A program made the position numbers and the translations under genes. A stretch of DNA of 64,000 nt. Source: Takakia lepidozioides. Its lineage: Eukaryota; Plantae; Bryophyta. The DNA lies in contig CM060731.1 in the NCBI GenBank assembly GCA_030704615.1, positions 52,452,001-52,516,000 of the forward strand, written 5' to 3'. The notes under the pieces were generated by a model. It was not told the origin of the DNA, did no database searches, and was given only the letters and a program-made list of their open reading frames with translations. Within the stretch, counting starts at the first letter, position 1. Each line of letters starts with the position of its first letter. Shown here in pieces: positions 1 through 64,000 of this stretch.

Positions 1-590
1 TGTATGTAAATGCGGGGGCATCGTGGATGCTCATGACCAAGTGTTCAGTAGAATGCCTCAACGATCTTTGATCACGTGGAATATAATGTTGGCAGGATTT
101 ACCAAGCATGGGTGTGGTAGGAATGCTTGGGAGACCTATGAGCAAATGTTGCGCGAAGGGGTGAAGCCCAACCACATCGCGTTTGTTTGTGTTTGCAATG
201 TGTGTGCAAGCATGAGAGCCCTGGAAAAGGGGAAAGAGGTCCATGGTGACATCGTCAACGCTGGAATTGTACCAAATGACATTTTGAACACTGCCCTGGT
301 CGACATGTATGCCAAATGTGGGTGCATTAAGGATGGGAAGGGAGTTTTCACACTATGGCTGAACGAGGTGTGGTGTCATGGAACGCAATGCTTGCAGGGT
401 ATGCACAGCAGAGACATGGTATGGAGGCTTTGGAGACCTATAATCAAATGATGGGGGAAGGGGTGAATGTTTTTGTGTATTTGCAATGCGTATGCAAGCC
501 TGGCAGCTTTGGAAAAGGGCAAAGAGGTCCATGGTGACATTGTCAGAGCTGCAATTGTACCAAATGTCATTCTGAACAATACCCTCGTGG
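1..590 (+). pseudogene. PLS-class pentatricopeptide repeat (PPR) gene fragment, frameshifted and truncated
   Basis: ORFs 23-451 and 355-537 contain PPR motifs (ITWNIMLAGF..HG, NTALVDMYAKCG, VVSWNAMLAGYAQ). The reading frame shifts near 350 and 470, and similarity stops at about 590. Confidence 0.85.
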
Positions 591-1092
591 TCTGGAGTCT
601 TATTGAAGGCGCCTCATACCCATCTAGGTATCCGTTGTAAACATTGGAGTTGCGCGTTTCAACAAGAGCGCCCTCTACACCCGTCTACTCCTGCCCCTTG
701 CATAAACTAACAAATAGAAAAACAATCAGGCTCTACTATTGATATCCTTCCCGTGTGTGTGCTCTGTTGCAAGCTGCTCCAACGAGAGCAGGATCCCGTT
801 GTGAAGCTTCGACTGAGCAGCCAACCCGCTGTCAAGCAATCTCGGCGGGTAAAACAAAGCAAAGAATGCCACGCTACATATGTGTATGAGGAGTGCACAT
901 GTACATGACTGTATGATGGCAAAGTCAAGATGCGATGACTGTTTTCTTGCATTCGTGGGGCATGCATGATAGATGCTGCAATACACTAATGCTTAGTGAG
1001 AATGTATGATAGTGTTTTGGAGAGCAATGGACCCTGCGCGCGGGCAACGGGTAGTAGGGGGTGGGGGCGGCTGGCGCGACGGCTGCATGCGA

Positions 1093-1115
1093 GGGGGGGG
1101 GGGGGGGGGGGGGGG
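1093..1115 (+). repeat. poly-G tract (23 G) within a G-rich stretch
   Basis: Seen directly in the sequence. Confidence 0.9.
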
Positions 1116-1339
1116 AGGTGGAGGGCGGGGCTGGGGCCACGCAGGTAGACCCGCTGAGGCAGCATTCAACTCCCGAGGCTCATATATCATTTGCCCTGGC
1201 TCGCCAATGCCCTAAACACTTGTGGGCCCGCCTTTCCCTTTCCCTACCCAACCCTCGCTCGTCTGACGCCCTTACTTCCCCACCCATACCTTAAGTAGTA
1301 CTTGTCTTCGTGATTATTCACATGTTCAAAACCGATTGT

Positions 1340-1641
1340 TCAAAGTTATTTTGGAAGGGGAGCTTTGGAGTTAGTATTTCATGGAAGATAAGTCGTAGTA
1401 TCAATCTAACATTGAGCTTTATACGAACAAACAAGGCATAAGATAGGTCTTATCCAATTTTAAATTATTCAATTCAAATATGTTAGAATACTTCCGGAAA
1501 GTTGTGCTTCTCGTTTTCAGATTGAATAGAATCCAAACAAGTATTTTTACCTTATAGGAGGTTGTTTTTATCATTGAGTCTTGTTTAATAGGTACTTGCA
1601 GCTAGAAGGTTGTTCCTACTCTTAGAATTCCTCAGTCCAAA
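1340..1641. repeat. Left part of an AT-rich modular foldback-type repeat, interrupted by the large transposon
   Basis: 1510-1640 is the reverse complement of ~19431-19561 (e.g. aggttgtttttatcattgagtcttgttt vs aaacaagactcaatgattaaaacaacct). Both parts share the modules ttccggaa(a/g)gttgtgctt and aatccaaaca. Confidence 0.7.
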
Positions 1642-1733
1642 GAGAGAGAGAGAAGACTGCGGTCGGTGGACCGGCGTAACTAAGAGCCACTTCGCCTTGC
1701 GGCTACTACCTCCTTTCGGGGGTGGGCCCTATT

Positions 1734-1763
1734 AACTCTATTTTAGCTAATTCTGGACTTTTG
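1734..1763 (+). repeat. Left terminal inverted repeat (30 bp)
   Basis: Reverse complement of 18965-18994 with 2 mismatches. Confidence 0.88.
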
Positions 1764-2541
1764 TTTGGTCCAAAAATAATACAAGATATATGAATAATTA
1801 TAATCTATAATAGAAATAAAGAGATATATCTATAATTATTTGACTATTTGTGCACTATATAACAACAAATTATGTAATCCTCCACACATTCTACGCAAAA
1901 ATACAAGTATGTATTGTGGTCTTAGATGAACATCCACTGCCAAGTTGACGTTCATTAAAAGGAATGGGAGGATGCAATGAATCAAACAATGATGAGAGCT
2001 CCGATATCCAAATTGACATACAGAAACAAATATGGAATAACGACCGAACCAAATATGAAACAATGATGGCATGTGATGAAGAGGACAACACGGAAAAACG
2101 AGTCTGTCGGGATCTGATTGATGATATGAAACATTCATATTTTATTTGAGATTATATCATTCAAGGCGATGGACCAACAGAAAAATGAACATCAACTGTC
2201 CATCCGTTCATGGACTTAATGCCATACAAGCCATAGATTCTGAAGGCATAGAACCGTTACGGCTTATACTAACTCATTAATAATACTGAGCCTCCTTCCA
2301 AACAGCTCGCAGTCAAGGCATGTGTCCGAAGACGCCTCCGGTTACCACAACCGCTTGCAACGGTCTCCGCTCCAGAGAACACAGAGATACATTGTCATCT
2401 GAAATGTTACTGCCAACTCTACTTGATGCCCTTGAAGCCTCCCGGCACGCCCGCCATTCTTCCCAATCACGCAGCTCTTGTTCCTCTTTTAGAATTCGTT
2501 CCTTGAATGTAACTGAGGAGAGGTGATGGAAATGACAAATG

Positions 2542-4700
2542 TTAGGCCCAAAGTGGAAGTTTTGCATATGGATATGTTGAGGTAAGAGTGCAAATGTAGC
2601 TGCAAAAGAATTGGAAAATCAAATTATGAACAAACAAGAGAAGAGTGGGATCCACGTGCCTACCAAGGTAATCAGGTTCCTTTTGTTGTGGGATCCAAAT
2701 ACGAGGATCAAGATATCTTCCATACCAGGCCCAGCAGGCATGGTCTCGACCAATAGGCTTATGAGAATACTTTGCCCGGATCTCGCTAATGTAATCAACG
2801 ACTGTTGAAGCTCCAGCCATCTCCGATATATATGGCCACACTGCTTTTGTCATATCATCCCGGTCACGCAATCCGTTTGGTGAAGGCTTGAATGAGAAAG
2901 GGAAGAATCCAGTATTTTGTGGGTTTCGCAGGCCTTTTGATGGCTCATCATCTACAAGAAGTATTTGCCCCTGCGTAGCAAACGGTCTATCAGGGTACCT
3001 GACAATAACACTTCAAATATCCTTCACGAGATATTTCATCCCGGGCCTGATATAACCAGTGGTATCCTTACAATCCTCAGCAGACCATATGAAGCAAAAC
3101 TTCTTCGCTATTTTCGTGGGGACGAAGCTCTCCAACATCCTACAAAGAACACCTCTATCAGCACATGACCAAATGGCCACGTGAAAATGCTTCAATTCAA
3201 GGTCCAGAAACTCCAAGACTCCAGGCCGAGGCACCACAAACGGTCTGTCAGGAACTTGAAGTGTCACATTCCTGAAACAAAATTTCTCCTTAAACAGTTC
3301 ACCGCCGGTTGGGGGTGGCCAGTAGCAGAAGAGTCCGTTGACACTCAAAATTAACAACATCCGTTTCCTCTTCCCCGCTGTTGCATGTAAAGGATGAGAG
3401 ACAAAGTTATCCTGAGCAGGTTAATCACACACTGACATTAGTGTTTCTGCCATGAAAATACCCACGACCCAGAATGATTGAGTGTATGGAAGATCAACAC
3501 GATTGTGCAGAAAATAGCAAAATACTGCACAATGTTGTGGGCTTGGAATGTTTCAAGAGGAGGGTGAATATTGCTAAGAAGAGGAACGTCGACTGCCAAG
3601 TGGAGGTTCAGGAAAGTACCTTGTACGGAGGGAAATTGATGAAGGTATCGTGCTGCATTCTCGCCTGTTGAGAAAAGATGGAGTTAATTAGTGCATAACC
3701 AAACGAACAGAAAAAAGAAGAAAGTGGAGAAATGATATCGAATAATACCGATGTCGCCTTATTGGAAAGTCTCGCTGGCGGGCTTGGCATCCCAATGGAC
3801 GTGTTTTGACGAGACCCCGGTATGTCCGAGGTATTCATTTTCTTCCTCAAGTCTGCTTTGTCTCTGACGAAAGACTTCTCTCCGGTGGAACCGATTTGTA
3901 GAAGAGATGGAAATGGTTTGGGTGCCCTATTCCGCTTCCTCGGTGCAGAACATTGCGCCAACACTGCAGGGTCAGGAAGCCCAGAAGTTGCAATTGAAGT
4001 TTCGTCCTTGTCCTCGTCGAAAGGATTTCGGAGAAGGGGAACGGAATGGAAATTGTCCCTTGAGCACTCCACATCCTGAAAGGAATTCACACGTAACGAA
4101 GGGATTACCTCGGAACAGATTTCCAATGAAGACGTCGTTTGACAGGAAAGTCACAATCCGCAGATTTTCTGGCCTGGAGTAAAACAAGAACATCAGACCC
4201 AGTACTAAGGAAAACAAAAGGACGAGTTAGAATTCAGATATAAGTAATTTTACCTGACTCCTTCTGATTTGGGATGTCCAAACTTCGTGTTGGGGAGAGA
4301 ATGAGGGAAGAGAGGCAACATTGTGCTGCGGAGCCGCAGCCTCAGCCGCGTCCTCAACGGATGACATTCTCGAGGTAGATTTCACACCATTGACACTTAA
4401 CACGGAGGGTGAGGATTGTAGAGTGAGGTCCACGAAATCCCTTGCACATTTGTCAAGTTGTCTTCCATCTTCGACATTCAATCCTAAACAATCCTGCGAC
4501 AGAACATCCTTTTCAGGAATGGACTGAAGAAGAGGGTCGTGCAATTGAAGGGAAGCCAAGTGCCTGGATGATGCTTCACCGTCGATGACAGAAATCTCAA
4601 CAGTAGTGTGAATGTTGTCCCTCTGTAGACGAATTTCTGATATGGAGGATTCCAATAGAGGTCCCGACAAGAAGTTGGCATCAGCAGCATCGCCATGAAC
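2542..4700 (-). pseudogene. Transposon cargo: FCP1/NIF-family HAD phosphatase-like domain (copy C) with upstream low-complexity exons
   Basis: The exon from 3377 reads KRMLLILSVNGLFC...VVPRPGVLEFL...HFHVAIWSCA...FIWSAEDC. After an in-frame TGA (3013-3015) it continues ILLVDDEPSKGLRNPQNTGFFP, which is the FCP1 layout. The first catalytic Asp is replaced by Ser. The upstream exons (~4700-4254, ~4174-3750) are inferred from GT/AG sites. Confidence 0.7.
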
Positions 4701-5004
4701 CTGCAGAAACGAACTTACAAGGTCAATGTACAGACACGGGATAACCTCCACTGCACAGTGGAGGTTGTCGGATTTGAAAAAGCGAGACGAGTTTCGGAGA
4801 AGGCCTGTATCTCAGAGGATCGGGATGGTATGGGGTGGAGAAATGCTTGGATGAGACTAGGAAATAACAAACAATTCCATGTCAATTCAGATTGAAAAGG
4901 AAATCACAGTACACAACAGTTTTTCTAGAAAACAATACAACCTATAAAAAAAAACCAATAAAAAATAAACATTGAATCACAGACGTGGTTGATCAATAAA
5001 ATCT

Positions 5005-5736
5005 TTATTTTGAAGCATCATATCGGATATTCCCGTAATTAAAATCATCAACATAATCCAGGAGAGGCTTAAACTTGGGATCGGTGGAAACATTCTGACA
5101 AGGCTTAAGTCCTATACTCTTTTCCCTGAGATAACTGGAAACGGTGTTAGATTTCTTCATTTCAAGCAAATATTTCTGAAGAACCTTCTGGAGATAGCAA
5201 GAGTCCGTCTCAACGGATTCAAATGATTTTAGAATCAGGCAGGATTCAGACGGGTTCAACACACACTTAATAGTTGAATCGTCAATAAGTAGAGTGTTAC
5301 TCAGGTTGTACTAACCACCAAATCTTTGCCAGACCGTCATCAATGGCTTCAAGAACAGACTCGGCGGGTCGTATCCTGATATAAATTGAGGGTGGACAAA
5401 AGTAGGACATGAGATACAATCTTCCTGAGACATAACGAATGCCGGCTGAGGAAGACCCCGAAGCATAAAGTCCAATATAGGCTGCAAGTTCTTGTACATC
5501 ATGCAGCTCCATATACCTAGACGGAAATGTTTGTTCAACTCTGTCCACATCTCACGATATTTTTCCCGCCTATAGACAAGTCGAAATCCAACAAGAGCTG
5601 GTATCCTGTAGTCTGTCTCGGATATTCGGGGGACACTGCAGCTCTTCTGGTGCTTCAAGACTTTGCACAAAACTCCATTCAGGTCAAAAATTATCAAGCG
5701 CAATCCTTTCGCAACTGGAGAAACTGGTGCTGCAAT
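5005..5736 (-). pseudogene. Transposon cargo: FCP1/NIF-family HAD phosphatase-like domain (copy B)
   Basis: LIIFDLNGVLC...VYRR...HFRLGIWSC...VMSQEDC...FLKPL..VW. After an in-frame TAG (5311-5313) it continues YNLSNTLLIDDSTIKCVLNP. This is the DLNG-type FCP1 homology domain. Confidence 0.8.
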
Positions 5737-5864
5737 CTGGGAGAAATTCATACATCCACTCAGGTGGTAATCAAGATAAACCAAGGACAGGATTGACATT
5801 GGGAGCAACGTCCACTGGACAGTCGAGGTTCATGAAAATCTAGAGCAGCCATCTACGTTTCAAA

Positions 5865-6653
5865 CTATTCCAATGAAGCGTCAAGAAATTTTTGTTTTCT
5901 AAGATAAACCTGCCACTGCAAATCCCATAGCAAGAGGCATTTGACCTTTGGGTCATTATACGGTGGACATCCTATGGGTTTTTCCACGTTGAATATATCA
6001 GCGTTTTTTCCGGATAACCGCAACTCTTCCAGGTGCGGTTTGAGTTCATCCAGAAGAAACCTGTCCTTGTATGGGTCGATGAGCGCTTTATATTTTGGAA
6101 GGAAGATACCGAGCGACTTTGGGTTCAAGTACGACTTATACATATTTTCTACAGTGTCGATAAGAAGTGTGTTTGATTTGTACGCTACAGGGTCGTCTAC
6201 AGTGAAAAGGTCGTAGAGACGTTTAAGATATATTGGCGCTTTCGGATATTTGGGCCATTCAGTACTGAACGTCTGTCTATGCTTCACGCAGTTCTCATTG
6301 CTGAATTCCCTGACCTTGTAAAACCTTATTCCAAACAAAGCCAGCCCTATATCCAGGACATTTTCTAACGGTCCAGTGTTCCAAAAGCAGACCTCAAAAT
6401 GCTTAAGGACCCATTTCAAGAAGTTGTCCAACCCATTTTGGACTGCAAGCTTGAATTTTCCAGCGCACACACAAGGATGGGTTGCGGGAGGGGATGTCGG
6501 GCCATCTCGGAGGTAAACCTCACCAAGGTAACCGACGTCAAGAACCAGGACGTAGTATCCTGGTCGAGATCCTTTCGGTCCCTCAGAGAGGCGATACCAA
6601 TCTTGTGGGTTCACAGATTTGTGATAGTCGATTGGAGGGTGAATCATATAATC
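5865..6653 (-). CDS. Transposon cargo: divergent FCP1/NIF-like domain (copy A)
   Basis: Open exon YYVLVLDVGYL...GLDNFLKWVLKHFEVCFWNTG...YLKRL...SNTLLIDT..YKSYLNP. The motif order matches copies B and C. Confidence 0.65.
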   Translation of the reverse strand, partial: DYMIHPPIDYHKSVNPQDWYRLSEGPKGSRPGYYVLVLDVGYLGEVYLRDGPTSPPATHPCVCAGKFKLAVQNGLDNFLKWVLKHFEVCFWNTGPLENVLDIGLALFGIRFYKVREFSNENCVKHRQTFSTEWPKYPKAPIYLKRLYDLFTVDDPVAYKSNTLLIDTVENMYKSYLNPKSLGIFLPKYKALIDPYKDRFLLDELKPHLEELRLSGKNADIFNVEKPIGCPPYNDPKVKCLLLWDLQWQVYLRKQKFLDASLE

Positions 6654-7162
6654 CTGTGGAATAACAGAACAATTAATTTATTTTGAAAAGAAGAAGAAGG
6701 ACAAAGAAGAACATAGCTAAGATGGTTATGAGGTGTATACCCGTTTCGGGGAGGGGTTCCGAATTTGCTGATGTTGCTGCTCGCTCTCTTTTCCTTCGCG
6801 GTGAGCAACGACCATCTCCGGCTCATCTCCTCCATCTCGCAACGTCGACTGGGCAGTGGAGGTTGTTTGTTTGACCGGATCAGTTGGGCTGGCCCTTATT
6901 GTTAAGTCCACCTGCCTCCTCACTGTTTGAGTCGCGATGGATTCTATCCGGGTTTGTGTGATTTCCTCCAATTTCCGTTCATGGATCTATATGAGTTTTC
7001 TTACCGTCAGTCACATGTAAATTTCAAGGTGGGAAATATTAAGATACAGATCAGGTATTGCCAAAAACACAACCAGAACACAACCAGATGCAATACACAT
7101 AATTTGTTCCATTTATAATGCTTAAAGACACCATAAATCTCCAGGTGTCATTCGTTACCTAC

Positions 7163-10100
7163 ATCCAAATTGACATGCTGGGAGACACTTTGAGAGCGAG
7201 TTGGGCTCTGAGTTCGGTCTCTGCCTCCGCCGTTTTTTCTTGGAGACGGGCTTTTAGTCCTGGCTCTGTCACCACTGTCCATTTTTGCAGGGGACGGGCT
7301 CTTAGTCCTCCCTTTGTGTCCACTGTCTTTTGTGGGACACGGGCTCTTTGTCCTTGCTCTCTCTACCCTCTCTTTCGCGGGAGACGGGGACATTGTCGCC
7401 GGCTCGTCCCCTTCTACAGGTTTGAACTAGTCGTCTGCACTCCCAATAAAATTGCCGCGCACCTCGATTGAGCTCGCCTCCGCACCCCTTGATGGTGAAG
7501 CAGGATTACTCTTAGTTCTCTCGCTTGAACTTGCTTGAATCACATCTAGGTGTCCAGCCTCCCAACGGTCTGCATTGTCACCATTGTGGCCCTCGTTGTC
7601 CCCGTTACCATCGATGCCCTCGTCCTCCTCTACGTGTTTGGAATGTCCGCCTCCTTCTTCCAAGTCTTCATCTTCCTCTTCCTCATCCTCATCATCGTCT
7701 CCACCGTCAACCTCTTCAGCAACATTGTCATTCTCAATTTGAAGCTTCTTAAAATTCGCTTCAACTTTTCCTTTGCAAAATTTTTTCTTGGTTGAGTGGT
7801 TGATGTCAAGCACTCGAATGTTTCTTGCCTGCACCCAGTCAGTAAAACAGAGGACGTGTTTAATGAAAAATGTAAAATTCGTATTTAAAATGCAAAAAAA
7901 AATTACACTTACATGAAGGGCGTACGTCAACATCACGCCTCCGAAGATGTTGACAGCGGACATCCTGTCTCGACAAAACAGGGAGGCCAAATAGTCATAT
8001 GTGTCAGCTCGTAGCTCATGATTATAAGTCTTGCACTCTTCTTCAAAAGCTGATGGCTTTTCAGAGGGCCCTTCCAGAATCGGCTGTATTGGTTCGATTA
8101 ACAGTACGGTGGAGATGTGCTCGTCCGGATTCTGCATCTCCTCAGATGTCGCTGGAAAAACATAGTCCAGGCACAGTACAGTCCGAGAGAAAGTCTTCGT
8201 GTTGTTTTTGTAAATATTTTCATACTCTCCCGGAACATAAAATCCCTGACAGACAAGATACGATGTTCTTCCGGGACCATTTTGGATGTAGGAGACCAGA
8301 TTGGCCGAGGACAGTTGCGTCGAGAAGAAAACAAAAGCACTCGTGTTCATTTTAGCCACAAAGGCCTCCAATATGTTCACATAATCGTTGGACTCAAATA
8401 CGATAGAGTCGTCTTCAGAAACTGTATTGACGAACACCATCGCTATGTTGTCAAACCATTTCTTCGGTGCGAGTCGCAGACGAGACTTGGCATTGGCGAA
8501 TTTTGTTTCTCCACCCATGATAGCGTAATGAGTCTTGAAACTCGCTGAAATAATCGCCATGGCATCCTCTCTATCCTCATAAGCTTTCTTGATGGAGGAG
8601 ACATACTTAACAAAAGCGGCCGTGAGTGGTTTTGTCTCCATGTTCATCTTGATCTTGCTTTGGATGTAATCCGTCCCCAGTTTGTCTTTAAATGTTGAGA
8701 ACTCTGCCTTATTGAAGTGGCACTTTCTCTTCACTTCACGCCACTCGTCCTTAGTGTACGGTTCCGTGCACTGTTTGCTCCTCTGAGGCCACCCCAACAC
8801 TTCCATCACATTGTCGACAATAAACCGGCGCATTTTCATGTCGTCTATGTACTTGTTCATGCCTTGAATTGATTTGTCTCGACCTTTGTAATCTCGAATG
8901 GTCAATTTCAGGTCCAGGATTTTCTGAGCAACTTTTATCAGCTGCCATTTGTTCAACCCTCGCAGCTTTGCGATAATAGATTTTGTGAGCTGTTGCTGTT
9001 CACCCTTGTACTGTATCCCAAGCGGGTCGAGTAGCTTTCCCTGCTCCTAGTTTTTGAAAACATCTTCCCAGATCTTCCAAACGTCGTCATCGCAAAGTAC
9101 CAGGACCATTGCCTCCTTAATGCTACCCATTTCTAGTATCAAATGACAGGCAAACATGAACTCCTGCACATTCATTCAGGGATAAATTAGTTGTCACTCC
9201 GACAACATAAGTATTCTTTAGCATAAAATGAATGTGAATAGTAGATGTTGATTCCATAAATGCATACCTTCCATTGTTTCGTCTCGGACTTTGTGGTGTG
9301 ATCGTTGTATTTCTTTGGCTTCCCCCTCAGGTTGAATAACATTCGCGCATGCGCAACTTTCTCCAGCATTGTTGTATCAAACTTTTGCGCCTTATTGGGA
9401 TCGTTGAGGAGTTTTGACAACTTCAGGAGCCTTTGTTCATCGGTAGACCATACAATCTTCGCAGGCCACTCCCGGTAGTACTCCTTCAGTCGCTGTCGGC
9501 AAGATCCTTGATAAGTTCCTGCTACAGTTAATGTAAAATGGGTGAGAGAGTTGAAATTGTGGGGACATATCCAATTTTGTAGTTCAACACCAACCTCCAC
9601 TGCCCAGTGGGTTAAAAGAGAGGTCTGGGAGGAAATGAAGTCCATTACCTTTGCTGCCACGATGGTGTGTTGTCCACCAATTACGAAGAACCTTGATACG
9701 TCCATCTCCTTCCATTGCTTCGGTCGCGATGAAGCAATCTTCTCGGGATTGGAAGAGTTGATTGGCGCAAGATACACCGGATGTTTGGAGTCGAACAAAT
9801 GAAGTTGGAAGAGTCGCGCTTTCACTTTGTCCTTATGCTTGATATTTAACGGCCTGTAAACCATGCTCCTTGGAGCTAGTTCTATCATGGAAACCTTCAC
9901 AAGGAAGGTACTCTCGAATCCGAATGGAAATACATCATTGTATTCCTTCGTGAGCCTCTCCTCCATCTTTTTGCATTTTTCCTTGTCAAAAATCTCCCCA
10001 GCTAGGTCTCTTGTTATCTGACATCAATGCTGGATCCTTATCCTCCTTCTGTTTCTTCTTTCATGCGGAAGTCCCGGCCTCATTGTCATCATTGCCGGCT

Positions 10101-10654
10101 GTCAACGACTTGCGTTTTCCCTTCTTCGGCTTTGATGCTTCCTGTAGTGCTCATTTTTTTCGAATGTTGTTCCCCATTGCGTGCAGAAGATCCAGAAAAA
10201 TACTCCAGGCCCTCGACAAACCTACGTCTGTAAATACTGAGCCCTCGTCTGGAAATCTAAAACCCAGTGCAATGCATTCACTCATCAACGACTTGTTCAG
10301 ACGACCCACCTCCACTTTGAAACCAAACGTCCTGGGGGTTCTCGCATCCTCATGCAGGAACAAAACCAACATCGGGTTTTCCTCTTCAGATTCAAGCTCT
10401 ATATCGAGAGCTTTTGCGTATTTTAAGTCTGTTATTACTCCAAGACTTCTGTAATGAAAAGACAGTTTGTGATCAGGAGGTGTACCGACAGGCATGATGC
10501 CCCAATCTGTCACCTCTGGGTTAAGCTCAAAAATAGCGGTGTGCTCAGTTTTGAAATGTGAGGACTTCCGGCATACGAATGCGCCACAAATATCTCCAAT
10601 CAATCCCGGGACGCAATCTGGTGGTGTAGGATGTCTTCTGTTACAACCAAACAC
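7163..10654 (-). pseudogene. Transposon cargo: ParB-like domain + helical region + degenerate beta-class amino-methyltransferase-like fold + acidic and Ser-Pro tail (spliced, several nonsense or frameshift lesions)
   Basis: ParB/Srx-like segment IELAP...YRPLN...V...FFVIGGQHTIVAAK (ORF 9187-9966). The C-terminal segment IAMVFVNT...ELRADTYDYLASLFCRDRMSAVNIFGG..LTYALH|ARNIRVLDIN parallels the DPPY...KP..L..LI..FS..GD.VLDPFxG...GR..IG.E order of beta-class MTases. GT-AG introns lie at ~9648-9519, ~9268-9164 and 7912-7829. Confidence 0.55.
7240..7400 (-). repeat. ~45-48 bp coding tandem repeat (RTKSPSP-type peptides)
   Basis: ORF 7148-7393 reads MSPSPAK..RARTKSPCPTK..GRTKSPSPAK..RARTKSPSPRK..RTQSPTRS. 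Confidence 0.8.
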
Positions 10655-13600
10655 AAATTCATTAGATAATCAAATAACAGGATCTCTCTTACTAGCATCC
10701 ATCATTCCAGAAATGAGAACCTCCACTGGACAGTGGAGGTTTGTATGTACGAGTCTTTCTATATGAAATGGGAAATCCTCCATATTTTACAGATGTTGAA
10801 GAATTTTTTTTTAATGAAAATGAGGCTCAGGAGCCATTGAGTACATCATCCTGAAACAGGACTAATCTACAATAGAAATCTTCGAACCTAATTCGTCCAA
10901 AATATACTAAGAAACTTCTTGCACTATATTCAGACGATTCTAGATTATATACCCAAGAACTACATAATGCTCCTTCTTATCTCTCTGAGTGTATCAGGCG
11001 AATAGTCTGGAGGGGTATATTTTCAGGATCCGGTGATACTATCAGGAGACGCAGGGGAGTATCCTAGAGATCCGGAGACGTCCAATAGTTCCAGGACTCC
11101 CCCGCTGACTTCAGGTGTATTGTTCGGAGATTCGGATGCGTTCCGCGGGGATTCTACAGTCACATTTTCGTCATTGACAGACACTTTGTTCAGCTCGGTA
11201 GACCCCCAACTGGATTTTTCATCTGGTTCCGAAACACCATGTTTTTTATCTGGATGGTCCGCTTCCATCACATCTACCGAACACCGTCTCTTGCTCCAAT
11301 TTAATCTGGCTGTCTTGTACTCATCGTCAGACACCGGTTCCCCACCCTCGTTCCTCTTTCTCATTCTGACATAAAAACTAATCAGAGTGTGTAACTGGCT
11401 GACCCAAAGAAATATCGAACTTCCACTGGGTAGTGGAGGTTCCCAATTATCGTATCCCAGTCTCGTTGGAAAGTATGTGTCACACTTACAATGTTACACA
11501 TATGATTCCATCACTCGCTCCCACATCATCTCAAACTGATTTCAATTTTCCCGTAATTATCCGATTTCGTCCTTACTTTAAAAAATGCCTTTCAGCTTTT
11601 GCATACAGAATTCACGCGAACCTCCATTGGGCAGTGGAGGTTCCAGTTTCTGGTTGCTCATGTGCATGACATGGGTCTACGAATACTCTACACTGGACTG
11701 CACGAAGCCTACTGTTAGCATATGTCTACTGTAGAATACAAATAGACTAGGCTATCGTGGTTTTTCAGAATTGCCGAATTCGACATAATTGGATAAGAAA
11801 TGAAAATTTCCATTCAGAATCGAATTTGAATGGGAAGAAATGCATCAACTAACGCTGGATTTGGGGATCAAGAAAACGGTTGAGAAATAAACATCCGAGC
11901 ATTTCCGAAACCACTGTCCTCAATAAACCACCACAATGAACAAAACAAGCAATACAACCAACACGGTAATCTCCCGCAACCCTAAACCATTACCCTAATC
12001 GACTAGAACAAGCACACACAAACCCAATTGCACACAAAACCACCTTACAAACCATCGGTGAATTGAAAAACAACAGTGAAGCAATGACGCAGGAATGCAC
12101 TGAAGCACAGAATGGAGCAGGAGTGAAATGAATTGACAGAGAATGAAACAGCATTGAAGCAAACAACGAAGCAAACAATGAAACAGAAACCTAATGTGCA
12201 CTAAAGCACGGACTAAAGCACTGAAAACAATGCAGTGCAGCAGAGAAAGAAGCAGGATCCAAACGAATTGAATCTTGAACAGGCCACATGAATCGAGAGC
12301 GGGCCAACACAAAACGTGAAACAGAAGATGAAAAGAGGGAGTTTTTAATGCTGTACCTGCTTGTGCCGACCATTTTGGTGCCCTTGCAACCACAGTCCTT
12401 CGTTTGATACTCTCTTCCGCACCTCCGCCTGCCGGTAATTGCACTGTGCTCTCGCCTCTACACTCGTCAATCTCCACTCGCCACTGTCCGGTCTCTCCTC
12501 CCCGCTCTTCAAATTTTGCCTATTTCACTCTCTCACCTTTCACCCTCTCCTCTCTCTGCACTCGTCCAAGTCTGCTCTTTCTCTCCACGCTCCAGTGTCC
12601 AGTCGCTGCAAAACGAGCTCCAAAACTCTTCTCTTTCACGCTCTCCTCTCTCAACTGTTAAGCTCTCACTCGCGCAGCGCTTACGCGTAGAAAATGGGAA
12701 GCCCAAAGGCTGGGCTCAAAGAGCGCACCCCTTATAAGCGACCTTCAAGGATGATCTGAACCATCGCCTCCGTCTGAAATCGAACGGTCGCGCGGCCCAA
12801 ATGGATGTTCTGCCCCATCCACGCAAACTAACATTAATACTGTCCATCCACACAGATGAAATTAGTTCAACTTTTGTTCCATGAATGCACACACGATTGG
12901 ACAGATGACTGGATAGACGAATGAAAAAAGGACGAAATGATTGTAATGACGCCATTGGTCAGACTCTGCAACCCTCACGCTTACAAAAATCTTAAAATAG
13001 ATTCGAAGCCAACAAACCTTAACCCACGCCCCAAACGCACATGTGACCACCCACGTGACACGCCTAGGCAGTCGTTTCGAACTCAATCTGCCAGAGGACA
13101 CAACGCTGTACCTACGGATTCGTCACACTATATAATCATTGTCTCATATTGAGCCGTCCACAATTACTTTCGGCTGTTAGCCGCCAGACGTCAATATTCC
13201 CTGACAGACATACGGCTTTAAGGATAGTAGATGGCCCCTCGTGTCGGGCATTCCTCGATTTAAGGTCCAGAGCCACCATAGGGATTGCCCATTTATCGAG
13301 GGATACCCGACACGAGGGGTCCATCCCTACATTAAACATGTGCAAGCAAGCAAGGCACGACAGAACATTCCGCACACCTGTAATGCACCGCCCTCGCTGT
13401 CCAATGCAATGCGCCGGCATGTAATGCCCCGCCCTGCCCAAGTGTTTTATTCTAACTGCACGATAAAAATAAACAGAACAATCTCAAAGTGCTTTATGGT
13501 TCACCTCCGGATTCCTCCCAGCTAATTATAATGATCGATTGTTAATGTATAGTCCCGAATTAGTTGTGGTGATTAGCCGCCTGACTTCATTTCTCCAGGC

Positions 13601-14842
13601 CACTTGTCAGAATCGACATCCTTCACGCTTATTCCAGAGTCTGCTGTCAGAGCCGCACGATAATGATGCCAGACTTGTAGTCCTACTAACGTACAAGTAC
13701 GATAGAATTCAGTCTGATCGTGGCCGTTATCGTTTGTTCCATAATTAATGTGACAATGGCTATTGTCAATAAACGGAAAATTGTGCACACTTTCAATGAA
13801 GCCGAGATTTCACGAGTTGAAATAAGCCGTTCGATTCCGCCTTAATCCACGGTGGCCACAATCGATCCGGGAGAGAAAGCATACCACACTGCCATTGGAG
13901 CGATTCAAAGATGAAAGTTACATGTCACCTCTATATAACGTCCGAATCCACACAACACCAACTTCCCACTTTGAACCTCTCACTTGCTTCTTTTCTCTCA
14001 CGCACCTCTCTGGACATCCTGCACCTCTCTGGACAACGTGTACCTCTTTGCCTGTCCTACACCACTCTGCCCATAGGGTGCTTCTGAAGCAGCCTCTGAG
14101 TCTCTCTCTGCTTCCTTAGTCTCAGGTGTCAACTGCACATTTCTCACGTAGGATAGTATGATACTCAATTTTTTGTGTACTCTCCATGTGCACCAACTAA
14201 ACTTGCTTTTGTTTGTCTAAAGTTACTCCCAAACCTCCACTGGGCAGTCACCACATTATTATTCATCCATCCATAGAATCACTTTTTCATCTACAGAGGG
14301 CTTCTTCATTATCCATTGTTCATCCATGTGGTTGATTTCATCAACAGATATCATCCAACCTCCACTGCCCAGTGGAGGTTGGCATTTGTGACTTCATCTG
14401 ACAGTTCCGATAGATGTAGTCTATATTCTGCCCTCATACTCCAATTTAATTCCAATTGTTTTTTATCAGTCCCAGTGTAGATCCAAACATTGACTTTACT
14501 TTTTCAATCCATATTGTTTTCTCATTCAAAACCGTCGAAAAAGTTATACTTAAAGTTTCTCCTTTCGGTGGCAAGACTTTCTTTCCTTCAGTTAATCTTC
14601 AGTCCAGTAATAGGATTTTACTGGACCTCCACTGCTCAGTGGAGGTTACTAACTTCATGGGGTTCCAAGTAGGCCAAAGGGTGTCGCTTCCTGGATCTCC
14701 TTCAGTTGTTGCCTCAAGAGATTGCCTGAATGTTTCTGGGGATGGAACTTGCCATGGACACCACTTGTGTTCGTCCACCATTTCAGTTACCCTGATCTTT
14801 TGTGATGACGCATTCGGCTCCTGTCCTCTGCCTTATCGACAG

Positions 14843-16953
14843 ATGGATGCTGACACATTGAAGGAGGCGATTGGGACTCCAGTTGTGTGGGCGATTGGGA
14901 CTCCAGTTGCTGCCAGTATTTTGATTGGAGAAAAACCTTGGCAATTCGTACTGCATTTTGGGGTTCGTCATTCGATGAGAGGAGAGAACTTGGATTGAAT
15001 GTTTCAAAACGACTTCACATTATGGATGGGCCATCGCGCAGGTGGTATGTTACGATAGAAGGTGTTAATGTTTGTGAGAAAGCATGGTGGATAATATACG
15101 GAATTGGAAGGTCAACGTACATGGAGTACAAAAAGCTCAGTAAAGAGGGCTGTTTGTCATCTTTCCACGGAAATCGTGGTGTCAAGCGGCCGCGACCAGG
15201 GACACTCCAGGCAGAGGGGAACATTATGTCCATTATCAATGCCAATACTGACCTTATGCCTCACAAAACATGTTGCATTGGAGAGGGACGTCAGGATACT
15301 TTGAGAATTTTGCCTCTCGAAATGAACTGGAAGAGAATTCGAGAGGAGTCCAACGAGACGACTTTTATTCGTTGTCCCCGCTACAGACGACGAACAAGAT
15401 GGTCTCCGGATTGGGTCAGTTGCCTGTCTCATTGACAGGAATGGTTACGCACGGACACGGAGATGGAGCTTACGCTCAATTTTCCCTTGAGTTCTGGAAA
15501 GACAATTCAAACTTCACAATTGGGTCGTTGGCTCGGTGCCTGCGGCAACTGGAAAAGCCGACATGCCGGGAATCCAGGAACATTTTTGACACTGAAGTTC
15601 AAAATGATTTTTTTGAAACGCTCATGAGAGGTAAATCGAGATGTTTGGAGGCTCTGAAACCCTGCAGGCCGCACGATAAACGTGGTGCTCGACCACTTCC
15701 TAGATGACTTTATTTGCAGATGGACAACTCCTCCAAGGACAATAAGAATAGATGGATGCTTGCTTTCCTATCCCTCCTCACTACCAAAGATGTCTTTGAA
15801 GAGATCCAGCTTGGTTTTCTCATGGTCGAGCACACCCATGAGGATATTGACGGATTCTTTAGCTATCTCTCGAAGAAGCTAAAGGAACGCAACACCTACA
15901 TTCTTCCGGATTTGATGAGGTCATTCATGATCTCCCAAGATATGCAATTCATTCCTCAAATCACACAGGAGGATCCCGACTTCAAGAAGTTTGTTAAGGG
16001 TTGTATTCATGATGGAAATGAGGCTTTGGTGGGGATCTCAGAGATGCACGTCTTTCGATTTTTTAAGGATGCGGATGGCTGGCCCGTTATGAAGTACAAG
16101 AAGTCAGTTACTGATTTGGAGTGGCTTCCTACAAACTCCAGCGTTAAGATGTGGAAGTCCAATCCTGATGGGACTCCATATCTCCCTGAAGGAGAATCAG
16201 ATGCCGTTCCAAGAAGACCAATATGGGGAGTCGGGGACGACTCCTCAGAAAAACAGTCATTCATAAAAAATGGTATTAAGAAATACAGAGATTTTTGGAC
16301 CAAAGGAATGTTGCTTGACGATCATTACTGGGGTGTGATGGAACAATATGACCAATATTGGGGAAATATTCTCGCCGAACTTGATAAGCCAATGCAGGAC
16401 ATTCCGGATTGTATTCAGCTTCTTGAGGGATTTTGGCTGAAAACAAATTGGTCCTCAAACCATCGGAGGGATGGCATCCAGCCATAGATACTGGAAGATA
16501 TGGAAGATGAGGATGAAGTTCCAGAACCTTACTGTGGCCCTAGGTGTGAGCGTCCAAGGATACCCTTGAATCCATTCAAGGATATTGAGAAATGATTTTT
16601 TGTTGCTCGTTCGCCCTCATGACCCAGCGACGTGCCCGGTCTAGATGGGAATGGCAATTTCAGATGTCATCTGAGAAAGGGAAGATCCTAATTTTAAGAA
16701 AGTGAAGGTGGAGTGGTGGAGACCGAAGAAAGGAGGTAACCCCTCAGACTTTGAGAGGTACAAGGACTGTTGGTCAAAAGTTTTGGAGTACAACCCGTCA
16801 GATCCTGCTCAATGGATCCACGTGAACAATGTCGTATGGACAATGCCGCCACGAAAAAATACGACAAGAAATAGCACCAAGAGAATTACAGCGGTGGAAG
16901 CAGTGAAGGCGTGCGCGAATTTGGAGGTTGCTAACCTTCAGCCAGATACCTGA
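14843..16953 (+). pseudogene. Sola-like (DUF7869-type) DDE/D transposase, decayed
   Basis: Motifs are N-terminal CCQ..R..F...EG..VCEKAW..IYG; LTGMVTHGHG...NFTIGSLARCLR; LPR*LYLQMDNSSKDNKN..LAFLSLL...F..I.LGFLMVEHTHEDIDGFFS; C-terminal VKVEWWRP. Lesions include an apparent deletion or frameshift near 15355 and stops at 15705, 16485 and beyond. Superfamily assignment is from memory of the motif. Confidence 0.8.
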
Positions 16954-17319
16954 AGGTTTCCTTCTTGCGAACCATTTTCCATCCATGGACTAAATGTTGA
17001 GGTTATTTCCGGTCTTTCATTTTAAGATATAAATTTTTTTTTACGCTTATTTCCCTTCGTGTTTGTGTTGGGTGATCCTTCCTGTTTTCTTTTTCTGTTG
17101 CAATGAACCTCGAGTGGGTAGTGGACGTTCATCTATTTTCTTTCTGCCGTGTTGGACTCTGCACTGCTGTATATTCTGTTCATCTACATATATTCGTGAC
17201 ATGGGGGATTCTGGCTTACAAAACAGACAATGCACAAAAAAAATAAAATGCTGGCACAACCCCTGGATTCTTTCTTTTCCAATCCGGTCTAAATATTTTT
17301 TTGCAATGTCTCGTTCTAG

Positions 17320-18510
17320 TGAGTGCGAGTCTTCTATATTTGTTTGTCCATTTATACCTTTACCATCACCTCTAAATCCTTACCCTTCGTTTTACCCTTC
17401 CCTTAACCTTTCCATAGGCTTAAGCCGGACACTTAGTACCCTAAACTATTACTCTTACCATATACCAAAAACCTTTGTGTACTCCCATAAATCCAAACCC
17501 TTACCCTGGCCTTAATCCTTACCCTAAGATTAAGCCTGACACTTACTACCTTAAGCCATTACTCTTACCATATACCAAAAACCAGGTTAGTGTACTACCC
17601 TACTTACACTCCAAACCAAGTTATTGTACTACCATGTGTGAGTCTTCTCTATTTGTTTGTCCCTTTGAACTACCCTAAATCCAAACCCTAAATCCTTACC
17701 CATTCCCTTACCCTGGCCTTAATCCTTACCCTAAGCTTAAGCCTGACACTTACTACCCTAAACCATTAGTACTCTTACCATATACCAAAAACCAGGTTAG
17801 TGTACTACCCTACTTACATTCCAAACCAAGTTATTGTAATATCATGTGTGAGTCTTCTATATTTGTTTGTCCCTTTGAACTACCCTAAATCCAAACCCTA
17901 AATCCTTACCCATTCCTTTACTTTGGCCTTAATCCTTACCCTAAGCTTAAGCCTGACACTTACTACCCTAAACCATTAGTACTCTTACCATAATATACCA
18001 AAAACTAGGTTAGTGTACTACCCTACTTACACTCCAAACCAAGTTATTGTACTACCATGTGTGAGTCTTCTATATTTGTTTGTCCCTTTCTACCCTAAAT
18101 CCAAACCCTAAACCCTTACCCTTCCCTTAATAATCCTTACCCCAAGCTTAAGCGTGACCTTTAGCACCCTAAACCATTACTTTTACCATATACCAAAAAA
18201 CCTTAGTGTAGTACCCTACTTATAATAAACTCCAAACCTTATTGTACTACCATGTTACCTCTTGTAAAATTTGTATCATTCTCTTAATGTTTTCTTTAAT
18301 TTTCAAGTTGGATAACGTATGATAGAATGATTACATGGATATCAAATTCCCCTTACATTTTTACATTCTACAGAGGTTTAGAGTTGTCTATATTTGTTTC
18401 TCTCTTTCTATCCTAAACCCTTTAAAACCCTAAACCCTTCTCCGAGTCACCACAAACTTGGACCTTATTGCACTTAATATATCTAGTTACACCCCAAACC
18501 TTATTTTACT
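17320..18510. repeat. Subterminal ~210-bp tandem array rich in telomere-like CCCTAAA/CCCTAA motifs
   Basis: The unit marker agtcttct(c/a)tatttgtttgtcc occurs at ~17328, 17641, 17851 and 18064, and degenerately at ~18385. Units contain taccctaaatccaaaccctaaa. Confidence 0.85.
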
Positions 18511-18964
18511 GCCCTAGTAGGTCATCTTCCTAATATTCATGCTATTTTAATATTTTACTGTCCTTCTCACACCCAAAACATCATTCCAATGGCATTGTCT
18601 ATGAATATTGTGCTTGTCAACATGAAGATTCAATCAAAATTACTATCAACTTATATCAAGTATGGTAGAGTACTATGAGTCTATCCCATGTTCAATTCGA
18701 CACATTTGTTTATCGTGATTGTAACATAATGTAATATTACATCATTCGACTTCCCAGTCGACGTTCAATGAATTGTTGAGTTACACTGCAACTTCACAAG
18801 CACTTCAATGTCAAATGGACATCTTATATGTTACATTTTGAAGCAAATATGACATCACTTGTAATTTCACAAAGTTCAATCACACATTACTATCCAAGAT
18901 ATTATTAACAATTTTTGAATTAATTTTAATTCAAATACATATTAAGTTTGGTCCAGATTTAAGC

Positions 18965-18994
18965 CAAAAGTCCAGAATTAGTTAAAATAGGGTT
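18965..18994 (-). repeat. Right terminal inverted repeat (30 bp)
   Basis: Reverse complement of 1734-1763 with 2 mismatches; followed by TATT. Confidence 0.88.
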
Positions 18995-18995
18995 T

Positions 18996-19561
18996 ATTCC
19001 TCAATCCAAACAAATGTATTAGTATACCCTCCGGAAGGTTGTGCTTGTCAATTTAGAATTGGCAAGAACAACCTTCAAAAGGGTACTCTAACATGTTTGG
19101 ATTGATCAATTTTTAACTTGACATGAACAACCTTCTGGCAGATATCCATCAAGCATGACCTAATGGTAAACACAACCTTCCGTAAGGTATTAAACATAAT
19201 TGTTTGGATTTTATGCAATAAAAAATGATAGAAACAATCTTCCGGAGGGTACACCGATAAGTTTCAATTGAGCAATTTTAAAATTAACAAGAATAACCTT
19301 TCAGGAGGTATCCCTCAAACATAACTCAATGATAGAAATAAGCTTATGTAAGATAAAAGTATTTTTTTGGATTTTACTCCATTGAAAAATTGACAAGCAC
19401 AACCTTCCGGAGGGTATAATAACATGTATGTTTGGATTGAGGAATTTTAAAAACTAGGATTAAACTTTCGGCAGGTACCCATCAAACAAGACTCAATGAT
19501 TAAAACAACCTTATGTAGGGTAAAAATATTTTATTTGGATTACATTCAACCTGAAAATGAG
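18996..19561. repeat. Right part of the AT-rich foldback repeat (internally palindromic)
   Basis: 18997-19055 is the reverse complement of ~19386-19444. 19431-19561 is the reverse complement of 1510-1640. Confidence 0.7.
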
Positions 19562-19779
19562 CCTTTGTTACTATGAAAGAGGTTATTTTCTCCTCTCACT
19601 ATAATTAAGGGGTCTGATTTGCGAGCGGCCGCTAGCTGCTGTTTCTGTTTTTTAATATATATTTTCAAAATATGAGAAGCACATCGCTAGCTTCGGCTGG
19701 CGTAATATATATGACCTTGAAATCCATATGGTGAAACTTTGTGAATGAATTCTGCAGGCACGAAGGAGTTGCATATAGT

Positions 19780-20035
19780 TGGGCGGTTATTTGATTTTTT
19801 TCATAACCGGCGGTTCCGGTTGCTTCAAATTTTAGGAAACTATTAACCCAATAACCGGCGGTTTTCATCAAATAACCGCGGGTATTAGGGCGGTTCTTTA
19901 AAAGGTTCTTTGCTCGGTTATTTGAATGCCTGCCCTCTGCCGGTTCCTAACTAGACCGTTTACTTCATTATTTCACCAACGCCGGTCATATATATATATA
20001 TAACCGGCTAAGTAACCGCCAGGTATTAGAGAGAA
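19780..20035. repeat. MITE-like remnant with repeated (T)AACCG/CGGTT motifs
   Basis: Many ataaccgg/gcggtt motifs in both orientations. Confidence 0.45.
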
Positions 20036-20889
20036 ACCTATATAAACGCCCAACACTCATTTGCACCTTTGTGTACAGTGGGTCCACAAGATGGATAAAT
20101 AAAATAAAATAAAATAATTGTGCTATGAGCATACACTATGGAATGGGTTGCCACTTGGGCACAACTTCTTTATGTGTTCCATGGATGAATAAAGATATCT
20201 ATAACTATTATCAGATGAGTTTCATTCATTCGTGATTTTTTACGACATGGCTACCAAAAATTCGCGAGCAATTTGAAGCAGTACATACACCTTAAAGACT
20301 GAAACCCCTCTCAAAATTTCCCCTGAATGGCATATCCAAATGACATAAAGGTTTATATAGATCCGGCCGCATCATGTAGTCCACCTATCCCTAAATTTTC
20401 AAATTTGTTGGCTCTGTCCTTTCAGGGCAGAGACTTTGCATCACGTTGAAGTCAATGGAGAAAATGTGTCAATGGACCTTACACCGTGTCAAGAGTATGA
20501 TTGGTCTAAGAAAGCTTTTAAGTATAACCTGTGGCAGCTTGTCAACATTGTTGCTTCAATAGACAGAGCCTCTTGCGGTTTGCGGCTTGTAAGAATAGTT
20601 CTCCGGATATCTCCCTTGCTGTGAGCTACAAAACAAAAAATGGCAGGGGTTGTCTTAAGCCTCAGCCTTTTTTTTTTGTGTTTTTTTTTGTGGAACAGGG
20701 ACAGTGGCCCTGGCCCTTGTTGTTTTAGTTTTAGAGAGCAGGGGACATCTTTATTATATATAAAAGAAAACTTGGGCATGTAGTCACTAGTAGTCATCCT
20801 TTAAAAATATAAAAAATATAAAAAATATAAAAACAAGTTTTTTCTCGAAACGTGACCCTGGTGACAAGGCAGACCATCCAGCTGTCCTA

Positions 20890-21118
20890 AAATAGTGTCA
20901 CAGCAGCCCTCTGTTTGGGGGGGGCTCACCCACCATTAACCCCTCTGAACCAAGGGTGGTCCCCTGAAATAGTCTCACAGCAGCCCTCTGTTTGGGGGGG
21001 CTCACCCACCATTAACCCCTCTCAACCGAGGGTGGTCCCCTGAAATAGTCACACAGCAGCCCTCTGTTTGGGGGGCTCACCCACCATTAACCCCTCTCAA
21101 CCGAGGGTGGTCCCCTGA
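20890..21118. repeat. 3 x 76-77 bp tandem repeat
   Basis: The unit aatagt..cacagcagccctctgtttggggggctcacccaccattaacccctct.aacc.agggtggtcccctga starts at 20891, 20968 and 21044. Confidence 0.9.
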
Positions 21119-22618
21119 CTGGCACCCGCTGTTTTAACTGTCGGGGGCCACCCACCGCCTTCGTTGCGAAACCTTGGGGCAGCGGCTATGGCTACATACT
21201 TAATTCGGATGCCATTAAATGATTTGTGCTCTTCCAGCAGCCATAACTTTCTTCCCTAAAGCCAAGGAAGCTCAGCAGAGCTCTCCGTTTGGACTAAGTT
21301 ACAATCTTTCTGTTGGTGGCTCTTCAATCGGATCTGGATTCAGAAAGACATGGCTGTTCGTGTATCACATCTTCAAAGGTGCATTCAAGGTTGGTTAGCA
21401 AATCCGAAATTTGGTGAACAAAAGAAAACACGAAACTCAAATATCAAACTGCGGACAAAATGTTAGACATTGCAAGAGTGTGATGCATGACACGGAAGCG
21501 GAAGAGAAGAAAGAAAGAGACGGGGGTGCATTGTAGCAGCTAAGTTTGGAGGAGGGAGTGCCCTCAGAATTTTTGAAATGGCTGCTGCAGCCTGCAGTTG
21601 TATGGATAGGTAAGGGATGACGAGGGAGGCACGTACGGGGCTCAGGGGAATGTTGGATTCCTCGTACCCGAGGATCGGCTGCACACTAAGTTAAGCTGGA
21701 ATGCAGAGGCATTGCACTGCACTGGATCAGCAGCCGTCGAAGCTTTGACCTGCATATGCATTCCTGCTGCGCATCTCCACGTGCCTCATCTTCGTTTGGT
21801 TCTCTCTGGCAACTGTTCAGAGCCTCACTGTTGAATGCCAGAAGATTGTCAGGGTGAGAACTAGGGCAAAGTGAAAACCCGGAATTTTCACTGTAGCGAT
21901 CTCGGCACCTACAATGTCTGACTCCTCCCCGCCTTCCCCCTGCAGCTATGGGGGCATTCGAATCTTTAGGCCTGGACGATCTTGTCTCTCCGAACTCTCC
22001 AGTACCACCACCTTGTCTGTAATGTCTTTAACAGCTGTTCGCACTTCTATCTCCCCCTGGTTGCTTTTTCTGCCCACCCTTGTTCTTCTTTTTGTCTCTC
22101 CCTGTCGTCTCTTCCTCTTGCTGTCCTTGGTAGACAGCTTGTGAGCAATTACGTTTGGTAGATCTGACGTCAGAGCTCCAACCATCTACCATCCTTGTCG
22201 CGCAGAAGTCTAACCTTGCGTCTTTCCTCATACTACATTGCATCGACATTCCGCCTGTTTCTGTAAAACCATCTCCTCGCGACTGAGCTTATAATAAGCT
22301 TGACCTCCCCTGCTGAAAATAAGGGAGGAGAACTAGAGGATGGCCGTTGGAGCTTGGCAGATCATGGCATTAGTCATACGTTCTCCAATCTCAGAGATGC
22401 AAGCCCTTACGGCAGTGTCTAACTTACAGACAACTTGTACGTGGTTACTGAGATTGTAAGGGAAAGTGGAGATCTACGAAAGCCTGCCAATATCGTAGAC
22501 AGACCATACCAGAAGGGGGAGAAGAATATAAATGGCGTTATTTGCGAAATGGTGTTGCATCGGGACAGGACGAAAGTAAGAGTTTTCCTTCAGCCCCTCA
22601 CCTCTCTTTCATTGTATC

Positions 22619-25345
22619 ATGGTGACTTCAATACTGTGCCTTCTTCCATTCTCTTACTGCTTTGAGTAGGCGTTATTGTTCATCTTTGTTGCGTGATCTG
22701 GCATCCGTTTTTTGGGGGAGTGCTTTTCCAGAAGGGAGACAATGTGAGGCAGACTGGAAGATACGGGAATGTGGTTCTGTTTCAATGTGAGGATGAGACT
22801 CGCCCAGTAAGTCAGAAAATTGTGCTCAGGACAAGCTGCCTACCAGATTATGGCGGACGTAGTGGCAGACAGTAGGGACTTGGTTCGCTAAGGCACATGA
22901 CAGCAAAAATGAAATCAAAAGGGCAGCTTGACTGAATGATGGGCCAGAGAGAAATGTCGACGAGTGAGGGAGTAACCGTCAAATAACAGGCTCCTTTAAG
23001 TTTAAATAGCATGTTGATCACCGGTTTGTGAGTTCCACCCATAACTCCCCCATACTGAAACTCTTGTTAACTGCACACCTACTGGCTCAGTGATACTGTT
23101 GCCTTTATTGTATAAGGAGGTTTGTCATCTTTATAGAAAATCAAGCAACTCCTGTGATTACCTGTAGAAATCATCCCAAGTTCATGGTTTGTCACCACAC
23201 TCCATCACTAGAGAGGCTTAGATATATTGCAAGGTCGCTGTTGTCTATGTTGATGGGCGTTGTGTTTGCAGGCCAGCCGATGGCAAGAAGGGCATCACGT
23301 GGCGCATATTTTCATTGAGAGAATTGCACGCGGCAACCAACAACTTCAACTATGACAACAAGCTGGGGGAAGGAGGTTTTGGGAGTGTGTACTGGGGCCA
23401 GCTCGCAAATGGAGACCAAGTATGTATTGGACTCGCGATCACTCTCCTCAGGTGGTTCTTGTTGCATCCTATTTGTGGATGTAGGTTTTTGTTTCAATAG
23501 TTCAGCTCTTTGCTGTACGTCTCGAACAGAAGAGCCAGTGCTCATTTCAAGAATGCCTCTATTCTGGGCTATGATCTTCGCTGTACCTGAAGATCTTTCA
23601 TGAGATGGTGAATAGGATACAGAGAACTAAATAGAAAGGATCGCCAGCTGCAACAATCTCAACCTCTCACCGACTCTCATAATACCTTACATGACAATGG
23701 AAATGTCACAGGCAATGTAGAGCTTTCATCTGTATTGTGTTCAGATGGTTGGTTGTGTTTGCTTGTTCCTCTTGGAAGTTTAGCTGTCATGTTCTGGTTC
23801 TCTCTGCTCTCCAATCAGACTGGGGGAAAATGGTGAAGCCATCAACTAACTTAGTCGTAGTCAGTCTTCATCAACACAACTTTCCCTTTCAGGAGGCTTG
23901 GATTTCATTCCCACCAATGTGCCACTCAGGAGGCACTGTGAGGAACCATACTTGCCCCTTGGAGCTGAATGAGATGCTGGGTGATGGGGAAGCAGATTGC
24001 AGTGAAAAGGCTGAAAGTGTGGAGCACCAAGGCAGAGATGGAGTTTGCTGTTGAAGTTGAGATTCTAGGTCGTGTCCGTCACGAAAACCTACTTAGCTTG
24101 CGAGGCTACTGCGCTGAGGGGCAGGAGCGGTTGATTGTGTATGAGTACATGCCCAAACTGAGTCTTCTGTCCCATTTGCATGGCCAGTTTGCTGCTGACT
24201 CCACTCTTGACTGGCAACGCAGAATAAACATTGCAATTGGATCTGCTGAAGGCCTTGCGTAAGTGGTTAAACCCCTTTTGAGTGTGGTTTCTCCCCTCTC
24301 TCTTCCCCTTCCCAGCTTTATGGTCATGAGCATCATCTGAGACATATCTAACCTACAGCTGTACAATGGAGAACTGATGAAGGGGTTGTTGATTAGGTTG
24401 ATGCAACACCCAGCAAAGTGCATAGATGCACCAGGATATTTGCATGCGTCATGTAATATTTGTTTGTCTGTGTTTCCAGTCATCTACATCATCATGCAAC
24501 TCCTCACATCATTCACCGGGACGTCAAGGCCAGCAACATACTCTTGAATGACAACTTTGAGGCACAGGTGGCCGATTTTGGGTTTGCAAAGTTGATCCCT
24601 GATGGAGCCACTCATGTTACTACTAGAGTCAAGGGGACATTGGGGTACCTTGCGCCGGAATATGCTATGTGGGGAAAAGTCTCAGAGAGTTGTGATGTTT
24701 ACAGCTTTGGGATCCTGCTGCTTGAGCTTGTTAGTGGCAAGAAACCCATTGAGCGTGTGGCAGGCACAAAACGTACAATTGTGGAGTGGGCAGCGCCCTT
24801 GGTCCTCGAGGGCAATTTGCAAGAGCTCGTTGACCCAAAGCTGCAAGGAAAATATCAGGAGGAAGAATTGAGAAGGGTCATACAGGTAGGTCCTTACCAT
24901 ATTTCCCTTGGGTCATATCTTTCACTGTTAAGCACATTTGCATTATTCCTTCTCGTTCTATGCCTGCCTTCAAATACTTTTCGTGTATGTTACGAGCAGT
25001 GTGAACTTTGTTACAAGTTCTTAAAGAAATTCTGGTCCATATAAAGACAACTGTGAGATATCTTTTGTGCAATATTTGAGAATGAGACACAAATCTTGAA
25101 ATCTGGTTCAGGTGGCGACGTTGTGTGCACAAAATACAGCAGAGCACAGGCCAACAATGCTAGAAGTGATTGAATTGCTGAAAGAGGCCAACCTGGGATC
25201 CAAACAACCTCACAATGGCAAGAATGGAATGCGCCTTGAAACAGTTAGTTATGGTGATGACTTGTTGGCAGCAGATGAAGGGTCTGTTCCTCATTCAGCT
25301 TCTGGTGTACTTCGACGGCATTCAACTACCACTCATCAGCAATGA
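22619..25345 (+). CDS. PTI1-like receptor-like cytoplasmic Ser/Thr kinase (At3g15890-like), 5 exons
   Basis: WRIFSLRELHAATNNFNYDNKLGEGGFGSVYWG, IAVKRLK, HRDVKASNILL, DFG, GTLGYLAPEY. Exons are ~22619-22665, 23272-23419, 23996-24258, ~24480-24885 and 25112-25345; the first exon is inferred from phase. Confidence 0.92.
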
Positions 25346-25971
25346 TCAGATACTCTCTCTTAGCCAATATGGTTTGTAGTCATAAACCTGGCACAGGCCT
25401 TTCCTTTTATTGCCCACATTCGAACAGTCGGGCTCCAGCACTTTCAACAGGCATTTGTCAATCTGATGAAGTTTTGCGTGCAGTATTAGCAGCCCACGAT
25501 CAACAAGATTTTGGGTTAGTGACGCAGACCAATTCTGTCCTTTGTGGCCCAAGTTTTTGTGACCAGATTTTACTAGAGCTATGGTTAGAGAACTCAAAAA
25601 CCATCACAGAGCGAAAATTTCTCTCTGCTTTGTAGACCCAATTGGAATCTGCAGGACTACTTAGCATATGAGACGAAACACGGGAAATTTATATATGCGC
25701 GCACAGTACTGATCAGCAGATATTGCGCAAGATTCATTGGTATGAATGCAGATTCTGCATACTTCATGCAGATGATTGACTTTCGCTTTATTAAAGTACA
25801 TAAAAGATGCAATGTCTATCATGTACAGATATCACAGTTTGAACATACTTCGCATGTTCTAACCCTTCAGCATGCCCTCAATAAGTTTGCAGCTCAGAAA
25901 TTATTGACTAGGATGACATAGATCTCTGTACAATTGTAGACATCCTAGGGGTGTATCATTTCCATGTTTGA

Positions 25972-28900
25972 TCATACTCCCAAGCAACAAGGAGGGTTCA
26001 TTGGACCACCAGAGTCTGACCCAAAAGCATTCCAGCAAGATGCTTGTGTGGAGCCTCCTGCGCTGTAGGTAATGTCGATGGCAGACAGAGAAATATTGGT
26101 ACATGCAAGAGAGTCGCTGCATGCAAAGTCCAGAGCAACTTCATTCGCCGATGTACCCGTGATATTGGAGTATGTGATGTCCGTCACCTGAATGGCCTGC
26201 GACTGCATAGCAATACACTCTTGATCAGTGTTTACACACCACATATTATACATGAGTGCTTACAGAATAAGAAAGTGGGCCTCAACAACAGCTCTAAACT
26301 AAAATTCAACATCAAGAGATTCCAGATGATCCAAACGAGAGAGGGAGGGCTGTCTAAAGAAAGATCCAAAAGTATTGCTCTAGAGACACTACCATCTGAT
26401 TTAAATTGCTAGCTAATTGCTCATCATGTGCACTTACATGGAGTCCATTAGCACAGTAATTAGCATTTGCTGAAGCACGGTCCACTACATGAATGTGAAG
26501 TTGTACCGGTCCTGACGTCAATAAACTCAGTGAGGAATTTCATGTTTGCTGTTACAGCGGAGAACAGTGAAAACTAAGAATGGATAGATACATACACTGT
26601 TGCCGCAGTTGTGGTTACCGTTGCAGTAGTATTGGTCAATGACAACAGGTTTCCCGACATTACTTAAATAAATGTTGCTGAATGTTACTCCTGACACTGT
26701 CCCGGATCCTCCCTGAATAAACATCCTCAAACAAGGCCATGATACAGCTTCCATCAGCCCATATAGTTTTCACATCACGGCAGTTCTATGCTAATCCTTG
26801 CAGATGCTGACACACTGACCGATAGGATCCGACATTGATGACATCACTAAGTACTTTCAAAATGGATAGGGTAAGCAAACATGATGAAGTGACTAACCTG
26901 CCAAGTTTTGATACGCGCACCATTGCTAGTGCCAAGAAAGTTGACATCATGCACTGTGATATTAGAGACGTCTGCATACGAATTGTGTACCCCAAGACCT
27001 CCGATGCTGCATGACCGAAGAACATAAAATTATTTCCAAGGACCTAAGTTCCATTTGCAACCCTAATTAAGAAGACACGACCCTCCGAGTTGTGTCGACT
27101 ATCTGACGAAGCTAGCTAGAGGCACACAAAAGAGGACTTGTAAAGGTTGCCCATTGAGGAGCCATTCAGACAAAAATGCCCAAAAAATTCTAGACCTGTA
27201 GTAGAGATAGCTATGTGGAGTAGATACCTGATCCCGTGTCCAGGCCCGCATTGTATATCATGAATGTTGACAGCTGAAGAACCGTCTTCAATAGCAATGC
27301 AGTCATCGCCTTCAAATACATAAAATATAGAACAACTTTCAGCTGGCTCTGGTGATGAAAGCTCCAGTACTGAATTAGACAACTAACCAGGCATAATGTA
27401 TTCTGAAGGTTATGAGATTAGCAATAGATCTTGATGTCTAAGTATCCTTAATGGATTATCATTACATATGCTATAACACCTGTATACAAGAGGTGAAAAC
27501 ATTAGCAGGGTCCAATATATGGTACCTGAACCAATATTCAAGTTTCCCAAATCGATGTTTTGAGTTGCTGCCACGTTTATCCCATCTGTGTTGGGACTAT
27601 CAGCTGGAGATGCGATGTTGATATGTTGCACAGTGACTTGATTACATGTATCAAACTTGAGGTGTATCTGGGGGCTGTTTCTCAAGCTGATTCCACTGAC
27701 CGAAGTAGAGTTGCATTCTAAAAATCTCATCAACTGTTACACACAAACGAAAATAGTGGTAAGGCTGGCTGACTGAACAGATTAACCTCTTCAAGTCTGA
27801 CAATGATCATGAACTCAACACTTGCAAGATTTATCGATTCTCCGTGGTCAGAGTAAGACTTCAATGTGGCCAGCATATATACTATATACATATATATATA
27901 TTGTGCAACAATGGTATGTTCAATCACATATACTGCATTTCTAAGTACTATTCTATTTTACAACAAAGGAACTTGCAGCAGTGCCATGCATTTGAAATAC
28001 TCGATCTTGAGTACATACATATCGCTGTCCAGAATAGTCCAGAACTACGTAAATGCACTCACAGTGGGCTTGTCGCCTGCTGATTGCCATGCCTTCGAGT
28101 TCCACGTCCACCAACTTAGACCATTGCCATCAAATGAACCTGTGCCTTGTACACTGACTGAAACTTGCTTCAAAAGTATCCACTGACCACTGAGCTGAAC
28201 AGTGTCACAAGGTGGTGCCACTACATCTCCGTCAACCTACAATTGCAGCCGAATCAGTACAACTTTTGGTGATCAGCAAATATTTCTAAAACAGCTAAGT
28301 TCAATCCACCTTCAACGTATATTTTCATGATTAAATTAGACAGCACTTGAAAAATTAATTACTAATCCACATTTTCATAGAACGAGCATAAAACATACCT
28401 GGTTTGAACTTCTTACCTGAAAAATGATATTTGAAGAGCAAGGACCTTGGAATGCAATTTCACCTACACGATAGGTGGAGCCTGCTGGAACGTCTATAGT
28501 GGACCCTGGACCCCCGTTACACGCTGCATTCCATGCACTTTGGAAAGCCTAATCACATGCATCACAGTGAAGAACAAGTTGGCCACGTTGGATCAGCAGA
28601 GAGTGCATGGCAATGAGATCGATCCAGAAAAACCCTGATGCTCCGGTTCCACTTCAAATACCCAAATAAAGTTAAATTATGTTAATATTGATTGTCACTA
28701 CAGAATAATTTCCATGACTGGTCCCTCAGGGGTTTATTTTTCCCCTCTCAAATACAGTCATGGGGCTTCATCCCCTTAAAAGAAATGAAAAGAAAAAAGA
28801 ATTCAAATTAATATTGAAATACCTGGGTGTCGTCTGATACGCCATCACCGACGGCTCCATAACTGCTTACACTGAATGTAAGCCCGGGACGGGAACCCGG

Positions 28901-29428
28901 GGCGGGACCTTGTGCCGGACCTTGTGCTGTTCCAAGTGTTTCGGAATCCTGTTGCTCCCAAGGCATGGAACTGAAATCCTCACCGTAATCTCTACCCTCA
29001 AAACTCCTTACCGAATTGGAATCCAATCCTGGAGAAACCCGTGAAGAACTGGATTCGTCATCCACTCGTGGGAAGAGCCGTGAATTAGAACTGGATTCAT
29101 CAGTCACTTGCTGGCCGGCCGAGATCCATCCACTATAGTCATCAGCCACTGGCACTGTACTAGAGTCGGGTAAGGGGAAAAACCATGGCTCAGGCAAGTT
29201 GGATTCCTCTACGTAATCATTTAGTTCGAATGGTTCGGTGGAGCTGGAATCAGGTCGCTTGGAAACCCATTCGGTGATATCATCGAACGACGCTTCTCGA
29301 AATTCTCTGTTAACCGCTTCGTCTATTATGTCCTCTGATGATGAGGTTCGGTAGAATCGAAGTGTTGAGATGGTAGGAGTTACAGATAGCAGTAATAGAA
29401 AGCAAAGTGAAGAGCAGCTCGACTTCAT
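25972..29428 (-). CDS. Polygalacturonase (glycoside hydrolase family 28), multi-exon, with signal peptide and long Ser-rich N-terminal extension
   Basis: [66 protein letters not shown]. Confidence 0.93.
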
Positions 29429-31347
29429 GTTTCCACCGTTGTTACACTCAACTATGTTGGCATGAAAGGTAAGAAGTTAGCCACCCCCGGTCCGAGCCCG
29501 CTCCCAAGAGCATGAACTGCACGGTTCCACATTAAACAGTTAAAAACTGAGGTCTCCAAGCCTTCTTTGAAACACCCTAGAACGTTGATTCACAAAGAAC
29601 AAATGAATATCACAATATGTATCCATGCTGCATGTGTTAATGTGACATTACACCGCTGGCCGACTGTTTTCGAGGTATGTACAAAGTACTCGTTGATTAT
29701 CAACGTCATTGATTGAACTAAAACCAAATTGCAGTGTGAATGAAAAGAATAAGTTCTTCCACCATCAATGTGTATGAGAGTGGAGTCAGAGTGTCAGAGT
29801 GTCCCAGTGAGAATGCTGACCTCAAGAAATATTACTGGTCCTGTCCCACATGTGGCATACTTATAACAACTCGGCCTCAACTCCATTGTCTCAACTCCAA
29901 ACTCCAGGATTTACTGATGAACAGAGTCGATCCTACTTGTGCTATTAGTAAGAGGCATGCCTTCTCAGGATCAGTAGGCTAAACAAAACGCAAGGCTGGG
30001 AAAGAACAGAAATATTCGTACCTTAGTGTAAGCGATTGTAGACCTCGGCCGGTGAGCATAATCTATAATCTGAACTCCGTTGGGGCATGCAGACTGGCAG
30101 AAAAGCTGGATATCGGGGGTGAGCCACCTGCAAGGAGCTGCAAGCCACAACTAGATGATGACTGAGCAGCAGTCAGATCAGCAAGCGCTAATACCCCACA
30201 CTCTATACCTGTCAAGACCTTCCATAAGAGAGAGAGCTCTTTGGTCTCGTCGAGAGAGTCTTCTAGTAGGAGAGATAGACTCCTGTCGAGAGTGTTATGG
30301 AGAGAGACGTGGTGGATGGAGGTCGCCATCCAGACAATAGCTCCCTTTTCTCTCTCCACAGTAGTCTCGGCAGCCTCAGTATTATATTCGCAGGCGTTAT
30401 ATTTGCTATATTTGCAGCACGTCCTTGCTTGGTCCTCAGTTTGCGTGAGCATGATAAGTGATCGAAGGCTTATAAATAGAGGGCAGTCACACATTTGGTT
30501 GCCCGCATGTTCCACAACCCCACTTACCTTTGGGGAATATTCTGTAGGCATTGCAGGATCTGCCACATTTTGTATCTCGAGAAACAATAAAAACAGGTTC
30601 ACGCCTGCGTAAATTGTGGTGTTCCTCAACGTCGACATTATTTATACCTTATCTGCAGAATATTCTTAAAATATCAATTTGTTTTTGTTTTTGTTTTTGT
30701 TTTTTGGGAACAGGGGACAGGCCCTGATAAATTTTATTAAGAATCAAGTGTTTTCTAATAGTACATGCGAGTCTAAACAGGAGTAAAATAAAATTAAGGG
30801 CCTCTGTCCCCTTGAAAAAAAAAGAACAAAGAGAAAAAAAGGAGTCAAACTGTCCACATGCTTGATGGGTGCCATTTATTGAGCAGAAGTAATGTAGCTG
30901 GGTTGGTTTGCAAGAGATGGATAAGCGCCAGGTATCAAACTGGAATGAAAAACTCCCAGTGTTGCACATTTGTTTAAAACATACAGGCTCAGAATCACCT
31001 TCACAGTATCTCTTAAAAAACATCCTGATATGTACAGAGGAATGTGGAATGTGGAAACCATGCCAGGGACAGATATGTCAAGATACAACTCAAGCTCAGA
31101 ACTGGTGAGGGGCCATCTTGGACATTCATCACCCCAACAGCTGTTCACTGTTTCTCCTACAGACACCTGCTCCTTCTCTCTTTCATGAGATGTGCAATTG
31201 ATGAATATACAGTCTATGAAGAGTAACATAACCCTATGCTGACCTCATGTGCATCACTCTCTGTCCCTCTCTTGCAACCACTTACCAATGATGTTCAACA
31301 GCGCCAAATAACACCAGGATCTCATGAATAAACTCAAACACCATATT

Positions 31348-34300
31348 CTACATTTCTTGACCAAACCCAGATGGTTCTCCAGGCTCTCGACTGGACTGCA
31401 AAGATGTAAGGGCTGCCTGGGCTTGTGCCCAGGAATCGTTGGCAAGAGGCTGCGACGCAGTTTGTTGAGGGGGGTAAGGGTCCTGATAGCAAACCGGGAA
31501 CTGGACACTCCCGTACAATTGGGGAGCATGTAACAGCTCATCAGGCAAGGACAGTGGAAACTGAGCATCTTGTATGGGAGAGAGAGGAATCTGGGCTGAT
31601 AAGGAGTCACCATGGCCATTGCCTCTGGCAGAGCTTAGAGAGTCAGAGGGATTTTGTCGCAATGGGATATCAAGGGCTGATGCAAGCTTTCCATTCACCT
31701 TTGCCTGTGACAACCTAGCCTCCCGAGATACTAGGCCACCAGGTGATACCAGATCATCTGAAAGGTTTGCACCCATGTTGAAAGTCCCTTCACTGGAGCT
31801 GCGAATAGCTTCTGATGGGCTTGTGACTGTACCTGGGGGAGCATCTTCCCATGGGTACTCACCACTCTCTTCATAATTTGACTTCCTCACTCTCATGGAA
31901 TCATAACTCCTTGACATGGGTACATAATTGACTCCAGGTATTGCATTCCAATTTGCTGAGCCTCGAATAACCGACACTGACGTCGAACGACGATAGTGAC
32001 TGTTTATTCCATGCCCTCCTCTGGGTGGAGATCTCCATAGCCTTCTGTCTGAATCTTCTGGAATGGGCGCATTGACCCCAGGGAATTCAACTGTCATTTT
32101 CTTCACAATCGGAGGCCCTTCAATTAAGGCTTCCATGTCATCAATAATTTCACCTTCTTCAGCACCAGTATCTTTGAACTCCAACTCCTCAATGCCATCA
32201 CAGCCAATAATCTCAATTCCAGATGGCTCATCTTCCGTGTCTGTACCCCGATCAGAGTAAGAAACTATCCACAGCTTTCTTGTACAGAAGTCTCCTCTCT
32301 TAAAAATCCCTCCCACTCCTGGGTAACACTAAGGGGCCCTATTCTGCTCTCTTCCTGTCACCCTCCCGATGCTTTTTCTACTCTGTCGAAACCAGGTGCA
32401 AAGTTTATGACCATGAGGTTACCACACCCATAGTCTAGTGAGTCTCTAGATGAATCTAGAGAACTAGATGAATCTCTTCAGATGATACATCTTGCTGTCT
32501 GTCAGCACAACATCCTATCAAACAATAGTCACATGAGAAACAATTCCAAACATCCTTACCTATCTATGCACAGGCGTGGATTTCGAAAAGGCCAGTTTGG
32601 AAAGGAGAGGTGAGATGACCAACCGAGATAGCCAGGAGGGTAACCAAGTTCACGCATTCGATGCAGCCACGGTGGCGGATCATGCTCCTGCCCACTCAAG
32701 CTAGTCAGGTTGGCCATGAATAAACTTCATTCAGTTGCACAAAAGGGCCACTGGCAGCAAAGGGAAACAAACCACAGACTGGAAACTCACACGGCGGGGC
32801 TCACCTATCAATGAAGGGTTCATGATGCGTGTTGTTGGTAAAATCTGAGGCAACCACACCAAATCATGAAGCGAAAGGCGGAGAGGAAAGAGAAGATAAA
32901 GGAAACATACCCCAATGCCTAAAGTTTGCCGAGTCTCACTACCCAAAACTCCAGGCTTTATATCATCAAATTTGCCTCCAGGGGTGCTCTGATAGTATCT
33001 GGAAGCATTTCGTGGAGCTGACCCCTTCTTGACAGCATGACTGCGGCGGGCAGAGTTGATGGCGCCATTGTCCCGAGGTCGGGGGCAATCTTTGAGGCCA
33101 TGGCTGTAGGACCCGCAGTTGAAGCACCGTGGTGCTTCTGCATGGGCAATCTCAATGTACCTGGTAAAAATCCCATCTCAAACTCTCCATTCATAATATT
33201 ATGGAAAACTACAAAACTGAATTGGCCTTTCACAAATATTCTTAAGATGCCTTTCACTGACTTATTTGTATGAAGGAGATCAAACAGGAGTTACCCATCA
33301 GCACGCTGATCTTGAGAGAGAGAGGACGGAACTGCGCGGTCATAAAGTGGTACTGCAACTTCCCTTTCCCTCTCCTGACTGCTCAAGCGGGTATCTCCCT
33401 TAGCCTCTTGTGTGCAAGCTTGCTTTGCAGGCCTGTCCACCCAAAATGACTGTATCCCACATCCGACCATCAGCAACATAATAACCGTTAATAATTTGTT
33501 GCAGTTATTGATTTCATTCTCCATTGGCCCCTTCATACAGAATCGGCAGCACAAATTCCACTTCACCAAACACAGTACTGAACTTCTCCGGTTTTCATTT
33601 AACCTTTGGAGCATTTTTAAAGCCGAGAAGATTAGAACAATGCGTTCAATACCACTCATAAATCAAGATCAGACTATTTGAAAACAGTGCACCCAATCAT
33701 AGCTCAATAAAACAATTGACCGGATACACCTACCACAGAGGAGCTGCTAGTTGTAGGGCCGACTTGTAAAGCAGGGAAGTACACTTCATCACCACTCTCC
33801 AGAACTTCTCTGCTGACATTCTGGCACCAAGAACCCAACCTGGACATCCATCAACTAAATAGGAAAATACTTTTTTTCCCTTCCTCAGTAGTACATTCAT
33901 TACTATTTCGAGCTTAAATGATCAAGCATCAAGTTTTAGCTTCATAGACCTGGAATGATAGGTTTTATGGGTTCGTGCAGCAGTCAGCCAAAATAATGTC
34001 TAACCTCACAAGGTTCCCAGACCACCTCACAATATATCTCCCTCCTACCTCTCAAAATGTAGGTGCTGCATCTATGCAATGACACTGAAATCAGTACTTG
34101 GTGCATAATTGTGCACCAACATGATATAACATGTTTTTGATAGAACCCATATTTATAAAACTGACAGGTTTGACATTGGCATAGGCACCACATCTGTAGT
34201 TCATAGTGACCACTGGTCTGCTATAGGCACCAGAGTGAATAGACCCTGCAGTCAGTGGATCTCTACTTGACTCAATTCATCTAACACAAACTGGTCTTTC

Positions 34301-35488
34301 ACCCTACAGCGTGCATGCTCATCTGGGAAACCTTTCAAATTCCCCACAGAACTATTCCTAGCAGAAAGACAAATATGAGACCAAACTTCAGGAGTCGCAG
34401 CAGGCAGTCGCTGGCGGAGTATTGGTGTCTTTACCCCAGTTAGGAACCAGAGGAAGTGGATCACCTAAAGATACAAGAGGATTAGTCATGGTCTTGCCAT
34501 CCATTTGGCCTAATGAGCACTGCTCTGCTCTGTTCTGCTCTCTCTCTCTCTCTCCCTCTCTGGTAGCCCGAGGCCACCCAAACTGGGTGCGGAGTCTATG
34601 GGCACAAGGCTACAGCAAACCGCGTCTTATGAGTTAGGTAGCCTGAACAAGTGGAGTGAGCCCCTCACAAAGGTAGTTTCTGTTACCTCTTGTTCTGCCC
34701 ACACTGGGTGTGGGTCTATGGCCACAAGGCTACGGTAAACAACGACTCATGAGTAAATTCTCTCTCTCTGGTGACTGAAAGGGGAGGTAAGGAGCCTACA
34801 GTGCCATAGCGCTGCCCGTGCCACTCGGCCCACTGTCGCAATGCTTCCTGCAGCCTGTTCTTACTCTCCCTGTCATTGACGCCACTTCTTTGTTACTGCC
34901 ACTCCTATGCGAAAATGAAAATTGGAAGAGAGACAGTGGGAGAGGGTAAGAGAAAGAGAACACACCTGCTCAGGCTTTGAAACTTGACATGCACCGAAGG
35001 GCTCTTGTCCAAACAGGAAAGCTGCTTGCGCTTCCTCCTGGTCTCAGCTTTTTCGAAAGTGTCAGGAAAAAGTCAAATTCTACCCAGCTGATGAGATTGT
35101 GCATATCGTGTTTCCAATTTGACATATGAAAAAAGGGAAGTATGAGCGGGGCAAACGCCAACGCAGTTAGGTCCAAGCTAAAAAGGAAACACCATGGCAG
35201 GGTAGAAAGGTTTGGCCTAAACCCACAAAGAGTCATGATAAGTGAGGATGAAACACGAAATAACTGAGGTCGTTATGCATTCGGCAGGGTCCAACACTGG
35301 CAAATGAGGATACTTTCTACTGACAGTTGAGTTGCCACCACATGGTCAGTCTCCAAGGCCCCGTCGTCCCGCTTGAATAAAACTTTATCTTCTTTGTCAG
35401 AGTCCTCCGAAATCTCCATATCTATCTCTTCCTCTGAAGGCTTGTCGAATTCAGCATCGGCCTTCCCCACTGACGAATTAGTCTCCAT
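31348..35488 (-). CDS. ZCCHC8: Zinc finger CCHC domain-containing protein 8 homologue (NEXT complex scaffold), multi-exon
   Basis: Zinc knuckle RCFNCGSYSHGLKDC (~33070-33120). PSP domain RYY...KPGVLGSETRQTLGIG / DPPPWLHRMRELGYPPGYL (~32625-33000). Also FWVD..VPLYDR and VEFPGVNAPIP. Confidence 0.88.
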
Positions 35489-37469
35489 CACCTTCTCGAT
35501 TCTTAATCAATTTGCACCATCATAATCTCTGAAAGAAGCAGAGATAAAGCGTGTGGCAGAGGAGGCAGCTATAAATATTTGAGTCATGTTTTGAGCCTTA
35601 AGCTAGAGTTTAACGACAGCTGATAGATTTAAGAGAGACAATATGTGTGGCAGAAACGGCAGACATCAAAATGCGAGTCTACTAGTAGTGTTTGAATCTC
35701 ATTGCCGACGCACTATTTATGGGGTGCAACAATGCTCAAAGACTAATTCTGAAGGAAGGCCTTCGCATAACGAGCAGCAAACGAGGTACAGCCTGTCAAA
35801 GAAAAGCACAAGCACCCACCTGAGGAGAAGTGACGAAGGTAGAGAAACAGCAATGGCTGCAGGTAGCGGTGAATTGAAGTAAACAAACGTGTTAGCACGC
35901 ACTGCGATGGTGGCTTCGTCGTTCTCAAAATTTCGCCCGCTTTCTTTGAAATCCGCAAAAATCGCAGAATCCGAAGCGATTTTGGGTTGTGATAAAGTAA
36001 CCAATCACACCCACAGTGATCATCCCCTTGCACGTACACTCAAAAGACGGCGCTGCACCATCAATGTCACCTGCTGCCCCATCCCATCACCATCGCCATC
36101 GCCACTCTGTCTCTAAATTTTCTTGCACGGCCACAAGCACCCATTATGTTCAGAATATGATCTACAACCGTACAACTGCATTAAGTATATTTAGGTCGTC
36201 TAATATGGCTGGTAGCTCCAAAGACTGAGGATCCATCTCCCCCAACACTCTCAACGATTTGACAAAGAAAATCTTGATGACGATAAGCCTCCGAGTCCAC
36301 CACAAGAGAAAGCTTGAAACAACCTCCCTCGAAGCTCAACTGTGCTTAGACTTGTCTTCGGCAGGAACAATCTCTCAGAAGGTCAATCTCTCAGAAGGTT
36401 ACACGATTATCCGTCTCCCTGAAGGTTAGAGAAACATCCCTAAGCCATACGTGGAACAACCTTCCTGGAGGTTAACTTCGTCTAATATGACAGTCTGTTG
36501 AGGAAAAACACATTGAACTCTCAAGACATCTGACGTCTCCTCTAAGCATCCTACGATATCTCTGCATACTTACACAACACCAACAGCATACTCTAAGCAC
36601 GTATGCATGATGGGACCTTGCAACATTGTTAAGGCATTGTCACTCAAATAGAGTCTGACATTGGAAAAAATCTCGGGACAAAGAAAGCTTGTCACGAGGT
36701 TTTCCTTCATCTTTCCACATAAGTTACAAGGCATTCAAATGCTACAATCTGAGTAGATACTGGTTCATACTACATAACTGTCAACTTGCCTACAGGCCAC
36801 CTAGGAACTGATTCTGAGGCCACTCATGCTTGGAATGAGTAACCGGTGGAGTGGCTGGAGCATTTGTCAGACATGTTCCTGCGATTCCTCATATACCTAT
36901 CGAGCTTCTGTAATTTCTGTGATCGCTCTTAAAGACAAGATGTGCATATTTATCTATATCGTCGAAGGTCAGTGAACCACATCTGGAGTCCTTGTCCTTC
37001 GATATATTTCCAAATCAGTTCTCGTTAGGCTGAAGAACAGGCTGATTTTGCTGGCAGTCACGTTGTAGAAATGTTGACTATTGGAGAAGATGAGAGGCCA
37101 ATTTATAATTCTTTAGACCAGCTTCCAGAATGTGACATTATTCATTGTGTTGAACTGTGACAGCCACTGCTCACAGTGGTTCAATCATTCGAGGCCATTT
37201 CCCACACAAGCAAAGAAGTCACTACAACAGTGGACTGGACTCACCTTTCTGCAGAAATTAGCAGACCTTGTTAGGAGTGAGGGTGCCTCCAAATTTTCAA
37301 GGAGTTCGTACATATAGGACTACATACTTTTTAAGATCAGCCTCTAGTGACTCCGAGAGATGACCATGACTCTGTCAGCATTTTGTAACTTTAGTTTTTC
37401 TGATCTAGCCAGTAAGGAGAGTAAGGTCCTCGGAGCACAGGAGACCTCTCGTCCCCTAGCTTGAAGGAT

Positions 37470-37770
37470 GGATGGCATGGCTGTGTCCCCATGCAACCCG
37501 GGCATCAAAACCTGCATCGTCCCATCCGAGAGCCCAGAATATGGAAAGCGTGGCTGTGTTGGCATCAAAACCTGCCATCATCCCATCCGAAGCATGGCTG
37601 TGTTGGCATAAAAACCTTCCATCATCCCATCCGAGAGCCCAGAATATGGAAAGCATGGCTGTGTTCCCCTGTAACCGGGGCATCCCCTGACCTAACAGTC
37701 CGATTGTGTCCAACAGCCTCTTATTCAGACAAAATGGCATTGGACATCAAAGCCTGCCATCTCCATCCTC
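37470..37770. repeat. Degenerate tandem repeat (3-4 modules)
   Basis: Recurrent catggctgtgtt(ggcatcaaaacctgccatc) and cccatccgagagcccagaatatggaaagc blocks. Confidence 0.75.
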
Positions 37771-38778
37771 AGTGACTTCTTGGAGATGCAGGTCTGACCA
37801 CCACCTGCCTTCTGCAAGGGATGGGGAGGAACAACGAGGCTTGGAGCCTGGTGTTTGCGACCACACCTCATTATGACTGCAAGTAGCAGCAGTCTGCGCT
37901 GAGCGGCTTCCTTGATGATGCACGAGTGGGCTTTGCTTTTGCAATGTACACTTGTAATGTGTTCAGTCCCTACCTCGTTTGCAAATACTGTTCACCAAAA
38001 TCCACACAAATGTAAACATAGCAACCATGTGCAATGCCAACTACAGCTAGTCTTGTATAGATCACGCAAGCCATCAAAGTTGGGAAATGATTTGCACCAA
38101 TTCATAACAAGATGCTCACCATGTGTTCCAGCTAGGCTTAGATCGCTCTTTAAGGTTACACCTTTTGATCTCAAGACTGCACAGATATCAAAAGTGTCTC
38201 TTGTCCATCTATAGTCTGATTTTTAGTTAGAAGGTGCGTACCTCGAGCACTGGGATTCTATCTAGTTTTCCACCCGTGGCATGTGCTATCTCTTGATTTC
38301 GAGGTTTGCAATTAAAATATCAGGGGTATCACAAATGGCCAACTACAGAGCTAAACTGCCGATATTTGAGAGAGAGGAGATTCGTTGTATTACAGGCATC
38401 AAAAGAGAGACTGGAAGTTGTACCGTCCCAGTAGCATAAAAGATCTCGATACTCTTCGACGTCCTTGGCCTGAAGTCATTATTAGAACAACACATTTGAA
38501 GCTTTAAGGATGTTTAACTTGGCTGCACAAACCATACCAACATAGAAAAAAAATCAAATTGCATCAGAAGGCTTAAAATGCAGAAAAAGAGGGGGGAGGT
38601 GCATCAGGGGAACATCTACATTATACTGGACAGATGTTGCAAGAGGGAGAGCAGCAAGGATTCCAAACTTTACCAGTGAGAAGACGCAGAGCGTTATGGG
38701 AGACAGACAACAGACACTCCATTGAACTCGCAATCCAGTAGCTCAGCCCAGCAAAGCTTCAGATAGAACAAGATTCTC

Positions 38779-41500
38779 TCATGGTCGTGGGATGGCAGTG
38801 TCGTTGACAAGCCTGGGACGCCCAGTTTGGGAGTTCATCTCCACACGGAGGCCCATGCGCGTCAGTTCAGGAATATCAACAGCTGCTCTCATCTCTAAGT
38901 CAACCAATTCTTGCTGGTTTCTTTTATTATCCTCTAGCAAATTTCGAATAGCCCATAAGCCCCACTCTCGTAGAAAGGGGTTATGCCTGTCAACCATGCA
39001 CTGCTGTAGAACTAATAAAAGGTCCCCTCTCTCCCGAATTTCTTCTTGGATGGAGAACCTCCTATGGCTTGCATTTGCAATCACTGCCACTATATCCCGG
39101 CGGTACCCTTTGTAGGGATCTGTTATGGGAAAACCTTCTGCCCGCTGGATATTGCCATCTGTTTGCTCAAGTATGCCATTGGCACCTGATTCAGCGGAGG
39201 TATCCTGGCTAGAAATGGGCATCTGGTGCTTGCTTGTGTTGTGATGTTCTGCAGTTGCTGTGCTGCACTGAGGACCTTCAATGTTGCTTCCATTGCCTCG
39301 AGAATCTCTTTCCATATTGTTTACATTGCCCGAATCCGTAATCATCAGTTTTGTGCTAGCTGACCTTTCCTGTCCAATGTCGTGCTCTGAAGGCATCCTC
39401 TTCACACTTTCGGGTGGTCCAAGGGCACGCAACATATCTAATAAGACCAGAATCAGGCCATTTGCCGCAAGCTCTGTAGCCATGGAGGACCTCTTCACAC
39501 TATCTTCCCTCGTTGAAATTGACACCTCTGTCTTGTCAACAATCTCATCCCAGCCATCCATCATCTCCTTTTCGGAGACCCCTGTGTCATCCCAGGCACA
39601 AAATATCCTTGCAATTGAAAGAGAAAGCTGCAAAACATTCAGCACGGGTGAGGTGGTTGGAAAAGTTGGCACGATAAGGCTGTTGGAGTGAGCACATTGG
39701 GCGGCGTGACCAATAATATTCACAAGAAAACCAACAGACTCTTCCGGCATGAGCCTCCAGTGATCACTTGTTTGGAGCTTAAGGCTAACCGCTTCCTCTT
39801 GCTCACTCAAATGTGTAAGCAAAATCTCAAGCAGTAATGCCTGTTCTTTTGTGAATACGGTTGTCCCCATTGGTTGTCCCTTGTAAAGTTCATGTTTCAG
39901 GGGACAAACGCCGAGGCTTGTAAACAGACGTGGAAAGTGGGGCTCCTTCAGACACATACAAGCAACTAAGAGCTCCAACCATCCATTCCTTGCAGATTTG
40001 GAGCCAAGTGAACCATCTGCAAATGTCAAAGCAACACATAAGTTAAAGGTCAGCCCTAGATCTATGTTGAAGAAGAAACTAAACAGCTCACGAATGCAGA
40101 GCATTTTCAAAATGTTGTCTAGACAGGGAGCTTAAGTCAATAGGTCATACATCTGCAAGGGTCACATGACGCAAGACATGCACCTACAAAAACCACAATG
40201 ATTGAATGAATCTGATGAATTGAGATTGCAACAGCCCACAAGATGGCAGTATTCATACATGTTGCACAGTTTGGTGCACCCATCATTGCATCATGTGAAC
40301 TTTGCAGATGGGGAGCTGATAAATGGGATCTTCAATGGCAACATTCACCTACTGAAATTTGGCTGATGGAGCAGAAGGGATTATATCAGACTAAAGGTGC
40401 CAAGAACCCCAAAATGTCTGTGTGGTGCAAGTGAATGAACTATAAGCCACACAGAAAGCAACAAACTTCACAAAGTCCACCAAAAGCCCAGAGACTTGGT
40501 GGGGCAAGTATGAGGACAATACAAAGAAATGGCACTAGAAAACCAGGCCTAGTAAAGTGCCAAGAAGCACTAACCCTTTTGTGTTCGCACCCATTAGAGA
40601 GAGAGAAGCCTCACCTGAATTCAACAGAGATGCAACAAGAGAAGAGCCGTCAGCCTGCGAGAGCTGTGCGCACCGCTCCTTGCTGCCTTTAGAACACGTA
40701 TGGATTACCATGCAAACGGGTCCCTGTATTTTTTCACTTGGGCAAGCTGCCAACGCACCAAAAAGGGTAGGGAAAAACTTCTCCCAAATCGCTGCTTGAC
40801 TAGCTTCCCCACGCCCTGCAACGTTTCCCAACAGTTGTAGCAGCATCTGCAAAGCCTCGATTAGGTCAGGCAGAAGGATTCTCCTCGACCTTTCTTTTGA
40901 AGCTAGTGGAAAAGAGGGGAAGGAACAGGAAAAGTTTTGTGGAGAAAGTGACATAGAGATGTCCTGGTTCCAATTGGGCACATCAGAAATGGACTTTCCC
41001 TCCAACTCATCCGAACACCCCTGTGAATTGGAAATGTCCAGGGCTAACCTTTGAGCTATAGGAACCAAAATATTCAACCCCTTCAATTGCAGAAAGGCAT
41101 CCTGGTTTACTGGATCCCCTGCACAAAGATTTCGGAGAAGTTTTATGAATAGAATGAAAGGGCGAAACTCATCTGAAGAGGGAGGGAGGGAGGCAGAAGA
41201 AGGCTGCATAAATTGTTCAGCATCATTATCAAATGAAACAGGGGGGGCGGGAGAAAAGATCGATTGACACGGAGCCAACGGCGAGAGGATTCCATACAAA
41301 CGACTGAGAAAGAAAGGAGTGAGAGGCAGAAGGAAAGACACGGCCTTCAGTAAAGCAAGCTCATGACGGCCGTCATCAGATCGTGCGTGGTCTATGAGAG
41401 AGAGAAGGTGTTTCCCCAGGGATGCATCGCTGCCTGCCTCGCCTTTCGCAAACGACAGAACAAGAGTTGAAAGAGGCCACAATACCTCCTCCTCCCTCAT
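38779..41500 (-). CDS. ATXN10: Ataxin-10 homologue (ARM-repeat), 2 exons
   Basis: KLLRNLCAGDPVNQDAF, LQLLGNV and the C-terminal GYRRDIVAVIAN...QQCMVDRHNPFLREWGLWAIRNLLEDN..NQ. Exons are ~41500-40616 and ~40017-38779. Confidence 0.93.
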
Positions 41501-42714
41501 CTCTCTTCCTTTAATCAACCCACAATCTTCTTAGACTCTACCCGCACCCTCCCACACACACTGCAATCGTACTTCAAAGGCAGTGGATGCGTACAATACA
41601 CCTCATAGCTGCACACACGTTTTTTCCTTATCAGGCTTTGGAAGATTTGCCAGCCCCGGCGACCAGGTGGTGTCTCCACTCGTCTCCACTTTCCCAGCGA
41701 TCAGCTTCACAATACTGGAGAGAAATCTCCATGCAATCCTGCTCCTGCTTGGAAAATGCAGAGGATAGTACAAAGGAATGCACAGCCGGAAGAAAATGAA
41801 AGGAACATGGTTTTTTGTTATTGGGAACGTGAGGTGTCTCGCACGCTCAAAAGTGGCGGGAATTTCAGATAGTGATGGTAGGTTTCTGCCCTTCCCTGAA
41901 GACTGGGATGTTCAAAATCCCAAGGCCAAGGTGGGTTCGAAGCTGTTGCATATCCGGAACAGATATACGGGAGTGGGTTTCCGAGAGTGAGAGAAATTGA
42001 TAGGAGGAAGATGAAGGTAGGTGCCGTTGTGGAGGTGTCAGATGATGACGATGGTGACTTCGAGCCTCCCTCTCAGGTCTCGCCTTGTTGACTCCATATA
42101 TATTGGTTTTTGGACCTGGAATGTTACTCGTGTTGCATTTGTTGAGTACTGCTGAGGTTGTGTTTGAAGAATGTTTCTCCAAGTTCCGCCAAGTGTGTGG
42201 TAGGCAAGAATGTAGACTGAATTTGTACCTGCTTGATCCGTTTTCGTGGACTACTTGGAATGTCTGAATGCCCACATAGGACACTTATGTTCTTTGCTAC
42301 CGCAAGAGTTCTAAGGACTCCTTCGAGCCTCTAACCATCACCGGGGTGAAGAATCCACCTTCATTTATCGCGCTAATCGGAACCTGGGTTGGACTTTTAG
42401 TCTGATATGGCTGCAACAAAACATCACTAACCGTATCAAAGCAGTGTCGCCCATACTTCAGGGGTAAGAGATGCTGGAACTGGTTGCAGATCAAGTCTCA
42501 ATGAGTATTTCAGAAAGAATCCGAGAACTGTAAGCAGGCACGAGGGCTCACCCATATACCCAGACAACAAGGCATTCTCTTGCACAATAAGAAACATAGC
42601 TTCTAGGGTGTTTGCAATCGAAGTCCCAGTACAGATTTTGCCAAAAATGTGTCCCATACATGCAGTGCCTACTGTTCCATATATGCTCTGCCATCTCGGA
42701 ATAGGCAGTAGTAT

Positions 42715-42830
42715 CTCCCGTGGAAGGCCTCTGTGAGAGATTGACTATCTCGAAATAGACAATAATATCTCCCACGGATCTCTCAGTAAAAAGGACAGTG
42801 AAAGAAGAAATGCTCTTCACTTCTGATTTC
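42715..42830 (-). mobile_element. LINE 3' ORF fragment, same family as 49985-51345
   Basis: The minus strand reads EEHFFFHCPFY*EIRGRYYCLFRDSQSLTEAFH. Confidence 0.7.
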
Positions 42831-43008
42831 CCTCTGTGAGAGAGAGAAAAAAAGAGAATTTTTTATAACATGGGCAGAGAACATGTTATACATTTTATAA
42901 CATGGGTAAGAGAAGGAGAAGTGACATGAAATGGTACTTCTGGGGGAGGGAGGGTTCATATTGACTTGACTTGTTCATTTATTTGAAGTATCTTGTGTGA
43001 AGGCAAAT

Positions 43009-46000
43009 ATGTCTAGAAAGCGAAAGGCAGCTGGTGTGAAACAGCTCAAGAAATTGGGGAGCACAAAAGGAGGGGTTCACATGCCAGGCAAGAGGTCGCG
43101 TTTCTTCTGCTCCCCTGATGAGTGCCAAGTAATAGCTTCGCAGGATCCTATCTGCCAACGTGTTCCGGTCCTCTCCATGTATGGGTCAACTTCACAAAAA
43201 ACAGTTCCGGATATGTTCAAGTCTCAACGAGACAAGAAGAGAAGGCCACATGGTTCTGGAGCCGTCATGCAGGTAGAGCCTTCCAGCAGTGTTGAGAATG
43301 ATTGTAGCAGCCATGCCCAAGTTCTTATGGAGAAAGAATTTGGGAGGGATGCTGATTTGGGAGTGCGGCCAGTGAGGGAGTTCAGTTTCTTATCTTCAAA
43401 GAGGTCATGTACGAATGCAACCAGAGAAAGGGTGGTGTATGCATCAAAGGATGTGGAAACTCATAGTGAGGCAGCCACGGGTCAATGTAGTAACAGAGGG
43501 ACAGAGAGCAAGCCGGGCAAGAGACCTGGATGTGGAGACGTGCAGACTTCAATGAGATCACAACAGAGGATAAGAGACATGCTTAGAACACAGCCTGATT
43601 GCTCTGAAATGCTACAGTCCTCCCAAACAAATTATGCTCATCATGTGCTGCAAAGACCAAGCAATAATGATGAAGGTCTTCTTACCAGAAGGGAGGCTGC
43701 GGGTTTGGCGTTAGAGGAGGGTTTTGTTTCAGAGGATGTTTCTTTCACCTCAGACAGAAGGATCAATGGCTGCACTAGTGGAAATTTTGAGGGAAGCAGC
43801 CTGGCAAGGCACTCAGGTTGCCTCTCATCTCTGGAGAGAGATGGTGCTTGGATTGGGAGAAATGATGATACCACAATTGGACAGGATGAGGTGGCTTTAG
43901 TGGATTGCAGTTTGCCTTTCAGGAGCGAGTTGGCTCAGACACACAACAGTGGAAATGCTGCAGAGAACAGTACCACTAGAAGCATTCTCAGCCTTTCTTA
44001 CAGCAATGGTGGCCAACAAGGAGCAATGAAGTTCTTACAGCCAAAATCCTTGAAGACAAATGTTAGTAGCTACAACAACAATTCCAATCTGCAAGATTGG
44101 CAGAGTCTCAAGAGGGAAAGGCTACAAAGAGTGAACTATGGCCACCATGATGGGGAGCTGCTGAGGAAAGAGAGGGCAGGACGGGTGGATACTAGTCTCT
44201 TGGCTACTGAGAATCTAAAGAGGGAAAGTTATGATACAAATGGAGCTGGTTCTGATGGGGAGCCTAGTACAAAAAAGGACAGCAACCAGGAATCTAATGC
44301 CGATTTCATGCGTGGAGTAACTGTCTTGAGAAAGATTGGGCAGGGTGTTGAATTTGATCGCAATGGTGAGGGATGCTTGATTGCAGAGACAGGAGTCACT
44401 TGCAGGAACAAAGGGACGCCAAAGAGGGAAGATAGTGAATTTATCAGTGCTGGTGAAGTTCTGAAGAGAGAGAAACTCAAAGGTGTCTCCTTTGGGGGTG
44501 AAAGTTTGAAAAGAGAGAAAAAAGAAAGCGAAAGAACTTTTTCAGTGGGCAATGAGAGGCTGGAGAGAGTCTTTGGTAACCAGTGTTGTTCAGGTTGTAA
44601 GGAGGAGGAAATCTTAGAAAAGGAGACCATAGGCAAACGCACTGCTGGTTCCAAGAGTGGTCAGAATGCCTCTTTAGACCTTGACAGGTGGCCTACATGG
44701 TCAGAGGAATTTTCACACTTCACAAGGTCGAAACATGACAAAAGATCCAACACTGGCCCCAATGCGAAGGCTGCACTTGAGGCCCTCAAATCTGCTGCCT
44801 CAAGGGGACAAATTCTCCACATTGAATGCATGCCGGCCAGGTATAGTATGCAAATGGTAGATCTAGTGAAGCCGATTTTCTTTTGACCCAGGCCATATTC
44901 GTATTCAGATATTCGGTCTAATCTGCATCAGTTCCATTAGCACATGGATATATTTACAAGGTTTTGGCTATTTCACAGCTGTTCTGATAGTCTTGCAGCC
45001 ATAACTGGAACATAAACTTGTGAGCCAGGGGTGGTCAAAGTTAATAGTGGGGTGGTAAGCACGGCCAAAGGAATAGTAATCAAGCTAGAATCCTTCGAAA
45101 GTCTCAGGGATATAGCTTGAGTACCTTAGTTCTTGATGGCCATAGTCCTATGTCATGTTGGTTTCAGGTGTCTTTGCTGGGCTGGTGCCCTTGTTGGGGT
45201 CTCCATTCCTTGATATTTGTCCTTTGTGCGGTATGGGTGAAATGCTGTTGGGCCTAGACAAGCCAAGTATGCGGAGTGTGACTACAAGCTACCAGCGAAG
45301 CTCCAGAAAGTTCTTGGCAAGAGGTAACTGCTGATGCATCCCTTTTGCTTCATAAGCATGTTTCTGAAGTGCAGATTGGCTCATCCCCCAGATATCTGTG
45401 TAATCTGTGTGTTTGATCACTTCGGGCTTCAAGACTGGTATATTGCTTTGCTTAATTTTCCGGTCATCCCGGTTATTGCAGGGGTATAAATCAACTCTAT
45501 GCCCACCAGGCTGAAGCTCTCAACATGGTTTTCAATGGTTCCAGTATAGTAGCAGCGACCCCCACAGCCTCTGGGAAAAGCATGACCTACACAATCCCGG
45601 TAATGTGAGCATTCCTCTACTTCAACAAAAAGTTGTCGATGCAATTCTGACCTTTTTTAATATCTCAAAAGAATTTGTTCCTATAGCTCAACAGGCGGTG
45701 GCATTTCTTACCACCAAGTGCTTTTATTGCTTAGGTTTTGGCATCTGTAATGGGAGGAAAAGATTAGACGGAGTTTACATCTGCTGACTGTCCCACCGGG
45801 TGTGACAGATTCTTGAGGAATGCACCCCATCCTAACCCTCCTGGAGCTCATTGTGAGGTTGCTTACCATTGTATAAGTTAGAAACAGAAATTCCAGCTGT
45901 GCTTTAACTTTCCCAATCATTGGGGAGGCAGGGATAATAAGGCCAAGGCAGTTTTTGTCATGGTTGGCAGGTATTGGATGCTTTAATGAAGGTGCCAAAA

Positions 46001-49000
46001 TCCAGGGCCATCTTCATCTTTCCTCTGAAGGTGATGAGTTAGTTGCCACCTGGTTTTCTCTTTGAAGTTATTCTCCACTTTCTGTACCGCTCCAGCAGCA
46101 ACAAACTTGGAAGCATTGTTGGAGGTGGTACGGGATTGCAGGCTTTACTTGATTTCCGCAATCTCTCTTTGGTTGCCACTCACATGGACAGACTTTGCCT
46201 CACCACCTCTGATCTCAACACATTTGGCAAAAAAAGGAACAAAAGGAAAGGTGTAACATCCACAGAGCTAAAAAATAGCCCAAAAGAAACTACTGCTCAA
46301 GGGATTGTCTAAGGGTCGAGGCCTCGTGCAGGTAAGCTGCCAAGCATTTCTGATCCTCATAGTGGAAGACTTCAGTGAGAGATTGAGTTCCACGGAATAG
46401 ACAGTGGAATCTCCACTTATCTCATAATATAGAGGGCAATAAAAAGAGGAAGTGTTCTTCAATTTCAATTTCCTGGTTGCGCCCGGTGCAAGCTGGGCAT
46501 GTGGTTGTCCCCTTGCAGGTTTTCCCATCTACGGAGAGACAAACAGAGAGAAAATGGAAGAATGTTCTTTTAATGTCCACGGGCAGCGTGGTTCCAGTTC
46601 ACCTGGTGTTCAAAACCTGACAAGTGTAAGTGTTTTCCATACTGGTGTGCAGGCCCTGGCTCGCGATCAATTGAAAGCGATATGTGAGTTTGATCTCCCT
46701 TGTATTTCCTTATGATCGGCTTACATTTGGAGTTGTTGGGGATGCCAGTATATTCTCATGATTTGAAAAAGAGAGAGGTGGGGGTAATATGGAAGGGAAA
46801 GGGACTGGAGGGGGAGATTCAAATTAAGGATGCAAGCAATTTTTTATATCAACTACATGACAGTGGGAGGAGCGAGAAATGAAGAAAAAGATAGGAGCTT
46901 ACTGGAGTAAAAAATCCAGGATTAGTGGCCTAGTGTGAGAGACACAGAGAAACAAGAAGGGAATTAAAGAAAGTTATTACAACCACTTCAAGCATGATGG
47001 GAGTACGGCCCAAATGAGAGACAGGTTTTCACCCCTCCAGGGCATGATCTCAGGGTGGTGTTCTCGCTATGGAGTTGGTTGTGGTTTTCACGTGCCAGCT
47101 ACGGGATTGAGACAAAACAGCCACAGCAAGATAGATGGGAACACTGAGACTAAGGTTATTCTGTCAGGAACCGTATGAAAAGGAGTTGGTCCTGAAGTAG
47201 CATATACATTTTTCAACTGAAAGTCCTCACTGGCAGGCAGGACTTGGCTGCAAACACCCTAAAAATTTTCATCTGAAACTATTCCATGTTTTCTATGTGG
47301 GACAGCTGAAATGATCAGCCAAGTCAAGAGTGGTGCTCATTGCTACTGGTACAACATTTGCACTTTGCTCTGCACTTTCTCTTTGGGCTTCCGTGGATGT
47401 GTTAAGGTTGTTTTCTGTCTTCTTTCATACTTTCTTTTGACAAGTCCAGTTCTTAAGCAGTACCGAGCATCTGGGCCTAGCTTTGGGATGATTGAAATGT
47501 CTCTGAAATCAAATTGAAGGGGAAACTAACAACTATCACTAGATTTGGGTGTTAAGTAACTAACCTTTACCACAAATAACATGATGGATACTCACCAGCT
47601 GTACTAGGTGCTGGGACTTCATAGAGAAGTGGTGTAGAAATTGGTCACATTATTAACTTTCATCAGTGCTTAGACTAAGTAGTCCCGATTGAGTTAACCC
47701 TGTCTAAGTCACAGCATTGCCCAATGTCAGCCTTGCAATTAAAGTGACCAAAAGTGGTGTTGGCAGCTATGATGGGGATACAGATCAAGACAAGAAGAAG
47801 CAAATCCGGAGGACAGGCAAGGTGTGCACATGATCTTACATGCATCAAGAACCTACAGATTTTTTCTGTCAATTTTTGTGAGGCCCTTGGTATCCAAGTC
47901 AAGAGTCTGGGTTGGTTTTGTTGAAGCAAGAGCTTTTTTTTAATGCAATACTTGCTGAGGTTGTGCCTACTGAACTTGTTGCATGCAGGTCATATTTACC
48001 AACCCAGATATGCTGCACTTCAGCATCCTTCCATACCACAAGGTCTGAATCCATGTGCCACTTTCTTTGAAATGTTCAAGAGCTGAGTCTCTCTGTGTTG
48101 CTGGCCTGAACTTACACCAGGTTGCAACTTACAAACTCGATCTAAAAGAACTTCATGTATCTCCCCTTGCTGTACTGAACTTACGATCTGGAGGGCTTAC
48201 ATCACCCCAAAGAAATTGTTGTGGGTTGTGACATGCACAGCTATGGGAGAATTTCTTTGCCAACCTGAAGTTTGTGGTGCTTGATGAGGCTCATACTTAC
48301 CGTGGTGTGTTTGGGAGCCATGTTGTAAGCTATCTTCTACAGACATTTACTATGCTGTCTTTTCCTTGCCATGACGAGTATATCGCCTTCTCCTTACTAG
48401 GTAAACATGGTACATGTATTTTTGTATGTCTGTATTCTTTAAGCTATCTTCAGTTGGTTGGTTCACATAAAGGCCTTCTCTAGATTTCATCATCCTTGGT
48501 TGTAATTATTGTGGAGTGGCTTGAATGTTATGCCAGGGTTGCATTTTGCGCCGACTGCTGCGAATTGCCCGTCATTATGGATCAGAGCCCATGTTCATAT
48601 GCTGTTCAGCAACCATCGGTAATCCAAAGGTGGGTGTCCAACAGTTTAATACAATGTAGGACTGTGTTTGTGGGGAAATGAGAAGGAAACAAGAAGAAAG
48701 ATATGTGTTACGTCTGTACAAGGCCCAAAGGACACAAGTTTGAAAGAGAGACAAAGCTAAGGGGTTATCTCAACACAACCACCTAAGGTCAAACTGCTGG
48801 AGTTCTGAAGTTGTAGTTCAGGTGAACGAAGATATTGTAGGGGAAGAATGAGATGTTTAGTGTGCTCAATGACGTTCTGATCCTACTCCACAAGCCAGTT
48901 CTGATAGGTAAGGTAGACTGCACTCATTTGCCTGTGATTGAGCGCTAAAAGAGGTGTTCTGAGAAGACATATAGATAAGGGTTATGCAGGTCCTTGTGAG

Positions 49001-52000
49001 AGAGAGAGAGAACTTAGAAGCAAGGAGCTTCCTACTGTCAATGAAATCCTGAACGTTTGTCGACAGTAGTGCACAAACATAAATGCCTCATCAGCAGTCT
49101 GTAGCCTCATGATACACACAGGAAAAATCGAGATGGTGCTCTATCCCACTTCTTGCATGGTGCAAGCTGGGGGGATCTTATCCTCAGGCAGGATGTTGTC
49201 TATTCACTTTGATTGATATATTGAGATGCAGCCAGCTGACTCTGGAGCTCCCTAGACCCCTGCTGATATGGTGAACATTGTGGATGCTACTATGGCATCA
49301 GGATGTGGTTCTTACTGATAGCTAGGAAATTATGATTGGAGTTTTAGGTGAGCAGACGCATTGGACCCCAGGCCTTTATCACAATGGTCTGTGAAGGTCC
49401 TTTTCGATGAGTCGGAAAGAAGGGACGAATGTTTCCTCTGATGAGGAAGAAATGTACTGCGTGATGAGAGTAGTAAGAAGACAGAAGGACTGTATTACGT
49501 TGCCTAAAGAAAATGCTGGAGGAGAAACTGCCTGCCCTATGATTTTATGGTTTGTGCAGGATCATGTGAAGAGGCTGACAACAGTGGATGTAGAAGTCAT
49601 TCATGGAAGTGGGGCACCAACTGGGGAGAAGTATGTTGTGTGTTGGCAGCCCCCTCTCAAGGATGGGAAACGACGGAGTGCATACAGAGAGTCTGTCAAG
49701 ATTGTGGTATGTTGGTGAACAGTCCCCAACTTGCTACCTGTAACACACTCCAAAGAAGACTGTTTGTGTGTTTCTACTTTGATTGTACCTCTCATCGCCA
49801 CTCACATCAGAGAAACGCATGTCATCATTTATGGTGGGTACATGTGCAGCTTTGGGGAGCCTCTTGTTGTTATTCCTTGGGAGGCCACTTTGTGGTATTC
49901 AGGTGCTAGATTCTTCAGGTCTCACTGATAGCTCCATTTGGCAGAGCTACCACACTTCTGTTTCTTTCTTTCTACATTGACGCCTTGGAAGTCTACACCT
50001 TGGATGGAGGACCAACACAATCAGATCTCCTCTATGCGGATGATGTTGCCCTTTTGGCACAATCTCCTATCTTCCTACAACGCCATCTCGACATCTTGGA
50101 ACAGTTCTCCAATGACTATGGGTTGCAAGTCAACCTTACAAAAACCAAGATCATGGTTTTCAATGGGCAGGCCGACCGCAGATTCTTCCTCAACAATCGG
50201 GAGGTGGAGATAGTCAAATCCTACCGATATCTGGGGCTGGTTTCCACTCCCCCAAATTCCACTTTGCAGCCACTGCCCTGGACAGATTGACAAAAGGCAA
50301 GGCAGCCTCCATCTGCCTTCAGGCCAAATGCAAGCAGATACACCTGCGCCACCCACCGACCAAGAAGTGGCTGTTTGATAGCGTAGTCACCCCAAATGCC
50401 ACTTTTGGTTGTGAATTTTGGGCACCTACAGTCCCAGTTTCCTGCTGGGAACACAATCTGGAACCATTGCAGTCATCTTTCCTCCAAGCAATGCTTGGCG
50501 CCAGAGGCACAACTCCATCGCACATATTTGAATGCAGAATTCGCCTGTGTGCCACTCCAAACTGAGGCCCTCTTCCGGCTTACAATTTTCCTACATAGGT
50601 TACAATGCCTTCCCCCCAAGGGGCTTGTGGCCAGGGCCCTCAATACATCTAAGAGACTCAAAAATGCAGGCTTCAAACAATCCTGGTATGCCCGTGTGGA
50701 TACCTTTTTTGAACGCCATGGACTCTCTATAGCTTCACTTTTGCCAGTGAACCCAGAAGAGGTGGAAATCACATCCAGGCATGACCGCAACCAACTCATT
50801 AGAAAGGAGCTCATGGAGTTACATGTCAGGAGAACTTGGAAGTTACACAACCTCACAACAAAGCTCCATTTCTATCGAGAAACATTCTTGGTTCTCCGGG
50901 ATGATAGAATCTTGCGGCCCAATTACCTTTCGGCCTCTTTATCTCCTTCTCTCCTGAGGGCTTTGGGGCGGTTCAGGGTGGGCTCCCACAACCTACGGAT
51001 AGAGACTGGCAGATGGGAAAACCTGCAGCAGGAGGACCGCCTATGTCCTGCTTGCACAGGGCGCACTTCTTCTTCTATTGCCCCCTATACTATGAGTTCC
51101 GTGGGAGATTCCATTGTCTATTCCGTGGAACCCGATCTCTCACTGAAGTCTTCCACTATGAGGATCAGAAATGTTTGGCAGCCTACCTGCACGAGGCATT
51201 CACCCTTAGACAATCACTCGAACAATAGTTCTTTTCTCTGACTCTGGTTTTCCTATTTTCTCTCATGTTCTTCCTTCCATTTGTCCCATAAGCTCTATGA
51301 GCTTTCCGCGGACGTTATAAAGCACCATTTCATTTCATTTCATTTCCCCTCAAACCCCTGTGCAGCTAAAGGGCCAAAAGCACCTTGCCTATTAACCTGT
51401 AGTATTTTTTTCTTATCCATCAATCCGCACTGTAGCCAGCAGACTTAGAAACTGATGTAAGTGGGGAGGGTTCTGTGGGGCCACACGCAGGTGGCATTGG
51501 TGAAGGCAGGTCTTCATATTCTAGTGTTTGTGGAAGCTCGCAAGTTGGCTGAAATTATCTGCAATTTGGTCCGTGGGAAACTAGCCAAAATTGTAAGGAA
51601 AGGTTCTGTGCCTGTGCCCATGGCTGTACCTCAGTTTGTATCTCCACATGCTTTGTTGCATGCAATTTGATTCTGCATTAGTCTCCAGATTGATGAGCAG
51701 CTCATTTCCTTTCCTTGTGAAGTTGTTGTAGGAACCTCAAAGCAAGTGTGCAGGCTTGCAGGCTTTGAGAGTCAGAGCCCATATAGCTTTTGTTTAGTTT
51801 ATCTTTGCAGCAGGACCTGGTATGTGTCCATTGAGATGACACTAACTCTGGCTGGAGTGGGAATCTGGCTACAGAATCGGCATGATTTAGTAGAGAGGGT
51901 TAACAGCTACAGGGCTGGCTACACTCCCGAGGAGAGACTAGCACTGGAAAAAGTGCGCCTACAGAACTTTTCTGGGGTTGGACCTTGTGGTTATGTAGTT

Positions 52001-55000
52001 CCCTCTTCTCTATACTTTCTGCAGACTGTATATGGGCAGATGAGGCAAAAACGTGCTTGTTTATTTGAGGCATTCCTAGGGTCATTTGTACAGTCGAAGT
52101 TTACAAAGAGCAAGTTAACTGCTTCCGCGAACTTTATTGTTGCCTTTTAGGAGGTAGATATCAAGAATTTAGCTTCCCTTTGTGATTTTATTACTGTTTT
52201 CAGATCAGATGTAGTATTCTTCCAGTCACCAAGGAAAACATGGATGTTACCTCTTTAATGACGTAGTGCTGCATAAATGTACTGTTCAAAAATATGGAAA
52301 TTTCAACTCAAAATTCTCGTATCTATATGGGAATATGTTATTGTCATGCACAGTAGGTGAAGGATGTGGAGATGTAACATTTGTGAAGGGCCCTGTTGAG
52401 AAAATCTATTATACGTATGATATTGAAATGACAGGCAACCTAAATTTCCTGTGGTCCAAATGCAGCGCCTGCAGTGTGGAGAGATACGAGCACTCATAAC
52501 AACGCGAGCTTTGGAGCTTGGAATTGATGTAAGTGGCAACAACTGTTCCACACGAACACTTGGAAAAACGAACCAATTTCCAACACCGGTCATTAGTTAG
52601 GATGTCCCCTTCATCACATGTTCAAGCTTTTAAGTTCCAGCCTTTTTCTTAGTAGCAAGCAGCATGACACCTTTGACTGAAGAATGGTCTCGATGTCTGT
52701 TTGTTTCTCACAGATGCTGTACTGAATTGCCTCATTCAGCATTAGCGGGAGCCTTAAATTTTATGTGTTCTGCAGACTTAGACTGCTGTTAAGTATTAAG
52801 TTAGGTGACGGAAATAGGCAGGAGAAGAAATGAAATGGTACTTTATTATGTCCGTGGAAAGCTCAAAGAGCTTAAGGGACAAGAGGAAATGAAATGAAAT
52901 GGTACTTTATAACGTCCGCGGAAAGCTCATAGAGCTTATGGGACAAGATGGAAGAAAAAAAAACATGAGAGAGGAGGAAACAAAACCAGAGCCAAAACTA
53001 AAACTATTGCTCGAGGGATTGTCTAAGGGGGTGAAGGCCTCGTGCAGGTAAGTTGCAAAGCATTTCTGATCCTCACAGTGGAAGACTGCAGTGAGAAATT
53101 GAATTCCACGGAATAGACAGTGGAATCTCCCACGGATCTCGTAGTATAGAGGGCAATAGAAGTGTTCTTCAGTTTCAATTTCCCTGTTGCGCCCTGTGCA
53201 AGCTGGACATAGGCGGTCCTGCCGTTGCAGGTTTTCCCATCTGCCAGTCTTTATCTGGAAATGAAATGCAATGGTACTTTATAACGTCTGCGGAAAGAGA
53301 GAGGGGCCACAAGTGGCCCAAAAGCAACTATAGCTCAAGGGATTGTCTAAGAGTCAAAGCTTCGTGCAGGTCAGATGCCAAGTATTTCTGATTCTCGTAA
53401 TGGAAGACCTCCGTGAAATGAAATGAAATGGTACTTTATAACGTCCACGGAAAGCGCAAAGAGCTTATGGGACAAAAGAAAGGAACAAGTAAGGAGAGAA
53501 ACTCTATACCATGCAAGGAAAGCTCCAAGACAAAAGAAAGAAATACTACTGTACTAGGACACTTACAAAACGCACCAGATGGGAGTGCCTCATGCAGCAC
53601 ACTTGGGTCCTCAAAGCTGAAGGCCTCTGCCAAACACTGGAAGTTGTGAAAGAGACTCTTGTATCTTACCACCTCTTGTGTCCTTGTAGGTTGGCGAGTT
53701 GGATGCGACAGTCCATGTGGGGCTACCAAATACCATGTGCAGCCTCTGGCAGCAGGTAGAGGAGAACAGATTTCAATTTCCAGACCGTCCTTGGCATTTC
53801 TATGATGGGTTAATTTTATTCAAGTAGCTGCAGGGATAGGTAAAATCTAGGTTGTGGGTTGTTTCTAACTGTGACATGCTGGTCACAGGCAGGACGGGCC
53901 GGTCGCCGACAAGGGGCATCATTGGCAGTTATAGTAGGACAAGAAAGGCCAATGGATATGTACTACATGAACAACCCCCAGAAGGTTTGTTGTTTGTTCC
54001 ATATCTTCTCAGTGGGACGACTCTAGATGGAGCTTTTCATCAATTCCTTCATGTCTAGGTTCTCCCCTTATCACTGAAGCTTTCGACGCAAGGCTTGAAT
54101 TGGTGGCTTGTTGGCTCTGGTGGCAGCTGTTTGAGAGGGATGTGGAGCAGGCATTTTGTAACCCTTGCAATTCACAACTGCTGCGCCTACAGCTCCCTTG
54201 TGCTGCCCAAGAGCTTCCTTTATGTGGTATGTCTCTACTCAGGACACCAAAATAACAGGAGAACTAATGAGTTGAAACACCTGTCATTAAAAAACATATC
54301 TTCAAATGAGCTGGTAGTTCTGGTTAGATTGAACATCTGTAAGAACACGAGCATTGCTTATCACTATTGTTTATTTTCTTTGTTGGCTGTAAGATAGATG
54401 AAGACAAGGAATATTTTGGGGAGAATTTTGAGGAGTCCCGAGACAACCTGGCGACAGAAGCAATCCTTAAGTATAAACTGGGACCCAAAGGGCAGAGTTT
54501 ATATGAATATCGGTATGAGAACAACCCTGCTGGTGACTTCTCTATCCGAGGAACCTCTGCTAACTATTTTCAGGTGCGTTGATCCATGAGACAGTGTCAA
54601 GCATAGGTTACTGAAAGAAAGAGCATGTCAATAGATGCAACAGGAGGGCTTGAAATGCCTGGAAAAGTGCAAGAACCATTCAGCTATTTTATACAACAAC
54701 ATAGTTGCTCTTTGTGCTCTCTCCCTTTTTCCTTCATATCCTTTACAGCCTCCATAATAGCCAAAGAAAGAAATCTTAAGGTGGCCACAGAGAGCCATGG
54801 GACCCATCTGACCAGGCAGAGTGCCCCTTCTACATAGAACAGTAAACATATGGACAGATAGGCTGTGACACAGTACTGTAATGTCACTACATGATATCCA
54901 TCAATATACCATGTATCTGTACATCAGTGCACCAAAGTTGTGTATTGTGGACAACGGCACAGAGACCGTTCGAGTATGTTTTGTTGCATAACTCTCACAA

Positions 55001-58000
55001 ACCAACCATGATGTCTGCATGACTCTCACAAACCATATCATGATGTCTGCAGCTGTTAACAGAGAAAAAACAGCTGGTGGAGGAAGTCGATGGGAAAATG
55101 GCCCTGAGAATGCTATTTGAAGGGGCAATCTACCCTCACCTACGGGACACCTACAGGGTCTGTTGGATTTCTTGTTTTTCACCTGATCACAACTGGAAGT
55201 GAATTAGTCCATGCTGTGGAAAATGAAAGTGGGTGATATGGTCTTCAAGTGCCTGATGGCAGACGGAGAGACACTGTGAGATGCAGTAGAACACTACTTC
55301 CTTAGATTCAACCCTTTGCAACCTTGAAACCCTTGAAACTGACTGCGCTGCGTATATCAATGTAGTCCTGCTCTGGGTCCATGAAGAGTATGTGTTTAAG
55401 ATGAATGGGTACGCTTGAATGGGTACGCTTGGCTATAGCTCAGGACAACATCATACAACTAGTGGCATCCAAATATACCATTACCACTCAAGGGCAACAA
55501 TCGTTTTGAATGATTTGAGGATGTCATGATATATGTGCAACTAATTCTGCTGTTTTCATGGGATGTCGTCAGATAGTGAAATTGGATATCAAGAAGAAAC
55601 AAGCTATGGGGACGTTGTGTGATGTCCATCATACTACTGGTATGTCATACTGCTCCACAAAATGGGGGAGAGAGGGAAGGAAACAGATGGGGGGTGAGAC
55701 CAACAGAAATTGTGTGACAGGGGTCGATAAATGGGCGAATTACAACATCTCAGTAATGTCTGTTTGCAACCTTTTGCACCTTAAAATCTGACTAGTGTCC
55801 GATATTACCAATTTCAGTACTATCCCACTACTGAATGCAATTTCTCCAACTAGTTTAAACTAGGGTATGTTCACTGTAGTGGTGAAGGAGAAGACGACGG
55901 TGGTGATATTGGAGGAAATATGTGCACGCACGGTGAAGGCAACTCGAGTACATCTTGGCAAGGTAGTCTTCCCTCAGCCCACTGTTTGCTAGTGAACTTC
56001 CCAGGAGATGGACGAGTTGGCTCTCGGTGACTATAGCAGCAGGTCTCTTACTACGGATGTTTGCATTCAAAATCAGCAAAATAATGTAGTTTATCATAGG
56101 GTAATCCCCAGACTTGAAATTGTAATCAGATTCATATTGCTGTAACAGTTTGAGAACTTGATGGATGGTCTGCAGCTTCAAGTGAAAGAGCAGGTGGTGG
56201 GCTACTCTGAGCACGATTTACTTAAAAACAAGATCAGCCAGAATTTTCCTCTGGACCTCCCCCCCTCGGAGTTTGGCACGATTGGACTGGTAGATCAATC
56301 TGGTCTCAGCTGTGTAGGAATGGAAACTGCAATGGCAATGAGGACAGCTTTTGAGGAACATACATTCTGTCTTTCTAGTGGTGAATGCTATAGAATGATG
56401 TAGCCAGTAGATTGGTCTAAATATGACCTACTAACTAGGGTGGAATTTTCTTCTGCAGTGGTGGGACATACCTGGGGAAGCGCTGCAGCGACTGCACAAC
56501 AAGGCCTATGATGTTCTTCTTGTGTTGAGGCGTGTGGTCCTTGCTCTCCTTCCGTCTATGATCATGAGTATGTTTCTGTGTTCCTCAAGTGCAGGGGCAA
56601 GAGAATCTGAAGTTGTTTGTAGACCAGGCTTCTCTAGCTCTGTTCATTCCTGCATTCCTTGTTTGATTTAGATGACACAGCCTGCTTTGCATGTTTCATG
56701 TATCCTGGTCAGGTGATCCAACAGACATGATTGGGTTGGAGACGTTGACACACGAGCAGACTCAACTTCCCCAGGTGCGGTCACGTGCACATCTAAAGAA
56801 ACAACTGCTGTTTTAGGCTTGTGGATAGTAGGGGACCATTGGGTGCGGGACCCATGCAAACTAGGTGAAGTCTTCATGCCTTGGATGCCTCAGGTGTCTT
56901 CATGCCATGGGAGGGATTGATAATCATTTAGATTGAGTGCTGATTCAAGAGCTTGCATTGAACTCAAACTCAAGATCCTGAATGTTGAGTTTGGCACTCT
57001 ACAGGTTATAAATATTATATATGTGGCTGTAGGTGTATTACCATACTGTAGAGACCAGAACTTCGTCAGGTTTTGCTAATCGAGTCCTAGTTGCTCTTAG
57101 TTACCCACTTTTTCACTTTGGATTACAGATATTTGTCTATGATGCATACCCAGGGGGCATCGGCCTTGCAGAGCAGGTATGTGAAGTGGCGATAGCTCCA
57201 TTCTCTCCTTTCTAATCCCAGAAGCTGCTCAGTAGTGTGGTTTCAGCTTCAAAACCTTCAACTGGTATTTGTGACGATGTTAGTATCTGTCGATTTCTTC
57301 CATGTAGGGGTCAAAGTTTTTACCAAGTTTCTGTGATTCTTCAATGACTCAGATTTTGGAGTGTATGAACCTCCTTTTAACCTCCATAAATGTTGATTTG
57401 TCAGACTCCACATCAGCTTGGAGTAATATGCATCTATTACTCATACATGGTAGTGCTTCTGCAGCTTTACCTACTTAACTGCAAATGCTCTAGGGGACCC
57501 AAGCACAAAAGTTGTGTCCCTTCAGAGTAATTGCGTTGATCAAGTTAAGGAATCGAATGTCTCTCTACCCCTCCTGCCCCACCTGGTTACTCTTGTCTCC
57601 CCCATTGTGAATGTCCTTGCCAGTTCTCTTCAATCGTGAATTGGAAGTATTGTGCAGCAAAACAAAGTGGTTTTTTAAACTGTTCGGAGCCCAATTTTCT
57701 GTTCCCCTGTCCTGTGCAGACATACAACGAGATTGAGGCAGCATGGCAGAGAGCTCTGTGTGTGATGTGTGCTTGTGACTGCCCCTTTGGCTGCCCTGCT
57801 TGTACCCAGGTATTGTCCGCTCTGCCCTCTCTGATGGAATGTAGGAGCTCCGTCTGAAAGACGATTGATTCGAACTATCTCCAATCCTTTTCTCTGGCCA
57901 AGTGTAGGAGGTGCACTCAAGGTTCTCTGTTTCCCTTGTTCAAGAATTCTTGCAGGGTGTGCTCCATGTTTTTGTAATTCCCTAATTGTCCATTGGCTCT

Positions 58001-58151
58001 GAATTTGGTGTGAAAGAGCGTGCACGACAACGACGAGGAGGACAGAGCTAGCAGCATCAAGCATGAGAGCATAAAATTGCTAGAGGCCTTGCTAGGCATA
58101 CACCAAACGACTGTAGACCCCTCGCCCAGTGGTACCCTGGGGAAGGTGTAG
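43009..58151 (+). CDS. MrfA/Hrq1-type DEAH-box helicase with C-terminal DUF1998 (Zn-binding) domain; many introns, long low-complexity N-terminus
   Basis: Exonic motifs in order: [17 protein letters not shown] (45481-45599), [95 protein letters not shown]. The last exon ends in TAG at 58149-58151. Confidence 0.9.
46262..46532 (-). mobile_element. LINE 3' fragment in a helicase intron
   Basis: The minus strand matches the end of the ORF in 49985-51345 (..FYCPLYYEI.., LRQSLEQ). Confidence 0.8.
48661..49092 (+). repeat. Dispersed repeat, intronic copy (inverted partner at 58434-58817)
   Basis: actgtgtttgtggggaaatgaga...tgttacgtctgtacaaggcccaaaggacacaagtt... is the reverse complement of the downstream copy. 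Confidence 0.85.
49985..51345 (+). mobile_element. 5'-truncated non-LTR retrotransposon (RTEX/L2-like LINE) in a helicase intron
   Basis: RT end [11 protein letters not shown]...[20 protein letters not shown]-terminal [33 protein letters not shown]. 3' stem-loop aagctc-tat-gagctt and (CATTT)n tail at ~51325-51345. Frameshifted. Confidence 0.9.
52827..53480 (-). mobile_element. Four stacked 3'-end fragments of the same LINE family
   Basis: The marker gaaatg(aaatg)gtacttta (reverse complement of the CATTT tail and 3' UTR) occurs at ~52827, 52887, 53258 and 53415. Confidence 0.85.
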
Positions 58152-58433
58152 TCTTCTATACACACACAAGAGACTATGGAAATTCGAAATGGGTTGGCAT
58201 ACTCCTTTCAGATTTGGTTATGCTAACACTTCTTATAATCACATTTAATTAGTACAAAATTAGTCAAACGTGACATGAAGCCCAACAGGCAGGCCAATCC
58301 AAATACACTATCAATGCACATTGAACATCTCACATTTTTTAAGCCTCTCTTATTGATGCTGCCTGTCAAAAAAATGAATAGTAGAATGTGAGAATTTGGG
58401 ACATACTGTGGAGTACAGAGTCTACAGACTCTC

Positions 58434-58817
58434 GATCAGGCATTTATGTTTGTGCATGACTGTAGATGACTGTTTAGGCTCTCTGATGACAGTACCAAGC
58501 TCCTTGCTTCTTAATTCTCTCTCTCACACAAGGACCTGCATAACCCTTACCTGTGAGTGCAGTCTCCCTTACCTATCAGAATTGGCTTGTGGAGTAGCAT
58601 CAGAAAGTCATTTGGCACATTAAACATCTCTTTCTTCCCCTACAAATGTTCGTTCACATGACAAACTACAACTTCAGATCTCCAGCAGTTTGCAGGTGGT
58701 TTTGTCAAGATAACCCCTTGGCTTTGTCTCTCTTTTGAACTTGTGTCCTTTGGGCCTTGTACAGACGTAACACATTTCTTTCTTCTTGTTTCTTTCTCAT
58801 TTCCCCACAAACACAGT
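58434..58817 (-). repeat. Dispersed repeat, copy downstream of the helicase (inverted partner at 48661-49092)
   Basis: Reverse-complement similarity over ~380 bp with indels. Confidence 0.85.
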
Positions 58818-61015
58818 AGCATGCAGCAGCAAACTCAAGCCCTGTGAATTGGTAATCCTTGAAATTGACACTGTTTGAACGAACAAGACAAAGCCACCAG
58901 CATCAAGGACGGAATGCCAACCAACGCACACCCCAATAAAGCCCTCTCCCTACTGTGCTCGGTTGTGGCTCCGGTTGTCTTTCAATAAAGCTCAGCAGGG
59001 TCGTGTCACCATTTTGACCCTTTCATCCGTCACCAAAGCTGGGCCTCTTTTCTGCAGAGATGCAGCCACAAAACGCTCACTCTGTTGTGAGTTTGCACAG
59101 TGGCTTGCAATGCGCCGCATCTGCACAGCCGCCTTCATCACAGATGTCTTTTAGGGCTGGAGCAGATCTGAGAGCATGCTTAGACGTTGGGTTGTCTTAC
59201 TTTGCTTAAGCGATCAAAATATTTCGCGGTTGTATGTTCTTTCCCTTCAGATTGGGTTACGTTCGTTTCGTTTCTAGATATGGTTCACCTAGATAAAGCA
59301 GTGGGTTTACAATCTGTGGGCTGTCTGTAACATTCGGTATTCACTCAAGGTGGTTGTGTTTTATGGAGAGAGCTTTTTGTGTTCATCGCAGGGCGTTGTT
59401 TACTCATTATAGGCTGGAGTATCACCACCATGATACACCGGTTGCTATTCTCTCTGGGTCAGTCAGATGTCATTTCGTAACAGAGCGATATGGTGATGGG
59501 GATGACATCGTGAGGCTCGATCACCTATAGTACTACAAGACGCATATTATATAGTGTACAGACTAGGAGGCTTCGACCTCTTTATGTATTTTTATTGATT
59601 ATTTCTTGTTGTCTCAGCTGTTGCTAATGACAGCTGCATCAGCACCCTCGGTTTGCTTCCCACGGTCCTCTATATGTTGGTGTGGTGGGATGCCATTTCT
59701 GGGTGCTCAAAGGGATCCCTCTGTTCAGTGGGGCTATGGAAGTCATCCTCTTGCCTGCAGTATTCTCTTGCTGGCAGAACATGATTTGCATTGACAATAC
59801 CCTCAGTATCGATCTTAAGTAGTTATCATTGTTTATTTGGGTCTCGGAAGTGGCCTTGGGAAGTTTCCGCCTGTCAGTCTTTTGTAAGTCTTCGACCCAA
59901 GTACGCCTGTTGGGGTTTTGATTTGGTGCTGTCAGTGAACTCTCGAGCTGGCGGAATTAGTTTGAGCTTATTGGATTGCAGGCCACGGATGATTGAACAC
60001 CTGACAATGGCTGACTATGGATGATGCCACAGCTTGTCTATTCTGAGGCCTGCATCCGTGTGACCTTTTTCCCCTAGATCTACTCGTCCTAAATGTCAAG
60101 AAAAATCTTCAGGATTGCCAATGACGATGCTCTTATGTTGTTGACAGAGAAGGATAAGCTTCCGTGTGCTGATTATTGATTGTCACTACCACTGAGGCAA
60201 TCCTCCCGGCAATTGACACTTCGACCCTAGGAAATGCCTTCAGTGCCAAAACCAGTGAGTAGTTACTTAAGAAGGGGCTGTGTGAGTGGGCAATGGCATG
60301 ATTGGTCTGTTGGATAAAGTTGCCAGAGGGCCTATGATGGGTTGATACTTCATACATAAGTTGAGAAAATTGTCTGTGAGAATCATCTACCACTGAGGCT
60401 CCTCATCTTTTTCCATCTTGAGATGGAGAAGTAGTCATAGTCTTGATAGTTGTCTGCTGTTTGGAATTGTTTCTGGATGGACACCTTGGAGTTGGGATAA
60501 CAGTCCTGCAATCTTTCCGAAAAGGAGTAGTTGGGTTCATCAATTTCGGGGAAACAGGCCCAGTGTTGTTATAGGTGCATGAGAAGAATAGCAAGCCTAA
60601 AATCTGTGCTGATTACAGGAAGTTGGGTATACTGATTTATGCGGCTGATAAGGGACGCAGAGCCGCACTGATGCTGGTTCTCACTTCTTAGCTCAAGAGT
60701 CATCCCAACAACTCTGTAACTCCTCCTGTCCCAAGCAAAGTCTCAAATCGCCCGCACACCCACTCTACTTCGCTTATATATCCCAACGAGCTGTGGACAG
60801 GAGTGTTTTAAGTTTCCAACTCCTCAACACATCGATCGATACTCTTGAATACCGGTGCTAGGCACAGATGGAAAGATATTCCAAGGTTTCCTAAGCTTTG
60901 TAGGAAAAGTGGATGGATGGCAAAGCAGGTTGAAGCACCCGAATAGCGAAAGCCAAGAAGTAGGTTTTTGATAGCTATGAAATCATGCCGAGTTCACTTA
61001 GTGATACCGAATTGG

Positions 61016-62113
61016 GCAACGCAATTCACTTGATCACCCCCTAAAAGTGCGCAATTCAATTGAATTAACCCTAATTTGCAATTCAATTGAATTGTCGGCA
61101 CACGATTCAATTGAATTGCGAATTGGCAATTCAATTGAATTGTAATCTATAATTTTTAACTTATTTCTGTATATAATATATATATGTATATTTTAAATTA
61201 TACATATATACATACACAGGTATAAGCTAAAAATACATGTTGCCCGTCTATTCTTGCTGTCCGTCTGTCAATCCTTTGCCCGTGGTAAGGCTTGAGCCCA
61301 AGATAAGCTTAAGGAGAGCGAGAGAGGGAGAGAGAGGAAGTCACGAAGCGCTTGTAAAAGCGGGATTGTCTCTCTTTGTGGATGTTGGTGCCAATATATG
61401 GCTATATACATATACCAAACATGATACCAATGTAAGAGTATCAACAGTTTGATATATTAAACTTATATAGAACACACATCCCAACTTCAACCCGATACCT
61501 TTGTAAGGGTATCGAAATTTTTGATAATTCTCAAGATGAACATATTTTTTGTTTTCTTTGTCCTGGGCCAGATACTAGTGTTAGGGGACTACATGGTGAT
61601 GTAGGGGAAGCCTTTCATCAATTGTCAGGTTTGATTTTGTCTGTTTTCTCCGGAGCCAGCCATATCTCTTTTGCCAGTGAATCGTAGGAAGCTGCTGATC
61701 TGTCTCCGAGGCTGAGGGTGGCTTCACAACTCCACAATTTCCTCAAGGGCACAAGAAAGAGGGCAAGCAAGAATAGACGGGCAACATGTATTTTTAGCTT
61801 ATACTCTTATATGTGTATAAATATAATTTGAATATATACATGTACATATATATTATATATTATATACAAAAATAAGTTAAAAATTATAGATTACAATTCA
61901 ATTGAATTGCCAACTAGAGATTCAATTGAATTGCGAGTTGACAATTCAATTGAATTGTTGACTGCAATTCAATTGAATTGCCAATTCGCAATTCAATTGA
62001 ATCGTGTGCCGACAATTCAATTCAATTGCAAATTAGGGTTAATTCAATTGAATTGCCCTTGCAATTCAATTCAATTGCGCACCTTTAGGGGGTGATCAAG
62101 TGAATTGCGATGC
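61016..62113. mobile_element. ~1.1 kb foldback/MITE-like element with long TIRs (~240 bp left arm, longer right arm) built of CAATTCAATTGAATTG palindromic units
   Basis: cgcaattcacttgatcaccccctaaa at 61020 pairs with tttagggggtgatcaagtgaattgcg at 62084-62109. The inner arm aagctaaaaatacatgttgcccgtctattcttgc pairs with its reverse complement at ~61767-61800. No clean TSD found. Confidence 0.8.
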
Positions 62114-62363
62114 ATTTCACATCAAGGCCTTTTTGGAATTCCCTACTTGTCCGCTTGAAGTCGGTTTGCAAGATGGTGGAATTCCCTCCCATCTACTACC
62201 AGTTTCCAACTAACTCTGTCAGCCCCTCCCTCTTCACGAATGATCATACCTCAGACCCTGATTCCGTACAGAGGTTTCGTGGGATTCCTCGACAGATTCA
62301 AGAAATACCAAGACCCACTGCTCACATAGCTCACATCAACAGAGCTCAAGTCGATTCCATTCT

Positions 62364-62445
62364 GAGGCACATGACTTAATTAACAAAATGCCAATCAAAC
62401 CAGATGCTTTGGTGTGGCGAGCCTTGCTTGGTGCCTGCAGAACTT
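62364..62445 (+). pseudogene. PPR S2/E-domain fragment
   Basis: EAHDLINKMPIKPDALVWRALLGACRT. Confidence 0.8.
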
Positions 62446-62446
62446 C

Positions 62447-62764
62447 ATGTGCATAGCCATATTGGGATCCGAAAACATTTGCGCTTGCATCTTCTGACCT
62501 TGGGCTTTGGGAACATGAAACAACCCATTTTGCTCACTGTTGTAGTACCGTTTGCGCATGTGGAATGATTTTGCAGGGATGAGGTTGGCCTCTGGCCCTC
62601 AGCACCACATGACCTTTTTTCAGCGCTTTCAGGTCGGGGTTCTGGTTGGAACCTATGAGCTTGGCAACCAAATGGCGAAGCACTCCTATCAGCACCATCA
62701 CCAGCGACAGCGTCACCAGAACTCAATCCCGGATTTGGGTGTCCAGCACCAAATCGTTCGCCAT
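62447..62764 (-). pseudogene. EMC3: ER membrane complex subunit 3 (EMC3) N-terminal fragment with nonsense codon and frameshift
   Basis: MANDLVLDTQIRD*VLVTLSLVMVLIGVLRHLVAKL...GHVVLRAR / RKRYYNSEQNGLFHVPKAQGQKMQAQMFSDPNMAM matches the plant EMC3 N-terminus as I recall it. Confidence 0.82.
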
Positions 62765-63059
62765 CTCTCTTTTTCTCTCTCTTCCTCTCTCCCCACCCAG
62801 CCTCCGACCTTCCGTCACCCACCACACTCCAAATTGAGAATGACCGCAGCACTAGCGCCCAGAGGTACTTCACGCATACACCCCAAATCCATTCCCTACT
62901 AGAGGGGGAAGAAGAACTTAGAGGGAGGGCCCAGCTTAGGACGGAAGGAATGGATATCAGGAAAGTTGAAGCATTACTGTGATGAAAAGAGAGGAGTGCT
63001 TTATGTACAATTTCTGTAGGGAGCATGGCCTCTGGACTACCTAAAGGAGGAAAGGGTGG

Positions 63060-63145
63060 TCCTACTCGGCCAAGAAGATCCACCATGCAGCCAAAATGTT
63101 CAACTGTAGGAGTAAGGCCATAATCTCGCTGCATGGAATCAGAAA
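63060..63145 (-). pseudogene. PPR L2/S2 fragment
   Basis: DSMQRDYGLTPTVEHFGCMVDLLGRVG. Confidence 0.8.
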
Positions 63146-63485
63146 GATTGCACGTTGCCGAGGGACACCCGCGACGGAGTGGTCCAAGGAAAGAAAAATC
63201 ACTCGGTAAGTTAACGTCTAGCTAACATGTGACAGTAACCAGCTGGGACGTGCTTTGCGGTCCAACCGCCAGTCACGCCAGGAATGCAAAATGAAATGAT
63301 GTACAACAGGGAGGTGGTGATGACGTGCTAATCGGGATTTTTTTTCCTGTACTCTTGCAGCCATAGACCCAGCTCTGCGAAGCCAGATGGTAGCGAGAGG
63401 AAATTACAAGCCTACCTAGCTCCTTTGTCAAGTACATCCTCGTGAAGATCATACGTTACGGGGGTACTTTTCTGCTGGCCAAGCA

Positions 63486-64000
63486 ATGATCACAGAACAG
63501 CTCTGGCAGAACTTCATCGCAGATGGTTCACAATGGTGGGACAACAGATCTGATAAGGTGAGGCTATCTACACTGTCACCCAATGGATTTAATGTCTCAG
63601 ATGAAAATAATTCAGTGGTTTCAGTTCCCTAGATCATTCACAACCATGGAGACCTGCGGTAGTGCTTCTTATTGTGACTAAACTACAGTACGATGGAAGT
63701 TGTTTACAGTTATGGCCTGTTGATTGATTTCCTGCTGCTGGTGATCCAGTCTATGTGCGCCTGTAGTTCGACCTATGACATAGTTGTGCCTTCCACAGAG
63801 AAATTCAAGATCACCGGACTTCAGACATAAGCACACAAAAACAGTCCTTTGGATTGCTAGTCCGTTCAATCCCCCTTGTGTGAAAGCAAAGCTAGCCAAG
63901 GACGTATGTCAACAATTTGGAGATGGTTCTAATATGGACTCGCACCAAGGAGCCCCTTGCCGAGAATACAGCAGGTATTGTTGTGTTGCTGACATCAATA
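63486..64000 (+). CDS. OSB-type PDF-motif (organellar ssDNA-binding) coding segment, spliced, partial and possibly a pseudogene
   Basis: EQLWQNFIADGSQWWDNRSDK | RNSRSPDFRHKHTKTVLWI...P across a GT-AG intron (~63558-63798). An in-frame TAG lies upstream at ~63417. Confidence 0.7.

Follow-up and report, generated by a model that had tools for sequence, protein, structure and literature searches.

A transposon helper protein that recognizes its own element was already predicted in algae in 2025. Sola1-1_Ec32 of Ectocarpus, a Sola1 element of 21.5 kb, has on the opposite strand a gene for a ParB-like/N4C-N6A methyltransferase (MTase) protein, for which self-binding was proposed (PMC12477816). In the red alga Bostrychia, Plavaka (EnSpm) elements with PAG2 and PAG3 have a ParB-like accessory gene, PAG3, beside tandem arrays of inverted repeats, for which parS-like self-binding was proposed (bioRxiv 2025.02.11.637652). 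In Arabidopsis, the VANC protein of VANDAL elements binds motifs specific to its family, located in intronic and intergenic stretches of the very element that encodes it (PMC5735166), and transposases themselves can be sequence-specific activators (bioRxiv 2026.08.24.746577). Fusions of ParB with an N6N4-MTase are typical of phages, in a survey that mentions neither plants nor transposons (PMC12704722). Sola1 is listed for the moss Physcomitrella (Repbase; Bao et al. 2009), which provides the best match of the Ectocarpus transposase. The earlier note on the locus analyzed here knew of no eukaryotic cut-and-paste element with its combination of genes; the core of it has in fact been described, for Sola1-1_Ec32 (PMC12477816) and for Bostrychia Plavaka (bioRxiv 2025.02.11.637652).

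The window, a stretch of 64,000 nucleotides of Takakia lepidozioides contig CM060731.1, contains at 1734-18994 a decayed copy of a giant, multicopy Sola1 DNA transposon of a land plant. This 17.3-kb element has 30-bp terminal inverted repeats (TIRs), which start with AAC at either end and agree at 28 of 30 positions, and a TATT target-site duplication (TSD) on both sides. It encloses a transposase gene head-to-head with a spliced cargo gene (Table 1). The ends and the Sola-like transposase divergent from a spliced cargo, all claimed in the earlier note, were thus borne out. The two flanks belong together, since a 15-bp direct repeat (1627-1641 and 18996-19010, 14 of 15 positions identical) brackets the insertion along with a 92-bp high-copy repeat. 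In run X7, two contigs have different sequences ahead of position 1734. The host genes in the window are land-plant-like.

The transposase matched DUF7869 (Pfam, E 9e-32), and its second and third catalytic Asp motifs aligned with those of Sola1-1_Ec32. The region of the first catalytic Asp is deleted in this Takakia copy and is retained in the related transposases of loci L002 and L029. The element has the hallmarks of Sola1, i.e., a DDD-type transposase (less the first Asp here), a 4-bp AT-rich TSD and TIRs. Its TATT differs from the AWWT of insect Sola1, and the TSD of Sola1-1_Ec32 is likewise 4 bp. The Takakia and Ectocarpus elements share giant size, AAC-starting termini and an opposite-strand gene for a ParB-like and N4C/N6A-MTase protein, whereas the algal TIR measures 282 bp. 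Internal palindromes and phosphatase-like domains go unmentioned for Sola1-1_Ec32, and a working MTase was predicted (PMC12477816); in contrast, the Takakia cargo is longer, both of its folds look disabled, and its family has one to three NIF domains.

Judged by their sequences, both genes of the Takakia copy are dead: the transposase is a pseudogene, and the interruptions of the cargo include in-frame stops at 9047-9049, at 5311-5313 and at 3013-3015. The CpG o/e is 0.68-0.80 inside the element versus 0.27-0.65 in adjoining host DNA. As nested retroelement pieces in other assemblies reach up to 0.70-0.74, a high CpG o/e is not specific to the element. Seven of 19 listed transitions in the Takakia copy fall at CG, so this copy was probably methylated at some time. 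An Rfam scan gave no match above threshold.

Table 1. Features of the Takakia element, in window positions
Feature	Position	Strand	Basis or remark
Target-site duplication TATT, left	1730..1733	.	Ends comparison
Left TIR, 30 bp, AAC start	1734..1763	+	Core common to relatives in three other assemblies
Palindrome, 4 mismatches	1929..1952	.	3' non-coding region of cargo
Probable last cargo exon	2316..2512	-	Open frame only; homologue not found
NIF/FCP1-like HAD domain 3	2670..3414	-	First motif SVNG, without nucleophile Asp; in-frame stop
Palindrome	3585..3608	.	Predicted intron
Low-complexity Ser/Asp-rich linker exons	3620..4701	-	Approximate; open frames only
Palindrome, perfect	4743..4766	.	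Predicted intron
NIF domain 2	5008..5780	-	First motif DLNG; in-frame stop
Palindrome	5807..5830	.	Between NIF1 and NIF2
NIF domain 1	5911..6654	-	First motif DVGY
Palindrome	6841..6864	.	Sole copy within putative coding stretch
Acidic, Ser/Pro-rich linker with 45-48 bp tandem units	7160..7850	-	Open frame, repeats
Helical linker and beta-class amino-MTase-like domain, degenerate catalytic/SAM motifs	7913..9163	-	In-frame stop
ParB-like domain, second exon	9268..9523	-	Profile match
Palindrome, 5 mismatches	9592..9615	.	Intron splitting ParB domain
ParB-like domain, first exon	9648..10023	-	P motif GQHT
N-terminal exon of cargo	10154..10669	-	Without Pfam match
Palindrome, perfect	10718..10741	.	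Motif scan
Short Ser/Pro-rich frame, YSP-type units (weakly CTD-like), stop-broken	10960..11364	-	Not found conserved in relatives
Two palindromes, starts 11418 and 11619	11418..11642	.	Upstream of cargo
Strong hairpin, spacer between transposase and cargo	13229..13325	.	z = -8.7
Half site 14232 and two palindromes, 14357 and 14624	14232..14647	.	Just upstream of transposase start
Sola1/DUF7869 transposase pseudogene	14657..16953	+	Deletion over first Asp near 15360, stops, frameshifts
Palindrome, 4 mismatches	17106..17129	.	Downstream of transposase
Subterminal tandem repeat (3.5 x 210 bp) with many telomere-like CCCTAAA units	17498..18222	.	Repeat search
Right TIR	18965..18994	-	Matched to left TIR
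Target-site duplication TATT, right	18995..18998	.	Ends comparison

The element is punctuated by a 24-bp palindrome, AACCTCCACTG-NN-CAGTGGAGGTT, present in 11 copies at up to 4 mismatches and in 12 at up to 5. With one half site added, this replaces the count of about 14 in the earlier note, whose observation of a repeated 24-bp palindrome stood. Within the window the motif is confined to the element, as its proposed link to the element called for: 0 copies were found in the 46.7 kb of flank. The chance expectation for the motif is 0.0. The exact Takakia palindrome had no match in the JGI metagenomes. Twelve of the 13 sites are non-coding (P about 6e-4 under an approximate exon model). They recur about every 1-1.7 kb through the cargo and flank both promoters, with no concentration at the element ends.

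Related elements in other plant-derived assemblies carry the cargo in the same layout, with transposase and cargo on a single contig in two more samples. Each family has a palindrome of its own, so that both points raised about relatives in the earlier note came out in its favor. The 14 distinct motifs, of 18-26 bp, lie at both promoters and in cargo introns. Fifteen GC-rich metagenome loci were collected by the ParB motif alone; in 13 of them a palindrome peculiar to the locus occurs upstream as well as in the introns that follow the ParB exon and the MTase exon, and the remaining two are contigs of only 1.4 and 1.9 kb. At locus L029, transposase and cargo both look intact and stand head-to-head, and 32 palindrome copies cluster at both promoters; L036 has the same layout. 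Searches of viral contigs, of prokaryotic genomes and of plasmids yielded no relatives. A CACTA transposase beside the cargo locus L005 was considered as a second carrier, a reading rejected as unproven because L005 and the Sola locus L031 have matching palindromes. Locus L028 was set aside as a bacterial-plant chimeric contig end.

Palindrome similarity tracks the ParB tree (rho 0.85). All loci with enough flank are compatible with three linked parts, and co-inheritance alone therefore explains this match. At 56% protein identity the motifs still agree in 8 of 9 half-site bases, a sign that the motif itself is under selection. The palindromes might otherwise be host-factor sites or by-products of local tandem duplication, read by no element protein, and many copies do form short tandem arrays, with one copy every 45-90 bp. 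That single copies recur in separate introns, that symmetry and core persist over 14 motifs, and that positions are highly conserved between copies all argue against such an origin, which we consider very improbable.

The transposase is another candidate reader. Through its variable N-terminal region it could bind the palindromes for autoregulation or activation, leaving the cargo with another job. Transposases can activate cognate copies (bioRxiv 2026.08.24.746577), L001, L002, L029 and L031 have a cluster of palindromes upstream of the transposase, and among the loci obtained there was none in which transposase and cargo are clearly apart, nor any Sola1 lacking both cargo and palindromes. 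However, the TIR is nearly identical across related families in other plant-derived assemblies, while the palindromes agree only in a YG-N1-3-CR core, which speaks against the palindrome being a transposase site derived from the TIR. The sites also recur within cargo introns. Moreover, the Bostrychia ParB gene adjoins its arrays on an element with an unrelated (EnSpm) transposase, indicating that inverted-repeat arrays go with the ParB gene (bioRxiv 2025.02.11.637652). Recognition by the transposase thus appears unlikely to us.

The cargo exons were searched singly, with the natural full-length homologue P0063 (locus L004, 2264 aa, intronless contig) as scaffold. HMMs built without the window sequence recovered the ParB-like exons at E 8e-39, the MTase-like exon at E 3e-16 and the three NIF domains at E 1e-9 to 1e-19 (Pfam, E 4e-5 to 1.5e-3). 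The ParB, MTase and three FCP1-like folds named in the earlier note were thereby retrieved, the first through a family model and the second through one homologue. PDB sequence searches, PHROGs and NCBIfam gave no ParB or MTase match. In relatives, dN/dS shows purifying selection on the cargo, the MTase-like and NIF parts included. There is little evidence that the cargo is expressed: NIF fragments are matched at ~85-92% identity by contigs from two runs whose RNA nature is a guess. The frame at 10960-11364 was rejected as a conserved CTD-mimic ORF, as relatives gave no support.

The family model of the ParB-like domain (alignment A2, pLDDT 91) has a ParB-CTPase fold, with ParB, Noc and KorB as top Foldseek matches (E 4e-4; for KorB, VIA Z 8.5, rmsd 2.8, 93 aligned). 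Aligned with the G-x-x-R of plasmid ParB, the P motif reads GQHS or GQHT in nearly all members. An Arg-to-Ala change in the GxxR motif of ParB abolishes NTP binding (PMC12704722). As Ser or Thr replaces this arginine across the family, the ParB-type loading and spreading invoked in the earlier note is doubtful in its CTP-driven form. Palindromic sites add to the likeness to ParB/parS, KorB and Noc, from which the cargo differs also in being a spliced plant gene and in having no ParA partner (no ParA-like match among the element frames scanned). A helical region follows the ParB-like domain, where an HTH would be expected; profile comparison, too insensitive here, did not show one.

Direct searches with the Takakia MTase exon gave no match, and its single-sequence model (pLDDT 47) was too poor for use. 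A beta-class N4C/N6A-MTase fold, without a confident 3D model, is predicted via the homologue L018 (N6_N4_Mtase 0.93, the family of all 10 of the best Atlas matches that carry a family), and the catalytic motif precedes the SAM motif in alignment A3, the beta-class order. In all members examined, DFRxIP or less stands for DPPY/SPPY and NxFGGxK for FxGxG. The fold might nevertheless be active via a non-canonical site and place a 4mC or 6mA self mark on the palindromes or close to them, an idea already put forward for the proteins of algae. The N6_N4_Mtase assignment, the conservation of DFRxIP and NxFGG in most relatives and the central YG/CR core of every palindrome would fit such an activity. 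The altered motifs do not, and the Takakia and ERZ25073694 families have lost even DFRxIP; we see only a slim chance of a working enzyme. DxDxT is likewise absent from all NIF copies examined, with DLNG or DMNG in relatives, and the CTD-phosphatase activity envisaged in the earlier note is therefore doubtful. All three predicted folds of the cargo thus lack the usual catalytic motifs.

Could the palindrome-bound cargo have a mechanical role, bridging or compacting an element of 17-30 kb for end synapsis, or repress both divergent promoters? End synapsis is the classical role of TnpA, and KorB is a promoter repressor on IncP plasmids. The top fold matches, the regular spacing of sites along the cargo and around both promoters, and lengths unusual for Sola1 are consistent with such roles. 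The lack of sites concentrated at the ends and the replaced arginine needed for nucleotide binding count against them, and NIF domains suggest transcription rather than synapsis. We rate these roles as rather unlikely.

We somewhat favor the view that the cargo binds the palindromes of its own family and acts as an activator similar to VANC and TnpA. The location of the palindromes in introns and intergenic parts, as for VANC, was counted in its favor, and so was the CpG o/e of the element relative to the host DNA, which is indirect and non-specific. VANDAL/VANC and Spm/TnpA of Arabidopsis also combine an accessory protein with family-specific non-coding motifs, the two diverging together (PMC5735166; bioRxiv 2026.08.24.746577). 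They differ in that their transposases belong to Mutator or CACTA, their motifs are 8-10 bp long and non-palindromic, and their proteins are unrelated; no Pfam match to VANC or TnpA was found in cargo pieces or homologues. Their activity was demonstrated, whereas that of the Takakia cargo is one we infer. In the Bostrychia elements (bioRxiv 2025.02.11.637652), the transposase belongs to a superfamily other than Sola1, a 2OG oxygenase is the fusion partner of ParB, and the MTase lies in a separate SET fusion; the arrays are adjacent to the gene, unlike the palindromes spread through introns here, and the text searched describes no family-specific motif series.

In intact relatives, the transposase of the head-to-head gene pair would act on a TIR barely changed across families. 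The cargo would be one large protein comprising an N-terminal domain, the ParB fold, a helical linker, the beta-class amino-MTase fold, a disordered acidic linker and one to three NIF/HAD domains. A dimer may bind the family palindrome, via the helical region adjacent to ParB or via the MTase fold; its sites would be the palindrome clusters ahead of the two genes and the copies within every intron of the cargo. As its enzyme folds lack the usual catalytic motifs, the cargo would work as a scaffold or decoy rather than as a modifier, its NIF domains probably engaging phosphorylated transcription factors or the Pol II CTD. In this way the family alone would be activated or shielded against silencing, in the manner of VANC and TnpA. 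Protein and palindrome would diverge together, and each family would thus serve itself only. Taken as a whole, we put forward only tentatively, as a reading that may well prove wrong, that a widespread plant Sola1 lineage has turned a phage-type ParB-MTase fusion without catalytic centres, joined to NIF pseudo-phosphatases, into a retargetable dimeric reader of family palindromes that uses the Pol II CTD machinery to protect the element against silencing.

None of the papers searched describes, for elements of this kind, a land-plant lineage, pseudo-enzymes, NIF domains or family-specific palindromes. The lineage supplies candidate sites: its distinct long palindromes number at least 14, and next to many of them lies a cargo gene with long open frames, as in L029. 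With these palindromes and cargo genes, self-recognition is now open to direct cross-binding assays. Readers of 20-bp sites with evolvable specificity might become plant epigenome tools, and the reader lineage, if the whole reading is true, would represent a natural library of protein-site pairs. If the cargo does counter silencing, it would join VANC and TnpA as another anti-silencing system, independent of both and assembled from parts of bacterial or phage origin.

The Sola1 element is bounded by 30-bp terminal inverted repeats (TIRs) that start with AAC and match at 28 of 30 positions, and TATT adjoins it on both sides. A 15-bp direct repeat encloses a 92-bp high-copy repeat together with the Sola1 insertion, indicating that the flanks of the element were once contiguous. 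Many divergent contigs of one DNA run cover the element interior, whereas far fewer cover the left flank; the family is thus multi-copy. A receptor-like kinase and a PPR-like frame among the other genes of the window indicate a land plant. The Sola1 insertion point is the edge of the 92-bp repeat, which has no Rfam match and no unusual folding; contigs from two sequencing runs, guessed to be of RNA, also contain this repeat.

Coordinates of features in the window and, where a locus is named, in relatives from other plant-derived assemblies
Feature	Position	Strand	Remarks
Sola1 element	1734-18994		TIRs and target-site duplication (TSD)
Sola1 transposase	14657-16953	+	DUF7869 match
Transposase N-terminal modules	14657-14995; L029 2300-2888; L002 8446-9500		one or two, small, beta-rich
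ParB-like cargo exons	9268-10023		
15-bp direct repeat	1627-1641; 18996-19010		
92-bp repeat	1642-1732		very high copy, GA-rich end, 15-bp flanking duplication; probably a SINE
Flanking repeat	1530-1636; 18996-19535		inverted units, ~166-bp spacing; probably a MITE-like element hosting both insertions (92-bp repeat, Sola1)
Spacer hairpin	13229-13325		strong, between cargo and transposase
Subterminal repeats	17380-18450		rich in telomere-like CCCTAAA units
Tandem repeat	20886-21141		76 bp, three copies, outside the element
Host genes	44000-58000		strongly CpG-depleted
LINE-like frame	50396-51241		like C-terminal part of ORF2 protein
Other-family fragment	L008 11830-17059		own ParB exons, different palindrome; between two main-family copies
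CACTA transposase remnants	L005 16500-18550		DUF4218, Transposase_21; 2-4 kb from decayed ParB/NIF cargo, putative link

Catalytic motifs 2 and 3 of the transposase align with their counterparts in the curated transposase of Sola1-1_Ec32; the first Asp is deleted in the window copy, which also carries stops and frameshifts. The N-terminal modules, which have no Pfam match, are reminiscent of Tnp1/DUF8039-like domains.

The exons of the cargo, the spliced gene lying head-to-head with the transposase, were searched one at a time. The ParB-like exons belong to a divergent family of ~50 proteins with a GQHS/T motif, and a member modelled on 24 sequences gave a confident structure (pLDDT 91) whose best matches were ParB, Noc, KorB and PadC. 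The GxxR arginine, which the ParB folds tested need in order to bind nucleotide (PMC12704722), is replaced by Ser or Thr in the cargo. The second-best match to this model in the ESM Atlas was a eukaryotic cluster of mostly mollusc, uncharacterised proteins (TM 0.64), and animals may thus have related ParB-like genes. The next exon codes for a helical region, where profile comparison was too insensitive to recover an HTH, followed by a beta-class amino-methyltransferase (MTase)-like domain. A homologue scored 0.93 with N6_N4_Mtase clusters (10/10), and the window exon matched an HMM built without the window sequence (E = 3e-16). Its catalytic and SAM motifs are changed in all members read, arguing against the cargo being an active methylase, the least probable of the readings considered. 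Three NIF domains follow, none of which has DxDxT (0/3). The ParB and MTase-like parts occur in one protein in a natural 2264-aa homologue with a single open frame.

Between relatives, silent change far exceeds amino-acid change in the ParB part (for example, dN 0.05 vs dS 0.96), the MTase-like part (pN 0.19-0.32 vs pS 0.73-0.77, pS being saturated) and the NIF part (ratio 0.19). Judged by this divergence, the cargo is a maintained gene of the element and not captured debris. As all three folds lack their usual catalytic motifs, binding and scaffolding is a more likely role than DNA modification or dephosphorylation.

The palindrome AACCTCCACTG-NN-CAGTGGAGGTT occurs inside the element in 12 copies with at most 5 mismatches, plus one half site; none was found in the 46.7 kb of the window outside the element, the chance expectation being none. 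The sites are found within introns of the cargo, upstream of each gene and close to either end of the element, and 12 of 13 are non-coding (P ~6e-4, with an approximate exon model). In L029, an intact-looking Sola transposase lies head-to-head with a cargo whose exons code for ParB, MTase-like and NIF parts; this locus has 32 copies of a palindrome of its own, which cluster in the introns and upstream of the two genes. L036 and L037 have the same layout and TIR with a different palindrome. In assembly ERZ25073694, a three-NIF cargo and a Sola transposase occur on neighbouring copies, which have the same TIR and a third palindrome in common. Fifteen GC-rich loci, some of them of the same family, were picked from metagenomes solely by their ParB motif; 13 have their own palindrome, located upstream and in the introns that follow the ParB exon and the MTase exon. 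The L008 fragment shows that several families coexist within one assembly. L028, a contig end at which bacterial genes are fused to a piece of cargo holding four palindromes, is most likely an assembly chimera.

Across all loci we counted 14 distinct motifs, which have in common only a central YG-N1-3-CR while their outer arms vary; the TIR core is nearly constant across families while palindromes differ. Palindrome similarity tracks the ParB tree (rho 0.85), as expected from linkage alone. The observation that 8 of 9 half-site bases are kept at 56% protein identity suggests selection on the site. Palindromes with no element-encoded reader appear very improbable.

L029, L030 and L002 also have strong hairpins in their spacers; those of the ERZ25073694 family are long inverted repeats containing TIR-like and palindrome copies. 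Such hairpins are a possible small-RNA source. The CCCTAAA-rich repeats, similar to runs upstream of the L005 cargo, could recruit telomere-repeat-binding factors. CpG o/e is 0.68-0.80 in the element vs 0.27-0.65 in adjoining host DNA. This is weak evidence for anti-silencing, since nested elements in other assemblies have similar values and the window copy has some CG transitions. The o/e of ~0.3 in host genes suggests gene-body methylation in the plant.

The earlier note held the combination to be undescribed, but its core is known. The Ectocarpus element Sola1-1_Ec32, a Sola1 of 21.5 kb, resembles the window element in its 4-bp TSD, in its ends, which start with AAC, and in carrying a ParB-like/N4C-N6A MTase gene on the opposite strand; the Ectocarpus protein has been proposed to bind the DNA of its own element and to modify it (PMC12477816). 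Bostrychia Plavaka elements likewise pair a ParB accessory gene with inverted-repeat arrays, but their transposase is unrelated (bioRxiv 2025.02.11.637652). The window feature is real and belongs to a known kind of system, whose function is a proposal. What stands of the claim is that the literature searched, which did not include the original Sola paper, contained no report of NIF domains in such a cargo, of catalytic-motif loss under continued selection, of a series of family-specific intronic palindromes or of a land-plant lineage of ParB/MTase-cargo Sola1.

A conserved TIR would imply that the transposase keeps one end-binding specificity across families, and a fast-changing, perfectly symmetric second site in non-coding DNA would imply a second, dimeric reader. 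The cargo protein is the natural candidate. Binding of the palindromes by the transposase instead is improbable; that the red-algal arrays accompany a ParB gene on an unrelated transposase speaks for the cargo. The layout of cargo and palindromes matches those of the Arabidopsis accessory proteins TnpA of Spm (bioRxiv 2026.08.24.746577) and VANC of VANDAL, whose family-specific binding motifs lie in introns and intergenic stretches of the element that encodes it (PMC5735166); for the cargo, binding is predicted. A cargo that binds the palindromes for synapsis or as a repressor is rather unlikely. We somewhat favour the reading that the cargo would give family-specific activation or anti-silencing.
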